From: a virus
Lineage: Duplodnaviria; Caudoviricetes
Length of the DNA: 64,000 bases
Virus record (IMG/VR): IMGVR_UViG_3300047539_000078
Span: 64,001 to 128,000 of that record
Strand: one strand, 5' to 3'
The position numbers were made by a program, and so were the translations under genes. Below, piece by piece: positions 1-64,000 of this stretch (position 1 is its first letter; each line of letters opens with the position of its first letter). The notes beneath the pieces are model-generated. The model made no database searches. It had not been told where the DNA came from and worked only from the letters and a program-made list of their open reading frames with translations.

Positions 1-1
1 G

Positions 2-745
2 GAAGACCTCAAGAAGGCCCTCTTCCTCCAAAAGCAGATGACCCGTCGCGCCCATGACGAGCTGCAGACGGTCGCCGGGGACAGTGTCCTTGAAGGGAAC
101 CCGAATCCCGATCCGGAGACCATCAAGAAGTTCATGAAGGATGAAGCTAATCTCCTCAAGACCTATGCATTCCGCCTCACGCTCACCGAGTGGGCGATGG
201 GCGGGGTAACAGCCGGGAACACGGCGCAGTGGGGCGCAACCTTCGGGGTGGCGCTCATCGTCGGTGAACTTATCCTCGCCCAAGTCAACTCCATGCACCC
301 GGGCTACGGTGCCGCCATCAAGGGGTTCTTCGTCAATCTCCTCGCGCTCGAAAACCGGCTCCGCCTGAACGGGGATGACACCTCTGAAATCGACGGCCTT
401 GTCATGAATTTCAACGTGACCAAGAAGGACGGCACACCCGTCGATGACGAGGCAACGAAGACCAAGATTCGCAAGGGACTGCATGAAGTGCTCCACACTA
501 TCTTAGCCGCCGGTATCGAATACGGACTATTCGAGGAAACCGAGACCGGCCACCAGATCACGAAGACCGGCCACCGGGTCATGCTTCACATGCACGATGT
601 CCAGACATTCGTGGAGACCCTAGCGGCAGCCCATGCACGGTTCCAGAACGAAGTCCCGGCACTAATGAGCACTATGGCGGAAGTCGTTGAGAAGGCTAAG
701 GTTCGCAGAAAGCGAGCCAAAAAGCAACTTCCACCCTCTAGTTAG
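2..745 (+). CDS. hypothetical protein, probably 5'-truncated by the window edge
   Basis: Frame is open from position 2 through ATG38 to TAG745; protein-like composition; no motif recognised. Confidence 0.6.
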   Translation, partial: EDLKKALFLQKQMTRRAHDELQTVAGDSVLEGNPNPDPETIKKFMKDEANLLKTYAFRLTLTEWAMGGVTAGNTAQWGATFGVALIVGELILAQVNSMHPGYGAAIKGFFVNLLALENRLRLNGDDTSEIDGLVMNFNVTKKDGTPVDDEATKTKIRKGLHEVLHTILAAGIEYGLFEETETGHQITKTGHRVMLHMHDVQTFVETLAAAHARFQNEVPALMSTMAEVVEKAKVRRKRAKKQLPPSS

Positions 746-758
746 AGGTAATCACAAC

Positions 759-969
759 ATGATATTCACACTAGCAGTAGTGATCGGGGCATTCATCGGG
801 GGCGGGATCGTCGGCGCTGGCGGTTTTGCGGCGTTCGAAGCGTCCGCTAAGACTGACGTAAAGGCAGCCTGGGCCGCCGTAGAAGCTGAATTTGCCAAGG
901 TTGTTCCCACACTCACCAGCCGCGACGAGTGCCGTCGCAGCCGTCAAGACCGCCGTCGCCAAGCTGTAA
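759..969 (+). CDS. small membrane protein (apparent frameshift near 915)
   Basis: AGAGG RBS, ATG759, hydrophobic N-terminus MIFTLAVVIGAFIGGGIVGAGG; shifted frame gives Ala-rich ...AVKTAVAKL* ending TAA969. Confidence 0.5.
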
Positions 970-990
970 GATTTGCGGTATTATCCCCTT

Positions 991-1788
991 ATGGGGAAAA
1001 CATCCGGGGCAGCGGGCGGTGCGATCCACCATCCGGTGCCCTATCTTTTTTTGAAGCCACCCGTCCGCCAAAATGTCCTCATCGGCGACGATCCCCTGCA
1101 AATCCGCTTTGCCGAACAATTCCTTAAATGCGAATGCGTTACAGTCGACTCCCTTACGGACGATGATGTCCTGGGCGTCGAAGATGTCCTATTTCGCGTC
1201 CGATTCGAGAAGAGCCTGGAAATCACACCCGGCGTGCGCCCCAAGATCGGGATGTGGTCGCTTCAGCTCATCGCGCCGGACAGCGCATCCGCAAACGCCC
1301 TCGTCCGCGTGGCGGCCAAGATCATCGGAGAGACGTTGGATGAGGACCGGTTCAACGCCATCGTCAAGGAAATCGGTCGGCGGTTCAAGCGGCAGGAAAT
1401 CCGCGACCTCCGCGTCGGCCTGTGGGAGACGTGCGACCTCATATTGGAAGGCATCGCGCCGACCAACAAGTGGAAGGAGCCTTGGGACACCGCCGATCCC
1501 ATGGAATGGCTGCCGCCCGGGACGAACATCGACATGCGCCTCGGAACCCTCTTCAAGCATCTCCGCGCATACGTCTACCTGCTCTCCGGCGTGGACGAAG
1601 AAGCCATGGATTTGAAGGTTCCGCCGAGCAAGATCAAGTATCTGCAGGGTCTCCATCTGGACCCCGAGAAGGTCTACGAGACGCTCAAGGCGCTGTCCCG
1701 CCACCGCTACTTCGGTGCCGATCCAAGAAAGACCATTTTAGCACCTCGTCAAAGTCTGGGCGCTCTAGTATTATGGTATGAGGCGTAA
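991..1788 (+). CDS. hypothetical protein (true stop probably TAG1768 after a 1-nt indel)
   Basis: ATG991 lies 6 nt after GGTATTAT; long ORF; removing one C near 1744 gives ...ALVKVWAL*. Confidence 0.6.
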   Translation: MGKTSGAAGGAIHHPVPYLFLKPPVRQNVLIGDDPLQIRFAEQFLKCECVTVDSLTDDDVLGVEDVLFRVRFEKSLEITPGVRPKIGMWSLQLIAPDSASANALVRVAAKIIGETLDEDRFNAIVKEIGRRFKRQEIRDLRVGLWETCDLILEGIAPTNKWKEPWDTADPMEWLPPGTNIDMRLGTLFKHLRAYVYLLSGVDEEAMDLKVPPSKIKYLQGLHLDPEKVYETLKALSRHRYFGADPRKTILAPRQSLGALVLWYEA

Positions 1789-2509
1789 ACCAGTGACCCC
1801 AATGTTCAGTCAACTCGTCGTGTCCGGCACCATGCAGAAGACACACAAGCCATGGGCGGTGACCCTTTCCATCATCGTCCAGTCCCTCATTATCGCCGTG
1901 ATGGTCATCATTCCGTTGCTGTATACCGAGGTATTGCCGAAGGGAATGCTGAACACGTTCCTCGTGGCACCAGCACCCCCACCCCCTCCCCCGCCGCCGC
2001 AGCCGATAGCCAGAATCATCAGAGTAGTACAACCCAAAGTCATCAACATCCAAAAGATGCTGGCTCCGACAACGATCCCCAAGCGCATCGCCGTCTTCAA
2101 GGATGAGGCACCCGTGGTTTACACAAACAGCAATGAGGGTGTCTCCGGCGGCACTGGCAATGTTCTGGGCGGTCTGATCGGTGCATCCGGCCCGCCTCCA
2201 CCGCCTCCGCCTCCTCCGCCCGCACGCATCCGCGTCGGAGGAAACGTGGAAGCAGCATCTCTCGTCAATAAAGTTACGCCGTCATACCCCGCGATTGCGA
2301 AGACGGCGCATGTGTCCGGCACGGTGATTCTACACGCCATCATCGGCAAGGATGGCTCCATCAAGGAACTCCAGTACATTTCAGGGCCTCCGCTGCTGTT
2401 GAAGTCGGCAATGGATGCCGTGAAAGAGTGGCGGTACAAGCCGACTCAGCTCAACGGCGAGCCGGTCGAGGTGGATACTACCATCGATGTTGTCTTTACC
2501 CTTGGGTAA
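1778..2509 (+). CDS. tonB: energy transducer TonB (Acidobacteriota-type)
   Basis: N-terminal TM, poly-Pro spacers, TonB C-terminal domain (PSYPAIAK..VSGTVILHAIIGKDG..AVKEWRYKP..NGEPVEV..F). Confidence 0.92.
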   Translation: MRRKPVTPMFSQLVVSGTMQKTHKPWAVTLSIIVQSLIIAVMVIIPLLYTEVLPKGMLNTFLVAPAPPPPPPPPQPIARIIRVVQPKVINIQKMLAPTTIPKRIAVFKDEAPVVYTNSNEGVSGGTGNVLGGLIGASGPPPPPPPPPPARIRVGGNVEAASLVNKVTPSYPAIAKTAHVSGTVILHAIIGKDGSIKELQYISGPPLLLKSAMDAVKEWRYKPTQLNGEPVEVDTTIDVVFTLG

Positions 2510-2542
2510 AGAGTTGTTCCCCGCATAAACCGCATACAGACG

Positions 2543-2570
2543 AGCCGCCCTTTGACCCGGGCGGCTTTTC
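2543..2570 (+). terminator. Rho-independent terminator
   Basis: AGCCGCCC / GGGCGGCT stem followed by TTTC, after tonB. Confidence 0.65.
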
Positions 2571-2685
2571 TGCTGATGCACCAAAATTCTTTGTGAAAAA
2601 AACCCGATATCCTGGTATTGTATGAGTGACAACCTAAGCGGTTGTTCAACTTGAATTAAACTTTAAACCTGAGAGGAAACGAAAA

Positions 2686-3576
2686 ATGGCAAATAATTTC
2701 ATTGAAGATTCAGAAGATTTGAGCGGCATCCTGAGTAACACCCAGGAAGCACCCGCAGCAGTTGCAGCGGCACCGACACAGACACTTGTCGAGCCGCATA
2801 GCCATCCCGCCGAGTTAATCCCAGCACCAGTCACGGCATCTTACGTTGATGAGGAGGATGAATCCTTACCTGCAACCACCAAGGCATCAGCCAAGCCCTC
2901 ATCCGACGAATTCAACGTTGAATTCGGCGATGAGAAGCTGATGGAGGATGAAGGCGGGTTGAAAGTGCCGCTCCGCCCCGATACAGGGAAGACCGTGCGC
3001 TTCGCGCTCTTGACCGATTACGTTCCGGCCAAGCGTGCATTCAACCACTACATCGAGAAGAAGGGCACGTTCCTTTGCCTCACTCCCGAGGACAAGTCCG
3101 AAATCTGCTGCACGGCGGATGGCCAGAAGGAGTCTCAGCCGCAGATCGTGGCGTTGGTCCTGCACTACACGAATGCCGATCCCAAGACCGGCCAGTACAA
3201 GAAGGACAAGGACGGAGTCGTCCCCCCGACCGAGTGGGAAATCCGATTCAGCCGCCTCAGCCGCTCCGCATTCAAGCGCATCTCCAAGATGACGGAGGAG
3301 GACGGCAAGCCGACCGACATCGACATCACGATGTGCCACAAGTCGGACGGCGGCATCGGGTACGAGTACAACCGCACCAACCTTGCACGCTGGAAGAAGA
3401 ATCCGGCGCTCGTCAAGGAAGTGGAAGCGGCCCTGCAGCCTTTCATCAAGGACGGCGGCAAGAAGCTCATTTCCCGTCTCGGCAGAAAGATCAGCAAGAC
3501 GGAATGGCGCATCCTGCTCGCCGGTAGCAAGCCAGCTTCCGATGCATCAAACCTGGAAGACATCTCTGACATCTAG
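2686..3576 (+). CDS. putative phage single-stranded DNA-binding protein (gp32-like)
   Basis: VRFALL..HY..F.CL..CC pattern, acidic tail LEDISDI, GAGAGG RBS, own terminator, recombination-gene context. Confidence 0.5.
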   Translation: MANNFIEDSEDLSGILSNTQEAPAAVAAAPTQTLVEPHSHPAELIPAPVTASYVDEEDESLPATTKASAKPSSDEFNVEFGDEKLMEDEGGLKVPLRPDTGKTVRFALLTDYVPAKRAFNHYIEKKGTFLCLTPEDKSEICCTADGQKESQPQIVALVLHYTNADPKTGQYKKDKDGVVPPTEWEIRFSRLSRSAFKRISKMTEEDGKPTDIDITMCHKSDGGIGYEYNRTNLARWKKNPALVKEVEAALQPFIKDGGKKLISRLGRKISKTEWRILLAGSKPASDASNLEDISDI

Positions 3577-3597
3577 TCAGTGACGAACCATCGAACC

Positions 3598-3634
3598 CCT
3601 CCAATGAGTTAACGCTCATTGGAGGTTTTTCTTT
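3598..3634 (+). terminator. Rho-independent terminator
   Basis: Perfect 11-bp stem CCTCCAATGAG / CTCATTGGAGG followed by TTTTTCTTT. Confidence 0.85.
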
Positions 3635-3646
3635 CTAGGAGAAATC

Positions 3647-3949
3647 ATGACTGAAATACAGCAGACTTTTCAGGAACGGCTGGCAGAGGCTTTTTCGAGT
3701 GCTATAAAGTCGTCAGACAAGCCCGTGAACTGGATTGTGGCGCATCCCGATGACCATGGGAAGTTTATAAGCGCCATACCTGTGGGTGGGTATGAGGTGA
3801 ATGAGCCCCGTCATGATGGCGTTGTGGCATTCATCTGGGGTGCCAATGTCGTTCTGAACAAGGATGCCGTCCTGAATACCGTGTACATCAGTTGTGCGGA
3901 AAGCCGCGAAGACGCAATTGGTTCCGCCGTAACCTTTTTGCTAGATTGA
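3647..3949 (+). CDS. hypothetical protein
   Basis: AGGAGA RBS, 100-aa ORF. Confidence 0.6.
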   Translation: MTEIQQTFQERLAEAFSSAIKSSDKPVNWIVAHPDDHGKFISAIPVGGYEVNEPRHDGVVAFIWGANVVLNKDAVLNTVYISCAESREDAIGSAVTFLLD

Positions 3950-3953
3950 AGAC

Positions 3954-4766
3954 ATGATAATTCTAGGGTTGGACATGGAGACAACGGGCCGCGAACCGAC
4001 GATCCACTCCGTCACGGAGGTCGGTGCCGTCATGTGGGAAACCACGCTTCGGACGCCCATCCGGGAGATCGGCCAGCTCGTGTACGACCCAGATGCCGTT
4101 TGGGAACCGGGTGTCACCAGCGTCAACGGCATAACCCCCGAAATATGTAAGCATTACGGCAAGGATTCCAAGAAGGTCCTCCAAACCCTCATCTCTTGGT
4201 ACCAGCAATCCGATGTCGTCTGCGCCCATAATGGGAATATCTTCGACCGTCCGGTTTTCTTCAATTGGTGCGACCGGTTCGGCTTCCACGATTACAAGGA
4301 TGAGAACAAGGTCTGGATCGACACCACGACGGACATTGACATCCCGCGTGGGTGGCCGCGCAAGCTCCAGTATCTCGCTACCCATCTCGGCATCCACAAC
4401 CCGTTCCCTCACCGTGCCGTGTTCGATGTCATGGCTATGCTCATGATCCTAGACCGCTTCGACCTCAACCGCACCATGGAACTCGCGAAATCCCCGACCG
4501 TGATCATCCAGGCACTCGTGAGTTATGACCAAAAGGATTGGGCCAAGGATTTGGGGTACTACTGGCGTCCCGAGCGAAAGGTATGGATCAAGTCCGTCAA
4601 GGCGGCTCGCGTCGGGGAAGAGGAAGCCTCCGCTGCCCGAGCGTTTACGGAGGTATCCAGAGACGGCGTGACGAACTGGGTTGTCTACCCCTTCGGCATT
4701 CCGATAGATGAGAATATGTGGCCCTTCACGCGCACCAGAGGCTTCAAAATTCGCTTGAACGGATAG
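3954..4766 (+). CDS. DEDDh 3'-5' exonuclease (DnaQ/epsilon-like)
   Basis: ExoI LDMETTG, ExoII CAHNGNIFD, ExoIII HRAVFD. Confidence 0.9.
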   Translation: MIILGLDMETTGREPTIHSVTEVGAVMWETTLRTPIREIGQLVYDPDAVWEPGVTSVNGITPEICKHYGKDSKKVLQTLISWYQQSDVVCAHNGNIFDRPVFFNWCDRFGFHDYKDENKVWIDTTTDIDIPRGWPRKLQYLATHLGIHNPFPHRAVFDVMAMLMILDRFDLNRTMELAKSPTVIIQALVSYDQKDWAKDLGYYWRPERKVWIKSVKAARVGEEEASAARAFTEVSRDGVTNWVVYPFGIPIDENMWPFTRTRGFKIRLNG

Positions 4767-4800
4767 GCTGTTCGTGGTATGCTTTCTCCTGAGGTGATAC

Positions 4801-5532
4801 ATGAAACTGTTCTATAACGCATTGAACGCACTCATTTCCGTCTTCTCCGCGCATCCATACAAGTCCATAGCCGTCGTCGCAGGCGGCGTCATCGCCATCC
4901 TGGCCGTCATAGACGGCATCAACGCACTCCGTCGCTTCCGGTCGGATAAAAAGGAAGGGAGAAAAAGAGAAGAAGAGCGTGCCTATATCTCCAAGACATC
5001 CTACTCAGACCTGCTCAAGCAGATGCTTGAGCTTCACAAATCCGTGCTCGGTGCCGACAAGGTCTCTGCATTAGCTATTGAAACCACGAATGAACTTGCT
5101 GACAAGATCACTCGAACATTAGACCTGCTCACTAATTTGACCTTCCGTGTCCAAGCGCTGGAAAAATACATGGAGGCGGAAATAACGGCGAAGTCTCTCA
5201 TGGCGATTAAGATCAAGGAAGCCGAAGAAGACCTTGCCGAATTGGAAGAGGCTATGAAATCCGAGGAGGAACTGCCGCTTGATGACATCGTTTCCAAGCC
5301 GGATGATTCCCCGGAAGTGATCCAGTTGGACGAGACGGGCGACATTCCCGAGGATGATGTCGACGAGGAATTGGATGCCGCATTCAACGAGAGCCTCGAC
5401 ACGATTGAACAGGAACTCGATGCCGACATCCTGAAGGTCATCGGTGCCGAACCGGCTCCCCGGCGCAAGAAGTCCAAGAAGGCGAAGAAGTCCACCAAGA
5501 AGTTGAAGAAGGCACGCCGCCGCAAACGGTAG
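4801..5532 (+). CDS. membrane-anchored coiled-coil protein with acidic region and basic tail
   Basis: GAGG RBS; TM IAVVAGGVIAILAVI; heptad-like middle; K/R-rich C-terminus. Confidence 0.6.
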   Translation: MKLFYNALNALISVFSAHPYKSIAVVAGGVIAILAVIDGINALRRFRSDKKEGRKREEERAYISKTSYSDLLKQMLELHKSVLGADKVSALAIETTNELADKITRTLDLLTNLTFRVQALEKYMEAEITAKSLMAIKIKEAEEDLAELEEAMKSEEELPLDDIVSKPDDSPEVIQLDETGDIPEDDVDEELDAAFNESLDTIEQELDADILKVIGAEPAPRRKKSKKAKKSTKKLKKARRRKR

Positions 5533-5543
5533 TATTATAGGGG

Positions 5544-6365
5544 GTGAGAACCCCTAAGGTAAGACCGCCGCTCGTGCTTGACATTCCTCCGAAGATAGAG
5601 GACGCGGATGCATGGCTCGTCGTGGGACTTGACCCGAGCATGAGCCGCACCGGCTTCGCTATGATGTATGTGGATGCGAACTCCACGAACGAGTCAAACA
5701 ACTGGGTCTCCGTGGGTTCCGTCAAGCCGGACGATTCAAGCAAGCCGATCTGGGCACGCGCTAAGGCCATGGCCCTCTTCATCCAAGAGGCTATCCTTCG
5801 GGCGCACAAGGGAATCAACGTATTCAAGAGTGTAGGACTCCTGATTTCTACGGAGTACCCTACGCCTATGAACGACTTCCTCGTAGCGCTGAATCGCATC
5901 CTCCACGTCGTGCTTTTCGATGGAGCATTTCCGGCACAGTTCTCGGTCATCAAGATATTGACTACGAACGCTTCTACTCTTCGCTCCTTAATGATTCTCA
6001 AGGCACGCGGTGCCGCCAACAAGAAGGAAAACATCCTCCGGGCATATGAGTTCATCAGCCGGGAAATCTGGCCGGGACTTGACACGGACTCGTGCGACGC
6101 CGTCCTGCTCGCCATGATGGGGAAGTACGCCGCCCAGATCGTGTCGGGATTTCCCGGCGAAGTGCCAGAGCGCTTCAAGGTCTCCCTCTGCAACGCCGCA
6201 AAAGAAGCCAAGGGGAAAGGCACCCGGGCGCGTATTATTATCAAAGGTTTGTTGCATAGACACGAGTATTGGTACCCGTATGAGAAGGAAACTTATTCTT
6301 TGTTAGTTAAAGACGCCCGCCGTCCAACTGGAAAGTCACTAAATCGAGAACATTTCATAATCTAA
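5544..6365 (+). CDS. RuvC-like Holliday junction resolvase
   Basis: VVGLDPSMSRTGFA, central Glu (STEYP), D..DA (DSCDAVLLA); next to recA. Confidence 0.75.
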   Translation: MRTPKVRPPLVLDIPPKIEDADAWLVVGLDPSMSRTGFAMMYVDANSTNESNNWVSVGSVKPDDSSKPIWARAKAMALFIQEAILRAHKGINVFKSVGLLISTEYPTPMNDFLVALNRILHVVLFDGAFPAQFSVIKILTTNASTLRSLMILKARGAANKKENILRAYEFISREIWPGLDTDSCDAVLLAMMGKYAAQIVSGFPGEVPERFKVSLCNAAKEAKGKGTRARIIIKGLLHRHEYWYPYEKETYSLLVKDARRPTGKSLNREHFII

Positions 6366-6385
6366 ATTAAACTGAGGATAGAAAA

Positions 6386-7717
6386 ATGCCGACGATGCAA
6401 AAGAAGGGCAAAGCGAAGAAGGAAGATGAGGAGAAGAAGCCGGAGGATGTGAATCCGCGTCTTTGGACTCCAGCACAGCGCCGCGAGCTTTGGCTCAAGG
6501 ACCAGGCGTCCAGCGCCAAGAAGAACGAAGCTGACTGGAAGGTTCTCCGCTCCGACCTGCAGGACATCACGGTTCCCTACGGATTCATCACGCTTGATTC
6601 CATTATGCGCCTGCGTCAGATTCCGCGTCGTGGCCGCGTCGTGCAAATCCACGGTGACGAAGGTGCCGGAAAGTCTACGCTCGGCTATGGCATCATCGCC
6701 AACCACATCCGGCAGACCGGCGAACCGGCAGCTATTCACGACTTCGAGAACACTTCCGAGTGGCCGTACCTTCGCGGCATTGGCGTTGACCAAAATTTGT
6801 GCGAAGTCTATACCCCCACCAGCATCGACGAGTCCTGCGCCCGCGTCATGAGCCAACTGAAGGCTGGCGTACGCACGTACATGTTCGACTCCGTCCGCCG
6901 CATGAAGACGCAGGTCGAGGAAAAGGACATCATCAGCGGGAAGTTCTACAAGGACTTGCAGCCCGGGCAACATGCCAAGATGATGAACAAGTTCTGGGAC
7001 TCCATGCTTCCGTACTTCGCCCAATACGACTGCTTCATCGTCATGATCAACCAGACGGCGGCACGCATCGACTCCTCGAACGAAGGCAAGAGCGCCCAGA
7101 AGTACCCGACGTTCACGAACCTCCCGTATGTGCTCCCCGGCGGCAAGCTCACCCGCTTCGTAATGAGCGTAATGATCGAACTCAAGCGCCAGAAGGCGTA
7201 CCGCTCCGGTGAAATGTACAAGAACGGCGACAAGGAAGACCCGTTCATCCTCGAACCGAATCCGCAGGGCGGCAAGGAAAAGGGTGATTACATCGCCACG
7301 CAGATTCGTGCCCGTGTCATCAAGAACAAGGTGAACGACGGCGGTTTCCGCGAAGGCCCGATCTTCACGCGCCCGGGCATCGGGATAGACGAGAACATGA
7401 CGATGCGGTACATCGCCCGCCAGTACGGCCTCATCTCCAACGCCGGGGCCAAGTTCTACGTCGGCGACTCTGAAAACCCGATCATCACCTACCCGTCCAA
7501 GGAGAAGGCCATCCAGGATTTGGTCATCGACCAAAACCCCGAGGTTTACAAGGCGCTTCGCCCGGTCATCGAGAAGGCCGTAGCCGAAGACCAAGCGAGC
7601 TTCATGACGCAGATCGACGACCAGGAACGCGCCTACCTCGAAGGCGAAATCGACATGGATGAAATCGAGACGAGCCCGACGGCCAAGGTAAAGGGGTTCG
7701 TTGTTGATGACATCTGA
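6386..7717 (+). CDS. recA: RecA/UvsX-like recombinase
   Basis: GRVVQIHGDEGAGKST Walker A, DFEN, FDSV Walker B, INQ, PGG, IKNKV. Confidence 0.9.
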   Translation: MPTMQKKGKAKKEDEEKKPEDVNPRLWTPAQRRELWLKDQASSAKKNEADWKVLRSDLQDITVPYGFITLDSIMRLRQIPRRGRVVQIHGDEGAGKSTLGYGIIANHIRQTGEPAAIHDFENTSEWPYLRGIGVDQNLCEVYTPTSIDESCARVMSQLKAGVRTYMFDSVRRMKTQVEEKDIISGKFYKDLQPGQHAKMMNKFWDSMLPYFAQYDCFIVMINQTAARIDSSNEGKSAQKYPTFTNLPYVLPGGKLTRFVMSVMIELKRQKAYRSGEMYKNGDKEDPFILEPNPQGGKEKGDYIATQIRARVIKNKVNDGGFREGPIFTRPGIGIDENMTMRYIARQYGLISNAGAKFYVGDSENPIITYPSKEKAIQDLVIDQNPEVYKALRPVIEKAVAEDQASFMTQIDDQERAYLEGEIDMDEIETSPTAKVKGFVVDDI

Positions 7718-7722
7718 TCGTC

Positions 7723-8001
7723 ATGGTCTTCTACGGAATGCGGCACCCGGCAACCAAGAAGTACTACCGGTTCGTCAATCGCGCCGCGATACCGGACGTG
7801 GAGCTTGGCGGACCGAACTTCTCCATGATTTCCCTGTTCGGAACGCTGAAGACGCTCACGGAATTCACGGAGACTCTCAACAGAGGGAAGTTCCCGCATG
7901 AAGTCGTGGAGATGGAACTCCGGGAAGTGCGTACTATATCTCCGATCATCGACGTGAAACCGAATGAGATTCCAGGGAACAAACTTTCAGTCGTGGGCTG
8001 A
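7723..8001 (+). CDS. hypothetical protein
   Basis: 92-aa ORF between recA and the sbcC-like gene. Confidence 0.5.
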   Translation: MVFYGMRHPATKKYYRFVNRAAIPDVELGGPNFSMISLFGTLKTLTEFTETLNRGKFPHEVVEMELREVRTISPIIDVKPNEIPGNKLSVVG

Positions 8002-9180
8002 CTTCGAATTAGAAATCGAGGGCTTGACGGTAATCGTCGGTCGATCGAGCAAGGGGAAGTCCGCGCTCTTCCGCGCCATCCGGGGACTCTTCCGCAACGA
8101 ACTCGCGGAGGAACTTCATCCGCCAGGGAACCGAGGAACTCCAGCTCACGGCGGTCGTGGATGGGAAGACCGTCACCGGCTCCCGCGACGCCAAGGGGAC
8201 CAAGTACCAGATCGGCGACAAGAAATTCGCGAAGCTCGGTGGGAACATCCCCGATGAGCTTTTAGCGTTCGGCATGAACCAGGTCAAGATCGGGGAATAC
8301 GCTTTCGATCCGATCTTCTCCGGCCAGTTCAACACGCCGTTCCTCATCGATTCCGAGACCACCGGACCCACGAAGCTCAACGCCATCTTGGGAGCATTCG
8401 CGTCCACCGAGAAGCTGGAAGCCGGGAAGAAAGCCGCCAACCTCTCCATCACCCACAAGAATTCCGAGGCCAAGGCGCTCGCCGTCGAGATCACCGAAGC
8501 GGAGCAGCGTAAGATCAACATTGCGGCATTCGTCGGTGGAAGCCGACCAAGTCCTCCCTGTCATACGCCAATTGGAAGCGGAGGTCACCGTCATTGACCT
8601 GCAAGTCCAATGGTTGCATGAGGCGGTACGGCGTGAGCGTGTAGCGCAACCGCTCCGGCAAATCCTTGATCGGCTCCATCTCCCCGAAATTCAGGCGATT
8701 ACCCGGGTGGCCGAACTCGTGGCCGAAGCGCAGATTTACGCCGTCCAAGCCACTAACAACTTTAGACTCATACGGTTGTACAATAAAACCCGGTTGGCCA
8801 TAGATGAGGCCGCCTATTCGGCGGAGCAGAGCTCGACCGTTAAGCTGTACCGAGCGATGCTCCAGGACGTGATTTGCTACGGCCCTGGTGTCCAAGTAGC
8901 CAAATCGACGGGTGAGTCGCTCAGCGTGTCCCTAATAGCTATAGACTGTGGTTTTAACGAGGCGAAGCGCCTGCGCGACAGTATTATACTGATAGACTCG
9001 GCTGCGGAAACCGTGTTGGGATTGGCCGGGTTGGGAATAGCGGCGAGCGAGGCAGACACGGTCATTGACGACCTCCAGGCCCAAATGCAAGAACTCCAAG
9101 CGGCGGTCGCAGCCGCCCAAGTGATATGTCCCAAATGCGGGGAAGGATTCATACCAAATGCCAGACCAGGGAACTATTGA
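7964..9180 (+). CDS. sbcC: SbcC/Rad50-like ATPase, N-terminal half ending at the zinc hook (two apparent frameshifts, near 8110 and 8530)
   Basis: NFQSW..GLTVIVGRSSKGKS Walker A, Q-loop (SGQFNTPF), coiled coil, CPKCG then stop; no Walker B or signature motif; upstream of sbcD. Confidence 0.75.
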
Positions 9181-9454
9181 TCAACTCGCGGCGCTCCAAG
9201 CCCGCGTCGGGAAGATCACCAAGAGCCGGGAGAGCATCATCCGCGACACCGGCGTCGCGGAGCGGAAGTTCGAGGAGGCGATCGAGAAGCTGAAGGAGCT
9301 CGGTATCGATGCATCCGGGATGGACAGCAAGACGCTCCAGAAGACCGCCGAAGAACTTGAGGGACAGCTTGTCGCCAAAGTCGTGGAGTTGACCGGCAAG
9401 GTGCAGGACGGCGAAGCGCTCGTGGCGAAGTACCAGCAGCTTCGGGGCGAGTAG
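9158..9454 (+). CDS. small coiled-coil protein
   Basis: 98-aa heptad-rich ORF between the sbcC-like gene and sbcD. Confidence 0.6.
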   Translation: MPDQGTIDQLAALQARVGKITKSRESIIRDTGVAERKFEEAIEKLKELGIDASGMDSKTLQKTAEELEGQLVAKVVELTGKVQDGEALVAKYQQLRGE

Positions 9455-9460
9455 TGTCAA

Positions 9461-10471
9461 ATGAACATAAAACAGCTCGATACCGACGAAGTGAACATCG
9501 TGTACACGACGGATTGGCATTTCTCCGACAAGCCGATAGGTCGCCGCCAGGACAATTATCGGAAAGCCCTCTTCAACAAACTAGAGTTCGTGAGAAAACT
9601 GACTCAGGAAGTCAATGGTATAGCGTTGTGCGGAGGCGATGTCTTCCATGTCAAGAGTCCCCGGAACGAAGCAAACAGCTTTGATCTTCTTGTTACACTT
9701 ATCCATGCTCTACGTCGATTCCCTACAGCGGGTGTTTGGGGCACAGTCGGCAATCACGATATTTCATTTGACCGTATGGACTCTCTATCGAGTCAGCCTC
9801 TCGGTCTGCTGATCGCTACGCACGTATACCGCGACATCAGCATTGAGCCCGTCACATTCGTGAACAAGGATGGCTCCATAGCCGTCCAAGTGGAATCGTT
9901 CCCCTATGAGGATGGCGAGAAAACCCTGGAGCGCCTTCTCGCATCCGGTCCCCGCTCCGGCACCACGGGAGTCACGAACTACCGTGTCGGCATCGTGCAC
10001 GCCTACGGCACACCCGGCGGGAAGGCCCAGATGTTCGCGGCCCGCAAGATAGGCTACGACGAAATCAAACACCTGGACTACGATCTGCTGCTTTGGGGTC
10101 ACGACCATTCCCGCCACGAGACTGAGACCGTCGGGAACATCACGCACATCAACCTCGGAAGCCTCGCCCGCGCAGCGTACGCCTACGACGAGGTTTCCCG
10201 CCCTGTCGTCGCTACCCTCTTGTCTTTTAGCCGAGAAGGTGTAGACTATGAGGAGCGTGAGATTCCGGTGACACCTATCGCGGCGGCGTTCGTTACGGCG
10301 GATAAGGGTGTGCAGCAAGTCGTCAAGACCGAAGAGGTTGAGGACTTTTTCACCTCCATGGACGATGTTGTAGGCGGAATCGAGTCAGGCGATCCGCGAG
10401 AGGTCATGGCGCAGCTTTGCGAGGGAGAACCGGTGCTTTTGAGTCGCACCTTGGAATTGTGCGGTCTGTAG
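9461..10471 (+). CDS. sbcD: SbcD/Mre11-like metallophosphoesterase nuclease
   Basis: TDWH, GGDVFH, GNHD, GHDH, NLGSLAR motifs. Confidence 0.88.
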   Translation: MNIKQLDTDEVNIVYTTDWHFSDKPIGRRQDNYRKALFNKLEFVRKLTQEVNGIALCGGDVFHVKSPRNEANSFDLLVTLIHALRRFPTAGVWGTVGNHDISFDRMDSLSSQPLGLLIATHVYRDISIEPVTFVNKDGSIAVQVESFPYEDGEKTLERLLASGPRSGTTGVTNYRVGIVHAYGTPGGKAQMFAARKIGYDEIKHLDYDLLLWGHDHSRHETETVGNITHINLGSLARAAYAYDEVSRPVVATLLSFSREGVDYEEREIPVTPIAAAFVTADKGVQQVVKTEEVEDFFTSMDDVVGGIESGDPREVMAQLCEGEPVLLSRTLELCGL

Positions 10472-10526
10472 ACAACCAGTTTAAGGATGCTCGGCATCCC
10501 AATTAGTAAAATCAAAGGAGAGCTAT

Positions 10527-11018
10527 ATGAAGAGACATATCGGTGTGTTTATCGCAGCAATCTTGTTCCTATTACTCGGTTCAGTACCGGCATTCGCCCA
10601 GCACGGCAAAGGCGGCCACGGCGGAGGCGGCGGACGTTCCGCAGGTCATGCGGCAGGTCATGCAGGCGGAGTTCGGGGAGGTGCCAGAGGCGGTGCTCGC
10701 GGCGGCGAAGTCGGGCGCGGCGGGGAAGCCCGAGGCGGGGAAAGAGGCGGTGAGGCCAGAGGCGGGGAAAGAGGCGGTTTCCGCGAAGGCTTCGCACGTG
10801 ACAACTTTGGTCGTGGCCATAGCTTCCGGTTCGGGGGCGGTGAACGCTTCGGCGACGGATGGCGCTTCAATTACGGCGGATACTGGTGGGGCTATGATGG
10901 ATGGCCTATCGGTTGGGGAATCAACGATCCCGTCTATATCGACGCGGATGGGGACGTTGAGTACCTCTACGATCCGCTCTTTCCGGGTTCCAGATTGCAA
11001 CTCAACGTAGTGTTCTAA
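10527..11018 (+). CDS. secreted Gly/Arg-rich protein with aromatic C-terminal domain
   Basis: AAGGAG RBS; signal peptide ending AFA; GGEARGGER repeats; YGGYWWG..DPVYID..YLYDPLFPG..LNV. Confidence 0.7.
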   Translation: MKRHIGVFIAAILFLLLGSVPAFAQHGKGGHGGGGGRSAGHAAGHAGGVRGGARGGARGGEVGRGGEARGGERGGEARGGERGGFREGFARDNFGRGHSFRFGGGERFGDGWRFNYGGYWWGYDGWPIGWGINDPVYIDADGDVEYLYDPLFPGSRLQLNVVF

Positions 11019-11103
11019 AGGCTGATTGCGAGCAAGCCAGGAAACCGCAACTCGCAACTCTCGGGCATGGTCACGGTTCACTGGCAACCATGCCCACCAA
11101 TTA

Positions 11104-11133
11104 GGGGGCGGGCAATCCGCCCCTTTCTTTTTT
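11104..11133 (+). terminator. Rho-independent terminator
   Basis: GGGGCGG / CCGCCCC stem followed by TTTCTTTTTT. Confidence 0.8.
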
Positions 11134-11158
11134 CTCTCGCCCGTGGTATCATATCCCT

Positions 11159-11398
11159 GTGATGACGAACCAACGACTATTCGACCTTGTCCGATACATG
11201 CGTGCGGAATTGCTTGAGGCGGAACTGATATCGTACGATGAGTACTACGAGCTAGCCGTGGAGCACGCTGCGGTCGCACGGCTTGAGGACTACGACGGGA
11301 TTCGAAAGAAGTTGACGGAAGCAACCGCTGAAATTAAGCTTCTAAAGGGAGACTTGAGCATTGCCTGCCTACAGCGGGATGCGAAGCGTTGGACATAA
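11159..11398 (+). CDS. hypothetical protein
   Basis: Start 6 nt after GTGGTATCAT; helical 79-aa ORF. Confidence 0.55.
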   Translation: MMTNQRLFDLVRYMRAELLEAELISYDEYYELAVEHAAVARLEDYDGIRKKLTEATAEIKLLKGDLSIACLQRDAKRWT

Positions 11399-11402
11399 TC
11401 AC

Positions 11403-11957
11403 ATGAGCAACCATCTGGTTTCAGCGGACCACCATTTTTTCCACGAGCGGATCATCGAGCACTGCAAGCGTCCGTTCGCCAATGCGGAAGTGGCGGTGGG
11501 AGAGATGATCTACCGATGGAACGACGCCGTCAAGCCGAACGACCTCGTATATTACCTTGGGGATATGTTCTACGCGGCCAAGGCGGATCAGATCGAGGAA
11601 GTCCTCAAACAGCTAAACGGAAAGATTTTCTTCATCCCCGGCAACCATGACAAGCTTCTCAAGAAGAAGTTCAAGGACCGATTCCTGAGTTGGGGGGACT
11701 CCATCGAGAAGATAACCGAGGACGGTCAGCAGATCGTGCTGTGCCACTACGCCATGCGGACATGGCAGAATTCCTCCCACGGGTCATGGCAACTCTACGG
11801 GCACTCGCACTCACAACTGCCGGACGACCCCAATCTCCCGAGTTTCGACATCGGGGTTGATTGCTGGGACTACGCCCCCGTGACTATGGACCAGGTCTTC
11901 GCGAAGATGAAGACAAAAGCTGGAGGCCCGAAGTATGTTCAGCGGAGCCACAAGTGA
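11403..11957 (+). CDS. calcineurin-like metallophosphoesterase
   Basis: ADHHFFH, YLGD, PGNHD, LCHY, LYGHSH, FDIGVD. Confidence 0.9.
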   Translation: MSNHLVSADHHFFHERIIEHCKRPFANAEVAVGEMIYRWNDAVKPNDLVYYLGDMFYAAKADQIEEVLKQLNGKIFFIPGNHDKLLKKKFKDRFLSWGDSIEKITEDGQQIVLCHYAMRTWQNSSHGSWQLYGHSHSQLPDDPNLPSFDIGVDCWDYAPVTMDQVFAKMKTKAGGPKYVQRSHK

Positions 11958-12112
11958 GTGAGCTTGCCCTGAAGAGCCGCAAGCCTGACATCGCCTGGAA
12001 ATGGCGCAAATGGACCTTCGGCTTCTGGACGGACCCGAAGAACTGGACGGCGTTCGGAATCGACATCGGGCCGTTCGAGATGGTGTGGCGATACGAGGGA
12101 TACCGACAATGA
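11954..12112 (+). CDS. small Trp-rich hypothetical protein
   Basis: GTG start overlaps the upstream TGA; its stop overlaps the next ATG. Confidence 0.4.
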   Translation: MSELALKSRKPDIAWKWRKWTFGFWTDPKNWTAFGIDIGPFEMVWRYEGYRQ

Positions 12113-12470
12113 ACGTGGATGAGATCAAGGCCATCGTAAGCAACATCGAGTACAAGGATGGGATATTCCGCATCATGCGGGACGAAGAGCGGGGGCGCTT
12201 TTCCATGGTCCTCTATTTCTACAAGTCAAGTTCGTTACAGTCAATGTTGTTACCGGATTGCCCTATACTGCCCTCGGGCGAAAATGGCTCCTGAGCGAGC
12301 ACATGGTCAAGAGCGAAATAGTGGCCACGGCATTGAAGGCCGTGCTCGCCGCCGAGGAGCACGAGGCCCGGGAACTCTTCAAGTACAACGCGAAGGCCAT
12401 CTTCAATCCGCACATCGATGTGGACGCGCTCCGCGCAGCGTGCGATACCATAGATGCCCGAGTTGACTGA
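12109..12470 (+). CDS. phage hypothetical protein (apparent frameshift)
   Basis: N-part MNVDEIKAIV in one frame; C-part GRKWLLSEHMVKSEIV..EEHEARE.F.Y..IFNPH.DV in another. Confidence 0.5.
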
Positions 12471-13712
12471 TGAACAAACCTCTGGCGACGCTCGACTACC
12501 TCGTCGAGACCGACAACCCGAAGGCCCTGGATCAGACGGTGAACCAAATTTCCGCCGCCGTGGTGCAGGATACATCCACGGAGGACGGCTACAAGCGGGT
12601 GGACGGCCATTGCGTCCTGCGTGCGCTCGGCAATCCCGAATACGTGAAGTTCGCCTGCGAGCAACAAGGCTATTGCAAGATCGTCGGCGAGCTTGACCCG
12701 CACGGAAACGCCGTCATGTACGCCCCCCCGGATGTCCCGACCGAGATGGACGAGGTCTATGACATCATCGCCACCGAATTCGCCAAGGAGATCGACAAGA
12801 TTTTCGCCTCGGAAGAGACCCTCAAGGCCGCATTCGAACATTGCTTCAAGCACATGGAATTCACCCGCACCGAGCACTGGTCGGGCATCCTCTACAAGAT
12901 TTTGGATACCTGCTGGCGCGAACACGGGCCGAACGCGAATGCGTCCATCACGCCAGTCCGACCGCATGGAGATTCTGCGTGCGCTCCTCGACAAGCTGGA
13001 CTTCAACATCTATTCCCAAGTCGCCCTCAATCTCCAGGATTGGAGTGTCCTCCACTACGATGGCGGAAACGTCCAGGATCAGATCGACAAGATAGAGAAG
13101 AAATGGGAGAAGTACAGCGTCACACCACTCTCAAAGGGTGCTAAGCTCACCCCGAATGCGTGGAAACCTGTAGACATAGACTTCAACAAGGATTTAGGTA
13201 CCGTCAAGAGCCTCAAGACCATCAGCGGCATCGCACCCGGCATCAGTTTCCGTGTCTCCCCGAAGGGAAGCACACCGGCGTTCGCCGACTCGCAGAACTT
13301 CTCCATGATCGGCTCCGGCGGCGACAAATACGTCAAGGTCAAATACCCTGAGCTTCGCATCTGGTATGTCACGTGGAAGCCTGGAAGCACGCCGCCCGTC
13401 GCCAAGCCGCAGCCGGACGGCACGTTCTGGGTAGACGGCATCAACTATCCTTTCCATTCCAAGTCCGGGGGAAGCGTCCTCAACGAGGCCATTTTTGCCC
13501 GAGGCATAGCGTTCTCGTTTTGGAGCGGGCTGTACACCGGAAGCGAGGGCGGGGATGATTTCGTGCTGGTTCGTGATCCCAGCATCCTGGTGCTGCCGCG
13601 CATGAACTCCGTAATGGTCGTTGCAGCCAACCATCAGTTGGTGTACGATATCTTCAACACATTGAAGACCGAGTACCCCATGCTTGAACTCGTGGACGGT
13701 GAACGGAAATGA
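12470..13712 (+). CDS. hypothetical protein (one frameshifted gene, or two genes split near 12950)
   Basis: Frame starting at 12470 reads protein-like to about 12940, then the frame ending at 13712 takes over. Confidence 0.45.
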
Positions 13713-13942
13713 TCGAACGGCACGGTAAACCGAAGCCGGGGCACGTGCATAACTTCCGGTACACGGACCACGGGAGCTTTAGCTCTTGGAGCAAGTGTGA
13801 ATGTGGGGCGCAGCACGTCAGAAACTACTCGCCGGACGGGTATATCGGAGACAAGCCGGACGAGGTAATCTATGAACTTGGTTGTTGTTTCTTCGTCGCT
13901 GGATGGAAATGCGACGATGCGGTGCTTGAAGGAGTGACATGA
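13709..13942 (+). CDS. small Cys/His-rich hypothetical protein
   Basis: ATGA overlap; H-V-H and CECG motifs. Confidence 0.45.
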   Translation: MIERHGKPKPGHVHNFRYTDHGSFSSWSKCECGAQHVRNYSPDGYIGDKPDEVIYELGCCFFVAGWKCDDAVLEGVT

Positions 13943-14011
13943 CATCCTATGTTATATTTCTCATCATTCTGCTCATCCTGTCCCGCATCCTGCGGTGGCC
14001 GGTCTAAGCAC

Positions 14012-14029
14012 GACTTTCCGTTCCATAAG
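14012..14029 (+). promoter_or_regulatory. putative phage late promoter GACTTT-N6-CATAAG
   Basis: Same spacing and consensus at five sites upstream of virion-type genes. Confidence 0.5.
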
Positions 14030-14034
14030 TGACC

Positions 14035-14606
14035 ATGTCACTTAACGGCTTTCAACCAGATGCAGCACTGCACACCGCCTTTTGGCGCAACCAAGAGAAA
14101 GACTTCCTCGGTCGCGTGACGAACGAAGTGTACGTCAACTTCGGCGATGTCAAGTGGTTCAAGACGAACCGTGCGGTGAATCCGTCCGTCGGAGGTGCGC
14201 AAAACCAAGTCCTCATCTGGTACAATCCGAAGGAACAGAACCCCGATCCTGACCAGAAGCTCATCGGTCCCCCAGCCACGGCGCTCCTCACCGGCCTCGA
14301 CTCTATCTGGAGCGGAATAGGCGGTACGCCGGGGTTCCAGCCGGATTCATCCATAGATTCAGGTTTCTGGCGCTGGCAGTACACGAATACGCATCGGGGC
14401 AGATCACCAACGAGACCTACTTGAACATGACGCTCGTGAAGTACATGAAGACCTCCCGCGTGTATTCCCCCGTGACCGGCGGGCAGACCGACATCGTGTC
14501 CCTGTGGTTCAACGTCCTGACCCAGGACCGCAACCCCGACCTCGTCCTCGACAACGGTCCAAGTGCTGCGCTTCTCGCCCTCCTTCGACGGCATCTGGCT
14601 ATTTAG
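14035..14606 (+). CDS. putative virion protein (apparent frameshift near 14390)
   Basis: Internal repeat GFQPD...FWR (2x); heads the structural cluster. Confidence 0.45.
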
Positions 14607-14614
14607 TAGGAACC

Positions 14615-14632
14615 GACTTCCGCCCGCTTTAG
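14615..14632 (+). promoter_or_regulatory. putative phage late promoter GACTTC-N6-CTTTAG
   Basis: Matches the motif at 14012, 41989, 48892 and 49290. Confidence 0.45.
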
Positions 14633-14673
14633 AGAGGGATTTTCTTCCCCAATTATCATTCTAAAGGATTTCC

Positions 14674-15812
14674 ATGGCGGACTTGACACCATCCAACCCA
14701 CAACCGCCTCCAATCTCATTGACGCAGCTCCGCGTGCTCGCCCAACGCCGCCAGTACGGCGCTGGGTCCGTAATCTACACCCCCGCGCTCATCTACGTGG
14801 AGGACGCTGCGGGAAGCCCACCGGCCCCGTACACCATCGTGATGACCGGCCAGGACGGCCTCATCAGTCCGACGCTGCTGCCCCCGTACACGCCGGGTTC
14901 CACGGTCCTGCTGGAGACGAACAGCACACCGAACACGCTATCCAAGACTATCCTGAACCTCAAGCAAGGCCCGAACATCGCCCTGGTGGCCGATGCCTTC
15001 GGCGGCGTGACGATTCAGCGCTTCCGGTACGATTTCTCACCAGCTTCACCCACATCACACCGGCGACAACACCACCGCTGACTATGACCGTGGACACCGG
15101 GGCGACCCTGTCCTATGCCAACAACGGCGTCGTCAATGCTAATGAAATCGGCAGCATCAACGTAAACGGCAATCTACCTACTCACGCCGGTGAGATTCTA
15201 ATCTCCCAACCGGGCAACGAGACCGCCGTGTGGGCGGACCCATTGGTTCAGGGCATCCAAGCCGACGGCACTACAGCATCTACAATCAACCCCGTGCTCA
15301 TATCGGGGCGGGGACCGGACGGCAACCAGCACGACATCGCCACGGACGACAGCGGCAACATCATCTTTCCGGGTTTCATATCGGTCAACAATTTTCCGAC
15401 CGTCCTGTATGGGTCGCCTGCCCAAGAAGCGTTGAATTGCTACGTCGTGAACGAAATAGCCTTCGCGGGCAGCGTGGAAGTCACAAACTTCCCGTCGGTC
15501 CAGGTCGTTTCCGGCACCGTCGCCGTCGCGCCACTTTCCGCCGTAGGCGAACCACCCGCAAGCGCATCAGTAGGCATGTCGTCAGCGATGATACTGGCGT
15601 CCAATCCGTTGAGAAAGGGATGCTCTATCCAAAACACGGGCTCGGATGTGATTTCGCTCGCGTTTGGTGCCAGCGCAGCCGTGCTCTATTCGGGCACGGT
15701 TCTTTATCCGGGGTCCACTTTCTACATGGATTCCCAAGACTTTACGACGCAACAGATAAACGCTATAGCATCCGATAGTAGCGGCAGCGTGAGCATCCAG
15801 GAGTACGAGTAA
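14674..15812 (+). CDS. virion fibre/appendage protein (apparent frameshift near 15030-15080)
   Basis: LNLKQGPNIAL, PTHAGEILISQPGN..WADP.VQG module, C-terminal N..RKG..IQNTG...INAI..SVSIQE jelly-roll-like end. Confidence 0.6.
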
Positions 15813-15814
15813 AA

Positions 15815-17990
15815 ATGCCAGTTCTCACACCAGCACAGATAAACATCTATTCGGTGACAAGCACGAACAGCCCGTGGGGCACCGCCCCGGTCGGCAACCC
15901 GTCCGTGCTGGATGTCAACGCCTGCCTGTTTGCGGGGAATATTCCGCTCTCGACGACCATCGTCGGATCACCAGCCGCAGAGGGCTTGAACGTCTACGTT
16001 CTGAATCCGCTCTCCGTAGCATTCCCATCAAACCTGCCCGTCACGCAGGACACTTCCCCGTGGGTGGTGAGCGGCACGGTCGCATTCAGCAACACAAGCA
16101 TCCAGGTATCCAACTTCCCCGCGACGCAGGCTGTGACCCAATCCGGTGTGTGGAACATCACAAGCATCGCCAATCCGGTAGCGGTCACGGGCACATTCTG
16201 GCAGGCCACCCAGCCGGTGAGCGGATCGGTTTCCGTCTCAAACTTCCCAGCCGCCGTACCCTTCACCTTCACGAATTACGGCTCCCCCGCCGTCGAGGCT
16301 GCGAACGTATACGTGGTGAATCCCCTCTCCGTGACCTTCACGGAATCGACCATAGGCGTGACGCAGAACACATCGCCTTGGGTAGTGAGCGGCACCGTCT
16401 CAGTTTCCAACTTCCCGGCATCCCAGGCAGTCACGGGAACCTTCTGGCAAGCCGTCCAGCCGGTGAGCTTCACGACGCCATTCAGCATTGACTTGAACGA
16501 CGGTTTCGGCAATGCCATCAATTCCTCATCCTACGGTTCCCCGGCAGTCAATGCCCTGGACGTATACGTGGTCAACTCCACGTCGAGCAGCGTGACGCAG
16601 GGGACTTCCCCGTGGATCACCGCCGACGAGCACATCACCAAGAATTTGAACCAGGATTCCGGCGGAAATGTGGGCGTGAACATCGAGAACACCGTCCCCG
16701 TCAGCAATGCTGCGTTGTCGGAGATGATGTTCACGTCTTACGGAAGCCCGCCATGCACCGCATTGAGCGTCTACGTCGTCAACCCGCTCACCGTCACATT
16801 CACGGAATCGACCATAGGCGTAACGCAATCAACAAGTCCTTGGGTGGTTAGCGGGTCCGTTTCCGTCTCGAACTTCCCGGCGACTCAGCCGGTGAGCAAC
16901 GCAACCCTTTCCGAGATGTCCTTCACCAACTATGGCGGCAGCAGCCCCGCCGTGGAAGGGCTCAACGTATACGTTTTGAACCCGGTTTCGACCACCGCCG
17001 CAACGACTTCGGCCACCGTCCGCCGCGTGGACGAGCGCGACATCGGTCAACACCGCGCTTCAAGTCAATACCGCCGGGTATTCGACCGTCGTCTTCACGT
17101 TAAATCAGGGCTCGACCATCACGGGCGGTATCGTCACGTTCGAGGCGTCCGACACGACCGCGTTCACGAATGCCTATCCGATAGTAGCGCAACCGGCGAA
17201 CACCACTGGGAGTGCGCCCGTTACCACCTACACCTTTATTGCGAGCACGAACGCATCCTACACCGTCAACTGCGCGGGTCGCGCCGCCGTCCGCGTCCGA
17301 TTGAGCACCGGCATACTCGGCACCGGTACGGTGAACGTGGGCGCGACAGCAAGCGCTGGTTCAACGTTCCCTCTCAATGTGGGCGTCACCACCACCGTGA
17401 ATTGCAACCTGGTGAACCTGCACACCACCAACGCCGCCGCCGCCGCAGCGACCAGCCTGCTCGGAGTCATGCCCGCCGTGGCGAACGCCGTCGCCCCGGC
17501 ATACACGGAAACATACAACGTCCTGCTGTCCACGGACCTGAGCGGCAACCTGCGGACGATAGACGGACGGGAGACGTTCACGAACTACGGAAGCCCTCCG
17601 GTCGAGGCGCTGAACACGTACGTGGTCAACCCGCTCACCGTGACTTTCACGGAATCGACCCTCGCCGTAACCAACGCGGGAACATTCCCCGTGCAGGCGC
17701 AGGATGTATCACCCGCCAACGCGAGTACGTCTCAGGTTTCCATTACTTCGACTGCTACCGCAATCGTCGTCGCGAGAGCCACGAGAAATTCCGTGAAGAT
17801 CACCAACATGGGCACGACGCCTATCTATCTCGGATTCACGAGCGGCGTCACGGTATCGACGGGAGACTTCCTCCCGGGCATCTTGGGGGCGTTCGTCGTC
17901 TACCCTACGCAGACGGGCGTGTGGGGCATCGTAGCCACGGGTTCATCCCCGCCTTCGGAAGTCGTCGCCGTAGCGGACGTTTGGAACTGA
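15815..17990 (+). CDS. repeat-rich virion fibre protein (apparent frameshift near 17020)
   Basis: Repeats of VTQ.TSPWVVSG.VSVSNFPA.Q.V and YGSP..EALNVYVVNPL; C-terminus (17301-17990 frame) R.SV.ITN.G...IYLG. Confidence 0.65.
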
Positions 17991-17991
17991 T

Positions 17992-19485
17992 ATGATAAAC
18001 GCAGGGTATCCCGCAGCGGCGGGCGGCGGATCATCGTTCTCCATCACGGGCGGGGCACCCGTAGCCAACGAATGGGTGGTTTCCATCACGGCGGCAGGCG
18101 TAGTGTCCCTGTCCCAGCCTGCGGCAGCCAACCTATCCGACGGAACCACTGGAACGGGCGCAATCGTCCTCGCAGACTCGCCGACCTTCACGTCGGGAAT
18201 CACCGCTAACGGATTCCTCACCTCCGTCATAAGTGGGCAGGGGATGATCACATTCTATCCGAACGGCGGCGGCAACTTCATTGAGTCCACGACCTCGGAC
18301 GGTAGCTCAAGCCAGTCCCTAACAATCTCTGGGCCGCTCGAAAGCAATATGACGGACTTGTTTTTGTATGCTACTACCATCTTTGTCCCCACAGGCTCAA
18401 TCTCCGTGGGTGGTATCGGCATTGCTTGCAACGCATTGTACGCACTCACGATAAACCCGAACGGCTCCTTGACAATTACGGGCAATCCCGCCTTCACGGG
18501 AACGCCGACATTCTCTAACCCAGTGGCGTTGGGAAGCTCCACGGCAACGACACAGAGCCCCGGAACGGACAATACCACAATTGCGACGACACAGTTCGTG
18601 ACGACGGCAGTTGCCGGAGGCGGAGGAGGCGGAGCCTTCTCGGCAATCACGACGGGAATCAATACCTCCGCCACGATGACGGTTGGACCCGGCTCTACAC
18701 TCACATTCAGCGGGGCTGGCTCGCCTCCGTACGAAGGGGAAATCAACGCCAACTTCCTGTACGGGGTCCAAATCGAACCGTATGCCCCTACCGTCGGGCA
18801 GGTGCTGACCGCCATCAGCACGACGGCGGCGCAATGGCAATCGCTGCCAGCAAGCTCGGTAATATCGGTATTCGGTCGCACGGGTGCGGTCATCGCGGTC
18901 AGCGGGGACTACACCGTGGCGCAGGTTACGGGAGCCGCAGCGCTCGCTGGTCCGACATTCACGGGAACGGTGACGATACCGACGCTTTCTGTGACGACCG
19001 TCACGGGCAACCCGTCCTTCACCGGGACGCCGACATTCAGCAACGCCTTAGCTTTGGGAAGCTCCACGGCTACGACCCAGAGCCCGGGAACGAGCAACAC
19101 CACAATCGCGACGACACAGTTCGTCAATGCAGCCGTGGCCGCCGGTGGAGGTGGCGGAGGTGGCGGCTCCTGCAACGTTATTAGCGGCACGGGGATAGTG
19201 GTGTCTTCGGCGCTGGCGGGAAGCCCCGCCGTGGAAACATTCACGGTGAGTTTGGCTGTGGCAGCCATCCACAAGTACGCCGCGTCGATCGGCAACGGTT
19301 CAGACACGTCGTTCTTGGTCACGCATTCTCTTTCGACTACTGATGTCGTAGTGATGGCGTACAGCCTCAACCCGCCGAACGCCGTGGTGGATGTTGAGAT
19401 TGAAATCACCGATTCAAACGACGTGACGCTGAACTTCGCCACGGCTCCAACGGCGAACAGCGTCCGGGTCATCGTCATAGGATAA
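17992..19485 (+). CDS. tail-fibre-like protein
   Basis: Two copies of P.FTGTPTFS..ATTQSPGT.NTTIATTQFV, VISVFGRTGAV, C-terminal VTHSL.T.DV.V..F..AP..N..RVIVIG. Confidence 0.75.
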   Translation: MINAGYPAAAGGGSSFSITGGAPVANEWVVSITAAGVVSLSQPAAANLSDGTTGTGAIVLADSPTFTSGITANGFLTSVISGQGMITFYPNGGGNFIESTTSDGSSSQSLTISGPLESNMTDLFLYATTIFVPTGSISVGGIGIACNALYALTINPNGSLTITGNPAFTGTPTFSNPVALGSSTATTQSPGTDNTTIATTQFVTTAVAGGGGGGAFSAITTGINTSATMTVGPGSTLTFSGAGSPPYEGEINANFLYGVQIEPYAPTVGQVLTAISTTAAQWQSLPASSVISVFGRTGAVIAVSGDYTVAQVTGAAALAGPTFTGTVTIPTLSVTTVTGNPSFTGTPTFSNALALGSSTATTQSPGTSNTTIATTQFVNAAVAAGGGGGGGGSCNVISGTGIVVSSALAGSPAVETFTVSLAVAAIHKYAASIGNGSDTSFLVTHSLSTTDVVVMAYSLNPPNAVVDVEIEITDSNDVTLNFATAPTANSVRVIVIG

Positions 19486-19494
19486 GGAGATATT

Positions 19495-21447
19495 ATGGGT
19501 CAGTTAGCTTCAGACAACTTCACACGTGCAAACGAGAACCCGCTGAGCGACGGCGGCAACTGGACAACCTTGCCCGGTTCCAACGCCTTGGAAATCTCAT
19601 CGGATTTGTGCCAATCCGCGACGGCGGGAGGCATGGGCATCGGCTCTGCGGCGTATTGGAACGCCATCACTCCGCCGACGGACCAGTATTCATCCATCAC
19701 CGTGGCGACCATTTCCAACCTGAACGGCAACGGGACGGATGCGGCTGCAGTAGTCCGTGCGCAATCAGGAAGCAGTTCAATCTACTATGAAGGCGGCGTG
19801 GGTGCGCAGCAGTCCGGCACGACCGGTCTCGGCAACTCGTGCTACCTCTGGATCGGCAAAGTCGACGTATCAAGTGAAACGGAACTTGCACAGGCAGTCG
19901 CAGTGGCAAACATCGGCGATGTGTTCAACCTCACGGTGCACGGACCTACCCTCCTGCTTCGCCAGAACGGCGCGGTCGTTTTGATCGGGGCGGACTCTTC
20001 CCTCGTGAACGGATGGTTTGGCTTGCATTCCAAGTGCGATGCATCCATCACCACATCGCAGATGTCCGCGTGGAGCGCCGGAACACCGGTACTGAACCTC
20101 GCCCCGTTTGCGGATACGTTCGTCCGTGCCAACGGGGCATTGGGTGCCAACTGGCTGAACATCAACGTGGAAGGAACTCTGAGCATCTCAAGCGATGCGG
20201 TATACAACCCCGGAGGCGGCTACGGTGTGGAAGCATCCATCGGAGCCGACTATCTTCCCGACCAGTACGCCCAGACGACGTTGGTAGCCAACCAGGCTGG
20301 AAGCTACGCCGGTGTGGCGGTAAGAATTTCCGGTAATGGAACCGCCGCCCAGTACTCTATCCCGACCGCGAACGCCTCCTACTACACGTGGGTGATCGGC
20401 AACTCCAGCTCATACGTGCTCCAGAAGATCACCTCCGCCACGTCCGGCTCGCAAACATCCACGAACCTTTGGACCGGAAGCGGCACGGTGAGCAACGGCG
20501 ACACCGTCCGTCTTGAAATCCAGGGCAACACGCTGACATGCTATCGCAACGGTGTGGTCGTCACCACGTACACGGATGTATCCTCCCCGCTGGTGGGCGG
20601 ACATCCGGGAATCGTCGTCTACAACGGCGGAACCAGCCCCACCGTGAACGCATTCCTTTCCGGGTCGTTCCGATCAATACCCATCCTGTCTTCCGCGACG
20701 GTGCAGTCCGGGGCTACACTGTCCACCGCTGGCACGGGCGTCATCAACGCGAACCAGTTCGGCGGCATTTCCAGCATGGGCTCCGTGCCCACACACGAGG
20801 GGCAGCTTTTGATTTCCCAGCCGGGAAACTTGACGGCGGCATGGGCTGACCCGCAAGTACAGGGTTTGTATGCGGTGGGGTCGTTTCTCAATTCGCCGCC
20901 ATCATACGTAGCCCCCACCACGATCCAGCCCGTTCTCATTGGCGGTTCCGATTACGCCGGGTCTCCCGCCCTTTGGAATCTCAAGGTTGATTCGGGCGGT
21001 AAAATCTATGTCGGAAATTTTCCGTCATTCACATTCACCTACGGCGGAAGCCCACCCACAGAAGGTCTGAATGTCTACGTGCTGAACACCACCTCCACCG
21101 AGGTTCCCGCCGCATCAGGCGGTGCCACGCCGAAGGGCTATCACATCGTGAACAACACCGTGCAGGCTATCAAGTCCACGTTCGGGCAGATATACGGCTA
21201 CTACCTTGACAACACGGCCAACGCCGCCACGACTTATTTCCAGTTCTTCAACATTGTGGCTGGCTCGGTTTCGCTGGGATCATCGGCAGCCCTGTTCACC
21301 ATTCCCGTTCCTGCGGGCTCGGCTGCGAACTTGAGCATCAGCCCCGGCTGGGCATTCACCACGGCGATATCGTTCGCCGCCACGACCACCTACAACGGCA
21401 GCACCTTCGCCGCCAATGCCGTTGACTGCACGATAGCGTTCAACTAA
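19495..21447 (+). CDS. virion protein with two concanavalin/lectin-like beta domains
   Basis: Tandem D.F.RAN..L..NW..DQY domains; shared ISQPGN..WADP.VQG module; AAGGAG RBS. Confidence 0.65.
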   Translation: MGQLASDNFTRANENPLSDGGNWTTLPGSNALEISSDLCQSATAGGMGIGSAAYWNAITPPTDQYSSITVATISNLNGNGTDAAAVVRAQSGSSSIYYEGGVGAQQSGTTGLGNSCYLWIGKVDVSSETELAQAVAVANIGDVFNLTVHGPTLLLRQNGAVVLIGADSSLVNGWFGLHSKCDASITTSQMSAWSAGTPVLNLAPFADTFVRANGALGANWLNINVEGTLSISSDAVYNPGGGYGVEASIGADYLPDQYAQTTLVANQAGSYAGVAVRISGNGTAAQYSIPTANASYYTWVIGNSSSYVLQKITSATSGSQTSTNLWTGSGTVSNGDTVRLEIQGNTLTCYRNGVVVTTYTDVSSPLVGGHPGIVVYNGGTSPTVNAFLSGSFRSIPILSSATVQSGATLSTAGTGVINANQFGGISSMGSVPTHEGQLLISQPGNLTAAWADPQVQGLYAVGSFLNSPPSYVAPTTIQPVLIGGSDYAGSPALWNLKVDSGGKIYVGNFPSFTFTYGGSPPTEGLNVYVLNTTSTEVPAASGGATPKGYHIVNNTVQAIKSTFGQIYGYYLDNTANAATTYFQFFNIVAGSVSLGSSAALFTIPVPAGSAANLSISPGWAFTTAISFAATTTYNGSTFAANAVDCTIAFN

Positions 21448-21448
21448 C

Positions 21449-22878
21449 ATGCCGACCCTAACCTATGTAGGCGGTACATCCGTCCAGCTTTCTGGCAGCG
21501 GCGGACCTCCTTATATCACCAACATCACCTATAGCCCCACGCCAGGAAACCTCGTCGTCGTGGATGTCTACAACTTTGATTATGGCGACGGCGTCACGAT
21601 TGACATTGGGGATAATGGCAGTGGTCAGTGGGGGACGGCGTTCTGCATCATTGACGGCGTGATTTCCGGAGACACTGGATCATTCACGAATGCGGGCACG
21701 GTCTATACGTTCTACCAACTCGCCGCAGCCTCAGACATCACAACGATTACGCTAACGGTCAATGGAAACGTGACCGGAGCCGCGATCATCTCCGAATACA
21801 ACACTACCAGCGGCTACTGGAACTTTGATCTTGCTTCTCGTACTACGCTGGCCGGGGGCGGTCTCACAACCATCGCCAATGCCATCGCAACATTCGCTAC
21901 CAACCTGGTCGTATTCACGGTTTCGTCTGGCAGACTACCAGCGATGCCTACACCTTCACTGGTGGAGACGCGGCTCGACAATCACCACTAACCAGCCACT
22001 GACGGGCGGTGCGTGCGTTCCTGACCACCACGGTAGCAAGCGGTCACCATGATCGAAACATCCGCCGCCTCTTACTCCCCTGAGGCAATCGACAGTGTCG
22101 TCAAGCTGTACGACCTTGGGATCTATTCTCGTTTCACGTTCTCCGTGACATCCAATGCTCCTGTAAACCCCCTCACCCTGATACCGAACACGAACCTTGT
22201 AGGCTGGTACCGTGCTGACTTGGGGGCGAACAACGATGGTGAAAACGGGGTTCGTGTCTTAGTGGACTGGTCGGGGACAGGGGAACCTGGCAACCATACC
22301 GGGGGTAATGAAATCGGCCTCAGAGCAACGCTATCAACGGGCTTCCGGCTTTATACTTGAGTATGTCGACCTTTGGTTCAACAACCCGTTTCCGCTGACA
22401 TCGAATTGCAGCGTGTTCATCGTGTTCCAGTTGTCCAATACATCAAGTGCGCACTCGTTCTTCGCCGGTGAGGGCGGCAGCTTGAACTACTGGTTCTGCA
22501 AGGACAGCGGCCCCCGCTTCAGGGAGCCGACAGCACTATGAGGTGCGGATTTGGGTGCGGGCACCGCATTGGCAGACACACTCTGGCACCAGACGAACAT
22601 GACGTATGACGGAATAAATTTATTTCCGTAAAGACCAGGCTGCCGATGGAAACCACTCCCCAGGATACGGTCTTTCGAGTCCCGTACTACAGATGGGCGG
22701 CAACTACGGCGGCGGCGAAGAGACTGAGAACTTCGAGGGTTATGTTGCCGAAGTCATCGTCTACAACGCCGTGCTTTCGAGCACGAACATCGGTCTCGTC
22801 GAGACATACCTGCAACGGAAATACTTCCCTGCGCCGATCACGATCCGTCTCTTAGGTTTACTTGGGGTAGGAATGTAG
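21449..22878 (+). CDS. virion protein with C-terminal LamG/concanavalin-like domain (several apparent frameshifts)
   Basis: Fragments in different frames: PTPGNLVVV, LVGWYRADLG, FEGYVAEVIVYNAVLS..VETYLQRKY. Confidence 0.55.
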
Positions 22879-22889
22879 TATTATGGGGT

Positions 22890-23199
22890 ATGCCCGACAC
22901 CCCATTGATGGCCACGCTTCTGATCATCGCCCGCGCCGTCGATGCGGAGTCCAAGAAGCATCCCGCCGCGCGGTACCTGCTATTTCATGGCCTGCCAGAA
23001 CGCCATTCTGGACATTCATCCGCCAGCCGCCGTGTGGATGTGGCAGGTCGTGAAGTGGCAGTCCCGCATCGAGCAGCACATCCAGGATTGCACCGCCTGC
23101 TGCCTCGGTCTTAATCCGCTTGACTGTCCCACGGCGATTCTGCTACAATCAATGTTGGTAAAGCATGAGAAGCGTTTGCTGGAGTCCGAGACTTGTTAG
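22890..23199 (+). CDS. small Cys-containing hypothetical protein (apparent frameshift)
   Basis: ATG 5 nt after TAGTATTAT; H..DCTAC..C motif in a second frame. Confidence 0.4.
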
Positions 23200-23474
23200 A
23201 ACAATACGTTTACCCAGTCACAATCGTCCTTGACCGGTATCAAGGCGTCTATTCTGGGGCACCGTGGACGGCTTGGAACGAGTACGCCGATGGCGTTCCA
23301 GACGCCATCGATGCGGATGATTGCTCTTGCGCGGAGTTTTGGGCGCGGGATGAGCACGGGCCGGTGGGACGCGGACTAACCCCGGACAGTGCGCTAGCAG
23401 ATTTGTATTGGCAACTGAATGAATTGAAGGACGATCAAGATGGAACCCCTTTACGAGATAATCCAAGCCGGTAG
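23193..23474 (+). CDS. hypothetical protein
   Basis: YPVTIVLDRY.G.YSG..W.AW..VGRG.TP..A..DL, phage-like. Confidence 0.55.
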   Translation: MLEQYVYPVTIVLDRYQGVYSGAPWTAWNEYADGVPDAIDADDCSCAEFWARDEHGPVGRGLTPDSALADLYWQLNELKDDQDGTPLRDNPSR

Positions 23475-24711
23475 CGGACGCCATATCAAGGCGTGGAAGA
23501 AGGGCGTGAACTTTGAGCAGGAAGCCATCCAACAGCTCATTGCCGCCGCCCAGCTTTCAGTCGTTCACCCGTATGTCGCCGCAATGCCGGATTGCCACAA
23601 AGGCTACGGCAGTACAGTCGGTTCCGTCATCCCGACGAAGGACGCTATAATTCCAGCCGCGATAGGCGTTGACATCGGATGTGGGATGTGCTATGTCCAG
23701 ACTGATTTCGACCGCGACGACCTGCCGTCGGACCTCTCCGAAATGCGCCCCGCGCTGGAAAAGGCGATCCCCAACGGGGGACCAGGCGAGCTGGGTGCAT
23801 GGCCCGTCAACGTCCCTTCGCATATCCACACGGCATGGATGGATGACTTCGATTCGGAGTACGACGCCATCGGGAGCAAGTATCCCGACGTTATTTCCCC
23901 GTTCGCCCAGCGCCAGCTCGGCACCTTGGGGACTGGCAACCACTTCGTGGAACTCACGATTGAAAGCATCGGAAACAAGGTCGGGGTCTTGATCCACTCC
24001 GGCTCGCGGGGACTGGGCAACAAGATCGGCACCTACTTCACCGCGTTCGCTCGCCACTATTGCGAGGCGAACCACATAGGCTTGCCCGACCGCGACCTGG
24101 CGTACCTGCCACGGGGCGTAGAAGGTTTTGATGACTATCTGGCCGCCGTACGCTTTGCGCAGCGGTACGCAATGGCGAGCCGCACGATCATGGCGCGAGC
24201 GGCCTGCAATGTCCTCATGACTTTCACCGGGTACCGCAGTATCGTGTCTTCGATCCCCACGGTGCATTGCCACCACAACTACATGGTGGAAGAGGTCCAC
24301 AACGGGGAGAAGCTATTCATCACCCGCAAGGGTGCCGTCCGTGCGCAGGCGGGAGATTTGGGGATCATCCCGGGTTCCATGGGAGTCAAGACCTTCATCG
24401 TCGAGGGGTTGGGTTCCGAGGACAGCTTCACATCGTGCAGCCACGGCGCGGGCCGCACCATGTCCCGCACGGCTGCCAAGAAGGCTTTCACCGTCGAAGA
24501 CCATGTTTTGGCAACTGAAGGTGTGGAGTGCGACAAGACCGAGGACACCCTTGATGAAACGCCGGGAGCCTACAAGAACATCGACGACGTGATGGCGGCG
24601 CAGAGTGACCTCGTGCGCCCGCTTTACACCCTAAAGCAGTTCCTATGCGTCAAGGGGAAGAGCGAGGGGAAGCGCTGGGAGAAGAAAAAGAAGAAGGTGG
24701 CCGAGGCATGA
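23440..24711 (+). CDS. rtcB: RtcB RNA 3'-phosphate/5'-OH ligase
   Basis: MPDCH.G, GVDIGCG, GTLGTGNHFVE, HSGSRG, HHNY, RKGA, PGSMG, SHGAGR, DETPGAYK. Confidence 0.96.
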   Translation: MEPLYEIIQAGSGRHIKAWKKGVNFEQEAIQQLIAAAQLSVVHPYVAAMPDCHKGYGSTVGSVIPTKDAIIPAAIGVDIGCGMCYVQTDFDRDDLPSDLSEMRPALEKAIPNGGPGELGAWPVNVPSHIHTAWMDDFDSEYDAIGSKYPDVISPFAQRQLGTLGTGNHFVELTIESIGNKVGVLIHSGSRGLGNKIGTYFTAFARHYCEANHIGLPDRDLAYLPRGVEGFDDYLAAVRFAQRYAMASRTIMARAACNVLMTFTGYRSIVSSIPTVHCHHNYMVEEVHNGEKLFITRKGAVRAQAGDLGIIPGSMGVKTFIVEGLGSEDSFTSCSHGAGRTMSRTAAKKAFTVEDHVLATEGVECDKTEDTLDETPGAYKNIDDVMAAQSDLVRPLYTLKQFLCVKGKSEGKRWEKKKKKVAEA

Positions 24712-24971
24712 CGCCCGAAGAACTCAACCAGATAGGTATAGCTATATTCGGAGCCATAAAATGCTCATTCCCGGAGCATATGGTGCCGCTGCAGCAGGTC
24801 TTCAACGTCCTGAATACGCACTGCGGCGATGCGAGAATAAGCATTAAGAAGTGCAACGAGATGGGTTATATACAATACGAGTTTTACCGGGCGCTTGACG
24901 AGTCGTTAGTTGATGAAAACCCGGCGCTAGATGAAAAACCCGCTTTAGAGGAGAAGACCGGATATGGATAA
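24708..24971 (+). CDS. hypothetical protein
   Basis: ATGA overlap with the rtcB stop. Confidence 0.45.
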   Translation: MTPEELNQIGIAIFGAIKCSFPEHMVPLQQVFNVLNTHCGDARISIKKCNEMGYIQYEFYRALDESLVDENPALDEKPALEEKTGYG

Positions 24972-25260
24972 GATGGACATACTTTTGCATTTCTACGCCG
25001 ATTTCTTCATCGAGAAGGGCATCATCCCCAAGAAGGGCGGCGTCGCCAACGAGCACATCGCCTGGATGATCAACGAGTGCATCAGCATGCTCTCCAACCC
25101 CGGCGACACCGAGTACAACTCCATGTACATGAAGATCAACCGCTGGGTCGGATTTGTGCAGGGGGTCCTTTGGAAAGAGGGACTCTTCACCATCGACCAG
25201 ATGCGCGAGCATGTCGCCCTTGCGCATGCCGTCGAAACGGGGATGCGACAGTCCGTATGA
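24964..25260 (+). CDS. hypothetical protein
   Basis: HIAWM..KINRWVGFVQGVL..G..TI..MREH, phage-like motif. Confidence 0.6.
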   Translation: MDKMDILLHFYADFFIEKGIIPKKGGVANEHIAWMINECISMLSNPGDTEYNSMYMKINRWVGFVQGVLWKEGLFTIDQMREHVALAHAVETGMRQSV

Positions 25261-25661
25261 ACCCCCTGTTCGATTACGAATACGTCTGCTTCATGTTCTC
25301 CGGCCTGCGGGGTTGGGTGCCGCTCACGGCCCAGCATGAAATCACGCCGGAGAATCCGGTCACGTTCGTCCATGACGATTCCCGTCAAACCGCGATTTTC
25401 CGTGTGGATCATGTCGGCAACTTCTGGATGGACATCCATGATGAACAAGGCAACAGCTACAGCAAGATCGTGGAGTGCTCGCAGGAATACATGGAGAGCG
25501 AGTTCGGAAGCAAAATGCAAATCATCGAGATAACGCCGCCATTGCCTGAAGAGGCTGAAGTCTCCGACGCTACGGGGCCATTCACGCGGATCAGCAAGAC
25601 CAAATGGGCGAGGGGCAATCATGTCACAACAGGCGTTGGACGGCGTAATCCAAAAAATTGA
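25257..25661 (+). CDS. hypothetical protein
   Basis: ATGA overlap; acidic ORF. Confidence 0.45.
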   Translation: MNPLFDYEYVCFMFSGLRGWVPLTAQHEITPENPVTFVHDDSRQTAIFRVDHVGNFWMDIHDEQGNSYSKIVECSQEYMESEFGSKMQIIEITPPLPEEAEVSDATGPFTRISKTKWARGNHVTTGVGRRNPKN

Positions 25662-26218
25662 CATAATCTGGGAGAATGTCGCAAAAATAGTCGTAGACCG
25701 CGATGAAAAAGAGCGTAGATTGCGGCAAATAAAGGACTTGGCTCTATAATGTGGTGAATAATCCGCGGGATAGGGACGCCGTGGGCCTTGCAAAGCAAAT
25801 CCTGAGCCTCATACCCTAGCGTTTCATCCCCAAGCGCTTCTTGAGCCGTTTCTGCGCAATCATCGGGGGTTTTAATGTCACTGCTGGCATCCTTCCGATC
25901 TTGGCCACGCAGGGCAATCGCGTTCTGATCCGTCTGTGCGGTATCCGCCCGCAAGTGTATGGCTTGATTGCGCGAATCATGGCGATCCTCGCCGCGCATA
26001 GCAACTTCCTTTTGATCCTCATGCACCGTGCGCCATGTGGCAAATCCTTGGATGGCGATCATCGCCCCGGCGTATTCCTTGGTGAGTATTCCGTGTTTGG
26101 CGAGCCAGAATGCGGATGTTGCGAAGAACCCCGCAAGGACGAAGTTCCGCCCACCGGCCCATCCCCAAAATCGTACAGAGAGAATGATCGTCAGTTTGTT
26201 CCACATCGCTTTAAGCAT
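25619..26218 (-). CDS. membrane protein, possibly holin-like (3' end uncertain)
   Basis: Two hydrophobic segments (GRNFVLAGFFATSAFWL; YAGAMIAIQGFA) then a charged tail; directly downstream of the giant gene. Confidence 0.4.
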   Translation of the reverse strand: MLKAMWNKLTIILSVRFWGWAGGRNFVLAGFFATSAFWLAKHGILTKEYAGAMIAIQGFATWRTVHEDQKEVAMRGEDRHDSRNQAIHLRADTAQTDQNAIALRGQDRKDASSDIKTPDDCAETAQEALGDETLGYEAQDLLCKAHGVPIPRIIHHIIEPSPLFAAIYALFHRGLRLFLRHSPRLCQFFGLRRPTPVVT

Positions 26219-26262
26219 ATTAGTCAGATACTCCCTCGGATTCCAAGGACTCCGCATCGTCC

Positions 26263-27615
26263 TCATACTCGACCGGGGTATTGGCTGAGCGGCTTCGGCG
26301 GGGAACGGAATGAGTCGTTGATGTGGTCAATAGACGCACTCTTGTCGTAGCCACCGAAACCGTTGTAGGGGTCCTTCATCTTGACCGCGAAGTTCATCTC
26401 CCGCAGGGGTTCGTTGTCGTAGTAGTCGTTATTTCCGCCCTCGTCTTCTTCAACGTTGATGGCGATTTCGGCGGCGCGGCTGGTTTGGAGGACCACGTGC
26501 ACCTTGCCTTCCCACGCGAACTTGTTGCCCCCACTTGCGTCGAACCGGACGAAGGTGTTCTCGTCTTCATCCGTGGCGTTCTCGACGGCGGTCGTGAGGT
26601 ACTTGTTGACCTCGTTGCTGGTCCCGGACTCCAATCCGTACTGGTAGGCCGTGTCGAGGGTTCCGTATACATCGGTGTTGACCCCCGCGTCACCCTCAAG
26701 ATAGCCGAGGAAATCCTTCACGTCGCCGACCACGTTCGGTTCCCACGTGAACTCATCCGTCCCGCCTTCCTTCTCGATGAAATCCTTCAACTCGTCGGGG
26801 TATGTTTGTTCCAGCGTCAACCCGATGTTATGGACGGTTTCCGGCTTGACATCGTCGAGCAGGTCGATCATGTCGCTCTTGCTCACGCCTTCCGTGCTGC
26901 TGGAATCGCTGTAGTCGTTTCCCTCGTCCTGTTTTTTGGCCCACTTCGCGGTGTCGTCCCCCCAATCGTCCACCAGTTCGCCCCAATCTCTGTACGTGGC
27001 GAGTATCAGTCCGTCCGATACCCAGTTATCTTCCTTGGAGCCGAGAAGGGCGCAGATCTTTTTCTTGGCGATGGCGTCTAGCTTCGCGCCGAGGGTGACT
27101 CTATTCAAATGGAATACCCCCGTTCGCGTCAGATACATCTTGAGCGGCATCAGGGCTGGCTTGGTCTCGTAGATGTCGTTCTGTTCCGTCTCGGACAGAT
27201 CTGATACGCTGAAGTTGTGGGACGGCATGTACCCGCCGCCGGTGATGCCTTCGATTCTCGGGTCCTTCAGGAGCGAGATGATGTACGGGTGGTAGCGTGC
27301 TGCCGGTTTCTCGTTCCCGCGTCCCTTCATCTCGCCCAACTGCTTGCTCTTCTGGTCGTAGATGAACGTGAGGTTCGGTTCCCAGTACGCCTTGTCCCCC
27401 TTCTTACGGGGCTCGCGCAGGCTGATGATGCGGTCGCCTGTGACCTGTCCCTGGTTGCCGCAATGCCCCATCGCCTTCGCCTCGGCGGGGCAGTAGCCTC
27501 GTGGCAAGCAGCCACCACGCCCAGCCGTTGTCGAACTTGATGAAGATTTCGTCGCCTTCCTGCGGCTCAAGCATGCGTTTGCTTTCGTCGGCCTTCGCGA
27601 GCATGGCGTCTTCAA
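26263..27615 (-). CDS. C-terminal segment of giant polyvalent protein: PcfJ-like domain and acidic tail
   Basis: CPAEAKAMGHCG..IISLRE..LTF..EMKGRGNEKP; continues ...GWAWWLL of the upstream ORF across a 1-nt shift near 27505. Confidence 0.7.
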   Translation of the reverse strand: MKTPCSRRPTKANACLSRRKATKSSSSSTTAGRGGCLPRGYCPAEAKAMGHCGNQGQVTGDRIISLREPRKKGDKAYWEPNLTFIYDQKSKQLGEMKGRGNEKPAARYHPYIISLLKDPRIEGITGGGYMPSHNFSVSDLSETEQNDIYETKPALMPLKMYLTRTGVFHLNRVTLGAKLDAIAKKKICALLGSKEDNWVSDGLILATYRDWGELVDDWGDDTAKWAKKQDEGNDYSDSSSTEGVSKSDMIDLLDDVKPETVHNIGLTLEQTYPDELKDFIEKEGGTDEFTWEPNVVGDVKDFLGYLEGDAGVNTDVYGTLDTAYQYGLESGTSNEVNKYLTTAVENATDEDENTFVRFDASGGNKFAWEGKVHVVLQTSRAAEIAINVEEDEGGNNDYYDNEPLREMNFAVKMKDPYNGFGGYDKSASIDHINDSFRSPPKPLSQYPGRV

Positions 27616-30600
27616 GCTCGCCGAACTCCCGGAGGAGTTCCTCCGGCGTCTGAAACTGGAATCTCTTGGACTGGATGTTCACGTCCTCCAACGCGAGGTA
27701 GTGCAGGAGCTTCCGCTTGAGCGGGGGCCAGATCGCCGTCAAATCGGAGGTGGGCTTGCCGGATTTCTGGGCGTATTCCTTTCTCGCATTGTCGAACGAC
27801 CCTGCGGGGACGACCTTGACATCCTCGGCTTGCTTGATCAGATCAAGGCGCACCCAGCGCAGGTACCACGTGATGCGGTCGGCCTTTTCGAGATGCTCCT
27901 TCGCCCATGCGACTTCCTTCTTGGCCATCGCTTCCCACGCGCCGGTCTGATTCGTGGCGGTGATGGACTTCAGGAACGACTTGAACATCTCCATGTAGTC
28001 GACGGCCAGGATGAGCAGCGGCGACGCGAGCTTCATGTCGGCCATCTTGCGGATGGCCGAACGGTCCCATATCTGGTACTGCTCCGGGCTCAGGTCGTCC
28101 TCCTCGGTCCAGAAAGCCCCCTTGTAGCCCTGCTTCTGCAGGATGTCCGCCGCCGTGCGCTGCAGCATTTCGAAGTAGAAATCCTCGCCCCCGAACCCCT
28201 GGTAGTCGGCTGCCTCGGCGATTGTTTGCGGATCGTCCGTCAACCCCTGTATATAGGTGTCCTCGGGGAACGCCTCCTTGATTTCCTTCACCACCCGCAA
28301 CACGTTTTGGCGTATGTCCTTGGGGATGGGATCGTCCCAGTGTCCGGTTTCGTGCAGGAGATCGTATGTGCTCGTGCCGTGGTATATGAAGTCGTCGTCT
28401 ATCTGCGCATTCGTCTTGACGGGGCCGTAATCGGCATAGCCCGTCCCTGCGGGACCGTAGAAGAAGCCCTCCGTATGCTCGGGTTCGGAGTGGCGCTCCA
28501 CGTCCACCCATTCCGCGACCTTGGAAGACTGGTGCCGTAGGCTGTCGGATTCCAGCCAATCCACGGTCTCCTCGACGCTCGTGAACTCCACGTTCCCCAC
28601 GCCCCCGTTGCGCGTCCACTCGATTATGACCCCATCGGTCGGATGCTCCATGATGTAGTCACGCATCTTCGCCTTGGAGCCGGAGTCCAGCGTCCCCACC
28701 TGGAAATTGGTGGAAGGCACTGTCTTGTTGGCGACGCGCCAAGACCCCCACACGTTGAAGCGGATCGCCCCCTTGTCGAGCGCCTGTCTGACCAGCTTGA
28801 CGGGGTCGTAGAAGACGGAACTGGATTCCGCGAGTCCCAGGCGCTGCGCCAGCAGGTTGTGCTCGTCGTGCACATTCTTGCAGTATTCCACGCTGCCATC
28901 CGGCATGATGAATCCGCCGTTGCGCCAGTTGCGACCGGCCTCCGTGAGAAGGTTCTCATTGACGGCTTCCTTTGCGCTGGCGGCCTTGGTTTGCTCGCCC
29001 ATTTCGACCGCGTAGCCGAATCTCTCGTTCCACTGGGTCCAGAAGTCCTCGGGCAGCTTGCCGTAATGAACGACCATGCGAACCACGGTCTTGCCCTCGG
29101 CGTTCTTGTATACGTACTGGCGTCCGTCGCGGATTTCCACGACCGCCACGATGTGGTTGGAACCGGAGTATCCGATGGGGGTCGTCACGCGGGCCGTTGC
29201 ACGGTAGCCCTTCTGCTCGTACGCCAGCGGGCGCATAGTGCGCGTGATCTGTTCTGCATGCTTGCGGAAGTCCGCTTCGCCTTGGGCCACGGACGGGAAC
29301 AGCGTGTCCTTGGGCGGCGTCTCATCCCACTTGCCGTTGAACACTTCCGTGTACGACTTTCTTACATCGTAATCCTTCATGCCCTTGGCGAAGTGTGCGG
29401 CCAAGCGCCCGAGTGCAGGGAGCCATGTGTCGGTGACGAGCTGCTCCAAGCGGGCACGCAGGTCGGCGTGCATCTCCTTCTCCTGTTCCTTGAACTTGTA
29501 GTCGAACATTTCCATGGCGTGCTTGATGTAGTTCTTCTTGTATTCGGCCGCATTGGACTGCCAGCTCGCACTCACGCCAGGCTGGGTTGCGGCGATATAG
29601 ACTATCGTGACGTGGTACTGGCTGTCGCTGATGTGCTGGATCGGGGCTCCCAATGAACTCACGATGCTGTCCTCGTCGAGGAAGAACGTCTGCGGTTGGA
29701 GTTCCGCCACGACGACGAGCTTGCGGCCAGTCCCGTTCTGCCCGTTGTCGTCGCGGACGCTGCCGGTCGCGGTCATGAGGTTCTGCGTGACGTAGATGCC
29801 GCCGTAGGCTTCACGGCTAGGCGTGTGGATACCGGCATTCGGGTCGCTGTCCCAGTTCTTCTTCTTCCCCTCGGGAACGAGCCCCTCCGCTATGATGGAA
29901 CGCAGGTTCTTGATGCTGGTCCCGTGATACCAGATGCCGCGCTTGGCGCTGAACTTCTCGATGTCGGCTTCGGGAGTGAGCTGTTCGGGTGTGGGGTTCC
30001 CGTTTATGCCCTTCCACATGTAAATGTCGGACTCTTCGTCCTCATCCCCGTTTTCATTGGCTTCATAGGTGTAGTCGAAGCCCATCTTCTCCCAGAAGCC
30101 TGCGGAGTTACCGTCACCGGTGTCGCCCGCGACCAGGCGCAGGAGCTTGATGGTTTCGGGGATGGACGCCTCAAATTCCGTCCATGCCGTGCGACCGCCG
30201 CCCTTGCCGCGATCCTCGGGCTTGAGTTCGAACATGTCGATCCAAAGCGAACTGCCTTCCTGGTGGAATTCAAGTTTGCCTTTAAGACCCGCTGTCTTGG
30301 ACGATTCCCGCCACTTGCGAACATCCGTCTTGACGGGCTCTTCCCCGGTTACCATCCAGCGGATGGCTTCGTCGGGCGTGAGCTTGTCAATGTAGTTCTG
30401 CGGATTGAAAAATTCAATGCTGCAATGAATTATAGTCGCTTTGTACTTTCTTATGGTATTTGCTATGAGTTTGCGGGTTTCCGGCGTATCGTTCATCACG
30501 GTGAAGTCGGGATTCGTGGAACCCTGGACGCGGATATTGCCCGCACGTGCAGCTTCCGATACGACATCCGTTCCTTCAAACTCGCCGTCTTCGTCCACAT

Positions 30601-33600
30601 CATCGTAATCTACGTCTACCAGGCCATACCGCACGGCTACTTGCCAGTGCTGTTCACCGTTGCATGGGATGAATTTTCCGTTTGACGCCGCGATCCACCC
30701 CGCCGAAAGAAGTCCGGCGGCGTCCTTGAATAGCGAGGATTGGAGATTCAGGCCGGACGCGCTCGGCGGTTGGTCAGTCGTCTTAGCCTTATCACGCTCC
30801 CGCCACTTCGCAACAAGGTCAGCCTCCTCCTGCCGTTCCGCAATGAACTTAGGATCGGCTGGAGGCAGCTCCGTCGGGGCAGAATTCCAAAGCTCCTGCA
30901 GCTTGGCTTTTTTGTCATCGTCCTGGGGGATGGTCCACTTGTCCCCGATCATGGACCCGTTCAGGAATACGGGGTCGGTCGTCTGGGTCATGCGAACGTT
31001 GGGATCGGGTGACTTTGACTTATTCCACAGCCACCGGCTTACGCCCTTCCCTCCGATGCGGGTGGCCACGGCGAAGTATAGCTTGCCGCTCGGGAACTTA
31101 CACAATGCGATCCAGTACGGCTTCACTGGGGATTTATCTTGGACATACGATTCATCGGAATGCTCGGTGACAAAGTCCCCCCCGTACTTGGCGTTGTACT
31201 TGTCGGCATACAGTTTCCAACTGGGGCCATGCCCCGTTCCCTTCTGATTGCGGACGAACATCTTGTAGCCGACCGTCCCCATCCCTTCATAGCGCTGGAG
31301 TTCTTTAATGCCGTTGACGAGCGAATCGGCATGGTGGCAAAGTTCATGGGCCAGGACGCGGCGCAGCGTGTTTTCATCGCCCACTATGGATTTTTGAACG
31401 TCTATGCGGGTGTTCGCACCCCAGGACAACTGGTTGTTTTTGATTGCTATGCGCCAAGTGTCCTGTCCCCACCAGTTCGAACGCTGTTGGTTGACGATCT
31501 TGAGTTCCGGCTCCGGAAGTTCTTCCCCCAGAATCGGGAAAAGCTCCCGCATCACACGCTGCACTTGCGCCAGTTCTGATTGTGTTGCTGCAAGATGGGC
31601 CGTGTTCGTCTTCACCACTTGGATTTGGCCGGAATCGAAGACGGCGTAGGATATGCCGCCGAATTCCCCCTCGCCTTCGTCGCAAACCACGCCGTCGTAT
31701 CCCAGATGGCGGATTGCATCCACGAACTTCTTGTCGTCCAGCAGCTTCCACTCCTGCCCTTGCTCGTCCACCCGCAGTTTATTGGCGTCTATGCCGTAGT
31801 TCTGCCACGGGAAATCAGGCAGAAGATTGTCGCGCAGTTCTTCCAGCAGCGTGTAGCGTGTCTTGCCCCCGTCGAACGGAAGGTCAGGTTGGCTCACATC
31901 GGCGTCGATCCACGATGCATCACGGAAATCCAACGGGTTGTCGATGGTGATGTAGCACTGCTTGACGTAGCGCTTGTCCCCGTGCTGCTTGGTGCGGTTC
32001 TCCGCCCAGTTCCAAGCCACCTGCGAGTCGGGGGTGAAGAAGTAGGCGTGCGTCTTAACCGTGTAAGAGATGCCGAAGAGCCCATGGGTCCGGTTCGCCA
32101 CTTCCTGCGGGGCGAATTCCTCGAACATGTTGGGCGTGCCGTGGAATACGGGTCCGATTCGATTCGCCTTCTTGAACAGCTTGCCTACGCGAGTCGAACC
32201 GAATGTGCGCTTCGGATTATCCCAAAAATTTTGGGCATCATTGGAGTGAGGCAATGAGGGTGCGATCTTCTTGCCGAGCAGCTTTTCGGCTGCGGAATAC
32301 AATACGGACCCAATCCCCTGGCGGCGATGATTAGGTTCGACTTCAATGGCTCCCTCTATTTTATCTTCATACTTGGTGTGAGGACCCCCGAACGCACTTC
32401 CAACTACGCGGTCATCATTGTCCACTACCCAAAAATTCCAATAGCCTTCTTCGGTGGATTGGAATGCATAAACACCGTACTCCTTAAAAGTGTCGACCTT
32501 TTTGGCTTGGGCTTTGTAGGTGTCCAGCCACATTTCGGTGAAACGTTCCCATCTTTCAGGGTCGTTTGACGGTCTGTTTTTATATTCAGCTAGCTTGCCC
32601 GTGCGAGTCACGCCGAGGTCGTAGGTTCCATCGACAGCCTCGCCGCCTTCCTCCACCAGCTTTTCGATCGAGGGCAGGCTCAATCCGAATCCACCGCCTC
32701 GACGGTCGGGCTGGTTCGCCCACCCGTTGGAGCCTTCCGGGTATTCCGTATAGCGGCGCGAATCGAGTTGCGGGCTGTCGGCGGTTTTCGTAACTCTAGA
32801 CGGCTTTTCCAGACTGAAATCGATATCCTCACCCTTTCTCACTAGTTTCTTAGTAAACGAACGTCCTTGGTATTCCATTTTTTTGTACATCCCAACCGTA
32901 GCGTCGAATTGAACGTTATCCCCTAAGGAAAGACCTGCGGACCAGCCTCCTCCGGCAATCCACACATGGTCGGCGACTTCAGAACCGTTTTGCTTCAAAT
33001 TTTCCATGCAAATGTAACCCTTTCGCCCCATTGAACCCACAGTCCCAGTGAATGTCTTGCGTTCGTCTAAGAACTCCGCTAGTCGGTCGCGGGTTGAACT
33101 CTTCAGCAGCCAATGACCGACCTTGCTGCCGAGCACCCAATCGCCCTTGGGGGCGTACGAGGACTTGTCCCCGTGGAGCTGGTGATGCAGTTGTATGAAC
33201 CACTCTGAGCGGAAATCGGAATGGGCGTCCACGAAATCGCTTCCGTACTTCCCGTTGAACTTCTGCGCGAAGTAAATCCACGGCCCCATGTGGGAGTCGT
33301 TGAACACCTGGGTCCGGTCGAACAGAGCCTTGTCGGGCTCCTTGCGCTCCGCCACACGCTTCATGTAGTCCATATAGGTCGCATAGTGGCATATCTCGTG
33401 AGCGAGCACGCGGCGGAACAGATCTTCAGAGAGTGTGCATGCCTTCTCGACCGTGATCCATACATTGAGCTTGCTCGTCGTGCCGTTTATGTGGCATACC
33501 CCCATCGCTTTGGGGGACAGGTTGTCTACGATCACGACACGGGGACGCTCGCTAACATCGGGGATCACGGACATCAGTTCCGCGACGATGGCATCGACAT

Positions 33601-34975
33601 TCACGTCGGCTGTACTGGCTGCCACCTTGCCCGTGTTCTCCAGCCAATCGGTGACCTCAGGGACGCTGTTGAATTCCTCATATCCGCCTTTCCATTCTAC
33701 GATGATGAAATCGATCTTGACGGGATCGGCGAAAAGGAATTCGGAAATCTCTCGCTTGACGGTCGAATTCAGGCGGGTGACCTCGATGTAGACCCCCGAC
33801 TTCGCCCCGTAATCAGGGACGATGCGGACGGCACCCTTGGTGAGGGCATCCGTCTCGCTCTTAAAGCCCAGTCTCAAAGCGAGATTGCCGTGAGTCTCGT
33901 TCTGGCGGGCATAGTATTCACCGTCTACGATCCAGCCCCCATCGCTGAAGATGGTGAACTCCTCATCTTTGGCGTAGGGTTCGGTGGGCACGTTGCGCAT
34001 GTCCCATCCGCCCGTCTTGTCAAGCCACAGCCGAAATCCTTGAAACGCTCCTGGATGTTCAAGTCGACGATTTCTACTAACCCGGCGCTGCGTGTCCGTC
34101 TTGTCGAGCCACAGCCCAATGGCGTGTCCGGTTTTTTGATCCCAGAACTCCTCCGCACCGGAACTGCTTCTGATGGATTCGTAGCCGAGGGACGCGAGGA
34201 TGCCGCGAGATTCGTCGAAGTCGGACTGGTCGTCTGCCACGATGTCCGTACCGGCGCTCGCCGCCTTCTGGATGTACGGAACTTCCTTCATCACTTCCCG
34301 CCCTTCATAGATCAGCGGTTCCGCCCCCACGTTGTATCCTAGGAGGCGCAGCACCTTCATGTATTTGTTCGTCTTGTCGGGGCTTTGCGATACCGCATGC
34401 AGCTTGCCGTATGTGTCCAGCCACCCGTCGATCACCTGCTTGATGCCGTTCACGGTCTTGCGCCCATCGGCGGGCATCTCCGTCAGCGGCTGCGTATTCA
34501 TGTGCTGGCTCTTGTCGGCCATGTTGAAGCCGCGACGCTGGATGCCGATCTGGAAGAAGTCCGGGATGAGTTCGGTGCCCATCAGGACGAGTTCATAGTC
34601 CCCGACTTCCGCCTCGTCAATGATGTAGCTGCCCGTCAGCTCTTCTATTTCGTCCCGGTTCTCCGGCGTGAGCGCTGCGGTCTTTCCGGCGAGCCCGTTC
34701 AGCGTGCGGGTGCCGCCTTCCACAAACCATCCCGCGAGGTCGCTGCGCGGGTGGACGAGGTTGAGGATGCGGTCGATGATCTGGAGCTTGTCCTCGGCTG
34801 TCTTGGCCTCCCGGAGATTCAACGCCTCGTTTGAAAGGGCATTTGCCGCGTAGTCGCTGATTCTCCAGGACCCGTGCTCGTCATCGAAGAAAGACTCGTT
34901 GATTTCAAAGTAGTTTTCGGGAAGCCCCTCTTCAGTCAAATCAGTAGCGGTCAATTGGGCTCTCCGCATAGTCAA
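27404..34975 (-). CDS. main segment of giant polyvalent protein: 2 SprT-like zincins, 2 GNATs, 3 HGT-type ART-like domains, 3 copies of an unnamed repeat domain
   Basis: VLAHEICH and VLAHELCH; RRQGIG and RGKGGG GNAT motif A; FHGT/YHGT ART motifs; K-x-A linkers. Confidence 0.85.
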   Translation of the reverse strand: MTMRRAQLTATDLTEEGLPENYFEINESFFDDEHGSWRISDYAANALSNEALNLREAKTAEDKLQIIDRILNLVHPRSDLAGWFVEGGTRTLNGLAGKTAALTPENRDEIEELTGSYIIDEAEVGDYELVLMGTELIPDFFQIGIQRRGFNMADKSQHMNTQPLTEMPADGRKTVNGIKQVIDGWLDTYGKLHAVSQSPDKTNKYMKVLRLLGYNVGAEPLIYEGREVMKEVPYIQKAASAGTDIVADDQSDFDESRGILASLGYESIRSSSGAEEFWDQKTGHAIGLWLDKTDTQRRVSRNRRLEHPGAFQGFRLWLDKTGGWDMRNVPTEPYAKDEEFTIFSDGGWIVDGEYYARQNETHGNLALRLGFKSETDALTKGAVRIVPDYGAKSGVYIEVTRLNSTVKREISEFLFADPVKIDFIIVEWKGGYEEFNSVPEVTDWLENTGKVAASTADVNVDAIVAELMSVIPDVSERPRVVIVDNLSPKAMGVCHINGTTSKLNVWITVEKACTLSEDLFRRVLAHEICHYATYMDYMKRVAERKEPDKALFDRTQVFNDSHMGPWIYFAQKFNGKYGSDFVDAHSDFRSEWFIQLHHQLHGDKSSYAPKGDWVLGSKVGHWLLKSSTRDRLAEFLDERKTFTGTVGSMGRKGYICMENLKQNGSEVADHVWIAGGGWSAGLSLGDNVQFDATVGMYKKMEYQGRSFTKKLVRKGEDIDFSLEKPSRVTKTADSPQLDSRRYTEYPEGSNGWANQPDRRGGGFGLSLPSIEKLVEEGGEAVDGTYDLGVTRTGKLAEYKNRPSNDPERWERFTEMWLDTYKAQAKKVDTFKEYGVYAFQSTEEGYWNFWVVDNDDRVVGSAFGGPHTKYEDKIEGAIEVEPNHRRQGIGSVLYSAAEKLLGKKIAPSLPHSNDAQNFWDNPKRTFGSTRVGKLFKKANRIGPVFHGTPNMFEEFAPQEVANRTHGLFGISYTVKTHAYFFTPDSQVAWNWAENRTKQHGDKRYVKQCYITIDNPLDFRDASWIDADVSQPDLPFDGGKTRYTLLEELRDNLLPDFPWQNYGIDANKLRVDEQGQEWKLLDDKKFVDAIRHLGYDGVVCDEGEGEFGGISYAVFDSGQIQVVKTNTAHLAATQSELAQVQRVMRELFPILGEELPEPELKIVNQQRSNWWGQDTWRIAIKNNQLSWGANTRIDVQKSIVGDENTLRRVLAHELCHHADSLVNGIKELQRYEGMGTVGYKMFVRNQKGTGHGPSWKLYADKYNAKYGGDFVTEHSDESYVQDKSPVKPYWIALCKFPSGKLYFAVATRIGGKGVSRWLWNKSKSPDPNVRMTQTTDPVFLNGSMIGDKWTIPQDDDKKAKLQELWNSAPTELPPADPKFIAERQEEADLVAKWRERDKAKTTDQPPSASGLNLQSSLFKDAAGLLSAGWIAASNGKFIPCNGEQHWQVAVRYGLVDVDYDDVDEDGEFEGTDVVSEAARAGNIRVQGSTNPDFTVMNDTPETRKLIANTIRKYKATIIHCSIEFFNPQNYIDKLTPDEAIRWMVTGEEPVKTDVRKWRESSKTAGLKGKLEFHQEGSSLWIDMFELKPEDRGKGGGRTAWTEFEASIPETIKLLRLVAGDTGDGNSAGFWEKMGFDYTYEANENGDEDEESDIYMWKGINGNPTPEQLTPEADIEKFSAKRGIWYHGTSIKNLRSIIAEGLVPEGKKKNWDSDPNAGIHTPSREAYGGIYVTQNLMTATGSVRDDNGQNGTGRKLVVVAELQPQTFFLDEDSIVSSLGAPIQHISDSQYHVTIVYIAATQPGVSASWQSNAAEYKKNYIKHAMEMFDYKFKEQEKEMHADLRARLEQLVTDTWLPALGRLAAHFAKGMKDYDVRKSYTEVFNGKWDETPPKDTLFPSVAQGEADFRKHAEQITRTMRPLAYEQKGYRATARVTTPIGYSGSNHIVAVVEIRDGRQYVYKNAEGKTVVRMVVHYGKLPEDFWTQWNERFGYAVEMGEQTKAASAKEAVNENLLTEAGRNWRNGGFIMPDGSVEYCKNVHDEHNLLAQRLGLAESSSVFYDPVKLVRQALDKGAIRFNVWGSWRVANKTVPSTNFQVGTLDSGSKAKMRDYIMEHPTDGVIIEWTRNGGVGNVEFTSVEETVDWLESDSLRHQSSKVAEWVDVERHSEPEHTEGFFYGPAGTGYADYGPVKTNAQIDDDFIYHGTSTYDLLHETGHWDDPIPKDIRQNVLRVVKEIKEAFPEDTYIQGLTDDPQTIAEAADYQGFGGEDFYFEMLQRTAADILQKQGYKGAFWTEEDDLSPEQYQIWDRSAIRKMADMKLASPLLILAVDYMEMFKSFLKSITATNQTGAWEAMAKKEVAWAKEHLEKADRITWYLRWVRLDLIKQAEDVKVVPAGSFDNARKEYAQKSGKPTSDLTAIWPPLKRKLLHYLALEDVNIQSKRFQFQTPEELLREFGELEDAMLAKADESKRMLEPQEGDEIFIKFDNGWAWWLLATRLLPRRGEGDGALRQPGTGHRRPHHQPARAP

Positions 34976-36252
34976 GCGGGTTGTTCATGCGTGTGCCCGG
35001 TCAGGATGTTGTTCACTTCGATCTTGTGGATGTTCGTGACGATGATGTCGGCAATCTTGTTGATGCCAGCCTCGTCCCGCACGAATCCGAGCTTCGCGTA
35101 GTCATTCCAGATTTTCTTCAGGCGTCCTGCGGGGACGAGCGTCCATTGCTGGCGGTATGCCTTGTCATTCAAATGGGCGGCGTACTCGCTCAACAGGGCG
35201 CTTGGGCGACCTATGTCATGACCTTCTACGTGAGAGTACACCGTGTCTTCGGACGCGGCGGTCTTCGGCTTGACCATCCGCACCTGGTTCGGCTTGAACA
35301 CGATGGCGTCGAAGGTCCCGTCCTTCTCGGGCAGGATCACGCCGTCGTAGTCCCGCTTGAGTTCCCCGAGGGAGTACTTCTCGTACTCCGCCCACCCGGC
35401 GGGGTTCTTTATGTTCACGTACATCCCGAGGATGTGCTTCGCGCCGGAAGCGCCCGACTCCCCCCGCTCGATCTTGGAACGGTCGGAGGTGACCCAGAAC
35501 ACGCCCTGCGCCCCCTTGCCCATGTTCACGCGGGAGAACTGCTCGTTCGTCCCGTGGTAGCAGACGAGCGGCTTCCCTGCGGCGTCGACGACCTTGGAAC
35601 CGGCGAACCAGGCATCGAGCGGCTGCGAGGCGAACACGGTTTGTTTTATGGTCTGTATGGCGTCGGGCGGGATATCGCCCAAGTACGCCGCCTGGCAGAC
35701 GTATTTCATGCTGACCTGCCACGGACACAGCGCCCAGTTGTCCCCGCATTCGTTGCGGATGCTGGCCGGAACCTCTTGCCACATATCGGGAAGCTCGTAG
35801 TCATCAGGACGCAGGCGGTCTTTGTTCAGCTTCGAGAGGTCGATGCGGAGGACAACCCAATCCTTGTCAGCAACACCCCACATACCGGCATAATTCCGCG
35901 CCGTGTACTCGTCGCAGGCGATATAGATGGCCTTTCCCCACTCGACATGGGACTCAGACATATCAGACTTGAGGCCGTTTTTCAGGATATCACCCAAATT
36001 GGCTCTATCGGTTCCGTGATAGCCGAACTTCGGCTCCTTGGCGGCGGAGGTCATGGACATGCCGGAGTTTTCCAGCCAGTCCACGCACTCCTGGCTGCCG
36101 TCGAATGACTCGGTCTCGCCAATCGCAACAGCATCAATGAAAATCTTGTACTCCGAGGGATGCGTGATCAGGTGGTCCTTCACCAATTGGCGAGTGTTGC
36201 CCGCACCCAGATCGTACACCTCGATGCTGACTTCCTTGTTGTAGAAGGACAC
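34972..36252 (-). CDS. segment of giant polyvalent protein: Tpt1/KptA-like ART and ART-PolyVal-like domains
   Basis: YHGTDRANLGDILKNGL..IY..IPP; WFAGSKVVD..PLVCYHGT..YDGVI..VFKPNQV. Confidence 0.8.
   Translation of the reverse strand: MSFYNKEVSIEVYDLGAGNTRQLVKDHLITHPSEYKIFIDAVAIGETESFDGSQECVDWLENSGMSMTSAAKEPKFGYHGTDRANLGDILKNGLKSDMSESHVEWGKAIYIACDEYTARNYAGMWGVADKDWVVLRIDLSKLNKDRLRPDDYELPDMWQEVPASIRNECGDNWALCPWQVSMKYVCQAAYLGDIPPDAIQTIKQTVFASQPLDAWFAGSKVVDAAGKPLVCYHGTNEQFSRVNMGKGAQGVFWVTSDRSKIERGESGASGAKHILGMYVNIKNPAGWAEYEKYSLGELKRDYDGVILPEKDGTFDAIVFKPNQVRMVKPKTAASEDTVYSHVEGHDIGRPSALLSEYAAHLNDKAYRQQWTLVPAGRLKKIWNDYAKLGFVRDEAGINKIADIIVTNIHKIEVNNILTGHTHEQPA
35585..35610. repeat. exact 26-bp direct repeat, copy 1 (copy 2 at 37732-37757)
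   Basis: TCGACGACCTTGGAACCGGCGAACCA is identical in two ART modules (encodes WFAGSKVVD). Confidence 0.85.
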
Positions 36253-39200
36253 CCGAACTGCACCCGTTTCCAGGCATAGGCGACCGCAGAAGTGTAGTCG
36301 CTTTTCGGCGCTAATCCAAGTCGAGTCGCAGCCCGTCCATGGTCTTCGTTATACTCCAGAGGCAGCTCCTTGCCGTCTGCGGTGATCCAAAGTCCACGGA
36401 CCCAACCGGCGGCGGTCTTCGGCTTCCCCATCAAGCTGTGCAGCTTGGCGTTGTCGTTTTTCAGGAGTTCCACGAGGCCGGGATGGAACGACCCCGGCTC
36501 GGTTTCCATTTTTTCGAGGACTTCTTCCAAAGGCATCCATTCGAGGGCATCCGTTTCCCACTCATGGGCATCCCCCGGGTTATATGCGAATTCGGCACCG
36601 ACCACCCCGATGAAGTTGTGGTACTTGAACCCGCCGTCCGTGAAGACGTGCGCGGGAATGAGGTTGATGCCGCCACGGTACCCGGTCTCCTCGCCGAGTT
36701 CATTCTTGGCGCTCTGTTCCGGGGACATTCCCGATTTGACGGCACCGCCTATGGTGCCCCAGCAATCGCCTTGGTGAACCGCGTTGCTGCGCCACGCGAG
36801 ACATACCGTACCTTTTGACGGGCAGACTGGCAGGATGCCGGACGCCGCATCCCCCTCCCCGGCCCACTGGCCTTCCTCGATGTACCCTTCGGCGGCTGTC
36901 TTGCGGTCCCGGACGGCTTCCTTCGCCTTTAAATTGCCGCTCAAGACAAACCACTCGCCCTGCATCCCTGAGTAATGGCTTTCGCCTGGCCGGGCACGCA
37001 TCCGCCAAGTCACTATGTCCGACAACTGTACTCCCTGGATTTTGCCGACGCTCTGCCAGACGAACCCGCGACCTTCCGCAAAATAGAAGGCGGTGTCCCA
37101 ATTGGAGGACCATGAAAGGACTTCCCGGTGGCTCCCGGTCCATGTGGGGGTGCCACGGTAATGCCACTTTTCGTCGTACGCGCCGCTGTAGTGCGGTTCC
37201 CCACGGTATATGCACTTACCGCCAAAAGCATTCGGCACGAACGGCGGGATGGTCTTGAGTATCGGAGCCAGTTTTTCGATGGGAGCATCGGGGACTTGCA
37301 CATAGTCCACGACCATATTCCAAAGCTCGTCGTCCTCGGCGATCTGGCGGCAAGCCTTGTCGTACTTGCTTTCAGCGGCGGTCTTGTACACGCTTCTGAT
37401 TTGGCTCGGCTTGAAGACCACCCATGTATCCCCGTCCCAAAGATCATCGAGTTCCGGATCGGACGTGATGCGGAGCCCGTCGTACCCGTTGCCCGCATCC
37501 ATGAGCAGTTGTCCGTTTTCAAGTTGTCCGTTCAGGTATTCCGACGGGGAGATGGTCAACGGACGCTTGACGGACAATTGGACGGGGTGTACGTTGCTGC
37601 CCTCATCCTTGCCGGTGTACTTGCTGGCGACATCCGGGTTGGCGGTAAAGAAAATCCCCTCTTCGCCAGACTTGAATTTTTCGAACTGGTGGATCGTGCC
37701 GTGATACACGGTCAAGGGGTTTCCTTGGGCATCGACGACCTTGGAACCGGCGAACCATTTGGGGTCTGCGGCACCGGCCTTGCGGTTCGGCGAGTACAGA
37801 TTAGCCTTGTATTCGATCCGCTCCTCGAATGCGTTGCTTTCCAATGCCGTGTGGATTCTTGACAGGGCGCGGTCTAGGTGATTAGCGGCTTCTTCATAGT
37901 CCCCTGCCGCTGCCTCGGCTTCCGCATATATCATATCTCCGTTGGAATACTTGACGCGCTCATTCAGATAGTCAGAAATTCCTGGGCCGCTCTTCGTCTT
38001 TGCCAACGCCGTGAAGTCCTTGATGATGGTCACCATCTTGGGAAGCATCTGGACGTAGAGACGCCGGACTGCTATCGGGTTCTCATCCTTGCTGGAGTCA
38101 AACCACGCCTTGCGGGCGTCCATGTTGATGATTTCGTTGTGCATAGCGTACAGGCGCGAGTATGCATCCGCATCGCCAGCGGAGGCGGTCTTCTTCCCAT
38201 GCTCAGTGTCAGCCGCGTCGTACACATCCACACGTATGACGGCTTCCGGCGGTACCAAGCCCGTACCCCGCCACAGGTCGCCTTCGACGTTCTTCAACCC
38301 CGACTTGATCTGGTCCAATACGACCACGGCGAACTCGCCTTCAAAGTGTGTCCCGTGGTTATTGGGGTTCCACACTCTGCCGCAGCCTGTGAGGCACCCG
38401 TAGTACAGGGCGTCGTTGATGTCGGTAGTGGCGTAGACTTCCTTGCTCTGGGACCACAAACCGTTCACGCGGATCGCCTCTGCGGCCTCCAAGCTGGTTC
38501 CGTGGTAAAGCTCGCCAGCGGAAGCGGTCTTGATCCCAAGCGGCACTGGCGTCTGCTTCTTGTCCTTCGACGAGAGTACGACCTCGTCTACCTGGAAGCT
38601 GATGCCCTCGAAGGCGTTGGAATTGCGGTAGCGCTCCGCGACCTCCGGCTTGACGAACGCGATGGTCACGTGCGGGGCGAATTCGAAATCCTCGGGGCGG
38701 TTTCCGAGGAACTTGTCGACGACGCCGTGAAGCGCCGTGAGCTGCGGTGCTTGGACTAGTGCTACGATTGGGCACGTGCCCTTGCTGCTGGCACTCGGCT
38801 GGAAGACCTGTAGGCGGCCAAGCGTGGCTGTGAAAGGTGGCTGGTCGCGCAGGGCTCCCCCAAGCTTCTCCGCGTTTTCCTCGACGCCGTAGCGGACGGT
38901 GATATGCGGGGTTTTCTCGCGTCCATCCCCGGCCAGGTCGTCGTCGGGGATTGTGGAATTCCCCAGTTCAATGATTTTCTTCGCGGCTTCATCCGGCAGG
39001 TTGATGAGGACTATGGCTTGGGCTGCGGCGGTCTTGCTCTCTGCGGTCTTTCCAGCCGTGATGGTGATCGGACCTTCAGGGGACGGGTCCTCCCATCCTA
39101 CGTTCGGGTCCTTCAGGATTCCGGTGAGCATGATCTGTGCGCCGTCCTTGAGGCGGCACTCGTCCTCATCATCCCCAATGGATGGGTGGAGGTTTACGGA

Positions 39201-40541
39201 CAGCGTCATATCCCAGTCCACCATGCTTGGGCTGGCGATATCCGCAGCAAGCGTCACATGATCGCCACGGGTTCCCCAGTGGGCTTCGGCTTTGTCTTCC
39301 GTCCACGACCAGAACACCCCGGCACCCGTCGTCTTCAGCGTTTGCCCTTTGGCGATTGAAATCTGCCGATAGACGGTGAGCGGAAAATCTATGGAGCGGT
39401 ATATGCTCACTCTTTTGTCGTACTCGTATTCTAAGGAATCATGCGCCAACCGGAGGACTTGCTTCTCCTGCTGCGCCGGTGTCAGGGATTCGAAGTTCGG
39501 AACGCTTTCATCGGCGTATTCGGCGAAATATCTCAACCCGTCGCCCAAGTCGGCGAGGAGTTTCTTCAGCCCTCCCTGTCTCTTCACCCATGCGTCGAAG
39601 TTCGGGAAGTTCGGTGCCGCCAATCCCTTCTTCAGCAAACCCGACTTGAATGCAGCCGTGATGGCCGGATTCTTCGGGTCGAACTTCCCGGCGTTGCCGA
39701 TGGCGCTCTTGACTTTGGTCGGGTCCCAGATGATGTAGTGCTTGGTGCCCCACTCCATCTCCATGGGCTTACCCCAACGGGCGGGCGTGCCGAACTCGCT
39801 GTAGGCGTCCTGGATGATGCCGTCGAAGCCCATCTCCCGGTACACATCGGCTATGAAACTGCTCTGCGCCTGGTTCCCTTCGTTATCCTCAAAGGAGTAT
39901 TCACCGTTGCGTACAGCCTTTTCAAAATCCCAGGCATTGAAAGACCCGCCGCTGTTATCGATGATATCGCCCCACGCTTTTTGAACATCGGCGCTGTCGT
40001 ATCCCGTCGCGGCGCGGTTCATCGCGTGGTACAGTTCAAGTCCGTTGCCTGAATCCTCACTGTCGTCGTCTTCGGCGATTTGAACCTCAAACATAGTGCC
40101 GCCGTTCTGTTGGACGATGACTGGGTTTTGGATGCTGAGATACACGGGCAAGGTCATGCCTTGACTATGCCCGGCGATCTCAGTTGCAGCCTTTTCCTTT
40201 GCTTTGTTGTAAAGCTTTTGGTACTCGGACTCTGGGTCGCTGCTCCACTTCGGTGTATTTCCCGTACCGTCTTCATCTTCCCAGTTGCTCATGATCTCCT
40301 CGGCACGGTGCTCAATGCGGGAGGTAATGTCCGGACCTGTCTTAGTCGCGTAGTTCTCGCTCACGTCGTACCGGGAGGATGTGAAGTACAGCCCCTTGCC
40401 GTAGTAGTTCTCCGCATTCGTCTTGTCCGGGTCGAACGCCTCGAAGTCGTGCGTCGTGCCGTGGTAGACCACCAACGGCTTGCCGTCCTCGTCGCGCACC
40501 TTGGACTTGCCGAACCACTGCTTGAAATTCTTGGTCTGCAC
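36180..40541 (-). CDS. segment of giant polyvalent protein: ART-PolyVal-like x2, other ART-like x3, 2H phosphoesterase, NUDIX
   Basis: YHGT x3; YR..WS..E motifs x2; PHIT / PHVT; GGAVKSGMSPEQSAKNELGEETG Nudix box. Confidence 0.85.
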   Translation of the reverse strand: MQTKNFKQWFGKSKVRDEDGKPLVVYHGTTHDFEAFDPDKTNAENYYGKGLYFTSSRYDVSENYATKTGPDITSRIEHRAEEIMSNWEDEDGTGNTPKWSSDPESEYQKLYNKAKEKAATEIAGHSQGMTLPVYLSIQNPVIVQQNGGTMFEVQIAEDDDSEDSGNGLELYHAMNRAATGYDSADVQKAWGDIIDNSGGSFNAWDFEKAVRNGEYSFEDNEGNQAQSSFIADVYREMGFDGIIQDAYSEFGTPARWGKPMEMEWGTKHYIIWDPTKVKSAIGNAGKFDPKNPAITAAFKSGLLKKGLAAPNFPNFDAWVKRQGGLKKLLADLGDGLRYFAEYADESVPNFESLTPAQQEKQVLRLAHDSLEYEYDKRVSIYRSIDFPLTVYRQISIAKGQTLKTTGAGVFWSWTEDKAEAHWGTRGDHVTLAADIASPSMVDWDMTLSVNLHPSIGDDEDECRLKDGAQIMLTGILKDPNVGWEDPSPEGPITITAGKTAESKTAAAQAIVLINLPDEAAKKIIELGNSTIPDDDLAGDGREKTPHITVRYGVEENAEKLGGALRDQPPFTATLGRLQVFQPSASSKGTCPIVALVQAPQLTALHGVVDKFLGNRPEDFEFAPHVTIAFVKPEVAERYRNSNAFEGISFQVDEVVLSSKDKKQTPVPLGIKTASAGELYHGTSLEAAEAIRVNGLWSQSKEVYATTDINDALYYGCLTGCGRVWNPNNHGTHFEGEFAVVVLDQIKSGLKNVEGDLWRGTGLVPPEAVIRVDVYDAADTEHGKKTASAGDADAYSRLYAMHNEIINMDARKAWFDSSKDENPIAVRRLYVQMLPKMVTIIKDFTALAKTKSGPGISDYLNERVKYSNGDMIYAEAEAAAGDYEEAANHLDRALSRIHTALESNAFEERIEYKANLYSPNRKAGAADPKWFAGSKVVDAQGNPLTVYHGTIHQFEKFKSGEEGIFFTANPDVASKYTGKDEGSNVHPVQLSVKRPLTISPSEYLNGQLENGQLLMDAGNGYDGLRITSDPELDDLWDGDTWVVFKPSQIRSVYKTAAESKYDKACRQIAEDDELWNMVVDYVQVPDAPIEKLAPILKTIPPFVPNAFGGKCIYRGEPHYSGAYDEKWHYRGTPTWTGSHREVLSWSSNWDTAFYFAEGRGFVWQSVGKIQGVQLSDIVTWRMRARPGESHYSGMQGEWFVLSGNLKAKEAVRDRKTAAEGYIEEGQWAGEGDAASGILPVCPSKGTVCLAWRSNAVHQGDCWGTIGGAVKSGMSPEQSAKNELGEETGYRGGINLIPAHVFTDGGFKYHNFIGVVGAEFAYNPGDAHEWETDALEWMPLEEVLEKMETEPGSFHPGLVELLKNDNAKLHSLMGKPKTAAGWVRGLWITADGKELPLEYNEDHGRAATRLGLAPKSDYTSAVAYAWKRVQFGCPSTTRKSASRCTIWVRATLANW

Positions 40542-41160
40542 CGCTGGCTTTTTTGCTTAGGTTTTGGCTGGAGAAGCTTCGGCTTAACCTTGGCTTAGGC
40601 TTTGACTTCGTCTTCGGTTGCTCCGGCTGTGTCGCAGGCTCGTCACGCTGCAGCACATCCTCGTCTTCATCCCGTTCGGGGAACTGCTGCGAGACCTCGG
40701 GGATTTCCGGTGCGATTTGCGTGGGAGATGCGGCGGTCTTCGATGTCCGGTTTTCCTCCACGGTTGCGCGGAAGTCCTCGATCGGGAATTGCTCTACCGC
40801 GCCGAGGCGTTCGTCCTTCCAGCTCTTGGGGTAGTGCTTCAGGTACAGGCTGGTGGCCTCATCAGCGGAGTCTGCACCCAAAACGCACTTGTATTCATCC
40901 GTCGTGCCATCCTCGTTTAATTGTTCTATGATATATGCATTGGGGGCATTCTCATTTGGTCCGATGTAGACATCCAAAGGCTCTTCGTCTCTTCCTAACG
41001 GAGCTTCATCCGCATCGGTTCCGATAAAGCCGTAATCCACGACCATCACGCGCTTCCAGGATTTGCCGTCTTTGTCTTCACCCTCACGGATGGAGCCTTC
41101 AGGCCACTCTACGACGACGGGAATCCCTTGAAATGTTTTCTTTGTGTGCTCTGGCTTCAT
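40342..41160 (-). CDS. N-terminal segment of giant polyvalent protein: inorganic pyrophosphatase-like (InPase) domain
   Basis: GIPVVVEWPEGSIREG.D.DG..W...DYG...D.EPLDVYIG...EQ...DEYK..LG; then SKTAAS linker and a Pro/Lys tract. Confidence 0.8.
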   Translation of the reverse strand: MKPEHTKKTFQGIPVVVEWPEGSIREGEDKDGKSWKRVMVVDYGFIGTDADEAPLGRDEEPLDVYIGPNENAPNAYIIEQLNEDGTTDEYKCVLGADSADEATSLYLKHYPKSWKDERLGAVEQFPIEDFRATVEENRTSKTAASPTQIAPEIPEVSQQFPERDEDEDVLQRDEPATQPEQPKTKSKPKPRLSRSFSSQNLSKKASGADQEFQAVVRQVQGARRGRQAVGGLPRHDARLRGVRPGQDECGELLRQGAVLHILPVRRERELRD

Positions 41161-41966
41161 TATGAGATATCCCAGTCTTTGCGTAACTGACGGACGGTAG
41201 TTCCCCAGTATCTTTTGATGCGGGTACGTATGGCTTTTACGGACTTTAGGCCGAATTTTGCGGCTAGTTCGGGGAGTTCTAATCCTTCTCTGATGTAGGA
41301 CTCCAGTGGTTCCTTAGCAATATGCGCATGCATAGACCCTTGGGGGCATTCCAGTCCCAGACCAAGGCGTGCGGGAATGGGGTTGGTGCCAAAATGGCGG
41401 ACAGTTTCACGGCACAGTCTTGCTTTGGATATCCCCGTGCGCTTACGGATTTCTTTCATAGTCAACCCATCTCGGAAAAATTCCAGCAGTTCACATTTGC
41501 TTATCTGTGGAAACAATCTCAATCGGCTCGCTTGCTGACTTTTGCGAAGTTTAGCTCGATACTCAGATGAAGCCGCTCGTTTCAACGCCTTTTTGCTTAT
41601 TTTCTCCTTTGCTTCCTCGGTCATTGGACCACCAAATCCGCCTTCATGGGCATTATACCCATTCGGCGTTAGCGTACCAAGGCTGGCAATGTAATGCCGT
41701 TCAAGGCTATCCAACTCTATCTGAGTGTCGGCATAAGCCAGTACTCTTGTTTCAAAAGCGTTTGCCCCGTGCTTCAAAATAGCATTGTCTAGGATAGGCT
41801 GGTGCCCTGGGTTGGTTCTTAGATGGCGCAGCACCTCAGCCCATCGCACCTCTACCCCTCTGGTGGTTTGACCAACGTAGCCTTTTCCATTGACCGTGCA
41901 TTGACGAAGATATACGGTACCGTAGGGTTTGTCGGCTGCGGTGTGGTTTGGGTTGGTTCCAGGCAT
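41160..41966 (-). CDS. GIY-YIG homing endonuclease with C-terminal HTH-like repeats
   Basis: GTVY..NGKGYVGQT..R..E..YI..PNGYN; visibly more AT-rich; its stop overlaps the ATG of the giant gene (TAATG). Confidence 0.85.
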   Translation of the reverse strand: MPGTNPNHTAADKPYGTVYLRQCTVNGKGYVGQTTRGVEVRWAEVLRHLRTNPGHQPILDNAILKHGANAFETRVLAYADTQIELDSLERHYIASLGTLTPNGYNAHEGGFGGPMTEEAKEKISKKALKRAASSEYRAKLRKSQQASRLRLFPQISKCELLEFFRDGLTMKEIRKRTGISKARLCRETVRHFGTNPIPARLGLGLECPQGSMHAHIAKEPLESYIREGLELPELAAKFGLKSVKAIRTRIKRYWGTTVRQLRKDWDIS

Positions 41967-41988
41967 CTTCGGACGGGCTCCGCCCTCA

Positions 41989-42006
41989 ATTATGCGCCCC
42001 AAAGTC
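41989..42006 (-). promoter_or_regulatory. putative phage late promoter GACTTT-N6-CATAAT
   Basis: Same motif as at 14012; heads the GIY-YIG / giant-gene operon. Confidence 0.5.
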
Positions 42007-42081
42007 GGAAAAACGGGTATTATACCGCATGCCGTCCCGTAGACCAGTTAGTTCAACAATACACTATCAAATCTATGGATA

Positions 42082-43359
42082 GTGAAACGGAGATATCCCA
42101 CCTTGGCTAAGAAACCAACAAGAGCCGCATCGAGAACCGTCCTTCTTTCGGAAATCAAGCGTATCGCCAAGCAGTTCCCGGACGCGGAAATCACCCGCGA
42201 CTTCTTCCGGGCGAACTCCAAATACGAACGGGCCATCTACACATACTGGCCGAGCTTCCCCGCGTTCGCTATGGCTGCAGGCGTAAAGGTAGTAACCCCC
42301 CCGACGCCCGCCGTACCACCCGCGCCTGCCGTCCCGATGTCGCCGGAGCAGAAGGTCGAACTTGAAAAAGACAAGATGAAGGCCAAGAAGGACGACCTGG
42401 CATCCAAGGTCAAGGTCCTGACGGAGCAGAATCTGCGCCTTGAGGGCGAACTGCTGGACGTGTTTTCCATTCGCGACCACACGCCCCAAGTCACGATCAT
42501 CGTGCCGAAGGTAAGCTCCGGTACATCTGAATCCGTCGCCGTGTTCGTCGCCTCCGATTGGCACGTCGAGGAGAACGTAGAACCGGGAACAGTCGGCTTC
42601 CGTAATGAGTTCAACCTGGAAATCGCTGATATTCGCATCCAGAATTTCTTCAAGGGCTCTTTCCGCCTGTTTGACATCCTGCGCCGGGACACCACCATCA
42701 AGACCGTCATCCTGGCGCTCCTAGGCGATTTCATCACGAACACGATCCACGAGGACTTGCAGGAAAGCAACAACCTGATGCCCGGCGATGCCATCTACTT
42801 CGCCGAGAACAAGATCGTCTCCGGCATCTATTTCCTGCTTGAACAGTGCCCCAAGGATGTGACGTTCCTGATCGTTTGCCACAGCGGCAACCACGGGCGC
42901 ATGACCAAGAAGCAGCGCGGCACCACGGAAGCCGGAAACTCTCTTGAGCACTATATGTACTACCATCTGCGGGACTTCTTCAAGGGCGAAGAACGCATCA
43001 AGTTCCAGATCGCGGAAGGCTACCACTCGTTGGTTCGCCTTTTCGACAACCACTATACGATCCGCTTCCACCACGGTCATTCCATCAACTACGGCGGCGG
43101 CGTTGGCGGCATCACCATACCGGTCCTCAAGGCCATCGACAAGTGGAACACCGGGGACAAGTTCATCAACCTCGATGTATTCGGCCACTTCCACCAGTTC
43201 ATCGACTACGGGAATTTTGTTGCAAATGGCTCGCTGATAGGGCAAAATGATTTTGCGGTCAGAATCAAGGCCGCGTTCGAGAAGCCCCAGCAGGCGTTCT
43301 TCCTGGTCAACAAGAAGTGGAACAGCAAGACCATGGTGACGCCCGTATTCTTGGATTAA
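42082..43359 (+). CDS. calcineurin-like metallophosphoesterase with N-terminal HTH/coiled-coil region
   Basis: SDWH, LGDF, GNHG, HHGH, GHFH, NGSL. Confidence 0.85.
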   Translation: MKRRYPTLAKKPTRAASRTVLLSEIKRIAKQFPDAEITRDFFRANSKYERAIYTYWPSFPAFAMAAGVKVVTPPTPAVPPAPAVPMSPEQKVELEKDKMKAKKDDLASKVKVLTEQNLRLEGELLDVFSIRDHTPQVTIIVPKVSSGTSESVAVFVASDWHVEENVEPGTVGFRNEFNLEIADIRIQNFFKGSFRLFDILRRDTTIKTVILALLGDFITNTIHEDLQESNNLMPGDAIYFAENKIVSGIYFLLEQCPKDVTFLIVCHSGNHGRMTKKQRGTTEAGNSLEHYMYYHLRDFFKGEERIKFQIAEGYHSLVRLFDNHYTIRFHHGHSINYGGGVGGITIPVLKAIDKWNTGDKFINLDVFGHFHQFIDYGNFVANGSLIGQNDFAVRIKAAFEKPQQAFFLVNKKWNSKTMVTPVFLD

Positions 43360-43368
43360 AGGACTATC

Positions 43369-43581
43369 ATGGCTGAAATTGTGTTCATGGGAACAATGGA
43401 AATCTTCGGGGACCCCATATTCGTGGTGTCCAAAACCAAGGTCGGGGCTCAGCGGGCGCTGTTCAAGTACTACCGCGACTACCCGGACCGCACCACCGAT
43501 TTCAAGACATGGGCGGAATTTGAGGATCAGTTCGGTCCTTGGATTATCTCGGGTGCTTGGGACCAGATCATGCATCCGTAA
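43369..43581 (+). CDS. hypothetical protein
   Basis: AAGGA RBS, 70 aa. Confidence 0.5.
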   Translation: MAEIVFMGTMEIFGDPIFVVSKTKVGAQRALFKYYRDYPDRTTDFKTWAEFEDQFGPWIISGAWDQIMHP

Positions 43582-43589
43582 GAGGCGTT

Positions 43590-43931
43590 ATGAGCGAGTA
43601 TGTGTGCGGAAGCTGCTACAAGCTTGTCGATGCGAGCCGAGGCTTCAATCATGAAGACGGCTGTCCGAGAATAGAACGAACCGTGTTCATCATCGTGGAG
43701 ACGGCTGCCGGACCTACTGGCGCAGTCCACACCTACGCGAGAGAGACGGAGTTCCGCCATATCCGCAAGGGCGACCGTTTCGTCTTCAATGAAGAGTCGT
43801 ACGTGAACCCGCTGGCCCCCGATGCGAAGGTGTACACCGCCACCGGCGATGCCTATCCGTTCCCCAAGGTTGTCCTCGACAACGGTATAACGTACGACTC
43901 CCCAAGCAACTTTGCCGTGGATGTAGACTAG
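43590..43931 (+). CDS. hypothetical protein with N-terminal CxxC..H..C
   Basis: AGAGG RBS; CGSC...H..GC. Confidence 0.5.
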   Translation: MSEYVCGSCYKLVDASRGFNHEDGCPRIERTVFIIVETAAGPTGAVHTYARETEFRHIRKGDRFVFNEESYVNPLAPDAKVYTATGDAYPFPKVVLDNGITYDSPSNFAVDVD

Positions 43932-44131
43932 CAGGCGTGGCGCTTCATCGCCGCACGGCTGTGGAGCTGGGTGTCGCACCCCTTGCAGAAGCGACGCCCC
44001 ATCGTGCCGAGGCGGCGGCTCAACTGGTGAGCCACCAACCCGGCGTAGTTCCCCCACTTGGAATGCGAGATTTTGTGCGTCCCCTTCCCGAGCTTGCGAC
44101 CCTTCTTCCCCTTCTTTCGTGTTGCTTCCAT
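43928..44131 (-). CDS. small basic zinc-finger-like protein
   Basis: AAGGAG RBS; CKGC..H..RH.C. Confidence 0.5.
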   Translation of the reverse strand: MEATRKKGKKGRKLGKGTHKISHSKWGNYAGLVAHQLSRRLGTMGRRFCKGCDTQLHSRAAMKRHAC

Positions 44132-44141
44132 GACTTCTCCT

Positions 44142-44711
44142 TTAGTCCCACCAATCGAGTAAGCGCTTGCGAATCATGTTGCTCAAATACACCACATCCG
44201 CATCCTTCTGGGCGTTCTCCTTCTTAAAGAGCCGTGCGAACTCCTCCGCCTCCAGCTTGATTTCGGCCTCCGTCACGGCCTTTTCCTTCGAGATCGCCAC
44301 TGCGGTGGTGAGGAGGCGTCCGTCCTTGTCCCAGCTATGCGGGATGTGTTCGACGTGCGTTTTGCCCCATTTTGCGTTGTGCTGTGCCTGCGGGATGTCG
44401 GCGTAGGCGTCCTCGTGGATTCTCTTGCAGAGTGCCGCAGCGAGACGCAGTTCTGCGGCGCGTGATGACGAACTTGTGGAATGGCCGTGCCGGGTGTGGT
44501 ATTCCGCCATGCGGCGGAACTTGAACTCCCACAAGGCGAGCAGGAATGCGTGATCCCAGTCGCGGTCGAACCAGATGACGGGGAGATACAGCCACAGGTT
44601 TATCAGGCCGTATTTGACACAGCGGAATGGGTAGATAACGTCCGTCCAGATTTTTGACGAACGTTCACGGATGTCCCGAAAAAGGGATAGCAGCATGGAG
44701 TAACAATTCAT
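44142..44711 (-). CDS. hypothetical protein
   Basis: IWFDRDWD...WWD-type phage protein. Confidence 0.6.
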   Translation of the reverse strand: MNCYSMLLSLFRDIRERSSKIWTDVIYPFRCVKYGLINLWLYLPVIWFDRDWDHAFLLALWEFKFRRMAEYHTRHGHSTSSSSRAAELRLAAALCKRIHEDAYADIPQAQHNAKWGKTHVEHIPHSWDKDGRLLTTAVAISKEKAVTEAEIKLEAEEFARLFKKENAQKDADVVYLSNMIRKRLLDWWD

Positions 44712-44833
44712 AGGTGTTGCCCCCTTGGCAACTAATGACCTGTGATGTTAATTTCCATGTGCCTCCTTGTTGAGACTGGTGAGATGACTACTAGACCATA
44801 ATACCACTTCAGTAGGGATTTTGGAAGTCAATT

Positions 44834-44923
44834 TTACCGGCGAGTGTAGACGTATACGAGGAAAGCAAGCAAGAGAATCCCGCAGAGACTGAAATACGCG
44901 AAAATTTCAAGTAGTGTTTTCAT
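44834..44923 (-). CDS. 29-aa single-TM peptide (not in the ORF track)
   Basis: GAGAAAGG RBS; MKTLLEIFAYFSLCGILLLAFLVYVYTRR*. Confidence 0.45.
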   Translation of the reverse strand: MKTLLEIFAYFSLCGILLLAFLVYVYTRR

Positions 44924-44978
44924 CCTTTCTCCTCATATGCTAAAGGATGCCACCGCTCGAAAATTTTTAGTTGGTGAT

Positions 44979-45404
44979 TTACTGAATCGTGGAACTTACC
45001 GGCTGTTCGTCTGAGGGAACGCTTGGCGTCACTGGACTCGCTTCCGGCTTCGGTGCTTCAATCGGCTCGGCCTTGTAGCTGAACGTGATGGGCTCGTCTA
45101 GATTCTTGCCGTCGTCCTCTGCCGATGTCTCGGTCATGATGGAGACGCGCATCTCTCGGAATTGCTCGATGGTGCCGCGAGCGACGATAGCCTTGCCGCC
45201 CTGGGCGAGAAGCAATGCACACACCAATGCGGACAGGCGGCTCTCGGATAGCTTGGACTTCTCCACCTGTTGAATCAGCGGGGCGGCCATCTTCTGGAAT
45301 GCGCCCTCGGGGTCCATGACGACTTCCTGCAATTGCTGGTGAAGTTGCTGGACGGTCTGCTGTGCCTCAAACATCTTCTTGCGGCGAGTGAATCCCGATC
45401 CCAT
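44979..45404 (-). CDS. hypothetical protein
   Basis: GGAGG RBS; coiled-coil N-terminus. Confidence 0.55.
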   Translation of the reverse strand: MGSGFTRRKKMFEAQQTVQQLHQQLQEVVMDPEGAFQKMAAPLIQQVEKSKLSESRLSALVCALLLAQGGKAIVARGTIEQFREMRVSIMTETSAEDDGKNLDEPITFSYKAEPIEAPKPEASPVTPSVPSDEQPVSSTIQ

Positions 45405-45431
45405 TACTTTCCTCCCTTGGTGAACTGGATT

Positions 45432-46007
45432 TTAGGACCGAGACCGAAAGTCTTCTTGAGACGACGCTTTGTTCGGTACCGGGGGCGATCCCCCGTCGTG
45501 CATGTGACCAAAGACATCAAGGTTCACGTCAACCGCTGCGGTCTTGGGAGGGATTGATTGATCCCACACGCCCACGGGCAAATCGTTCAACGGCTTCACG
45601 GAGTTAGTGACTGGGGGCTTCGCCGGTGTTGCGGGGTCAACGAGCTGTGGAACGACCTTGCTGGCGGTCGGGTTGTACTTGCCGGTATCCGGATGCGGCT
45701 GGATGCCCTGCTCGATTACGGAGTCGGCTGGCTTGACGGTGACTGTGGTAGCCCCGAAAGTTGGGTCCAGCTTCGGTCTCTCAGTGATCTTGGTCTCGAA
45801 TTTCTCAGGGTCCTTGACCTTTGGCGTCGTGGGTGTGGCCGTGTACGGCATGATCTTGGCGGCCTGCGTGGGATTGATGTAGAGTTCCCCGAGAATGGAG
45901 TTAGTGATGTGCATAGCGGTCATAGGCGAATTCTTCTTGAAGACTTGACCGTCAATGGTGAAAAAGTCACCGGGCTTCAAGGCAATCCATTTGTCCATGT
46001 TTCCCAT
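45432..46007 (-). CDS. Pro/Thr-rich hypothetical protein
   Basis: AAGGA RBS, 191 aa. Confidence 0.55.
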   Translation of the reverse strand: MGNMDKWIALKPGDFFTIDGQVFKKNSPMTAMHITNSILGELYINPTQAAKIMPYTATPTTPKVKDPEKFETKITERPKLDPTFGATTVTVKPADSVIEQGIQPHPDTGKYNPTASKVVPQLVDPATPAKPPVTNSVKPLNDLPVGVWDQSIPPKTAAVDVNLDVFGHMHDGGSPPVPNKASSQEDFRSRS

Positions 46008-46078
46008 GTTAGTCCTTTTAAGGAGCTAAGCCGGAGGCTACCTATTAAACCTACGGCCCGCTCCCCACTTCTGTGATA

Positions 46079-47801
46079 CTATGATACTACCGTTGCGCTG
46101 TTTTCATCGGCATTTTCTTTGGGGATGTCGATGCCACGGTCGGACAGGAATTTCTCAGCCAGCTTCTTGATGTAGTCAGCCTGGACCACCTGAAGCTTTG
46201 TAACCAAATCCTGATTGGGGTCCCGAAGCCCGGTGATCTGCTGTGTCTTCAGTCCAAGAACGTCCTGAACAACAGGGTCACTCCCATGTTCCGAAACGAG
46301 ATAGTAAACCACGACGGGCTCATCCTGCCCATCACGCCAGACGCGCCCGATATTTTGTTCATGGACGCCCGGGCTCCAATCGAGTTCTCCGAATACGACG
46401 ACATGTGCGACATCCTGGAGTCCGTCCGTGCCCTGTCCCGACCGTAAACTCATCATCATGACCTTGGAATCGCCGTAGATGAATGCCTTCTTGGAGGCTT
46501 CCTTCTGCGCCGGTGTCTCGGACCCGGTGTACATTACTGGATTGAATTGGGCCAGCCGTTCCAGCCATATCTCGTAGACTTCGCGGTGCCAACCGAACAG
46601 GATGACCTTTTCGTTATCGTTTTCGATGAGGAACTTGACGAACTCGGCGACGAACGGGGCTTTTGAGATGCCGGTCGCCTGCCGCATACGCATGTCAAAC
46701 TCGCCCGCCGCCTGCATCTTCTCGCCCTTAAATGATTGGTTCTGCTTCATGATGGTCTTGGCGAGTTCTATGGCTTTGCCTTCCAGAGCGTTCCAGGACG
46801 GTAACATCCGTGTCAATGGTGTGCGGCACGACCGTGATTGCAGGAAGCTCTCTCCGCACCTGCTGGCGGGTTCTGCGCAGCATTATGCCCTCGTCCCGTG
46901 CGTAGGTTCCGAAAGCCTTGGGGTCCTTGATGGAGTCCTTCCCATAGGCGTGAGTGCACCATTCACGGTTGAACTCCTCGCGGGTGCCCAGGACATCCGG
47001 CTGGAGAACGTTCACGACGTTGAAGATTTCCCCGCCGTAATTGTAGATTGGAGTGGCGCTCAGCCCGAGACGCCATTTTACATGCGATGCGACGTGCTGC
47101 GCCGCCTTGTACTTTAAGGAGCCGTCATGGCGTAGTTCTTGGCATTCGTCGAAGATGACGCTTTTCATGATTGGGGCGAGCGTGTCGGCCCAGCCGTGGA
47201 GCTTGTGGTAGGTTGAAATGACGACATCGGGGAACTTGCCTTTTTTCACCAAGTCGTAAGGTGTACCCGTGCGCAATCGGTGCGAGGTCATCCCGTCCAC
47301 GAATTTGTCGATCTGTTCCGCCCATTGGATCTGCATGTGGGATGGAACAACCACAAGGGTGGGCAAAAGCCGGGAATCGGTCAATCCCGCGATGCCGACC
47401 GCCGTCTTTCCGAGGCCTACATCGTCAGCGAGGAGAAGTCCCCCGGCAGTCAGCCACATATTCGCAGCAAATGTTTGGTAATCTCGGGCTGGAAGCTTCA
47501 TGTCGAACTTCTGGGAAGCTGTCATCCCGCTCAACAGCTTTTCAAGGATCGTGGCTTTTTCCTTGTACTCGCCCGACAAACTATCCATCATTTGCTGGGC
47601 ATGCGAGTCCACATTCAGTGGGTAGCGCTGGAGAAACCATTCCAAGTCGCGGCTGGTCTCGGGGGTCGCACTAAGTTTGAAGGTGCCGTGGGCGGACTTG
47701 TCCACCTTGCCGAAGATACGCTTCAGGCGGAGAGCTACGTGCGGCTCACACTCTATCATCCATAACTTATTCTTGTACTTGAGATTGCCGTAGAACCGCA
47801 T
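46079..47801 (-). CDS. SNF2-family (SF2) helicase (apparent frameshift near 46800)
   Basis: LLADDVGLGKT, DECQ, SATP; C-lobe SLRSG.G.DGLQ, ELDWSPG..EQ.IGRV.RDGQ. Confidence 0.88.
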
Positions 47802-48090
47802 CTTTGTATTCCTCGATGAGTTCAAGCAGGGCGTCGCCGTGGCAGGGAAACTTCGGGCGGCACCAACATCCCATGACCTTGCCTTCAAGTTCGGGAAGGG
47901 CATTCCAGAGTTCCGGCTTGGATCGGATGTATTCCTTGTATTGCTCTACGATTTTGTACCGTTCTTGGGGAGTATCGTTGCGGAGGGGAAACGGATTGCC
48001 CCACTTCGAGGCGGGGTATTCCAGGAATGCACGTCCGATATATACATCGAATTGCGATTTTCTCACGTGGACGACCAGTATCTGGGGCAT
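47767..48090 (-). CDS. DUF4326-family protein
   Basis: VVH..FDVYIGR..SKWGNPF..L.GK.MGCWC.P..CHGD.L. Confidence 0.85.
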   Translation of the reverse strand: MPQILVVHVRKSQFDVYIGRAFLEYPASKWGNPFPLRNDTPQERYKIVEQYKEYIRSKPELWNALPELEGKVMGCWCRPKFPCHGDALLELIEEYKDAVLRQSQVQE

Positions 48091-48116
48091 TTCCTATGAT
48101 ACCACGATTCGTGCGG

Positions 48117-48890
48117 TTAGAGGTTGGAGAATCGCCCGCCGCGTTCCACTTGTTCGCCGGGGCGGGCCGGATCAGGGAAGAACGGGCTAATGATGAAGAC
48201 CAGATTGGGGCGCATAGGCATCGGGCGCTTCGTGCTGATCGGAAATAGGCCGACGCTGTCCGCGATGCGACCTACCTTTTTCGTCAACTCAGGGATGCCT
48301 TCACCCTCGAATGTGGTGAAGAACGGAATCATACCGCCGACTCCCGGAGGGATGGAGCCGCGACCGCAGATCCGGATTTGTGCGTTGAAGACGATTTCGA
48401 CGGCATAGAGCGGCCACTGCCAGCCTTTCTGCTCCATTTTTCCTCGAACAGGTCCCAGCGCTCCAGGATGAGCGGTGCGAACGGCTTCGGGTCGATCCAG
48501 TTGAGGAAGTTCGTCGGGGTGCCGCCGACCCAGTCCGGCTGGAAGAAGTTGTTCGCCGGTTCCTCCGTGAAGTTCCCGTTGGCTAATCGCCTTGAAGCTG
48601 TTCCCCTGCGGCGGGGGCGGGTTGAATGGGGCCACATTGGTGCACTTCCACATGACTGTTCCGTCGAGGATGGTGCTCGCGACCTGTGCGCGATCGAGAA
48701 GCCATAGAGTGAACGGGTAGCCCCAATAGGTGCCGTCAGGGTTGGTGCCGCCGCCTGTCTCCCCGGTCGTCGTAGCCGTCCACGTGATGATGCGAATCTG
48801 GTTGTTGCTTATCAGACTCGTCCCAATCGCGAACTGTTCACGAGGCGTCCACGGCATGCCGCTGGTGCTTACGGTGGTCTTGTAGTCCAT
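48117..48890 (-). CDS. putative virion protein (internal frameshifts likely)
   Basis: W...DGTVMWKC motif; preceded by the late-type motif GATTTT-N6-CATTGG at 48892-48909. Confidence 0.4.
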   Translation of the reverse strand: MDYKTTVSTSGMPWTPREQFAIGTSLISNNQIRIITWTATTTGETGGGTNPDGTYWGYPFTLWLLDRAQVASTILDGTVMWKCTNVAPFNPPPPQGNSFKAISQRELHGGTGEQLLPAGLGRRHPDELPQLDRPEAVRTAHPGALGPVRGKMEQKGWQWPLYAVEIVFNAQIRICGRGSIPPGVGGMIPFFTTFEGEGIPELTKKVGRIADSVGLFPISTKRPMPMRPNLVFIISPFFPDPARPGEQVERGGRFSNL

Positions 48891-48907
48891 ACCAATGAAT
48901 CAGAAAA

Positions 48908-49237
48908 TCAAAAGGATGTAATGTATACCAAGTAAAGGGATTTGCCGTTGGCGGATTCCGGTAGGGGCATATGCTTCATGCGCGTTGTCACGAGGATGAG
49001 GTCCTTGATGCCGGGGTGTTCCGCATACCGGAAGAGCTGGCGTATTACCGACGAGAGGGAGCCGTCCACCTTGACCTCTATGCCTATACCCGGTTCAGCC
49101 AAGAGAAAATCGATGCGATCCTTCTTGGTGATCGGCACTTCCCGCTTGAAGGCTATCCCGTCCCCGGCGAGCAGTTGCCCGATACCGGCTTGGAGGTCCA
49201 TCTCCCCGGAATAGCGGAAACGGGCGCTATGTATCAA
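48908..49237 (-). CDS. PD-(D/E)XK nuclease-like protein
   Basis: E..LQ..REV..RIDFL..IGIEVK..Q..RY. Confidence 0.7.
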   Translation of the reverse strand: MIHSARFRYSGEMDLQAGIGQLLAGDGIAFKREVPITKKDRIDFLLAEPGIGIEVKVDGSLSSVIRQLFRYAEHPGIKDLILVTTRMKHMPLPESANGKSLYLVYITSF

Positions 49238-49289
49238 CCGGCATAGTCCTTTAGGGGTTCGGTTTGAAGACTATATCGGACAAGTTTTT

Positions 49290-49307
49290 GACTTTCAACC
49301 TCTTAAA
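49290..49307 (+). promoter_or_regulatory. putative phage late promoter GACTTT-N6-CTTAAA
   Basis: Same motif and spacing as at 14012 and 41989. Confidence 0.45.
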
Positions 49308-49361
49308 TGAAATGCATTATCTACGGGGTAGCTCCCCGACCTGAAACAGGAGAATACTGAC

Positions 49362-49838
49362 ATGTCGAATCCAGAATTTGTGCTAGCCCAGTTTGAAATC
49401 GGGGATGACGCCAAGGGTCTCGCCCGTGCAGCAACCTATCTTGCCCTGCAAATCTCGACCGGCAAGGCGACCAAGCTCGTCGCATCCGCAGTCTACAGCC
49501 GCGCCTCAGGGTCCGCGTTCCTCGTCCTCTTGCTTGGAACCGCATCATCCGCTGGCGGCGGCACGCTCGGCACCGTGTCGAGCCTTGAGGCGGAAATCGG
49601 GGAATCGAACATTGGACTCACGTCCTTTGCAGCCGCAGCGAACGTGCTCTACACAGGCGGCGGTTCACCGGCTCTCCGGTACTCGCCCACGTCCAGAGCT
49701 TCCAGGTGTATGCGCGTCAATCGGCCATCGCATTCGCCAGCATCGTGCTCTCGAACTAATACCCGCACAACCACAACGTCAATAGAGCCGACCCCTACAA
49801 GGGGTTGGCTTTTTTTGTTTAGTCTAGGTCCAGTGTGA
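49362..49838 (+). CDS. putative small virion protein (true stop probably near 49760)
   Basis: AGGAG RBS, late-type motif upstream, GGSPA motif; a terminator lies inside the track ORF's 3' end. Confidence 0.45.
   Translation: MSNPEFVLAQFEIGDDAKGLARAATYLALQISTGKATKLVASAVYSRASGSAFLVLLLGTASSAGGGTLGTVSSLEAEIGESNIGLTSFAAAANVLYTGGGSPALRYSPTSRASRCMRVNRPSHSPASCSRTNTRTTTTSIEPTPTRGWLFLFSLGPV
49786..49817 (+). terminator. Rho-independent terminator
   Basis: AGCCGACCCC / GGGGTTGGCT stem followed by a T run. Confidence 0.8.
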
Positions 49839-49903
49839 GGGGAGGATCGTCTTCCTCAAGGTCCTTGAAGTCAATGGCCTGGATAGGCTTTAGGGGGCGG
49901 GAA

Positions 49904-50065
49904 TTAGGCGGCGTGCATGTCTTCCGCACGCTCTTGGTCTACTATGTGCTGCGTGAAGGGAAGCATGGCGCAGCGGAACCAGACGGCGACTACCTTGCCG
50001 TCCGGCCCGATCTCCACGTTTACTTCCCCAGTTTGATGAATGGTGCGGTCATGTCCGTATATCAT
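49904..50065 (-). CDS. small hypothetical protein (not in the ORF track)
   Basis: ATG 5 nt after TAGTATTAT; MIYGHDRTIHQTGEVNVEIGPDGKVVAVWFRCAMLPF... Confidence 0.5.
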   Translation of the reverse strand: MIYGHDRTIHQTGEVNVEIGPDGKVVAVWFRCAMLPFTQHIVDQERAEDMHAA

Positions 50066-50076
50066 CCCCTATAATA

Positions 50077-50905
50077 CTAGGGAATCTGCGGTGCCGCCGA
50101 GTCAAAGAACCCGACCGCCTGCAGTGCATTCACGCTAGCCGCGACATCTGCGTCATCTACGGCCACATTGGAGAACATGACGGCGTTCACAGCAATCGTA
50201 GGCACGAGAGATGAAGACGACACCGTGAACGTCCCGTTTTGGGCAAGGCACGTGAACTGTGAGCTGTTGTCGACAACGCCGGTGCAATCGACCGCTGAGC
50301 CGACGTTGTTGATGCCGCTAAGAGAAGCCCCACCGTTAAGACTTCCCGGAACGTTAACATATGTCCCGGCCACCCCGTTCAGGTCAGAGGTCGTGGTCGT
50401 TATCGAGAGGTTGCCGCTCATAGCCAAGCCGGTCGGATTCCCCGAATAGATTTGGCTCCACGTCGGGTAGTGGATGTAGCCCCCGCCGTTGTACCAGCCC
50501 CACCACGGGTTGTTGTATATGATCGGGTAATGCACGCACGGGCAGCCATGATCAAGTCTGCAACCGCAGTTGTGGTAGTGATAGTGGTACTCATAGACTT
50601 GCTTGGTGAAGTCGATCCACCCAGCCGGGGGAGGGAATCGTGCCGAGGATGCTCTCCAGGCTGTGCTTGGCACCCGCCAAGTTGCGGGACTCGCCGTCAA
50701 GGACGACGCGCATATCCGTCAGTTTCTTAAGTTCTTCGGTGTGTTTGGCGTTGAGCTTGGCGATCTTGGCGTCCAGAGCCTCGATGAGGGGCTTCTTGGC
50801 CTCCAAGTGCTTCTCCACATCCTTGAGCATCTTGGCGTAGCTCTTCTGTTCCGCCGTCAGCTTGACTTTCTTGGTCTTTGATACTGCCTTCTTCGGTCTT
50901 CCCAC
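50077..50905 (-). CDS. coiled-coil plus Cys/His/Tyr-rich protein (apparent frameshift near 50630)
   Basis: AGGAG RBS; basic coiled coil, then HYHYHNCGC..PWWGWY in the next frame. Confidence 0.45.
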
Positions 50906-50917
50906 GATGCTCTCCTG

Positions 50918-51358
50918 TTAAATGAATTCTCCAGCTCTTAAAAATCCATGAAACGAACCGCATTGAATGCTGCCCGCCCCGGCGTTGCAAGTCACCCCAT
51001 GCTTATCAACATCAAGGAGCGGGGGCACCCCGTGGCGGACCCAGCAGCGGTGCAATGTGTCGTCCGGCTGCGTGCAGTTACTCGCCCGTGAGTCGATATC
51101 CCAATCCCCGCCCGGGGTGGCGACCATCAGGTGCGGTTCGGTCTCGTTGCCCCAGACTATATTCTTGGGATACCAAGTCGCCCACCACATAGCACCAACA
51201 CCGAAATCGTGTGTGAAGCGCTTTTCCTCACCGGTTAACGGGTTGCGCCACCCTATGTGCGCATAAAACGGGGGCCAATCGTCTTCACTGTGGAAGAGAA
51301 TGACATTCTTATCTAGTATTGGCTCAATTAAAAAGCATTTGATTCCCATTGTCTTCAA
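50918..51358 (-). CDS. Cys/His-containing phage hypothetical protein
   Basis: P.G.W.IDSRASNC..H.CWVRHG..C..G.GSI...FHGFL..G. Confidence 0.65.
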   Translation of the reverse strand: MKTMGIKCFLIEPILDKNVILFHSEDDWPPFYAHIGWRNPLTGEEKRFTHDFGVGAMWWATWYPKNIVWGNETEPHLMVATPGGDWDIDSRASNCTQPDDTLHRCWVRHGVPPLLDVDKHGVTCNAGAGSIQCGSFHGFLRAGEFI

Positions 51359-51519
51359 AAAACAAACTCATAGTCACAAAACTAATTTAATTAGTGAACC
51401 TGCCACTATGATACTGGGTTTTTAACGATTTCACCAAAAATATGCGTTTCAGCATACGCTGAAACCGCCATGTAAGGTGATTGCCAAAAGCTTAGTATTA
51501 TACAGGTTGAGGACAACTG

Positions 51520-52712
51520 ATGATTTTGACCTATGGAACCCCCGCACAGCTCAAGAAGTTGCAGGGGCAGAACTGGCATTACATCGAATTGCGCAGCGAG
51601 CACACGGTGGAGAACACCCTGCGTCGCATCGGCGATAAACTCCTCGGTATCTTCCGCAACGAGGCCGTTGAGGTCTTCGTTCCGGTGACGCGCCGCGACT
51701 TGGATGTATTCGAGCTTGAGACGAGTGTCTATGTCTACATCCGCTCCACGTCGTTTCCGTGCGTCATCCGCCTGAAGTCCGTCACCGGCGTAGTCAGCCT
51801 CGTTACTGAGGGCGACATGAACCGTCCGTCTCGCGCCATCGCCGTGCCCGACAAATACGTCCAGGAGCGCATCAGCGTGATCAAGACCAAGTTCTTCGGT
51901 CGCGCCGAGGGCATCAAGGGTCGGGAGTTTCGTCCGCATCATCGACGGTGAGACACGCGATTACTGCGGTCATGTCCTTCTTTTGAGCGGCACCATGGCC
52001 TGCGTCAAGATAGACCTCAAGACCAAGAGCCTCTTGATCGAGACGCCTATCCGCAACCTGCTCAACCTTCCTAATGTCCCCGACAATCAGCGCGTCTTCT
52101 ACCACTGCCCGCTGGTGAAGAAGCTCGCCGAGGACGGTAAAGTCGCGCTCATCACGGAGGACCTCAAGTTTTCTGAGAACGCCAACATGGGCAAGACCCT
52201 GCCTGAGATTCAACTGGAACCCGAGCAGATCAAGAGATACAGCCGCCAGCGCACGGTGACCGCGCTCGTCAAGCGCCTCGTGACCGAAGGGATGACCGAT
52301 CCCATAGCGTTGGCCAAGGAAGTCATCGTCGCCATCAAGAAGAAGGACATCAAGACCCCGAAGAACCTCCTCATCATCTATTGCATCATCAAGGACGCGC
52401 TGATGCGGGTCCACTTCATGAAGAAGGACCCCCAAGCTGGAGAATTACCGGGATGTCATCCGCAAGCACGGGAAACAGTACAAGTTCAGCCCGTCTGACA
52501 TTGCGGCTTTGGACCGCACATTAGGTGTTCCGATCATGACCCTTGATCCCGCTAAGGATGGCCGAAGCCGCTCCGCCCGCGAGCAGAAACGCCAGCTTCG
52601 GGAATTGGAGCAAGAGCAGAAGGCCGTCGCGGCAGCAGAACCGAAGAAGCGCAAGACTAAATTGAAGGAGTCGAAGCATGAGCAGCCCACCCATTTCACC
52701 CAGCACGTATAG
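51520..52712 (+). CDS. nusG: NusG/RfaH-like transcription factor with long C-terminal extension (apparent frameshifts near 51918 and 52435)
   Basis: NGN: WHYIE..VEVFVP..YVYI..VTGVVSLV..AVP; corrected frame gives KOW IKVGSFVRIIDGETRDYCGHV. Confidence 0.7.
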
Positions 52713-53519
52713 CGTACTCCCCGAGGTCACATTCTTGAAGGCTCACGAGAAGCTTATCATCGTGATCTTGCTTATCATCGGCATACTATTCGGCGTCGTC
52801 AAAGGCCTTGATGCCTGGTACTCCGTTGAAAAGCTCAAGTCCGACCAATTGGCGCAGCAGGTCGTCGCCGATCAGAAGCAGATCGCGGCTACTCAGCTGA
52901 TCGCGGCCCAATTGCAGAAATCAGCCGTCCAGGACAAGGCTACGCTAACCGCCACGGTTCAAGCCGTAACGACTCAAAACGCCCGGATAAGCGCCCAGAA
53001 CGCCTCCCTAGCGGCACAGAACGCGGCTCTGACGAAGTCCACAGCCGTCCAACAGGCAAAAGACGCTACTTTGACGCTTCCGCAGCTTGGGACCCCGCCC
53101 TCGTCCAGCTCGTTCCCAACGTCAATCCGAAGGATTTCGTCGTGTCCGCCGATGGCAAGGATGCCGCCGTCGGCACGGATACCGCCCAAAAGGTGGTCTC
53201 CCAACTCGAACTCGTGCCGGACCTCCAAGCGCAGAATGCGAACCTCACTACTACAAACACGAATCTCGCATCGGAACTGACCGGCGAGGAGAAGCTTTCC
53301 GCCGAGCAAACTTCCTACGAGGCCATTTTGGAGAAGGAAGTTGCTGCCCAGACGACGGTGATAGCCGATCAGCAGAAGAAGATCGACGACGCCCAGAAGC
53401 TGTGCAACCAGCAGATAGCGATCGAGAAGACCAACTCGAAGAAGAAGTTCGTTTCCGGATTGAAGTGGGGAGCGGGGATAGGCCTCGGAATCGCGATTGT
53501 TGTGGCACACTTCCTATAA
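52678..53519 (+). CDS. two-TM coiled-coil protein, possibly spanin-like (apparent frameshift near 53095)
   Basis: N-terminal TM, long Q/A-rich coiled coil, C-terminal TM GAGIGLGIAIVV. Confidence 0.5.
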
Positions 53520-53520
53520 A

Positions 53521-53724
53521 ATGAAAGAATGCCTTAAAGGATGTTTCAAGCTCTACTTGGCCTACATGGCTGCGGGTGCTGCCGCCATACCGGCGGGTAT
53601 GGCCTACGCCTTCATTGCTATGAACGGACAGGCAAAGTGGTATGACGCCGCTATAGCGATTTTCGCGGGCTTCCTACTGGCACACCATGCATTCACCTAT
53701 GTCTCTAAGAAACTAAAATGCTAG
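53521..53724 (+). CDS. small membrane protein
   Basis: Two hydrophobic segments. Confidence 0.45.
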   Translation: MKECLKGCFKLYLAYMAAGAAAIPAGMAYAFIAMNGQAKWYDAAIAIFAGFLLAHHAFTYVSKKLKC

Positions 53725-53923
53725 GATACTATCACAGAAAGAACGGCAAAGCTTTTCATTGCTCATTTAGTGCATACCTGGATTGGACCCGCCGACGGTT
53801 CATGCATGTGCTAGTGCCGGAACTTGATGAGGGGAAGGTTTCCGTTGATTGCCTGATGAAGCTCAACAACGACACATTCACACGGCAATTGATGCTGATG
53901 GATTTGTACGGCTCTACCTACAA

Positions 53924-54490
53924 CTAGTAGACTTCCTTCAGGAACTCGGCGACGGATTTTACGCGGGGAAGGTCCACGTGCCGGTTGTAGGACGTGTCAA
54001 GCAGGCGGGCGTTGTGGTCGGGGATGGTAAGGCACTCTTCCACCGTCGATGGCAGATCGTCCAAACTCCACGGAATCCCCATCTCCCGCAGGAAGTGTTG
54101 CTTCATACCCGAACTTTCCACGACATGGACATTCTTGTCGGGAAGCCCGTTGATGGAAAGCCAAAGCTTTGTTTGTTTCTCAGTGGAATAACCCGTCGAC
54201 GGCGACCGGCATGTCAGGAAGTGAACTAATCCTCCGCCGTGTTCGTCCACGTGATTACGCAAAGCTTCCACATTCTCCTCTAAGACCGGCATTTTCATCC
54301 AGAGGTTTTCGGACGCGAGCATATCCTTGAACACGGAATCAAACACGCCTTTCGGGAGGTCGGCGAAGTGGTACTTGGTGCAGATATAGTCATCGGGGAT
54401 TTTGCCTGGGTGAAGGCGTCTGGTCACATCGATAGCGGCTGTCATGAAATCGCTCAGCACGCCGTCGAGGTCGATTGATATTCTGGTCAT
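53924..54490 (-). CDS. HAD-family 5'(3')-deoxyribonucleotidase (NT5C-like)
   Basis: IDLDGVLSDF, LT.R, K, LDD, YN. Confidence 0.85.
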   Translation of the reverse strand: MTRISIDLDGVLSDFMTAAIDVTRRLHPGKIPDDYICTKYHFADLPKGVFDSVFKDMLASENLWMKMPVLEENVEALRNHVDEHGGGLVHFLTCRSPSTGYSTEKQTKLWLSINGLPDKNVHVVESSGMKQHFLREMGIPWSLDDLPSTVEECLTIPDHNARLLDTSYNRHVDLPRVKSVAEFLKEVY

Positions 54491-54498
54491 TTGCGGGT

Positions 54499-54930
54499 CT
54501 ACATCGCACCCCGAGCTTTCCCCTGCAGGTACGATCCAAATTTCATGATGGCATCCGCCGTCAAATTGTCAACCGTTTCCTGGTACTCGCCGAGTTCATC
54601 GAAACCGACCCACTTCGCCGCACTGAACACGCCAGGCATCGGAATCGGTTCGATGTTGCCTTCTTTCCCGATAGGCTGCGCTATGGCGACGACCACTACA
54701 TAGTGATGGTCGGGTTTGATGTCTTCCGAGATGAAGATGGAGCCGCCGATGGTGACCGCGACGCCGGTCGTCTCGAATACGGCCTTCTGGGCTACGCCGT
54801 GCGCCGGTTGTCCAAAGCTGATTTCGGCCTTGGGTAGCGTCCATTGCTTGGATGCGGAGTCCTGCCCAAGCAGGAGTGATGTCTTGTTCATGACGATGAC
54901 GGCTACTATGGGCAGGACTTGCGGGGTCAT
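54499..54930 (-). CDS. NUDIX-fold protein with degenerate Nudix box
   Basis: V.VI...LLL...WTLPK then AEISFGQPAHGVAQKAVFETTGV in place of G-x5-E-x7-RE-x2-EE-x-G. Confidence 0.6.
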   Translation of the reverse strand: MTPQVLPIVAVIVMNKTSLLLGQDSASKQWTLPKAEISFGQPAHGVAQKAVFETTGVAVTIGGSIFISEDIKPDHHYVVVVAIAQPIGKEGNIEPIPMPGVFSAAKWVGFDELGEYQETVDNLTADAIMKFGSYLQGKARGAM

Positions 54931-54931
54931 T

Positions 54932-55339
54932 TTACGCCTCGTCTTCGCTCGCGCCGGTTCTGGTTCTTGAACTGGTGCCCGTCGTCGGTGTAGCGGAGGC
55001 GTTCGATACCGTGCTAGCGATTGTCGCTGGCGACGGTGCCGGTGCTGCGGGGGCCGTCGGTGCCGGTACAGGCGTCGTTGACGGGGCTCGTGCCGGGGCC
55101 TGCGTCGGCTTGATGAGTAGTTCCGCCGATGATTTGACCGCGACCGGTTCAGGGACCTTGGTTAACTCAGGGACGGGGACGGCGTTACCCGTTATCGCTG
55201 ATGTTGGAAATCCAAGAAGGGGAGCCTGATGATGCCCGATCAGGATGTCAAGCTTTCCCGTAATGTTCGTGAGGTGGCTTTCGAAATTCTTCACGACCTT
55301 CTCGATAGCCGCAATTAGATTCTTGTCGCTTTCTGCCAT
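54932..55339 (-). CDS. Pro/Ala/Thr-rich hypothetical protein
   Basis: AGGAGGAG RBS. Confidence 0.5.
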   Translation of the reverse strand: MAESDKNLIAAIEKVVKNFESHLTNITGKLDILIGHHQAPLLGFPTSAITGNAVPVPELTKVPEPVAVKSSAELLIKPTQAPARAPSTTPVPAPTAPAAPAPSPATIASTVSNASATPTTGTSSRTRTGASEDEA

Positions 55340-55471
55340 TTTGAGTCTCCTCCTTGGAGATGGTGCGTCCCCAATATATTACCCGGATTTGCGGAAAAGC
55401 TTGCGGATTATCTTGGACACACCACCACGGTGCGGTTCTCAACCGAACTCACCGTTTAAAATGTCGGGGAT

Positions 55472-55756
55472 TCAATGAACAAGCGTGCCGTTGATGCGTA
55501 TGCGGCTGGAGCGGGTCATGTATTTGGCGATCGAGCGTGCGATAGCCCGCGTCGGGAAGAGGACCGGAATCATGGTCTCCTCCTTTCTCTTTGGACCACC
55601 TACGACGTAGAAGCCTTCGCCGCCTTCAGTCGTCCAGTATGACCACCACGGCTTGCGGTAATCGTTGAGCCGAAGGCGCTGGCCTTCATTCCGACCGAGG
55701 ATGGTCGGCCTTGCAGGGTCGTTGTTGCCGCCGAAGAGATTTGTTATGAAGCTCAT
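55472..55756 (-). CDS. hypothetical protein
   Basis: GAGG RBS, 94 aa. Confidence 0.5.
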   Translation of the reverse strand: MSFITNLFGGNNDPARPTILGRNEGQRLRLNDYRKPWWSYWTTEGGEGFYVVGGPKRKEETMIPVLFPTRAIARSIAKYMTRSSRIRINGTLVH

Positions 55757-55875
55757 GTTGATATACTACCTCACTTTCACTTAAAGGGGAAGGAAAACAT
55801 TTCACTTTTCCATTAGTGATGGTAAGTTGTTCAAAACAATAGGTTTACAAACAATAGCCAAATTTGCGGCGGCTG

Positions 55876-55884
55876 TGGTATAAT
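55876..55884 (+). promoter_or_regulatory. extended -10 promoter TGGTATAAT in a divergent intergenic region
   Basis: TG-n-TATAAT consensus upstream of a GGAGG RBS and ATG55905. Confidence 0.65.
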
Positions 55885-55904
55885 GTGCGTGGAGGGAAGA
55901 CGCC

Positions 55905-56786
55905 ATGATCGTTGGTTGCGAGACGAAAGACGGGCTCATCATCACTCACTCCGAGGATTCCACATGCGAGGTCTGCGCCCCGATGCCAGACGCCAAATGC
56001 GAGGTTCCCAAACCCAAGCGTCCACGGCACAAGCACATTTTCTACGATGCCACGGTTTCTGAGTACCGTGATTGCATGTGCGGCACCCACCGCTGCAATC
56101 GCCCCAAGTGCGAAAAACCGGCACTTGAAGACGGCGTCTTCTGCAAAAAACACAACCAGCCCGAAGTCTTCTGGAGCGTTGAACGCATTCAAGGGATTCT
56201 CGCCGCCCCGCTTGGCACGTCCGTTCTTGAGAACGGCAAGACCGTCAACAATACATTCATCATCTATCGCTTCCTGCTCGCTATGTACAAGCGTCAGACC
56301 GCCGACGAGCAAGCGCAGGGCTTCACCAAGCAGGACAACGGCATCGGATTCTCGGGTATCGACTCCCAGTTCCTGTCAAGTGTCGCGGCTCGCGCTCAGC
56401 AGTACATCAAGGATCATCCCGACAACCGCTTCGGCCTTTCTGCCAGACAAGCCGTGACCGTGGCGAAATGCTTGAGGAAGTACGTCAAGACGCAGCTCGT
56501 GCGCATCGCCAACGAGAGCGTTGAGTCGGTTCCCGAGACATCTACGCCACCGACCTATCAGCAGGCTTTGACGGAGCAGTATCCGCAGGGAGTGCCGCTC
56601 ACGCCGGTACTCGCCTACGAACCGCACGAGCCCGTGGCGATGACCGCCATGCTTGAGGCCAAGAAGGCCGACAACCCGACCGCATACTTCGATCCGTTCG
56701 ACGAGGGCGAGCCCATGAGCGAGCAAGCCGCCCGCGATTTCTGGAAGAAGCGCTTCGAATCTCACCCGTACAGGGGGAAGCAGTGA
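55905..56786 (+). CDS. Cys-rich hypothetical protein
   Basis: Multiple CxxC motifs; Y..QT.DEQ....T...NG.GF...D..FL.S.A domain. Confidence 0.65.
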   Translation: MIVGCETKDGLIITHSEDSTCEVCAPMPDAKCEVPKPKRPRHKHIFYDATVSEYRDCMCGTHRCNRPKCEKPALEDGVFCKKHNQPEVFWSVERIQGILAAPLGTSVLENGKTVNNTFIIYRFLLAMYKRQTADEQAQGFTKQDNGIGFSGIDSQFLSSVAARAQQYIKDHPDNRFGLSARQAVTVAKCLRKYVKTQLVRIANESVESVPETSTPPTYQQALTEQYPQGVPLTPVLAYEPHEPVAMTAMLEAKKADNPTAYFDPFDEGEPMSEQAARDFWKKRFESHPYRGKQ

Positions 56787-57019
56787 CGGCGAAAGACATC
56801 AAGGTCGGCTCGACGTACGTGATACGCCACCACGGCGGTCAGCTATGCGCGGTGCGGGTCGAGGCAATCCTGCATAAGGAATCGCTAGGCGGTCGGTCTG
56901 CAACCCGGTACAGTTGCACGAAGCTCAGCACGGGCAACGTGATAACGATAAAATCGGCGTCCAAGTTCAGACGCGAATACATGCCGACATACGTGCCGAC
57001 GGAACCGGAGGAAATGTGA
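56783..57019 (+). CDS. small SH3/KOW-like hypothetical protein
   Basis: DIKVG.TY...VRV...TG..I..KSA.KFR. Confidence 0.5.
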   Translation: MTAKDIKVGSTYVIRHHGGQLCAVRVEAILHKESLGGRSATRYSCTKLSTGNVITIKSASKFRREYMPTYVPTEPEEM

Positions 57020-57200
57020 TCTCGACTGTTGATGTGACCCGTGATAGGCGTATGAGAGCCACAGATTACATCTTTAGTTTTTCATTGGTGCATCTGGACA
57101 CCGAGAAAAGTCCACGAGGTATTCATTTGAGGCTAATGATTTTTCGAAGGTTCGTTAAGCTTCTTTTATCTAAGTGGAAAGTGAGTTAAGGAGGACGCCT

Positions 57201-57410
57201 ATGAAGATGGTATTCATCGATGCTCAGTTCCCAGACTTGCGCGGCGATTGCTACGCGAGCGGCAGGGGTTCTGGTTCTACGACGAAGGCGGCTATAAGCC
57301 GTGCGATCGGCAACCTGCTGAAGGACGGCAAGGTTCGCCGCAAGCGCATCAGCACCATCAAGATGACGGTCAGCATCACGGAGGCCTCCGATGGACCGCA
57401 AAGCGCTTGA
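57201..57410 (+). CDS. hypothetical protein
   Basis: AAGGAGG RBS. Confidence 0.55.
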   Translation: MKMVFIDAQFPDLRGDCYASGRGSGSTTKAAISRAIGNLLKDGKVRRKRISTIKMTVSITEASDGPQSA

Positions 57411-58068
57411 AAAGCAGTACCAGGAGTTGTTCAACCTTACGACTTGCCGCGTGGTGTTCCAGGGTGGGTGGAAACCCCTGTCCCCGGAGGAAACCGGCAA
57501 TTGGGAAGCCCGGGAAAGACTCGCAAAGGAGATGAGAATGGTCGTAGCGCTTCCTAGCGCCGGTCGGTGTCCAAGAAAGCCGTTTGAGACCCACGGCTTC
57601 GCGGTGGGCTACGAGCGCAACGGCATCTATTCGGTTGAGTTTGTCCTATCCAACCTAGATAAGCTTGCGGACTTCTGCGGAGATGTGATACCATTGACAT
57701 CGCTCCGGTATCACACTTTCGCACTGCGTACCGATTGCGTGAATTGCGGCGTCAAGGGCGTCTACTTCGCCAAGGAGCGGTCAGCTCTGCTGGTGAAGAA
57801 CGCCGGGACCATCGGGGTGTGGCGTGCGATGTACAACGGTCGGGGGAACAGGCACAAGTGGCATCTGAACATGTACGCCATCAAGGATGGCCGCGAAGTG
57901 CTCATGACCAAGGATCACATCAAGCCGAAGTGCCATGGCGGACCGGATAAACTGGAAAACTTGCAAACGATGTGCGCACCGTGCAATTGCAGCAAGAAGG
58001 ATAATACGCTCGACCTGCGGTACAATTGGCGGCGGATGAGCTACATGCAACCAAGGGAGAATCAGTGA
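57391..58068 (+). CDS. HNH endonuclease
   Basis: CVNCG; DHIKPKCHGG.D...NLQTMCAPCN..K. Confidence 0.85.
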   Translation: MDRKALEKQYQELFNLTTCRVVFQGGWKPLSPEETGNWEARERLAKEMRMVVALPSAGRCPRKPFETHGFAVGYERNGIYSVEFVLSNLDKLADFCGDVIPLTSLRYHTFALRTDCVNCGVKGVYFAKERSALLVKNAGTIGVWRAMYNGRGNRHKWHLNMYAIKDGREVLMTKDHIKPKCHGGPDKLENLQTMCAPCNCSKKDNTLDLRYNWRRMSYMQPRENQ

Positions 58069-58391
58069 GCGAACCCACACAGAACGGCGGTGGTCCGCGA
58101 TGGGCCGACTGTTCTTTTTGCGGAGGGGAGATGTATGCCTACGGATCACACACCTGCAACCCTAACAAAGTGCGGTCGCTATCCCCTTCTCCCAAAAATG
58201 CAATCGACCCAGAAGAGGTAGTCGCCCAGGAACGGATGTACGACCTCCGGGGCAAGATGGATTCCCTGCGGGCTATCATCGATCTGGCGGACAAACACTA
58301 TGAGCAAACTATCGAAGAACGGCGGGCTCTGCTCTACAAGTTTCCTGGTTTGCGGTTCGGGACACGGGAGAAAGCCGCAACGACATTATGA
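58065..58391 (+). CDS. hypothetical protein with CxxC
   Basis: GGGAG RBS, GTG start. Confidence 0.45.
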   Translation: MSEPTQNGGGPRWADCSFCGGEMYAYGSHTCNPNKVRSLSPSPKNAIDPEEVVAQERMYDLRGKMDSLRAIIDLADKHYEQTIEERRALLYKFPGLRFGTREKAATTL

Positions 58392-58573
58392 TTGCTCTTC
58401 ACACCGCGCTGGACAAGGAATGGAACGCCGCCGTCCGGGCGTGCCAACAATTCCTCCTCGACAGTCCGACGTACCAGAAGCACAAACAACTTTGCTGGTG
58501 CGAGATGTGCGCCTACGTGCGGGGCAACGTCACCGAGATGAACAACATACTCAGGAAGGAAGAAAAATCATGA
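58388..58573 (+). CDS. small hypothetical protein
   Basis: ATGA overlaps at both ends; CWCEMC. Confidence 0.4.
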   Translation: MIALHTALDKEWNAAVRACQQFLLDSPTYQKHKQLCWCEMCAYVRGNVTEMNNILRKEEKS

Positions 58574-58944
58574 GAACATTTGTCTTCGGCAGCAACCTGG
58601 CTGGTCATCATGGAGCTGGAGCTGCCCGCGTAGCGCTGCTCAAGCACGGGGCTATCTATGGCGTGGGCATCGGTCCGTCCGGCAACAGCTACGCTATCCC
58701 GACGAAGGACGAGGTCATCGAATCCCTGCCGCTTGACCGCATCGCCGGGTATGTCAAGAGTTTCATGGAGTATGCCGCGTTGCACCCAGAGAAGGAATTC
58801 CAAGTGACGCAGATAGGCTGCGGGCTCGCGGGGTTCAAGGCGGAAGAGATTGCGCCGTTGTTCAAGGATTCCCCGGCGAACTGCTTCTTTGATGAGGCGT
58901 GGCTGCCGTGGTTCCCAGACGCTAGATTTTGGGGGACGTTTTGA
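58570..58944 (+). CDS. A1S_2505-family phage protein (macrodomain-like)
   Basis: FVFGSNLAG.HGAGAA..A...GA.YG.G.G..G.SYAIPT...F.VT.IGCGLAG. Confidence 0.8.
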   Translation: MRTFVFGSNLAGHHGAGAARVALLKHGAIYGVGIGPSGNSYAIPTKDEVIESLPLDRIAGYVKSFMEYAALHPEKEFQVTQIGCGLAGFKAEEIAPLFKDSPANCFFDEAWLPWFPDARFWGTF

Positions 58945-59133
58945 TACTTCTGGCGCAAATCCACGACGGCGGCAAGAAGCTCGGGCACGCCGTGTTCGAA
59001 GAGGGGCGGGTGCCGCTCAAGCCGTGGAACTTCGTGGAGTCAAACGTGCTGTGGTTCACAATCGCCAAGTTCTTGAATTTAGAGGATTTACCGGAGATAG
59101 CCAAAAGAGAAGGGGTTGGGGTATAATACGGAC

Positions 59134-59829
59134 ATGGCACACTGGGACGAAAACACGCCTTTGGATCGGGCTATCCCCTTTGCCGCCCGTGCGCACGCTG
59201 GACTGACCGATCGCACCGGCAAGGAAGGACAGATTTGCCACGTCCTCCGCGTTGAGAAGAACGCCCACAAGCTTACCACCGACGAGCGCGTATGGATCAT
59301 CGCGCTGTTGCACGACACCGTTGAAGATACGCCTGTGACGCTCGAAGATATTAAGAAAGAGTTTGGCGAGGAAATCATGGAAGGTGTCAAGTCCGTGACA
59401 CGCGGCTTCCGCGTTCGCGGCGAGGACCGCATGGTGTTCACGCCGCCGCCAGCCGAGCAGACCTGCGATTGCGAGCACACGCGCCGTTGCGCGAATCCAG
59501 CGCACCTATTCGAAAAAGAGAAGTATCGCCACTTCGTCCAGCGCTCCAAGCAGCATCCTCTCGGACGTATGGTCAAGATGGCGGACTTGCAGGACAATAT
59601 GGCGCGGATCAAGTCTTTGCCGGAAGACGAGTGGGGGATGCTGGAAACCCGGTACGAACCGGCGATGGCATTTCTGCTTGACAAGGACGCCACGGAGTTC
59701 TACACTCCTCGCCAGCTTGAACGGAAGTGCAAGTTCTGCCGCAAGCCTTTTAGCGAACATATCGGCCCTGACCGCGAATGTCCCGTGCTCGGGGATAGCG
59801 ATTATAAATTCAAAGGAGTAAAACAATGA
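59134..59829 (+). CDS. HD-domain hydrolase (RelA/SpoT-HD, Mesh1/small alarmone hydrolase-like) with Cys-rich inserts
   Basis: A..FA..AH, ALLHDTVEDT, VKMADLQDN; ATG 6 nt after TATAAT. Confidence 0.8.
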   Translation: MAHWDENTPLDRAIPFAARAHAGLTDRTGKEGQICHVLRVEKNAHKLTTDERVWIIALLHDTVEDTPVTLEDIKKEFGEEIMEGVKSVTRGFRVRGEDRMVFTPPPAEQTCDCEHTRRCANPAHLFEKEKYRHFVQRSKQHPLGRMVKMADLQDNMARIKSLPEDEWGMLETRYEPAMAFLLDKDATEFYTPRQLERKCKFCRKPFSEHIGPDRECPVLGDSDYKFKGVKQ

Positions 59830-60062
59830 GCCAAGACAGGCATTACACCGGGGAATGCGTCGTGGATGCAATATCAAGTTCCAATGTCGTCATCGGTTCC
59901 CTTAGGACGGCGGAGCCGGAGTTCGACCATGCCGTCGTCAGCAGGACGCAGGAAGGCCGAGTTGAGTTCTCGTGCAGTTCCGCCCCGACGAATGTCGCTT
60001 CGTTCTTCGACACTCTTCGCCGTTGCCCGTTTTGCAGGAAGCACAAACCACTCAAGGGGTAA
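59826..60062 (+). CDS. small hypothetical protein
   Basis: AAGGAG RBS; CPFC. Confidence 0.45.
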   Translation: MSQDRHYTGECVVDAISSSNVVIGSLRTAEPEFDHAVVSRTQEGRVEFSCSSAPTNVASFFDTLRRCPFCRKHKPLKG

Positions 60063-60066
60063 TGAC

Positions 60067-60573
60067 ATGAGAAAACTGCCGGACATGTCGGGGGAGGCGG
60101 AGGATTACTTCGCCGTCGTCAAGCGGATGCTGGCTGAATGCATCAAGCAGGGCGAGAAGGTGATTCCCCTGCACGCTATCCTCACGCTCAATCCGGAGGC
60201 CGCTGAGTCGTCCGGCCAATCCCAGTGTATGGTCGTCCCCCAGTGGGAACAGGGCAACGAGAAGGAAAAAGCCGCCTGTCTCCAGAAATTTGCCGACCTA
60301 TGCACGAGAGATGCGGATTGCGTCATCTTGGCTGGGTGCGGGACAAGCTACCAGCCGAGACTCGGGACCGCTCCGTCGCTCTTCCTGTTCGTCACGATCT
60401 ACCTTCCCGGTTACGAGTCGTGGACTACCGGCGTGACCTATGCCGTGTTCGACCAAGACATAGTTTACGGGGATGCATACAACTCCACCGACCATATACT
60501 TGAACCCTTCGCGTTGCCCAATATGTGGCCGTACATAGACGACTCTAAAACTGAGAGCGGCTATGTCAACTAA
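60067..60573 (+). CDS. hypothetical protein
   Basis: AAGGGG RBS; ORF in gene train. Confidence 0.5.
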   Translation: MRKLPDMSGEAEDYFAVVKRMLAECIKQGEKVIPLHAILTLNPEAAESSGQSQCMVVPQWEQGNEKEKAACLQKFADLCTRDADCVILAGCGTSYQPRLGTAPSLFLFVTIYLPGYESWTTGVTYAVFDQDIVYGDAYNSTDHILEPFALPNMWPYIDDSKTESGYVN

Positions 60574-61114
60574 GCGCATGGTCCTGACGGCCATGTGGAT
60601 GGACCTCGTAGGTTCGCTGAGCGAGAGCGTGGAGGAGCAGATCGAGCGGGAGCGCGAATTTTTTGAGGAGGAGTTGGGCGTCAAGTTGGATGTCCATACT
60701 CCCCAGAATGTTCATCAGATTCAGGTAGGGACGGAGTTGGTCCTGTTTGATTGGGGCGGTGCGCATTTCAGCGGCAAGGATCATTCCCGCGACCTGCTCC
60801 GCTGGGCAGAGGACAACCCGAGTTCATTGGTCGTCGTTATTTCTGATTTCACTTACGACCGCGCATTCCGCATAGCGATTGCGGAAGCGCTTTCCGAGGC
60901 CGGGGAAGCCGATGTCGCAGTCTCAGCATCTTGGTCCAAGTCGGCGGGGGATCGTTACAAGACCCCGATCCACAATGTGGTAGTCGAGCATGCCCTTGAA
61001 AACTTCATCCCTGCATGGTTCCGCAAGTCCGTCGGGGCGGATTCATGGACAGGCTCGTTGGAGTCTATTTGCGCAGTCATCCCGGTGAGACAGCCGAAAA
61101 GGAAGCGAAAATGA
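60563..61114 (+). CDS. hypothetical protein, possibly receiver (REC)-fold
   Basis: ELVLFDWGG..DLLRW..NP..LVVVIS resembles the REC beta3-beta4 pattern. Confidence 0.4.
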   Translation: MSTKRMVLTAMWMDLVGSLSESVEEQIEREREFFEEELGVKLDVHTPQNVHQIQVGTELVLFDWGGAHFSGKDHSRDLLRWAEDNPSSLVVVISDFTYDRAFRIAIAEALSEAGEADVAVSASWSKSAGDRYKTPIHNVVVEHALENFIPAWFRKSVGADSWTGSLESICAVIPVRQPKRKRK

Positions 61115-61156
61115 AAGTCAAATGCGCTTGGAAAGTCACCCTACAGGAGGCATCCA

Positions 61157-61441
61157 ATGTTCGAACAGGACGATAACCAGAAGCAGGCACCACAATTCAA
61201 CACGGTCGGCACCCCGTGCACCGTTCCCGGTTGCACGTCCGGCAAGCCCGCTCTTCGCACCGTGGGCAAGGAATCGTTCTGCCAGGTGCACACACCGGAA
61301 GCTTTCGAGTCCGCCGCGCACCACGACCGTAACCGTACCATCGAGCAATATGCCGTTGTGGGCGACTTCGAGCCGGAAATCGAGGAAGTGGATGATACGT
61401 TCGACTTCAAGATTGATGTTGAACGCGAAGAGGAATCGTAG
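61157..61441 (+). CDS. small zinc-binding hypothetical protein
   Basis: AGGAGG RBS; C..GC...C..H. Confidence 0.55.
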   Translation: MFEQDDNQKQAPQFNTVGTPCTVPGCTSGKPALRTVGKESFCQVHTPEAFESAAHHDRNRTIEQYAVVGDFEPEIEEVDDTFDFKIDVEREEES

Positions 61442-61453
61442 TAGACTGCCTAT

Positions 61454-61714
61454 ATGGGTTTCTTGACGGTCTTGCATTGGATGTCCGCTAACTATGGACT
61501 CACCTTGATTCTGGGCGGGGTGTTTATGGTCTTGACAACGGTGTTCCCAACTTGGGGAGAGCCCGAGAAGCGATCATGGTCCTTGTGGATGCTGATGGCC
61601 GTCTTGTGGTTATTTGTTTCATGGAGCACATTCTGGCGCACATTCCCGCCGGGGGTTCCTGCGCCGCCGCACCCGACATACTATCTCTCGACCCATTTGG
61701 ATATAAAGCCATGA
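61454..61714 (+). CDS. small membrane protein
   Basis: Two TM segments. Confidence 0.45.
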   Translation: MGFLTVLHWMSANYGLTLILGGVFMVLTTVFPTWGEPEKRSWSLWMLMAVLWLFVSWSTFWRTFPPGVPAPPHPTYYLSTHLDIKP

Positions 61715-62052
61715 AATCAGAGAACAAAACCAAAATCTTCGTGCAAAGAACTGAGGACATTCCTCGGTGCGGGCATTGGGTCATCCTCGACAATAAATCG
61801 ATTTATATCCCCGGCGATGAGCGGTCACGCTCAGCTCCGGGACATGGCTATCCTGAGAGCACGGAGCGCTATGTCTCCTATGTAGCCTACTTGGATCGGG
61901 AGGAATTTGAAGAGGATTTGAAGCGGTGCTCAGAGGATTCCGAGTTCACTGGGCGAGGCATCTACGTCGCGGGATCGTACGCGATTCAGCGCACGGTGGG
62001 GCTCATACCCCCGGATGATAGCCGGTTCAATACCACGGGCGGTTTCCGATGA
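61711..62052 (+). CDS. hypothetical protein
   Basis: IPGDERSR..PGHGYP motif. Confidence 0.6.
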   Translation: MKSENKTKIFVQRTEDIPRCGHWVILDNKSIYIPGDERSRSAPGHGYPESTERYVSYVAYLDREEFEEDLKRCSEDSEFTGRGIYVAGSYAIQRTVGLIPPDDSRFNTTGGFR

Positions 62053-62071
62053 AACAAGGTACTATACACAA

Positions 62072-62572
62072 ATGAGCGACCTAATACCAGCCATCAAGTA
62101 CGAAATGAAGAATCCGAAATGGGATTTGCGGTTCCTGAAACTAGCAAAGGAAGTGGCTTCCTGGTCGCGTGATCCGAGCACGCAGACCGGTGCCGTGATC
62201 GTCCGTCCGAACCGTTCCGTAGTGTCCGTGGGATTCAACGGCTTTCCTCAGAACATGCCCGACCTTCCCGAGCTTTATGCGAATCGGGAGGAGAAGTATT
62301 CCCGGATCGTGCATTGCGAAATGAACGCCTTCATATTCGCATACGGGGATGTTCAGGGCTGCACGCTCTACACTTGGCCGTTCGCGTCGTGTGACCGGTG
62401 CGCCGTCCACATGCTTCAGGCGGGAATCAAACGATTCGTATTCCCGACCCTTCCGCCGGACAAAGTGGAACGGTGGGGGGAACCGTTAGCACGCACCAAG
62501 AAGTATTTCAACGAATGCAAGGTGGAATACGAGGAAATCCTGGAACAGTTCCCACCACGGGAGACTGAATGA
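62072..62572 (+). CDS. dCMP deaminase
   Basis: S.DPST..GA.I, GFNGFP, HCE.NA, CDRC. Confidence 0.92.
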   Translation: MSDLIPAIKYEMKNPKWDLRFLKLAKEVASWSRDPSTQTGAVIVRPNRSVVSVGFNGFPQNMPDLPELYANREEKYSRIVHCEMNAFIFAYGDVQGCTLYTWPFASCDRCAVHMLQAGIKRFVFPTLPPDKVERWGEPLARTKKYFNECKVEYEEILEQFPPRETE

Positions 62573-62778
62573 CGGAGCCTAAATACCACTCGTTTTTCAA
62601 TCCCCGTCCGACCAAGAGTCACGTCCTGCGTTCCAAGGTGTTCAGAATCCTGCGGGATTACCAGGAGGGCAAAATCAAGGGGAACGGCACCGTGGTCGGG
62701 ATGCTGGACATGCCGCTCACGGCGGTCTACGACAAGATCAACGATGCGATAGACGAGTTCCAGAAGCCACGGTCATAA
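62569..62778 (+). CDS. hypothetical protein
   Basis: ATGA overlap. Confidence 0.45.
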   Translation: MTEPKYHSFFNPRPTKSHVLRSKVFRILRDYQEGKIKGNGTVVGMLDMPLTAVYDKINDAIDEFQKPRS

Positions 62779-62780
62779 CC

Positions 62781-62981
62781 ATGGATAAGCCCACATGGAC
62801 TGAAGAAACAATGAACATCATCAACAAGCTGACGCCGGACATCAAGGGCAAGGCATTCGACCCGGATTGGTTCCTGCTGCGCCAAAGATTCGAAGAATTC
62901 GAGGGAGAACGAACCCACCTTTTGTACGTGATCGATGAGATGCGCCAAGGGCGGTCTGGCTGCCGCAGGGACAAGTCATGA
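62781..62981 (+). CDS. hypothetical protein
   Basis: ORF in gene train; ATGA overlap with def. Confidence 0.45.
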   Translation: MDKPTWTEETMNIINKLTPDIKGKAFDPDWFLLRQRFEEFEGERTHLLYVIDEMRQGRSGCRRDKS

Positions 62982-63508
62982 TTCTGCCGATTATACTGTG
63001 GGACGACCCCGTCCTCAAGATCGTCGCCGATGAGGTGCCTTCTACTGAGTTCGGCCCGGACATTGAACGCATCGGCATGGACATGATCGAAACGGTCAAG
63101 GCGTCCGCCAACGGCGTCGGTCTCTCCGGACCCCAAGTCGGAATATCGAAGCGCATTTTCGTTATGGCGCAGTCCTCACTGACTAAAAAAGACGATTGGT
63201 CTTATCTCATACTGGTCAACCCCGTCATCGCGCTTTCGTCGCCTTCCTGGCATGGCGGCAGCACCGCCTACGGCCTAGAAGGGTGCCTTTCGTTCCCCGG
63301 CCTTTACGAGCAGGTCGAGCGGTCGAATAATGTGACAATGACCTATCAGAAGCCGGACGGCGAATTCGTACATATCAATATGGCTGGATGGGACGCACGC
63401 ATCGTCCAGCACGAGGTCGACCATTTGGATGGGATCATGTTCTTCGACCGAATCAGCCGCCAGATGCGGAAGAGACTAATGCAGATGTGGGAAAAGAAGA
63501 AACGATAA
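62978..63508 (+). CDS. def: peptide deformylase
   Basis: GVGLSGPQVG, EGCLSFP, QHEVDHLDG. Confidence 0.95.
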   Translation: MILPIILWDDPVLKIVADEVPSTEFGPDIERIGMDMIETVKASANGVGLSGPQVGISKRIFVMAQSSLTKKDDWSYLILVNPVIALSSPSWHGGSTAYGLEGCLSFPGLYEQVERSNNVTMTYQKPDGEFVHINMAGWDARIVQHEVDHLDGIMFFDRISRQMRKRLMQMWEKKKR

Positions 63509-63565
63509 AGTCTAGCCATTTCATCCCCGCCCGTGGTATAATAGAGGCATGACGGAGGTAATTCA

Positions 63566-63871
63566 ATGAGCGTGAACGCCATCGCTGAATACGAGGTCAA
63601 GTGCCGATACGCGGAGACTGGTATCGGCTGCTTCCGGGGGCATCTGTACCAGCTTGGTCCCGCGAACCCTGAAGACCCCAACCGTCCTTCCCACGGGGAA
63701 GCGATCATGGTCCTTGTGGAGGGCGAATACGTGAAGTGTCCCTGCTGTAACGGCACCGGACTTATCCTAACGCCCGCTGGAACACAACTCGTGGAGGTGC
63801 TTTGGCGGCACATCGAACCTAAGGTCGTGGACTTGATTCATCAGTTCGGTCCCGGCGATAAGAACGCATAA
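63566..63871 (+). CDS. hypothetical zinc-binding protein
   Basis: GGAGG RBS; CPCCNGTG. Confidence 0.55.
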   Translation: MSVNAIAEYEVKCRYAETGIGCFRGHLYQLGPANPEDPNRPSHGEAIMVLVEGEYVKCPCCNGTGLILTPAGTQLVEVLWRHIEPKVVDLIHQFGPGDKNA

Positions 63872-64000
63872 TGGTGGTGGTAATCATTTGCGGGGCTCTG
63901 GTGCTAATCGCACTGCTGGCACATTGGCTCACGTCCGGAAAATAGGAGACGCATGACCTGCCCGATCATCTATGAGTTCAGTAAGAAGACGCCGCACTTC

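What the first reader, a model, noticed from the sequence alone, without database searches (positions are those of the whole stretch)
26263..41160. Giant effector polyprotein (about 4,950 aa) whose roughly 25 modules are joined by a K-x-A-[A/S] linker: candidate protease-processed, virion-delivered arsenal
Seen: five consecutive minus-strand ORFs join into one frame if single-base indels are corrected near 40550-40590, 36270, 34960-34990 and 27505. Two junctions cut through recognisable domains (...AYA|LETGAVRVSFY and WWLL|PRGYCPAE). Module order from the N-terminus: InPase, ART, R-S-E-like ART, 2H phosphoesterase, ART, helical unknown, ART, R-S-E-like ART, NUDIX, domain X, Tpt1-like ART, ART, two unknowns, X, zincin, unknown, GNAT, ART, zincin, X, GNAT, ART, X, ART-like, PcfJ-like. 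Nearly every boundary carries the same short motif: SKTAAS (~40735), GKTAESKTAAA (~39040), IKTASA (~38525), KKTASA (~38185), RKAGAA (~37775), YKTAAE (~37380), RKTAAE (~36895), PKTAAG (~36415), PKTAAS (~35260), GKTAAL (~34680), QKAASA (~34260), GKVAAS (~33625), TKTADS (~32785), GKLAE (~32595), FKDAAG (~30720), SKTAG (~30295), TKAASA (~28980), SKVAE (~28520), RKMA/MKLAS (~28040). Known: polyvalent proteins of phages and conjugative elements combine InPase, ART, zincin, GNAT and similar domains, and head proteases of T4 and phiKZ-like phages cut internal head proteins at short motifs. Inference: K-x-A is a protease site that cuts one late-expressed precursor into about 25 separate effectors, packaged and injected at infection. 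I do not know of a described polyvalent protein with such a regular linker code.
Basis: partly seen in the sequence, partly recalled or inferred. Interest (0 to 1): 0.92.

Follow-up and report, generated by a model that had tools for sequence, protein, structure and literature searches.

The report
Giant phage polyprotein with cut-site linkers
Five neighbouring reading frames of an uncultured soil jumbo phage are one gene of about 4,950 codons, broken by small sequence errors; its roughly 26 enzyme modules are joined by a short Lys-x-Ala-(Ala/Ser) tag that in related phages also brackets the head-maturation protease, so the chain is probably cut into single enzymes inside the phage head, though no cutting has been measured.

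Summary
The five minus-strand ORFs (26263-41160) are pieces of one polyvalent-protein gene. Contiguous homologues, including single ORFs of 3,341-4,132 aa, read through all four junctions. The breaks are single-base frame changes, two of them at the first junction. At least six more conserved genes on this contig are broken in the same way, so these are probably sequence errors.

K-T-A occurs 13 times against 1.5 expected. KTAA occurs 7 times, against once in the other 36,000 residues of the contig. The sites coincide with the ends of shuffled homology blocks (0 of 20,000 random trials do as well) and flank the Pfam domains.

The protease reading is supported only indirectly. This contig fragment (42% complete) holds no head protease. 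In a complete 463-kb relative and in the cultured phage Tunturi_5, the head-maturation protease is bracketed by the same motif. Across 120 homologues the K and A columns are 70-100% conserved amid variable neighbours. The scaffold-like protein, the capsid-protein N-terminus and other giant head-region proteins of the relative carry it too.

Cutting by the embedded zincins is not needed, because a relative with 12 KTA sites has no HExxH. No cleavage or packaging has been shown.

The scan noted the same motif earlier on other DNA (e1-5359355, e1-5341232, e1-5661893).

The parts
26263..41160 (-). Whole polyvalent-protein gene, about 4,950 codons and about 26 modules once the five frame changes are read through.
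   Evidence: ORFs. Contiguous homologues across all junctions. Relatives with single ORFs of 4,132, 3,510 and 3,341 aa.
40549..40592 (-). Junction 1: two single-base frame changes (about 40592-40589, and the A6 run 40554-40549) in a Lys/Pro-rich linker.
   Evidence: The three-frame reading matches P0007, P0009 and P0010 continuously.
36270..36275 (-). Junction 2: frame change inside the first copy of domain X.
   Evidence: P0002 residues 1354-1439 align across it; sequence.
34975..34984 (-). Junction 3: frame change inside a conserved helical domain. The TTGA stop/start overlap is not a real gene boundary.
   Evidence: L007, L008, L009, L010, P0005 and P0007 are continuous here. The window has 29 nt where the homologues have 3 codons.
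27503..27505 (-). Junction 4: frame change inside the C-terminal module (WAWW..R.YC..AMGHCGN block).
   Evidence: P0004 residues 2399-2477 align across it.
40759..41145 (-). Module 1, InPase domain, followed by SKTAAS at 40740.
   Evidence: Pfam PF18823, E 4e-30.
39681..40493 (-). ART-PolyVal module 1.
   Evidence: PF18760 matches.
38547..38912 (-). 2H (LigT-like) phosphoesterase, bracketed by KTAESKTAAA (39050/39035) and IKTASA (38531).
   Evidence: Pfam PF13563/PF02834. In the AF2 model the core is confident (pLDDT 80-97); the upstream motif pair lies in an unstructured lead-in and the downstream motif 4 residues after the last strand. K-x-A stands at one or both ends in most of the 11 aligned homologues.
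37383..37733 (-). ART-PolyVal module, bracketed by RKAGAA (37775) and YKTAAE (37385).
   Evidence: PF18760, E 1e-17.
36495..36845 (-). NUDIX module, bracketed by RKTAAE (36902) and PKTAAG (36419).
   Evidence: PF00293, E 3e-11.
35392..36054 (-). Weak Tpt1/PARP-like ART followed by an ART-PolyVal module; ends at PKTAAS (35265).
   Evidence: PF00644 and PF01885 score below their cut-offs; PF18760 E 4e-14.
33359..33514 (-). SprT-like zincin 1 (HEICH at 33400). A second zincin has HELCH at 31348, and a third HExxH lies at 28354.
   Evidence: PF10263, E 4e-9; HExxH positions.
31601..32533 (-). GNAT module followed by an ART-PolyVal module.
   Evidence: PF00583 E 5e-11; PF18760 E 2e-10.
28988..29944 (-). 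Large YHGTS ART-like module, the best conserved one (72% identical to P0001); ends at TKAASA (28987).
   Evidence: BLASTP.
28514..28987 (-). Domain X copy 4. The other copies lie at about 36060-36419, 33629-34267 and 30299-30727. Each ends ..(D/R)W(L/M)(E/V).. shortly before a K-x-A or T-S-A-A site.
   Evidence: No Pfam or Atlas match. Only 5 distant hits among 1.8 billion representative proteins.
28033..40740 (-). The 21 K-x-A linker sites, at 40740, 39050, 39035, 38531, 38192, 37775, 37385, 36902, 36419, 35265, 34684, 34267, 33628, 32788, 32596, 30727, 30298, 28987, 28522, 28048 and 28033. The internal KTAE at 34804 is a further match, not a boundary.
   Evidence: statistics.

Best explanation
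The region is one gene for a polyvalent protein of about 4,950 residues from an uncultured soil jumbo phage. It is a chain of about 26 unrelated or highly diverged host-manipulating modules. These include InPase, about eight ADP-ribosyltransferase-like modules with a [YF]HG[TS] signature, 2H phosphoesterase, NUDIX, two GNATs, two SprT-like zincins, four copies of an unnamed domain X and several unknowns.

The five ORFs in the record result from single-base frame errors, most likely sequencing or assembly errors.

The modules are joined by a short exposed peptide, K-x-A-[A/S], mostly K-T-A-A. Its most likely role is as the recognition site of the lineage's head-maturation protease, which appears to be of the T4 gp21/assemblin type.

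The inferred sequence of events is as follows. The precursor is made late and enters the prohead. The protease trims itself, the scaffold-like protein and the capsid protein at the same motif. It also cuts the precursor into 20 or more separate enzymes, which stay trapped in the head and enter the host with the DNA.

Shown here: the single ancestral ORF, the motif's enrichment and boundary position, its conservation at the peptide level, and its presence around the protease and in head proteins of relatives.

Inferred: cleavage, the scissile bond, packaging and injection.
For: One ORF:
- Homologues are contiguous over all junctions.
- Relatives have single ORFs of 3,341-4,132 aa.
- A census against intact orthologues of the 463-kb relative G003 finds six more frame breaks in 46.3 kb of other coding DNA on this contig. 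One splits an SNF2 helicase.

Motif is real and at boundaries:
- KTA 13 against 1.5 expected; KTAA 7 against 1 elsewhere on the contig.
- Sites coincide with homology-block endpoints, p < 5e-5.
- Sites flank the Pfam domains.
- In an AF2 model the motifs lie just outside the folded 2H core.

Peptide-level selection:
- Codons at KTA vary freely in relatives L007 and L009.
- The modules are too diverged for BLASTP self-hits, so the tag is not a recent copy.
- At orthologous 2H boundaries K and A are kept while x varies.

Protease link:
- The Tunturi_5 head-maturation protease gp331 has LKTA at residue 5, GKTAAT at 33 and KKVASA at 265.
- The G003 homologue (61% identical) has HKTAS at 54 and AKAAS at 293. 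It lies next to a scaffold-like protein (AKTAS 31 residues from its C-terminus), and the capsid gene two genes further on reads LLKTAG near its N-terminus.
- In 120 protease homologues the columns are conserved amid variable neighbours: K10/A12/A14 at 97-99%, K38/A40/S41 at 84-98%, K44/A46/A47 at 85-94%, and K277/A279/S280 at 70/100/96%.
- In whole G003 the motif is 3.3-fold denser in the 125-205 kb block that holds the capsid, scaffold-like and protease genes (Fisher p 7e-7).
- The best structural match of the (poor) protease model is T4 gp21 (5jbl_A, Z 4.9, rmsd 3.8, 126 residues). Herpesvirus proteases 1vzv (Z 4.3) and 8j3s (Z 3.2) are also listed.
- Eleven of 18 related giant proteins begin with a short leader of the form M..LL..K-x-A.

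Kinship: this contig shares 58 ORFs with G003, so the same protease family is expected in its missing part.
Against: - No protease or capsid gene is on this 142-kb fragment, which CheckV rates 42% complete. The link therefore rests on relatives.
- No proteomic or biochemical data exist for any member. The Tunturi paper has none.
- The protease fold assignment is weak. The model has mean pLDDT 55, Foldseek gave nothing, and Z 4.9 is below the tool's trust level.
- Conservation of the capsid N-terminus says little, because the whole capsid protein is 81-96% identical across homologues.
- The window protein's own N-terminus has no K-x-A leader.
- One KTA lies inside a domain, and some boundaries lack the motif.
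- Frame breaks are about 2.5 times denser in this gene than elsewhere on the contig (Poisson p 0.047), so real decay is not excluded.
- Reads could not be consulted.
Confidence: 0.5

Rival explanations
1. The linkers are cut by the SprT-like zincin modules embedded in the polyprotein itself. This is the self-processing proposed for polyvalent proteins by Iyer et al. 2017. The head protease plays no part.
For: - The window protein has two AHE(I/L)CH(Y/H) zincins and a third HExxH.
- Zincin metallopeptidases are the commonest hub domain of polyvalent proteins and were proposed as their processing enzymes (PMC5512222).
Against: - P0001, a close relative (up to 72% identity), has 12 KTA sites and no HExxH at all.
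- L009 and P0005 lack the SprT-type zincin yet have 6 KTA sites each.
- Relatives that do carry the SprT-type zincin (P0004, P0006-P0010) have only 1-3 KTA sites each.
- The motif also marks the protease, the scaffold-like protein and the capsid protein of relatives, none of which contains a zincin.
Confidence: 0.1
2. K-x-A-[A/S] is an uncleaved junction. It would be a conserved flexible cap or cassette boundary at which modules are gained, lost and reordered by recombination, and the protein would act as one intact giant chain, as N4 vRNAP does and phi24B gp47 may.
For: - Module order is thoroughly shuffled even between the closest relatives, and the breakpoints fall at the motif.
- In the window, five KTAA sites share the 11-mer AAGACCGCCGC, and Thr is never ACG at the 13 sites although ACG is 40% of Thr codons in the gene.
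- Some polyvalent proteins are known or thought to be delivered unprocessed (PMC5512222). phi24B gp47 is detected in virions.
Against: - Codons at the motif vary freely in L007 and L009, so no general DNA-level signal exists.
- A junction scar does not explain the N-terminal leaders M..LL..K-x-A.
- It also does not explain the conserved motif columns on both sides of the protease core in 120 homologues, or the motif in the scaffold-like and capsid proteins.
Confidence: 0.22
3. The frame changes are real. In this phage the gene is a decaying pseudogene, or it has been split into five separately translated genes.
For: - Breaks are about 2.5 times denser here than in other conserved genes of the contig (5 against 1.9 expected).
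- Several other long genes (832-1,102 codons) are unbroken.
- Relatives do encode the InPase module as a separate gene of about 500 aa.
- A TTGA stop/start overlap stands at J3.
Against: - All lesions are single-base frame changes and there are no nonsense substitutions across 14.9 kb.
- Each break cuts a conserved domain, and no ribosome-binding site or sensible start follows it.
- At least six other conserved genes, including an SNF2 helicase, carry the same kind of break.
- Several breaks sit in short homopolymer runs.
Confidence: 0.1

Closest known systems
Polyvalent proteins of phages and conjugative elements (Iyer, Burroughs, Anand, de Souza, Aravind 2017, PMC5512222)
   Same: - Many unrelated effector domains in one polypeptide of a phage (InPase, ART-PolyVal, zincin MPTase, GNAT, NUDIX, 2H).
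- Predicted delivery with the DNA.
- Predicted release of the domains by proteolysis.
   Different: - Described with 2-15 domains; this one has about 26 in about 4,950 residues.
- The paper proposes embedded zincins as the processing enzymes and describes no linker motif.
- Here a regular K-x-A-[A/S] code is shared with the head protease and head proteins of relatives, and it does not depend on a zincin.
Phage T4 head maturation: gp21 protease acting on gp23, internal proteins IPI-III and Alt (from established knowledge; reviewed in PMC9026906, listed but not read here)
   Same: - A prohead protease that trims itself, the capsid and scaffold proteins and the packaged, injected enzymes (Alt is an ADP-ribosyltransferase) at one short motif.
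- The best, though weak, structural match of the relatives' protease model is gp21.
   Different: - T4 cuts after Glu in (L/I)-x-E and removes one N-terminal targeting leader from each single-domain cargo.
- Here the motif is K-x-A-[A/S] and would dissect one chain at about 20 internal sites.
phiKZ gp175 / SPN3US gp245 prohead proteases and their ejection-protein substrates (PMC5694885, PMC10052503; titles and abstracts seen)
   Same: Jumbo phages in which the head protease cleaves many head and ejection proteins that are packaged with the DNA.
   Different: - The motif there ends in Glu (from my own knowledge; not checked here).
- The substrates are not long chains of enzymes of known families.
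- Cleavage there has been measured by mass spectrometry; here nothing has been measured.
Herpesvirus assemblin (maturational protease), consensus (V/L/I)-x-A|S (established knowledge)
   Same: - The same protease superfamily as gp21; VZV and HCMV proteases appear among the weak structural matches.
- Small residues Ala then Ser around the cut.
- The protease releases itself at flanking sites.
   Different: - A eukaryotic virus.
- No Lys requirement.
- It cuts only the scaffold and protease precursor, not an effector array.
- The resemblance of the sites is an inference from memory, not a test.
phi24B gp47 / 933W-type giant polyvalent protein (bioRxiv 10.64898/2026.04.10.717836)
   Same: A giant (2,811 aa) polyvalent protein detected in virions by proteomics and proposed to be packaged in the capsid and ejected.
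   Different: - A different domain set (LPD domains, MuF-C metallopeptidase).
- No repeated linker code reported.
- No processing into modules is reported for it.

Membership tests
Polyvalent protein (sensu Iyer et al. 2017) | Several biochemically unrelated effector domains in one polypeptide encoded by a phage or conjugative element. | tested here: met
   Pfam finds InPase, five ART-PolyVal matches, 2H, NUDIX, SprT-like zincin and GNAT along the joined frame. The record is a viral contig.
Polyvalent protein (sensu Iyer et al. 2017) | One continuous open reading frame. | tested here: inconclusive
   The record has five frames. Homologues are continuous over every junction, and six other genes on the contig are broken the same way. 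Reads could not be consulted.
Polyvalent protein (sensu Iyer et al. 2017) | Packaged in the virion and delivered with the DNA. | not testable with these tools
   Context only. In Tunturi_5 the homologue gp321 lies among connector, tail and head genes. In the window, genes with weak PHROG matches to head-decoration and virion or tail proteins lie 4-10 kb away.
Substrate of the lineage's head-maturation protease | Carries the motif at which the protease processes itself and the head proteins. | tested here: met
   K-x-A-[AS] is conserved at three N-flank sites and one C-flank site of the protease in 120 homologues. It also occurs in the scaffold-like protein and at the capsid N-terminus of G003. 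The same motif occurs at 19-21 module boundaries here. That these are real processing sites is itself an inference.
Substrate of the lineage's head-maturation protease | The same genome encodes that protease. | tested here: inconclusive
   It was not found on the 142-kb fragment, which is 42% complete. It is present in relative G003, which shares 58 ORFs with this contig.
Substrate of the lineage's head-maturation protease | Observed cleavage at the motif. | not testable with these tools
   No proteomic data exist for any member.
T4 gp21 / assemblin-type prohead protease (for the relatives' protease P0014 / Tunturi_5 gp331) | Family or fold match, and the canonical position next to the scaffold and capsid genes. 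| tested here: inconclusive
   - phrog_18299 'head maturation protease', E 6e-16.
- The gene order protease, scaffold-like, 209-aa ORF, capsid.
- Pfam S77 and S78 and NCBIfam give nothing.
- The model has pLDDT 55; VIA's top hit is gp21 at Z 4.9, and Foldseek finds nothing.
   No Pfam match at E up to 1, either for the window piece or for the contiguous homologue P0004:2170-2825.

The most novel reading that the evidence does not exclude
An abundant clade of soil jumbo phages uses a true polyprotein strategy. (Its protease family has more than 650 members and its capsid family more than 1,300 in public data, on contigs up to 894 kb.) A gp21/assemblin-type head protease with a previously undescribed K-x-A|[A/S] specificity would cut precursors of up to about 5,000 residues into 20 or more injected enzymes. 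The cut-site tag would also serve as the standard junction at which modules are swapped between phages.
Probability: 0.4. Interest if true: 0.8.

Novelty: new variant of a known kind. Interest (0 to 1): 0.62.

Why it matters
How polyvalent proteins are turned into working enzymes has been an open, purely predicted step since 2017.

This finding gives a short, regular tag that does not depend on a zincin and is shared with the head protease's own flanks. That makes the question directly testable, because a cultured relative exists: Tunturi_5, which grows on Tunturiibacter. Virion mass spectrometry or a protease-plus-reporter assay would settle it.

If the reading is true, it would define a new cleavage rule for phage head proteases. 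It would also give a rule for parsing giant phage ORFs into functional units, about half of which here have no known family. And it would show that dsDNA phages can deliver a magazine of 20 or more effectors from one gene.

For annotation, the finding also shows that this contig carries frame errors in many genes.

Tried and rejected
- Megablast of the region against phage records found no match.
- Only the polyvalent protein of Tunturi_5 has a tblastn match on this contig.
- Pfam Peptidase_S78, Peptidase_S77 and Phage_capsid found nothing in this contig or in four relatives. The protease was found only with the Tunturi_5 gp331 sequence as query.
- The AF2 model of the protease was poor (pLDDT 55). 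Foldseek against PDB gave no match, and a profile search of PDB sequences gave nothing. The VIA match to gp21 is weak.
- NCBIfam found nothing for the protease.
- Domain X: no Pfam match, no Atlas hit and only 5 distant hits among 1.8 billion representatives, so it was not folded.
- The 'PcfJ-like', 'R-S-E-like ART' and helical modules have no Pfam support.
- DNA-level recombination signal at the tag: the ACC/GCC codon bias in the window is not seen in relatives, so I rejected it as a general explanation.
- Embedded zincin as the necessary cutter: rejected because P0001 has 12 KTA sites and no HExxH.
- Capsid N-terminus conservation as independent evidence: rejected as uninformative, because the whole protein is 81-96% identical.
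- Internal recent duplication as the source of the repeated tag: rejected, since BLASTP finds no self-hits at E 1e-3.
- Literature searches for a described K-x-A phage protease rule or a polyprotein linker code found none. The library is limited, so this is not proof of absence.

Full report
**Setting.** The window is bases 64001-128000 of a 142,018-bp IMG/VR viral contig that CheckV rates 42% complete. The contig shares 58 ORFs (40-66% identity) with a complete 463-kb relative, G003. It shares only the polyvalent protein with the cultured jumbo phage Tunturi_5.

**Is it one gene?**
- The five minus-strand ORFs exist as described.
- Related viral contigs carry single ORFs of 4,132 aa (L007), 3,341 aa (L009), 1,705 aa and 1,480 aa. 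A protein search adds 13 more giants, among them P0001 (3,510 aa, on a 332-kb contig, up to 72% identical).
- BLASTP of the joined frames (X at each break) against this family shows contiguous homologues across every junction.
- Three-frame alignments pin the lesions:
  - Junction 1 is two frame changes about 40 nt apart, at 40592-40589 and in the A6 run 40554-40549. The short middle frame matches the Lys/Pro-rich linker of P0007.
  - Junction 2 (36275-36270) cuts a copy of domain X.
  - Junction 3 (34984-34975, which includes a CCC run) cuts a helical domain that is continuous in six relatives.
  - Junction 4 (27505-27503) cuts the conserved WAWW..R.YC..AMGHCGN block.
- No downstream piece has a credible start.

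**Are the breaks errors?**
- I compared intact G003 ORFs with the contig by tblastn. This found six further frame breaks in 46.3 kb of other homologous coding DNA. One splits an SNF2 helicase into its two lobes.
- The contig therefore carries indel noise throughout.
- The polyprotein has about 2.5 times the background density of breaks (5 against 1.9 expected, p 0.047), so some real decay cannot be excluded.
- Reads could not be consulted.

**Domains.**
- Pfam confirms InPase, five ART-PolyVal matches, 2H/LigT, NUDIX, a SprT-like zincin and GNAT. It gives weak PARP and Tpt1 matches.
- There are eight [YF]HG[TS] signatures and three HExxH motifs.
- About half of the roughly 26 modules have no family.

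**The motif.**
- KTA occurs 13 times against 1.54 expected (p 1e-8). It is the second most over-represented tripeptide, after the ART signature HGT.
- KTAA occurs 7 times, against once in the other 36,114 residues of the contig.
- Module order is shuffled among relatives, so the ends of homology blocks give boundaries that are independent of the motif. KTA sites have 4.7 such endpoints within 12 residues, against 0.97 for random positions; none of 20,000 random sets reaches this.
- The sites also flank the Pfam domains.
- In an AF2 model of the 2H stretch the core is confident (pLDDT 80-97). The upstream KTAESKTAAA lies in an unstructured lead-in, and the downstream KTAS lies four residues after the last strand.
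- One KTAE (34804) is internal to a domain. Six or seven boundaries carry only ITAA-, TSAA- or HLAA-like versions, or none.

**What kind of signal is it?**
- Relatives carry it too: P0001 has 12 KTA, L007 has 9, P0003 has 7, and L009 and P0005 have 6 each.
- A logo of 73 sites shows only K-T-A-(A>S,G,D), with small residues just upstream.
- Codons at the sites vary freely in L007 and L009.
- The modules are too diverged for self-hits.
- At orthologous 2H boundaries K and A are kept while x varies.
- Selection therefore acts on the peptide, and the tag is not a recombination sequence or a recent copy.
- Eleven of 18 related giants start with a short leader of the form M..LL..K-x-A. A junction scar would not explain that.

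**Which protease?**
- Embedded zincins are not required. P0001 has no HExxH, and relatives with the SprT-type zincin have few KTA sites.
- Earlier notes of this scan (e1-5359355, e1-5341232, e1-5661893) said the motif flanks the clade's head protease, and I tested that claim here.
  - Tunturi_5 gp331, annotated as head maturation protease, has LKTA at residue 5, GKTAAT at 33 and KKVASA at 265.
  - Its 61%-identical homologue in G003 has HKTAS at 54 and AKAAS at 293.
  - Directly beside that homologue on one side lies an acidic, scaffold-like 751-aa protein with AKTAS 31 residues from its end. Directly beside it on the other side is a 1,057-aa multi-module protein with KTAA and KTAS. Two genes beyond the scaffold-like protein lies the capsid protein (phrog_2522), whose N-terminus reads ..LGQLLKTAGG...
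  - In 120 protease homologues the motif columns are 70-100% conserved amid variable neighbours: three sites before the catalytic core and one after it.
  - Across the whole G003 genome the motif is 3.3 times denser in the 125-205 kb block that holds the capsid, scaffold-like and protease genes than elsewhere (p 7e-7).
- The protease matches phrog_18299 (E 6e-16) but no Pfam or NCBIfam model.
- Its AF2 model is poor and Foldseek finds nothing. The exhaustive aligner ranks T4 gp21 first (Z 4.9), with two herpesvirus proteases also listed. This fits the gp21/assemblin superfamily but does not prove it.

**Reading.** The best-supported account is a packaged precursor cut at K-x-A-[A/S] by the head protease. 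It combines the polyvalent-protein idea (PMC5512222) with T4- and phiKZ-style head maturation. Cleavage, the scissile bond, packaging and injection are all inferred. The Tunturi paper reports no proteomics, and I found no published description of this rule. The rivals are self-processing by the zincins, an uncleaved cassette junction, and real gene decay.

**Novelty.** This is a new variant of a known kind. The scan has met the same code before on other soil jumbo-phage DNA. My independent tests on G003, Tunturi_5 and 120 protease homologues agree with those notes.

Noticed in passing
window 41160-42002 (-): A GIY-YIG homing endonuclease gene (phrog_314, E 1e-24) ends exactly at the polyprotein's start codon. 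Its stop and the ATG share base 41160. In relatives L007 and L009 no such gene lies between the divergent 420-475-aa gene and the InPase gene.
   Followed up: partly
window 46082-47945 (-); about 12903-12931; about 15018-15039; about 51920-51930; about 52431; and G000 55960-56010: Six more frame breaks in genes that are intact in the 463-kb relative. One splits an SNF2 helicase between its ATPase lobe and its Helicase_C lobe. The contig carries indel noise throughout, so gene calls on it need care.
   Followed up: yes
L007:5062-6949 and L009:6354-8339: In two relatives the InPase module is the start of a separate gene of 493-518 aa. A conserved 141-144-aa gene (72% identical between the two) follows it, and then the giant ORF. 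The same module set is thus partitioned differently between phages.
   Followed up: partly
window about 36060-36419, 33629-34267, 30299-30727 and 28514-28987 (-): Four diverged copies of an unnamed 'domain X' (GW..DG..H..A.RLG ... GA.R ... DWLE). Three of the four are followed within a few residues by a linker site. There is no Pfam or Atlas match. One distant hit, P0254 (2,945 aa), matches a 30-residue part of it in 31 stretches.
   Followed up: partly
window 33100-33140 (-) and P0001: An extended tag (G/A)HWLL(K/Q)(T/A/S)(A/S) recurs at module ends in P0001 (three times) and once in the window (..VGHWLLKSS..). It may be a second, longer form of the junction signal.
   Followed up: no
window 28033-40740 (-), the 13 KTA sites: At the 13 KTA sites Thr is ACC or ACA and never ACG, although ACG makes up 40% of Thr codons in the gene. 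Five KTAA sites share the 11-mer AAGACCGCCGC. Relatives do not show this bias.
   Followed up: partly
window 23440-24711 (+): An intact RtcB-type tRNA-splicing ligase (phrog_1075, E 7e-127) lies 1.5 kb from the polyprotein's 3' end. Tunturi_5 also encodes a tRNA splicing ligase (gp296).
   Followed up: no
G000 39-1367 (-), outside the window: A 443-aa ORF at the very start of the contig. Its residues 8-120 match a module found in the L007 and L009 giants (36-44% identity). This may be the truncated end of a second polyvalent protein.
   Followed up: no
L016 / G003 163869-181536 and 197694-200864: The complete relative has several further large proteins in its head region that carry K-x-A-[AS] sites: 1,545, 619, 1,758 and 1,057 aa, the last with a GNAT domain. 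Large neighbours of 1,775 and 1,214 aa have none.
   Followed up: partly
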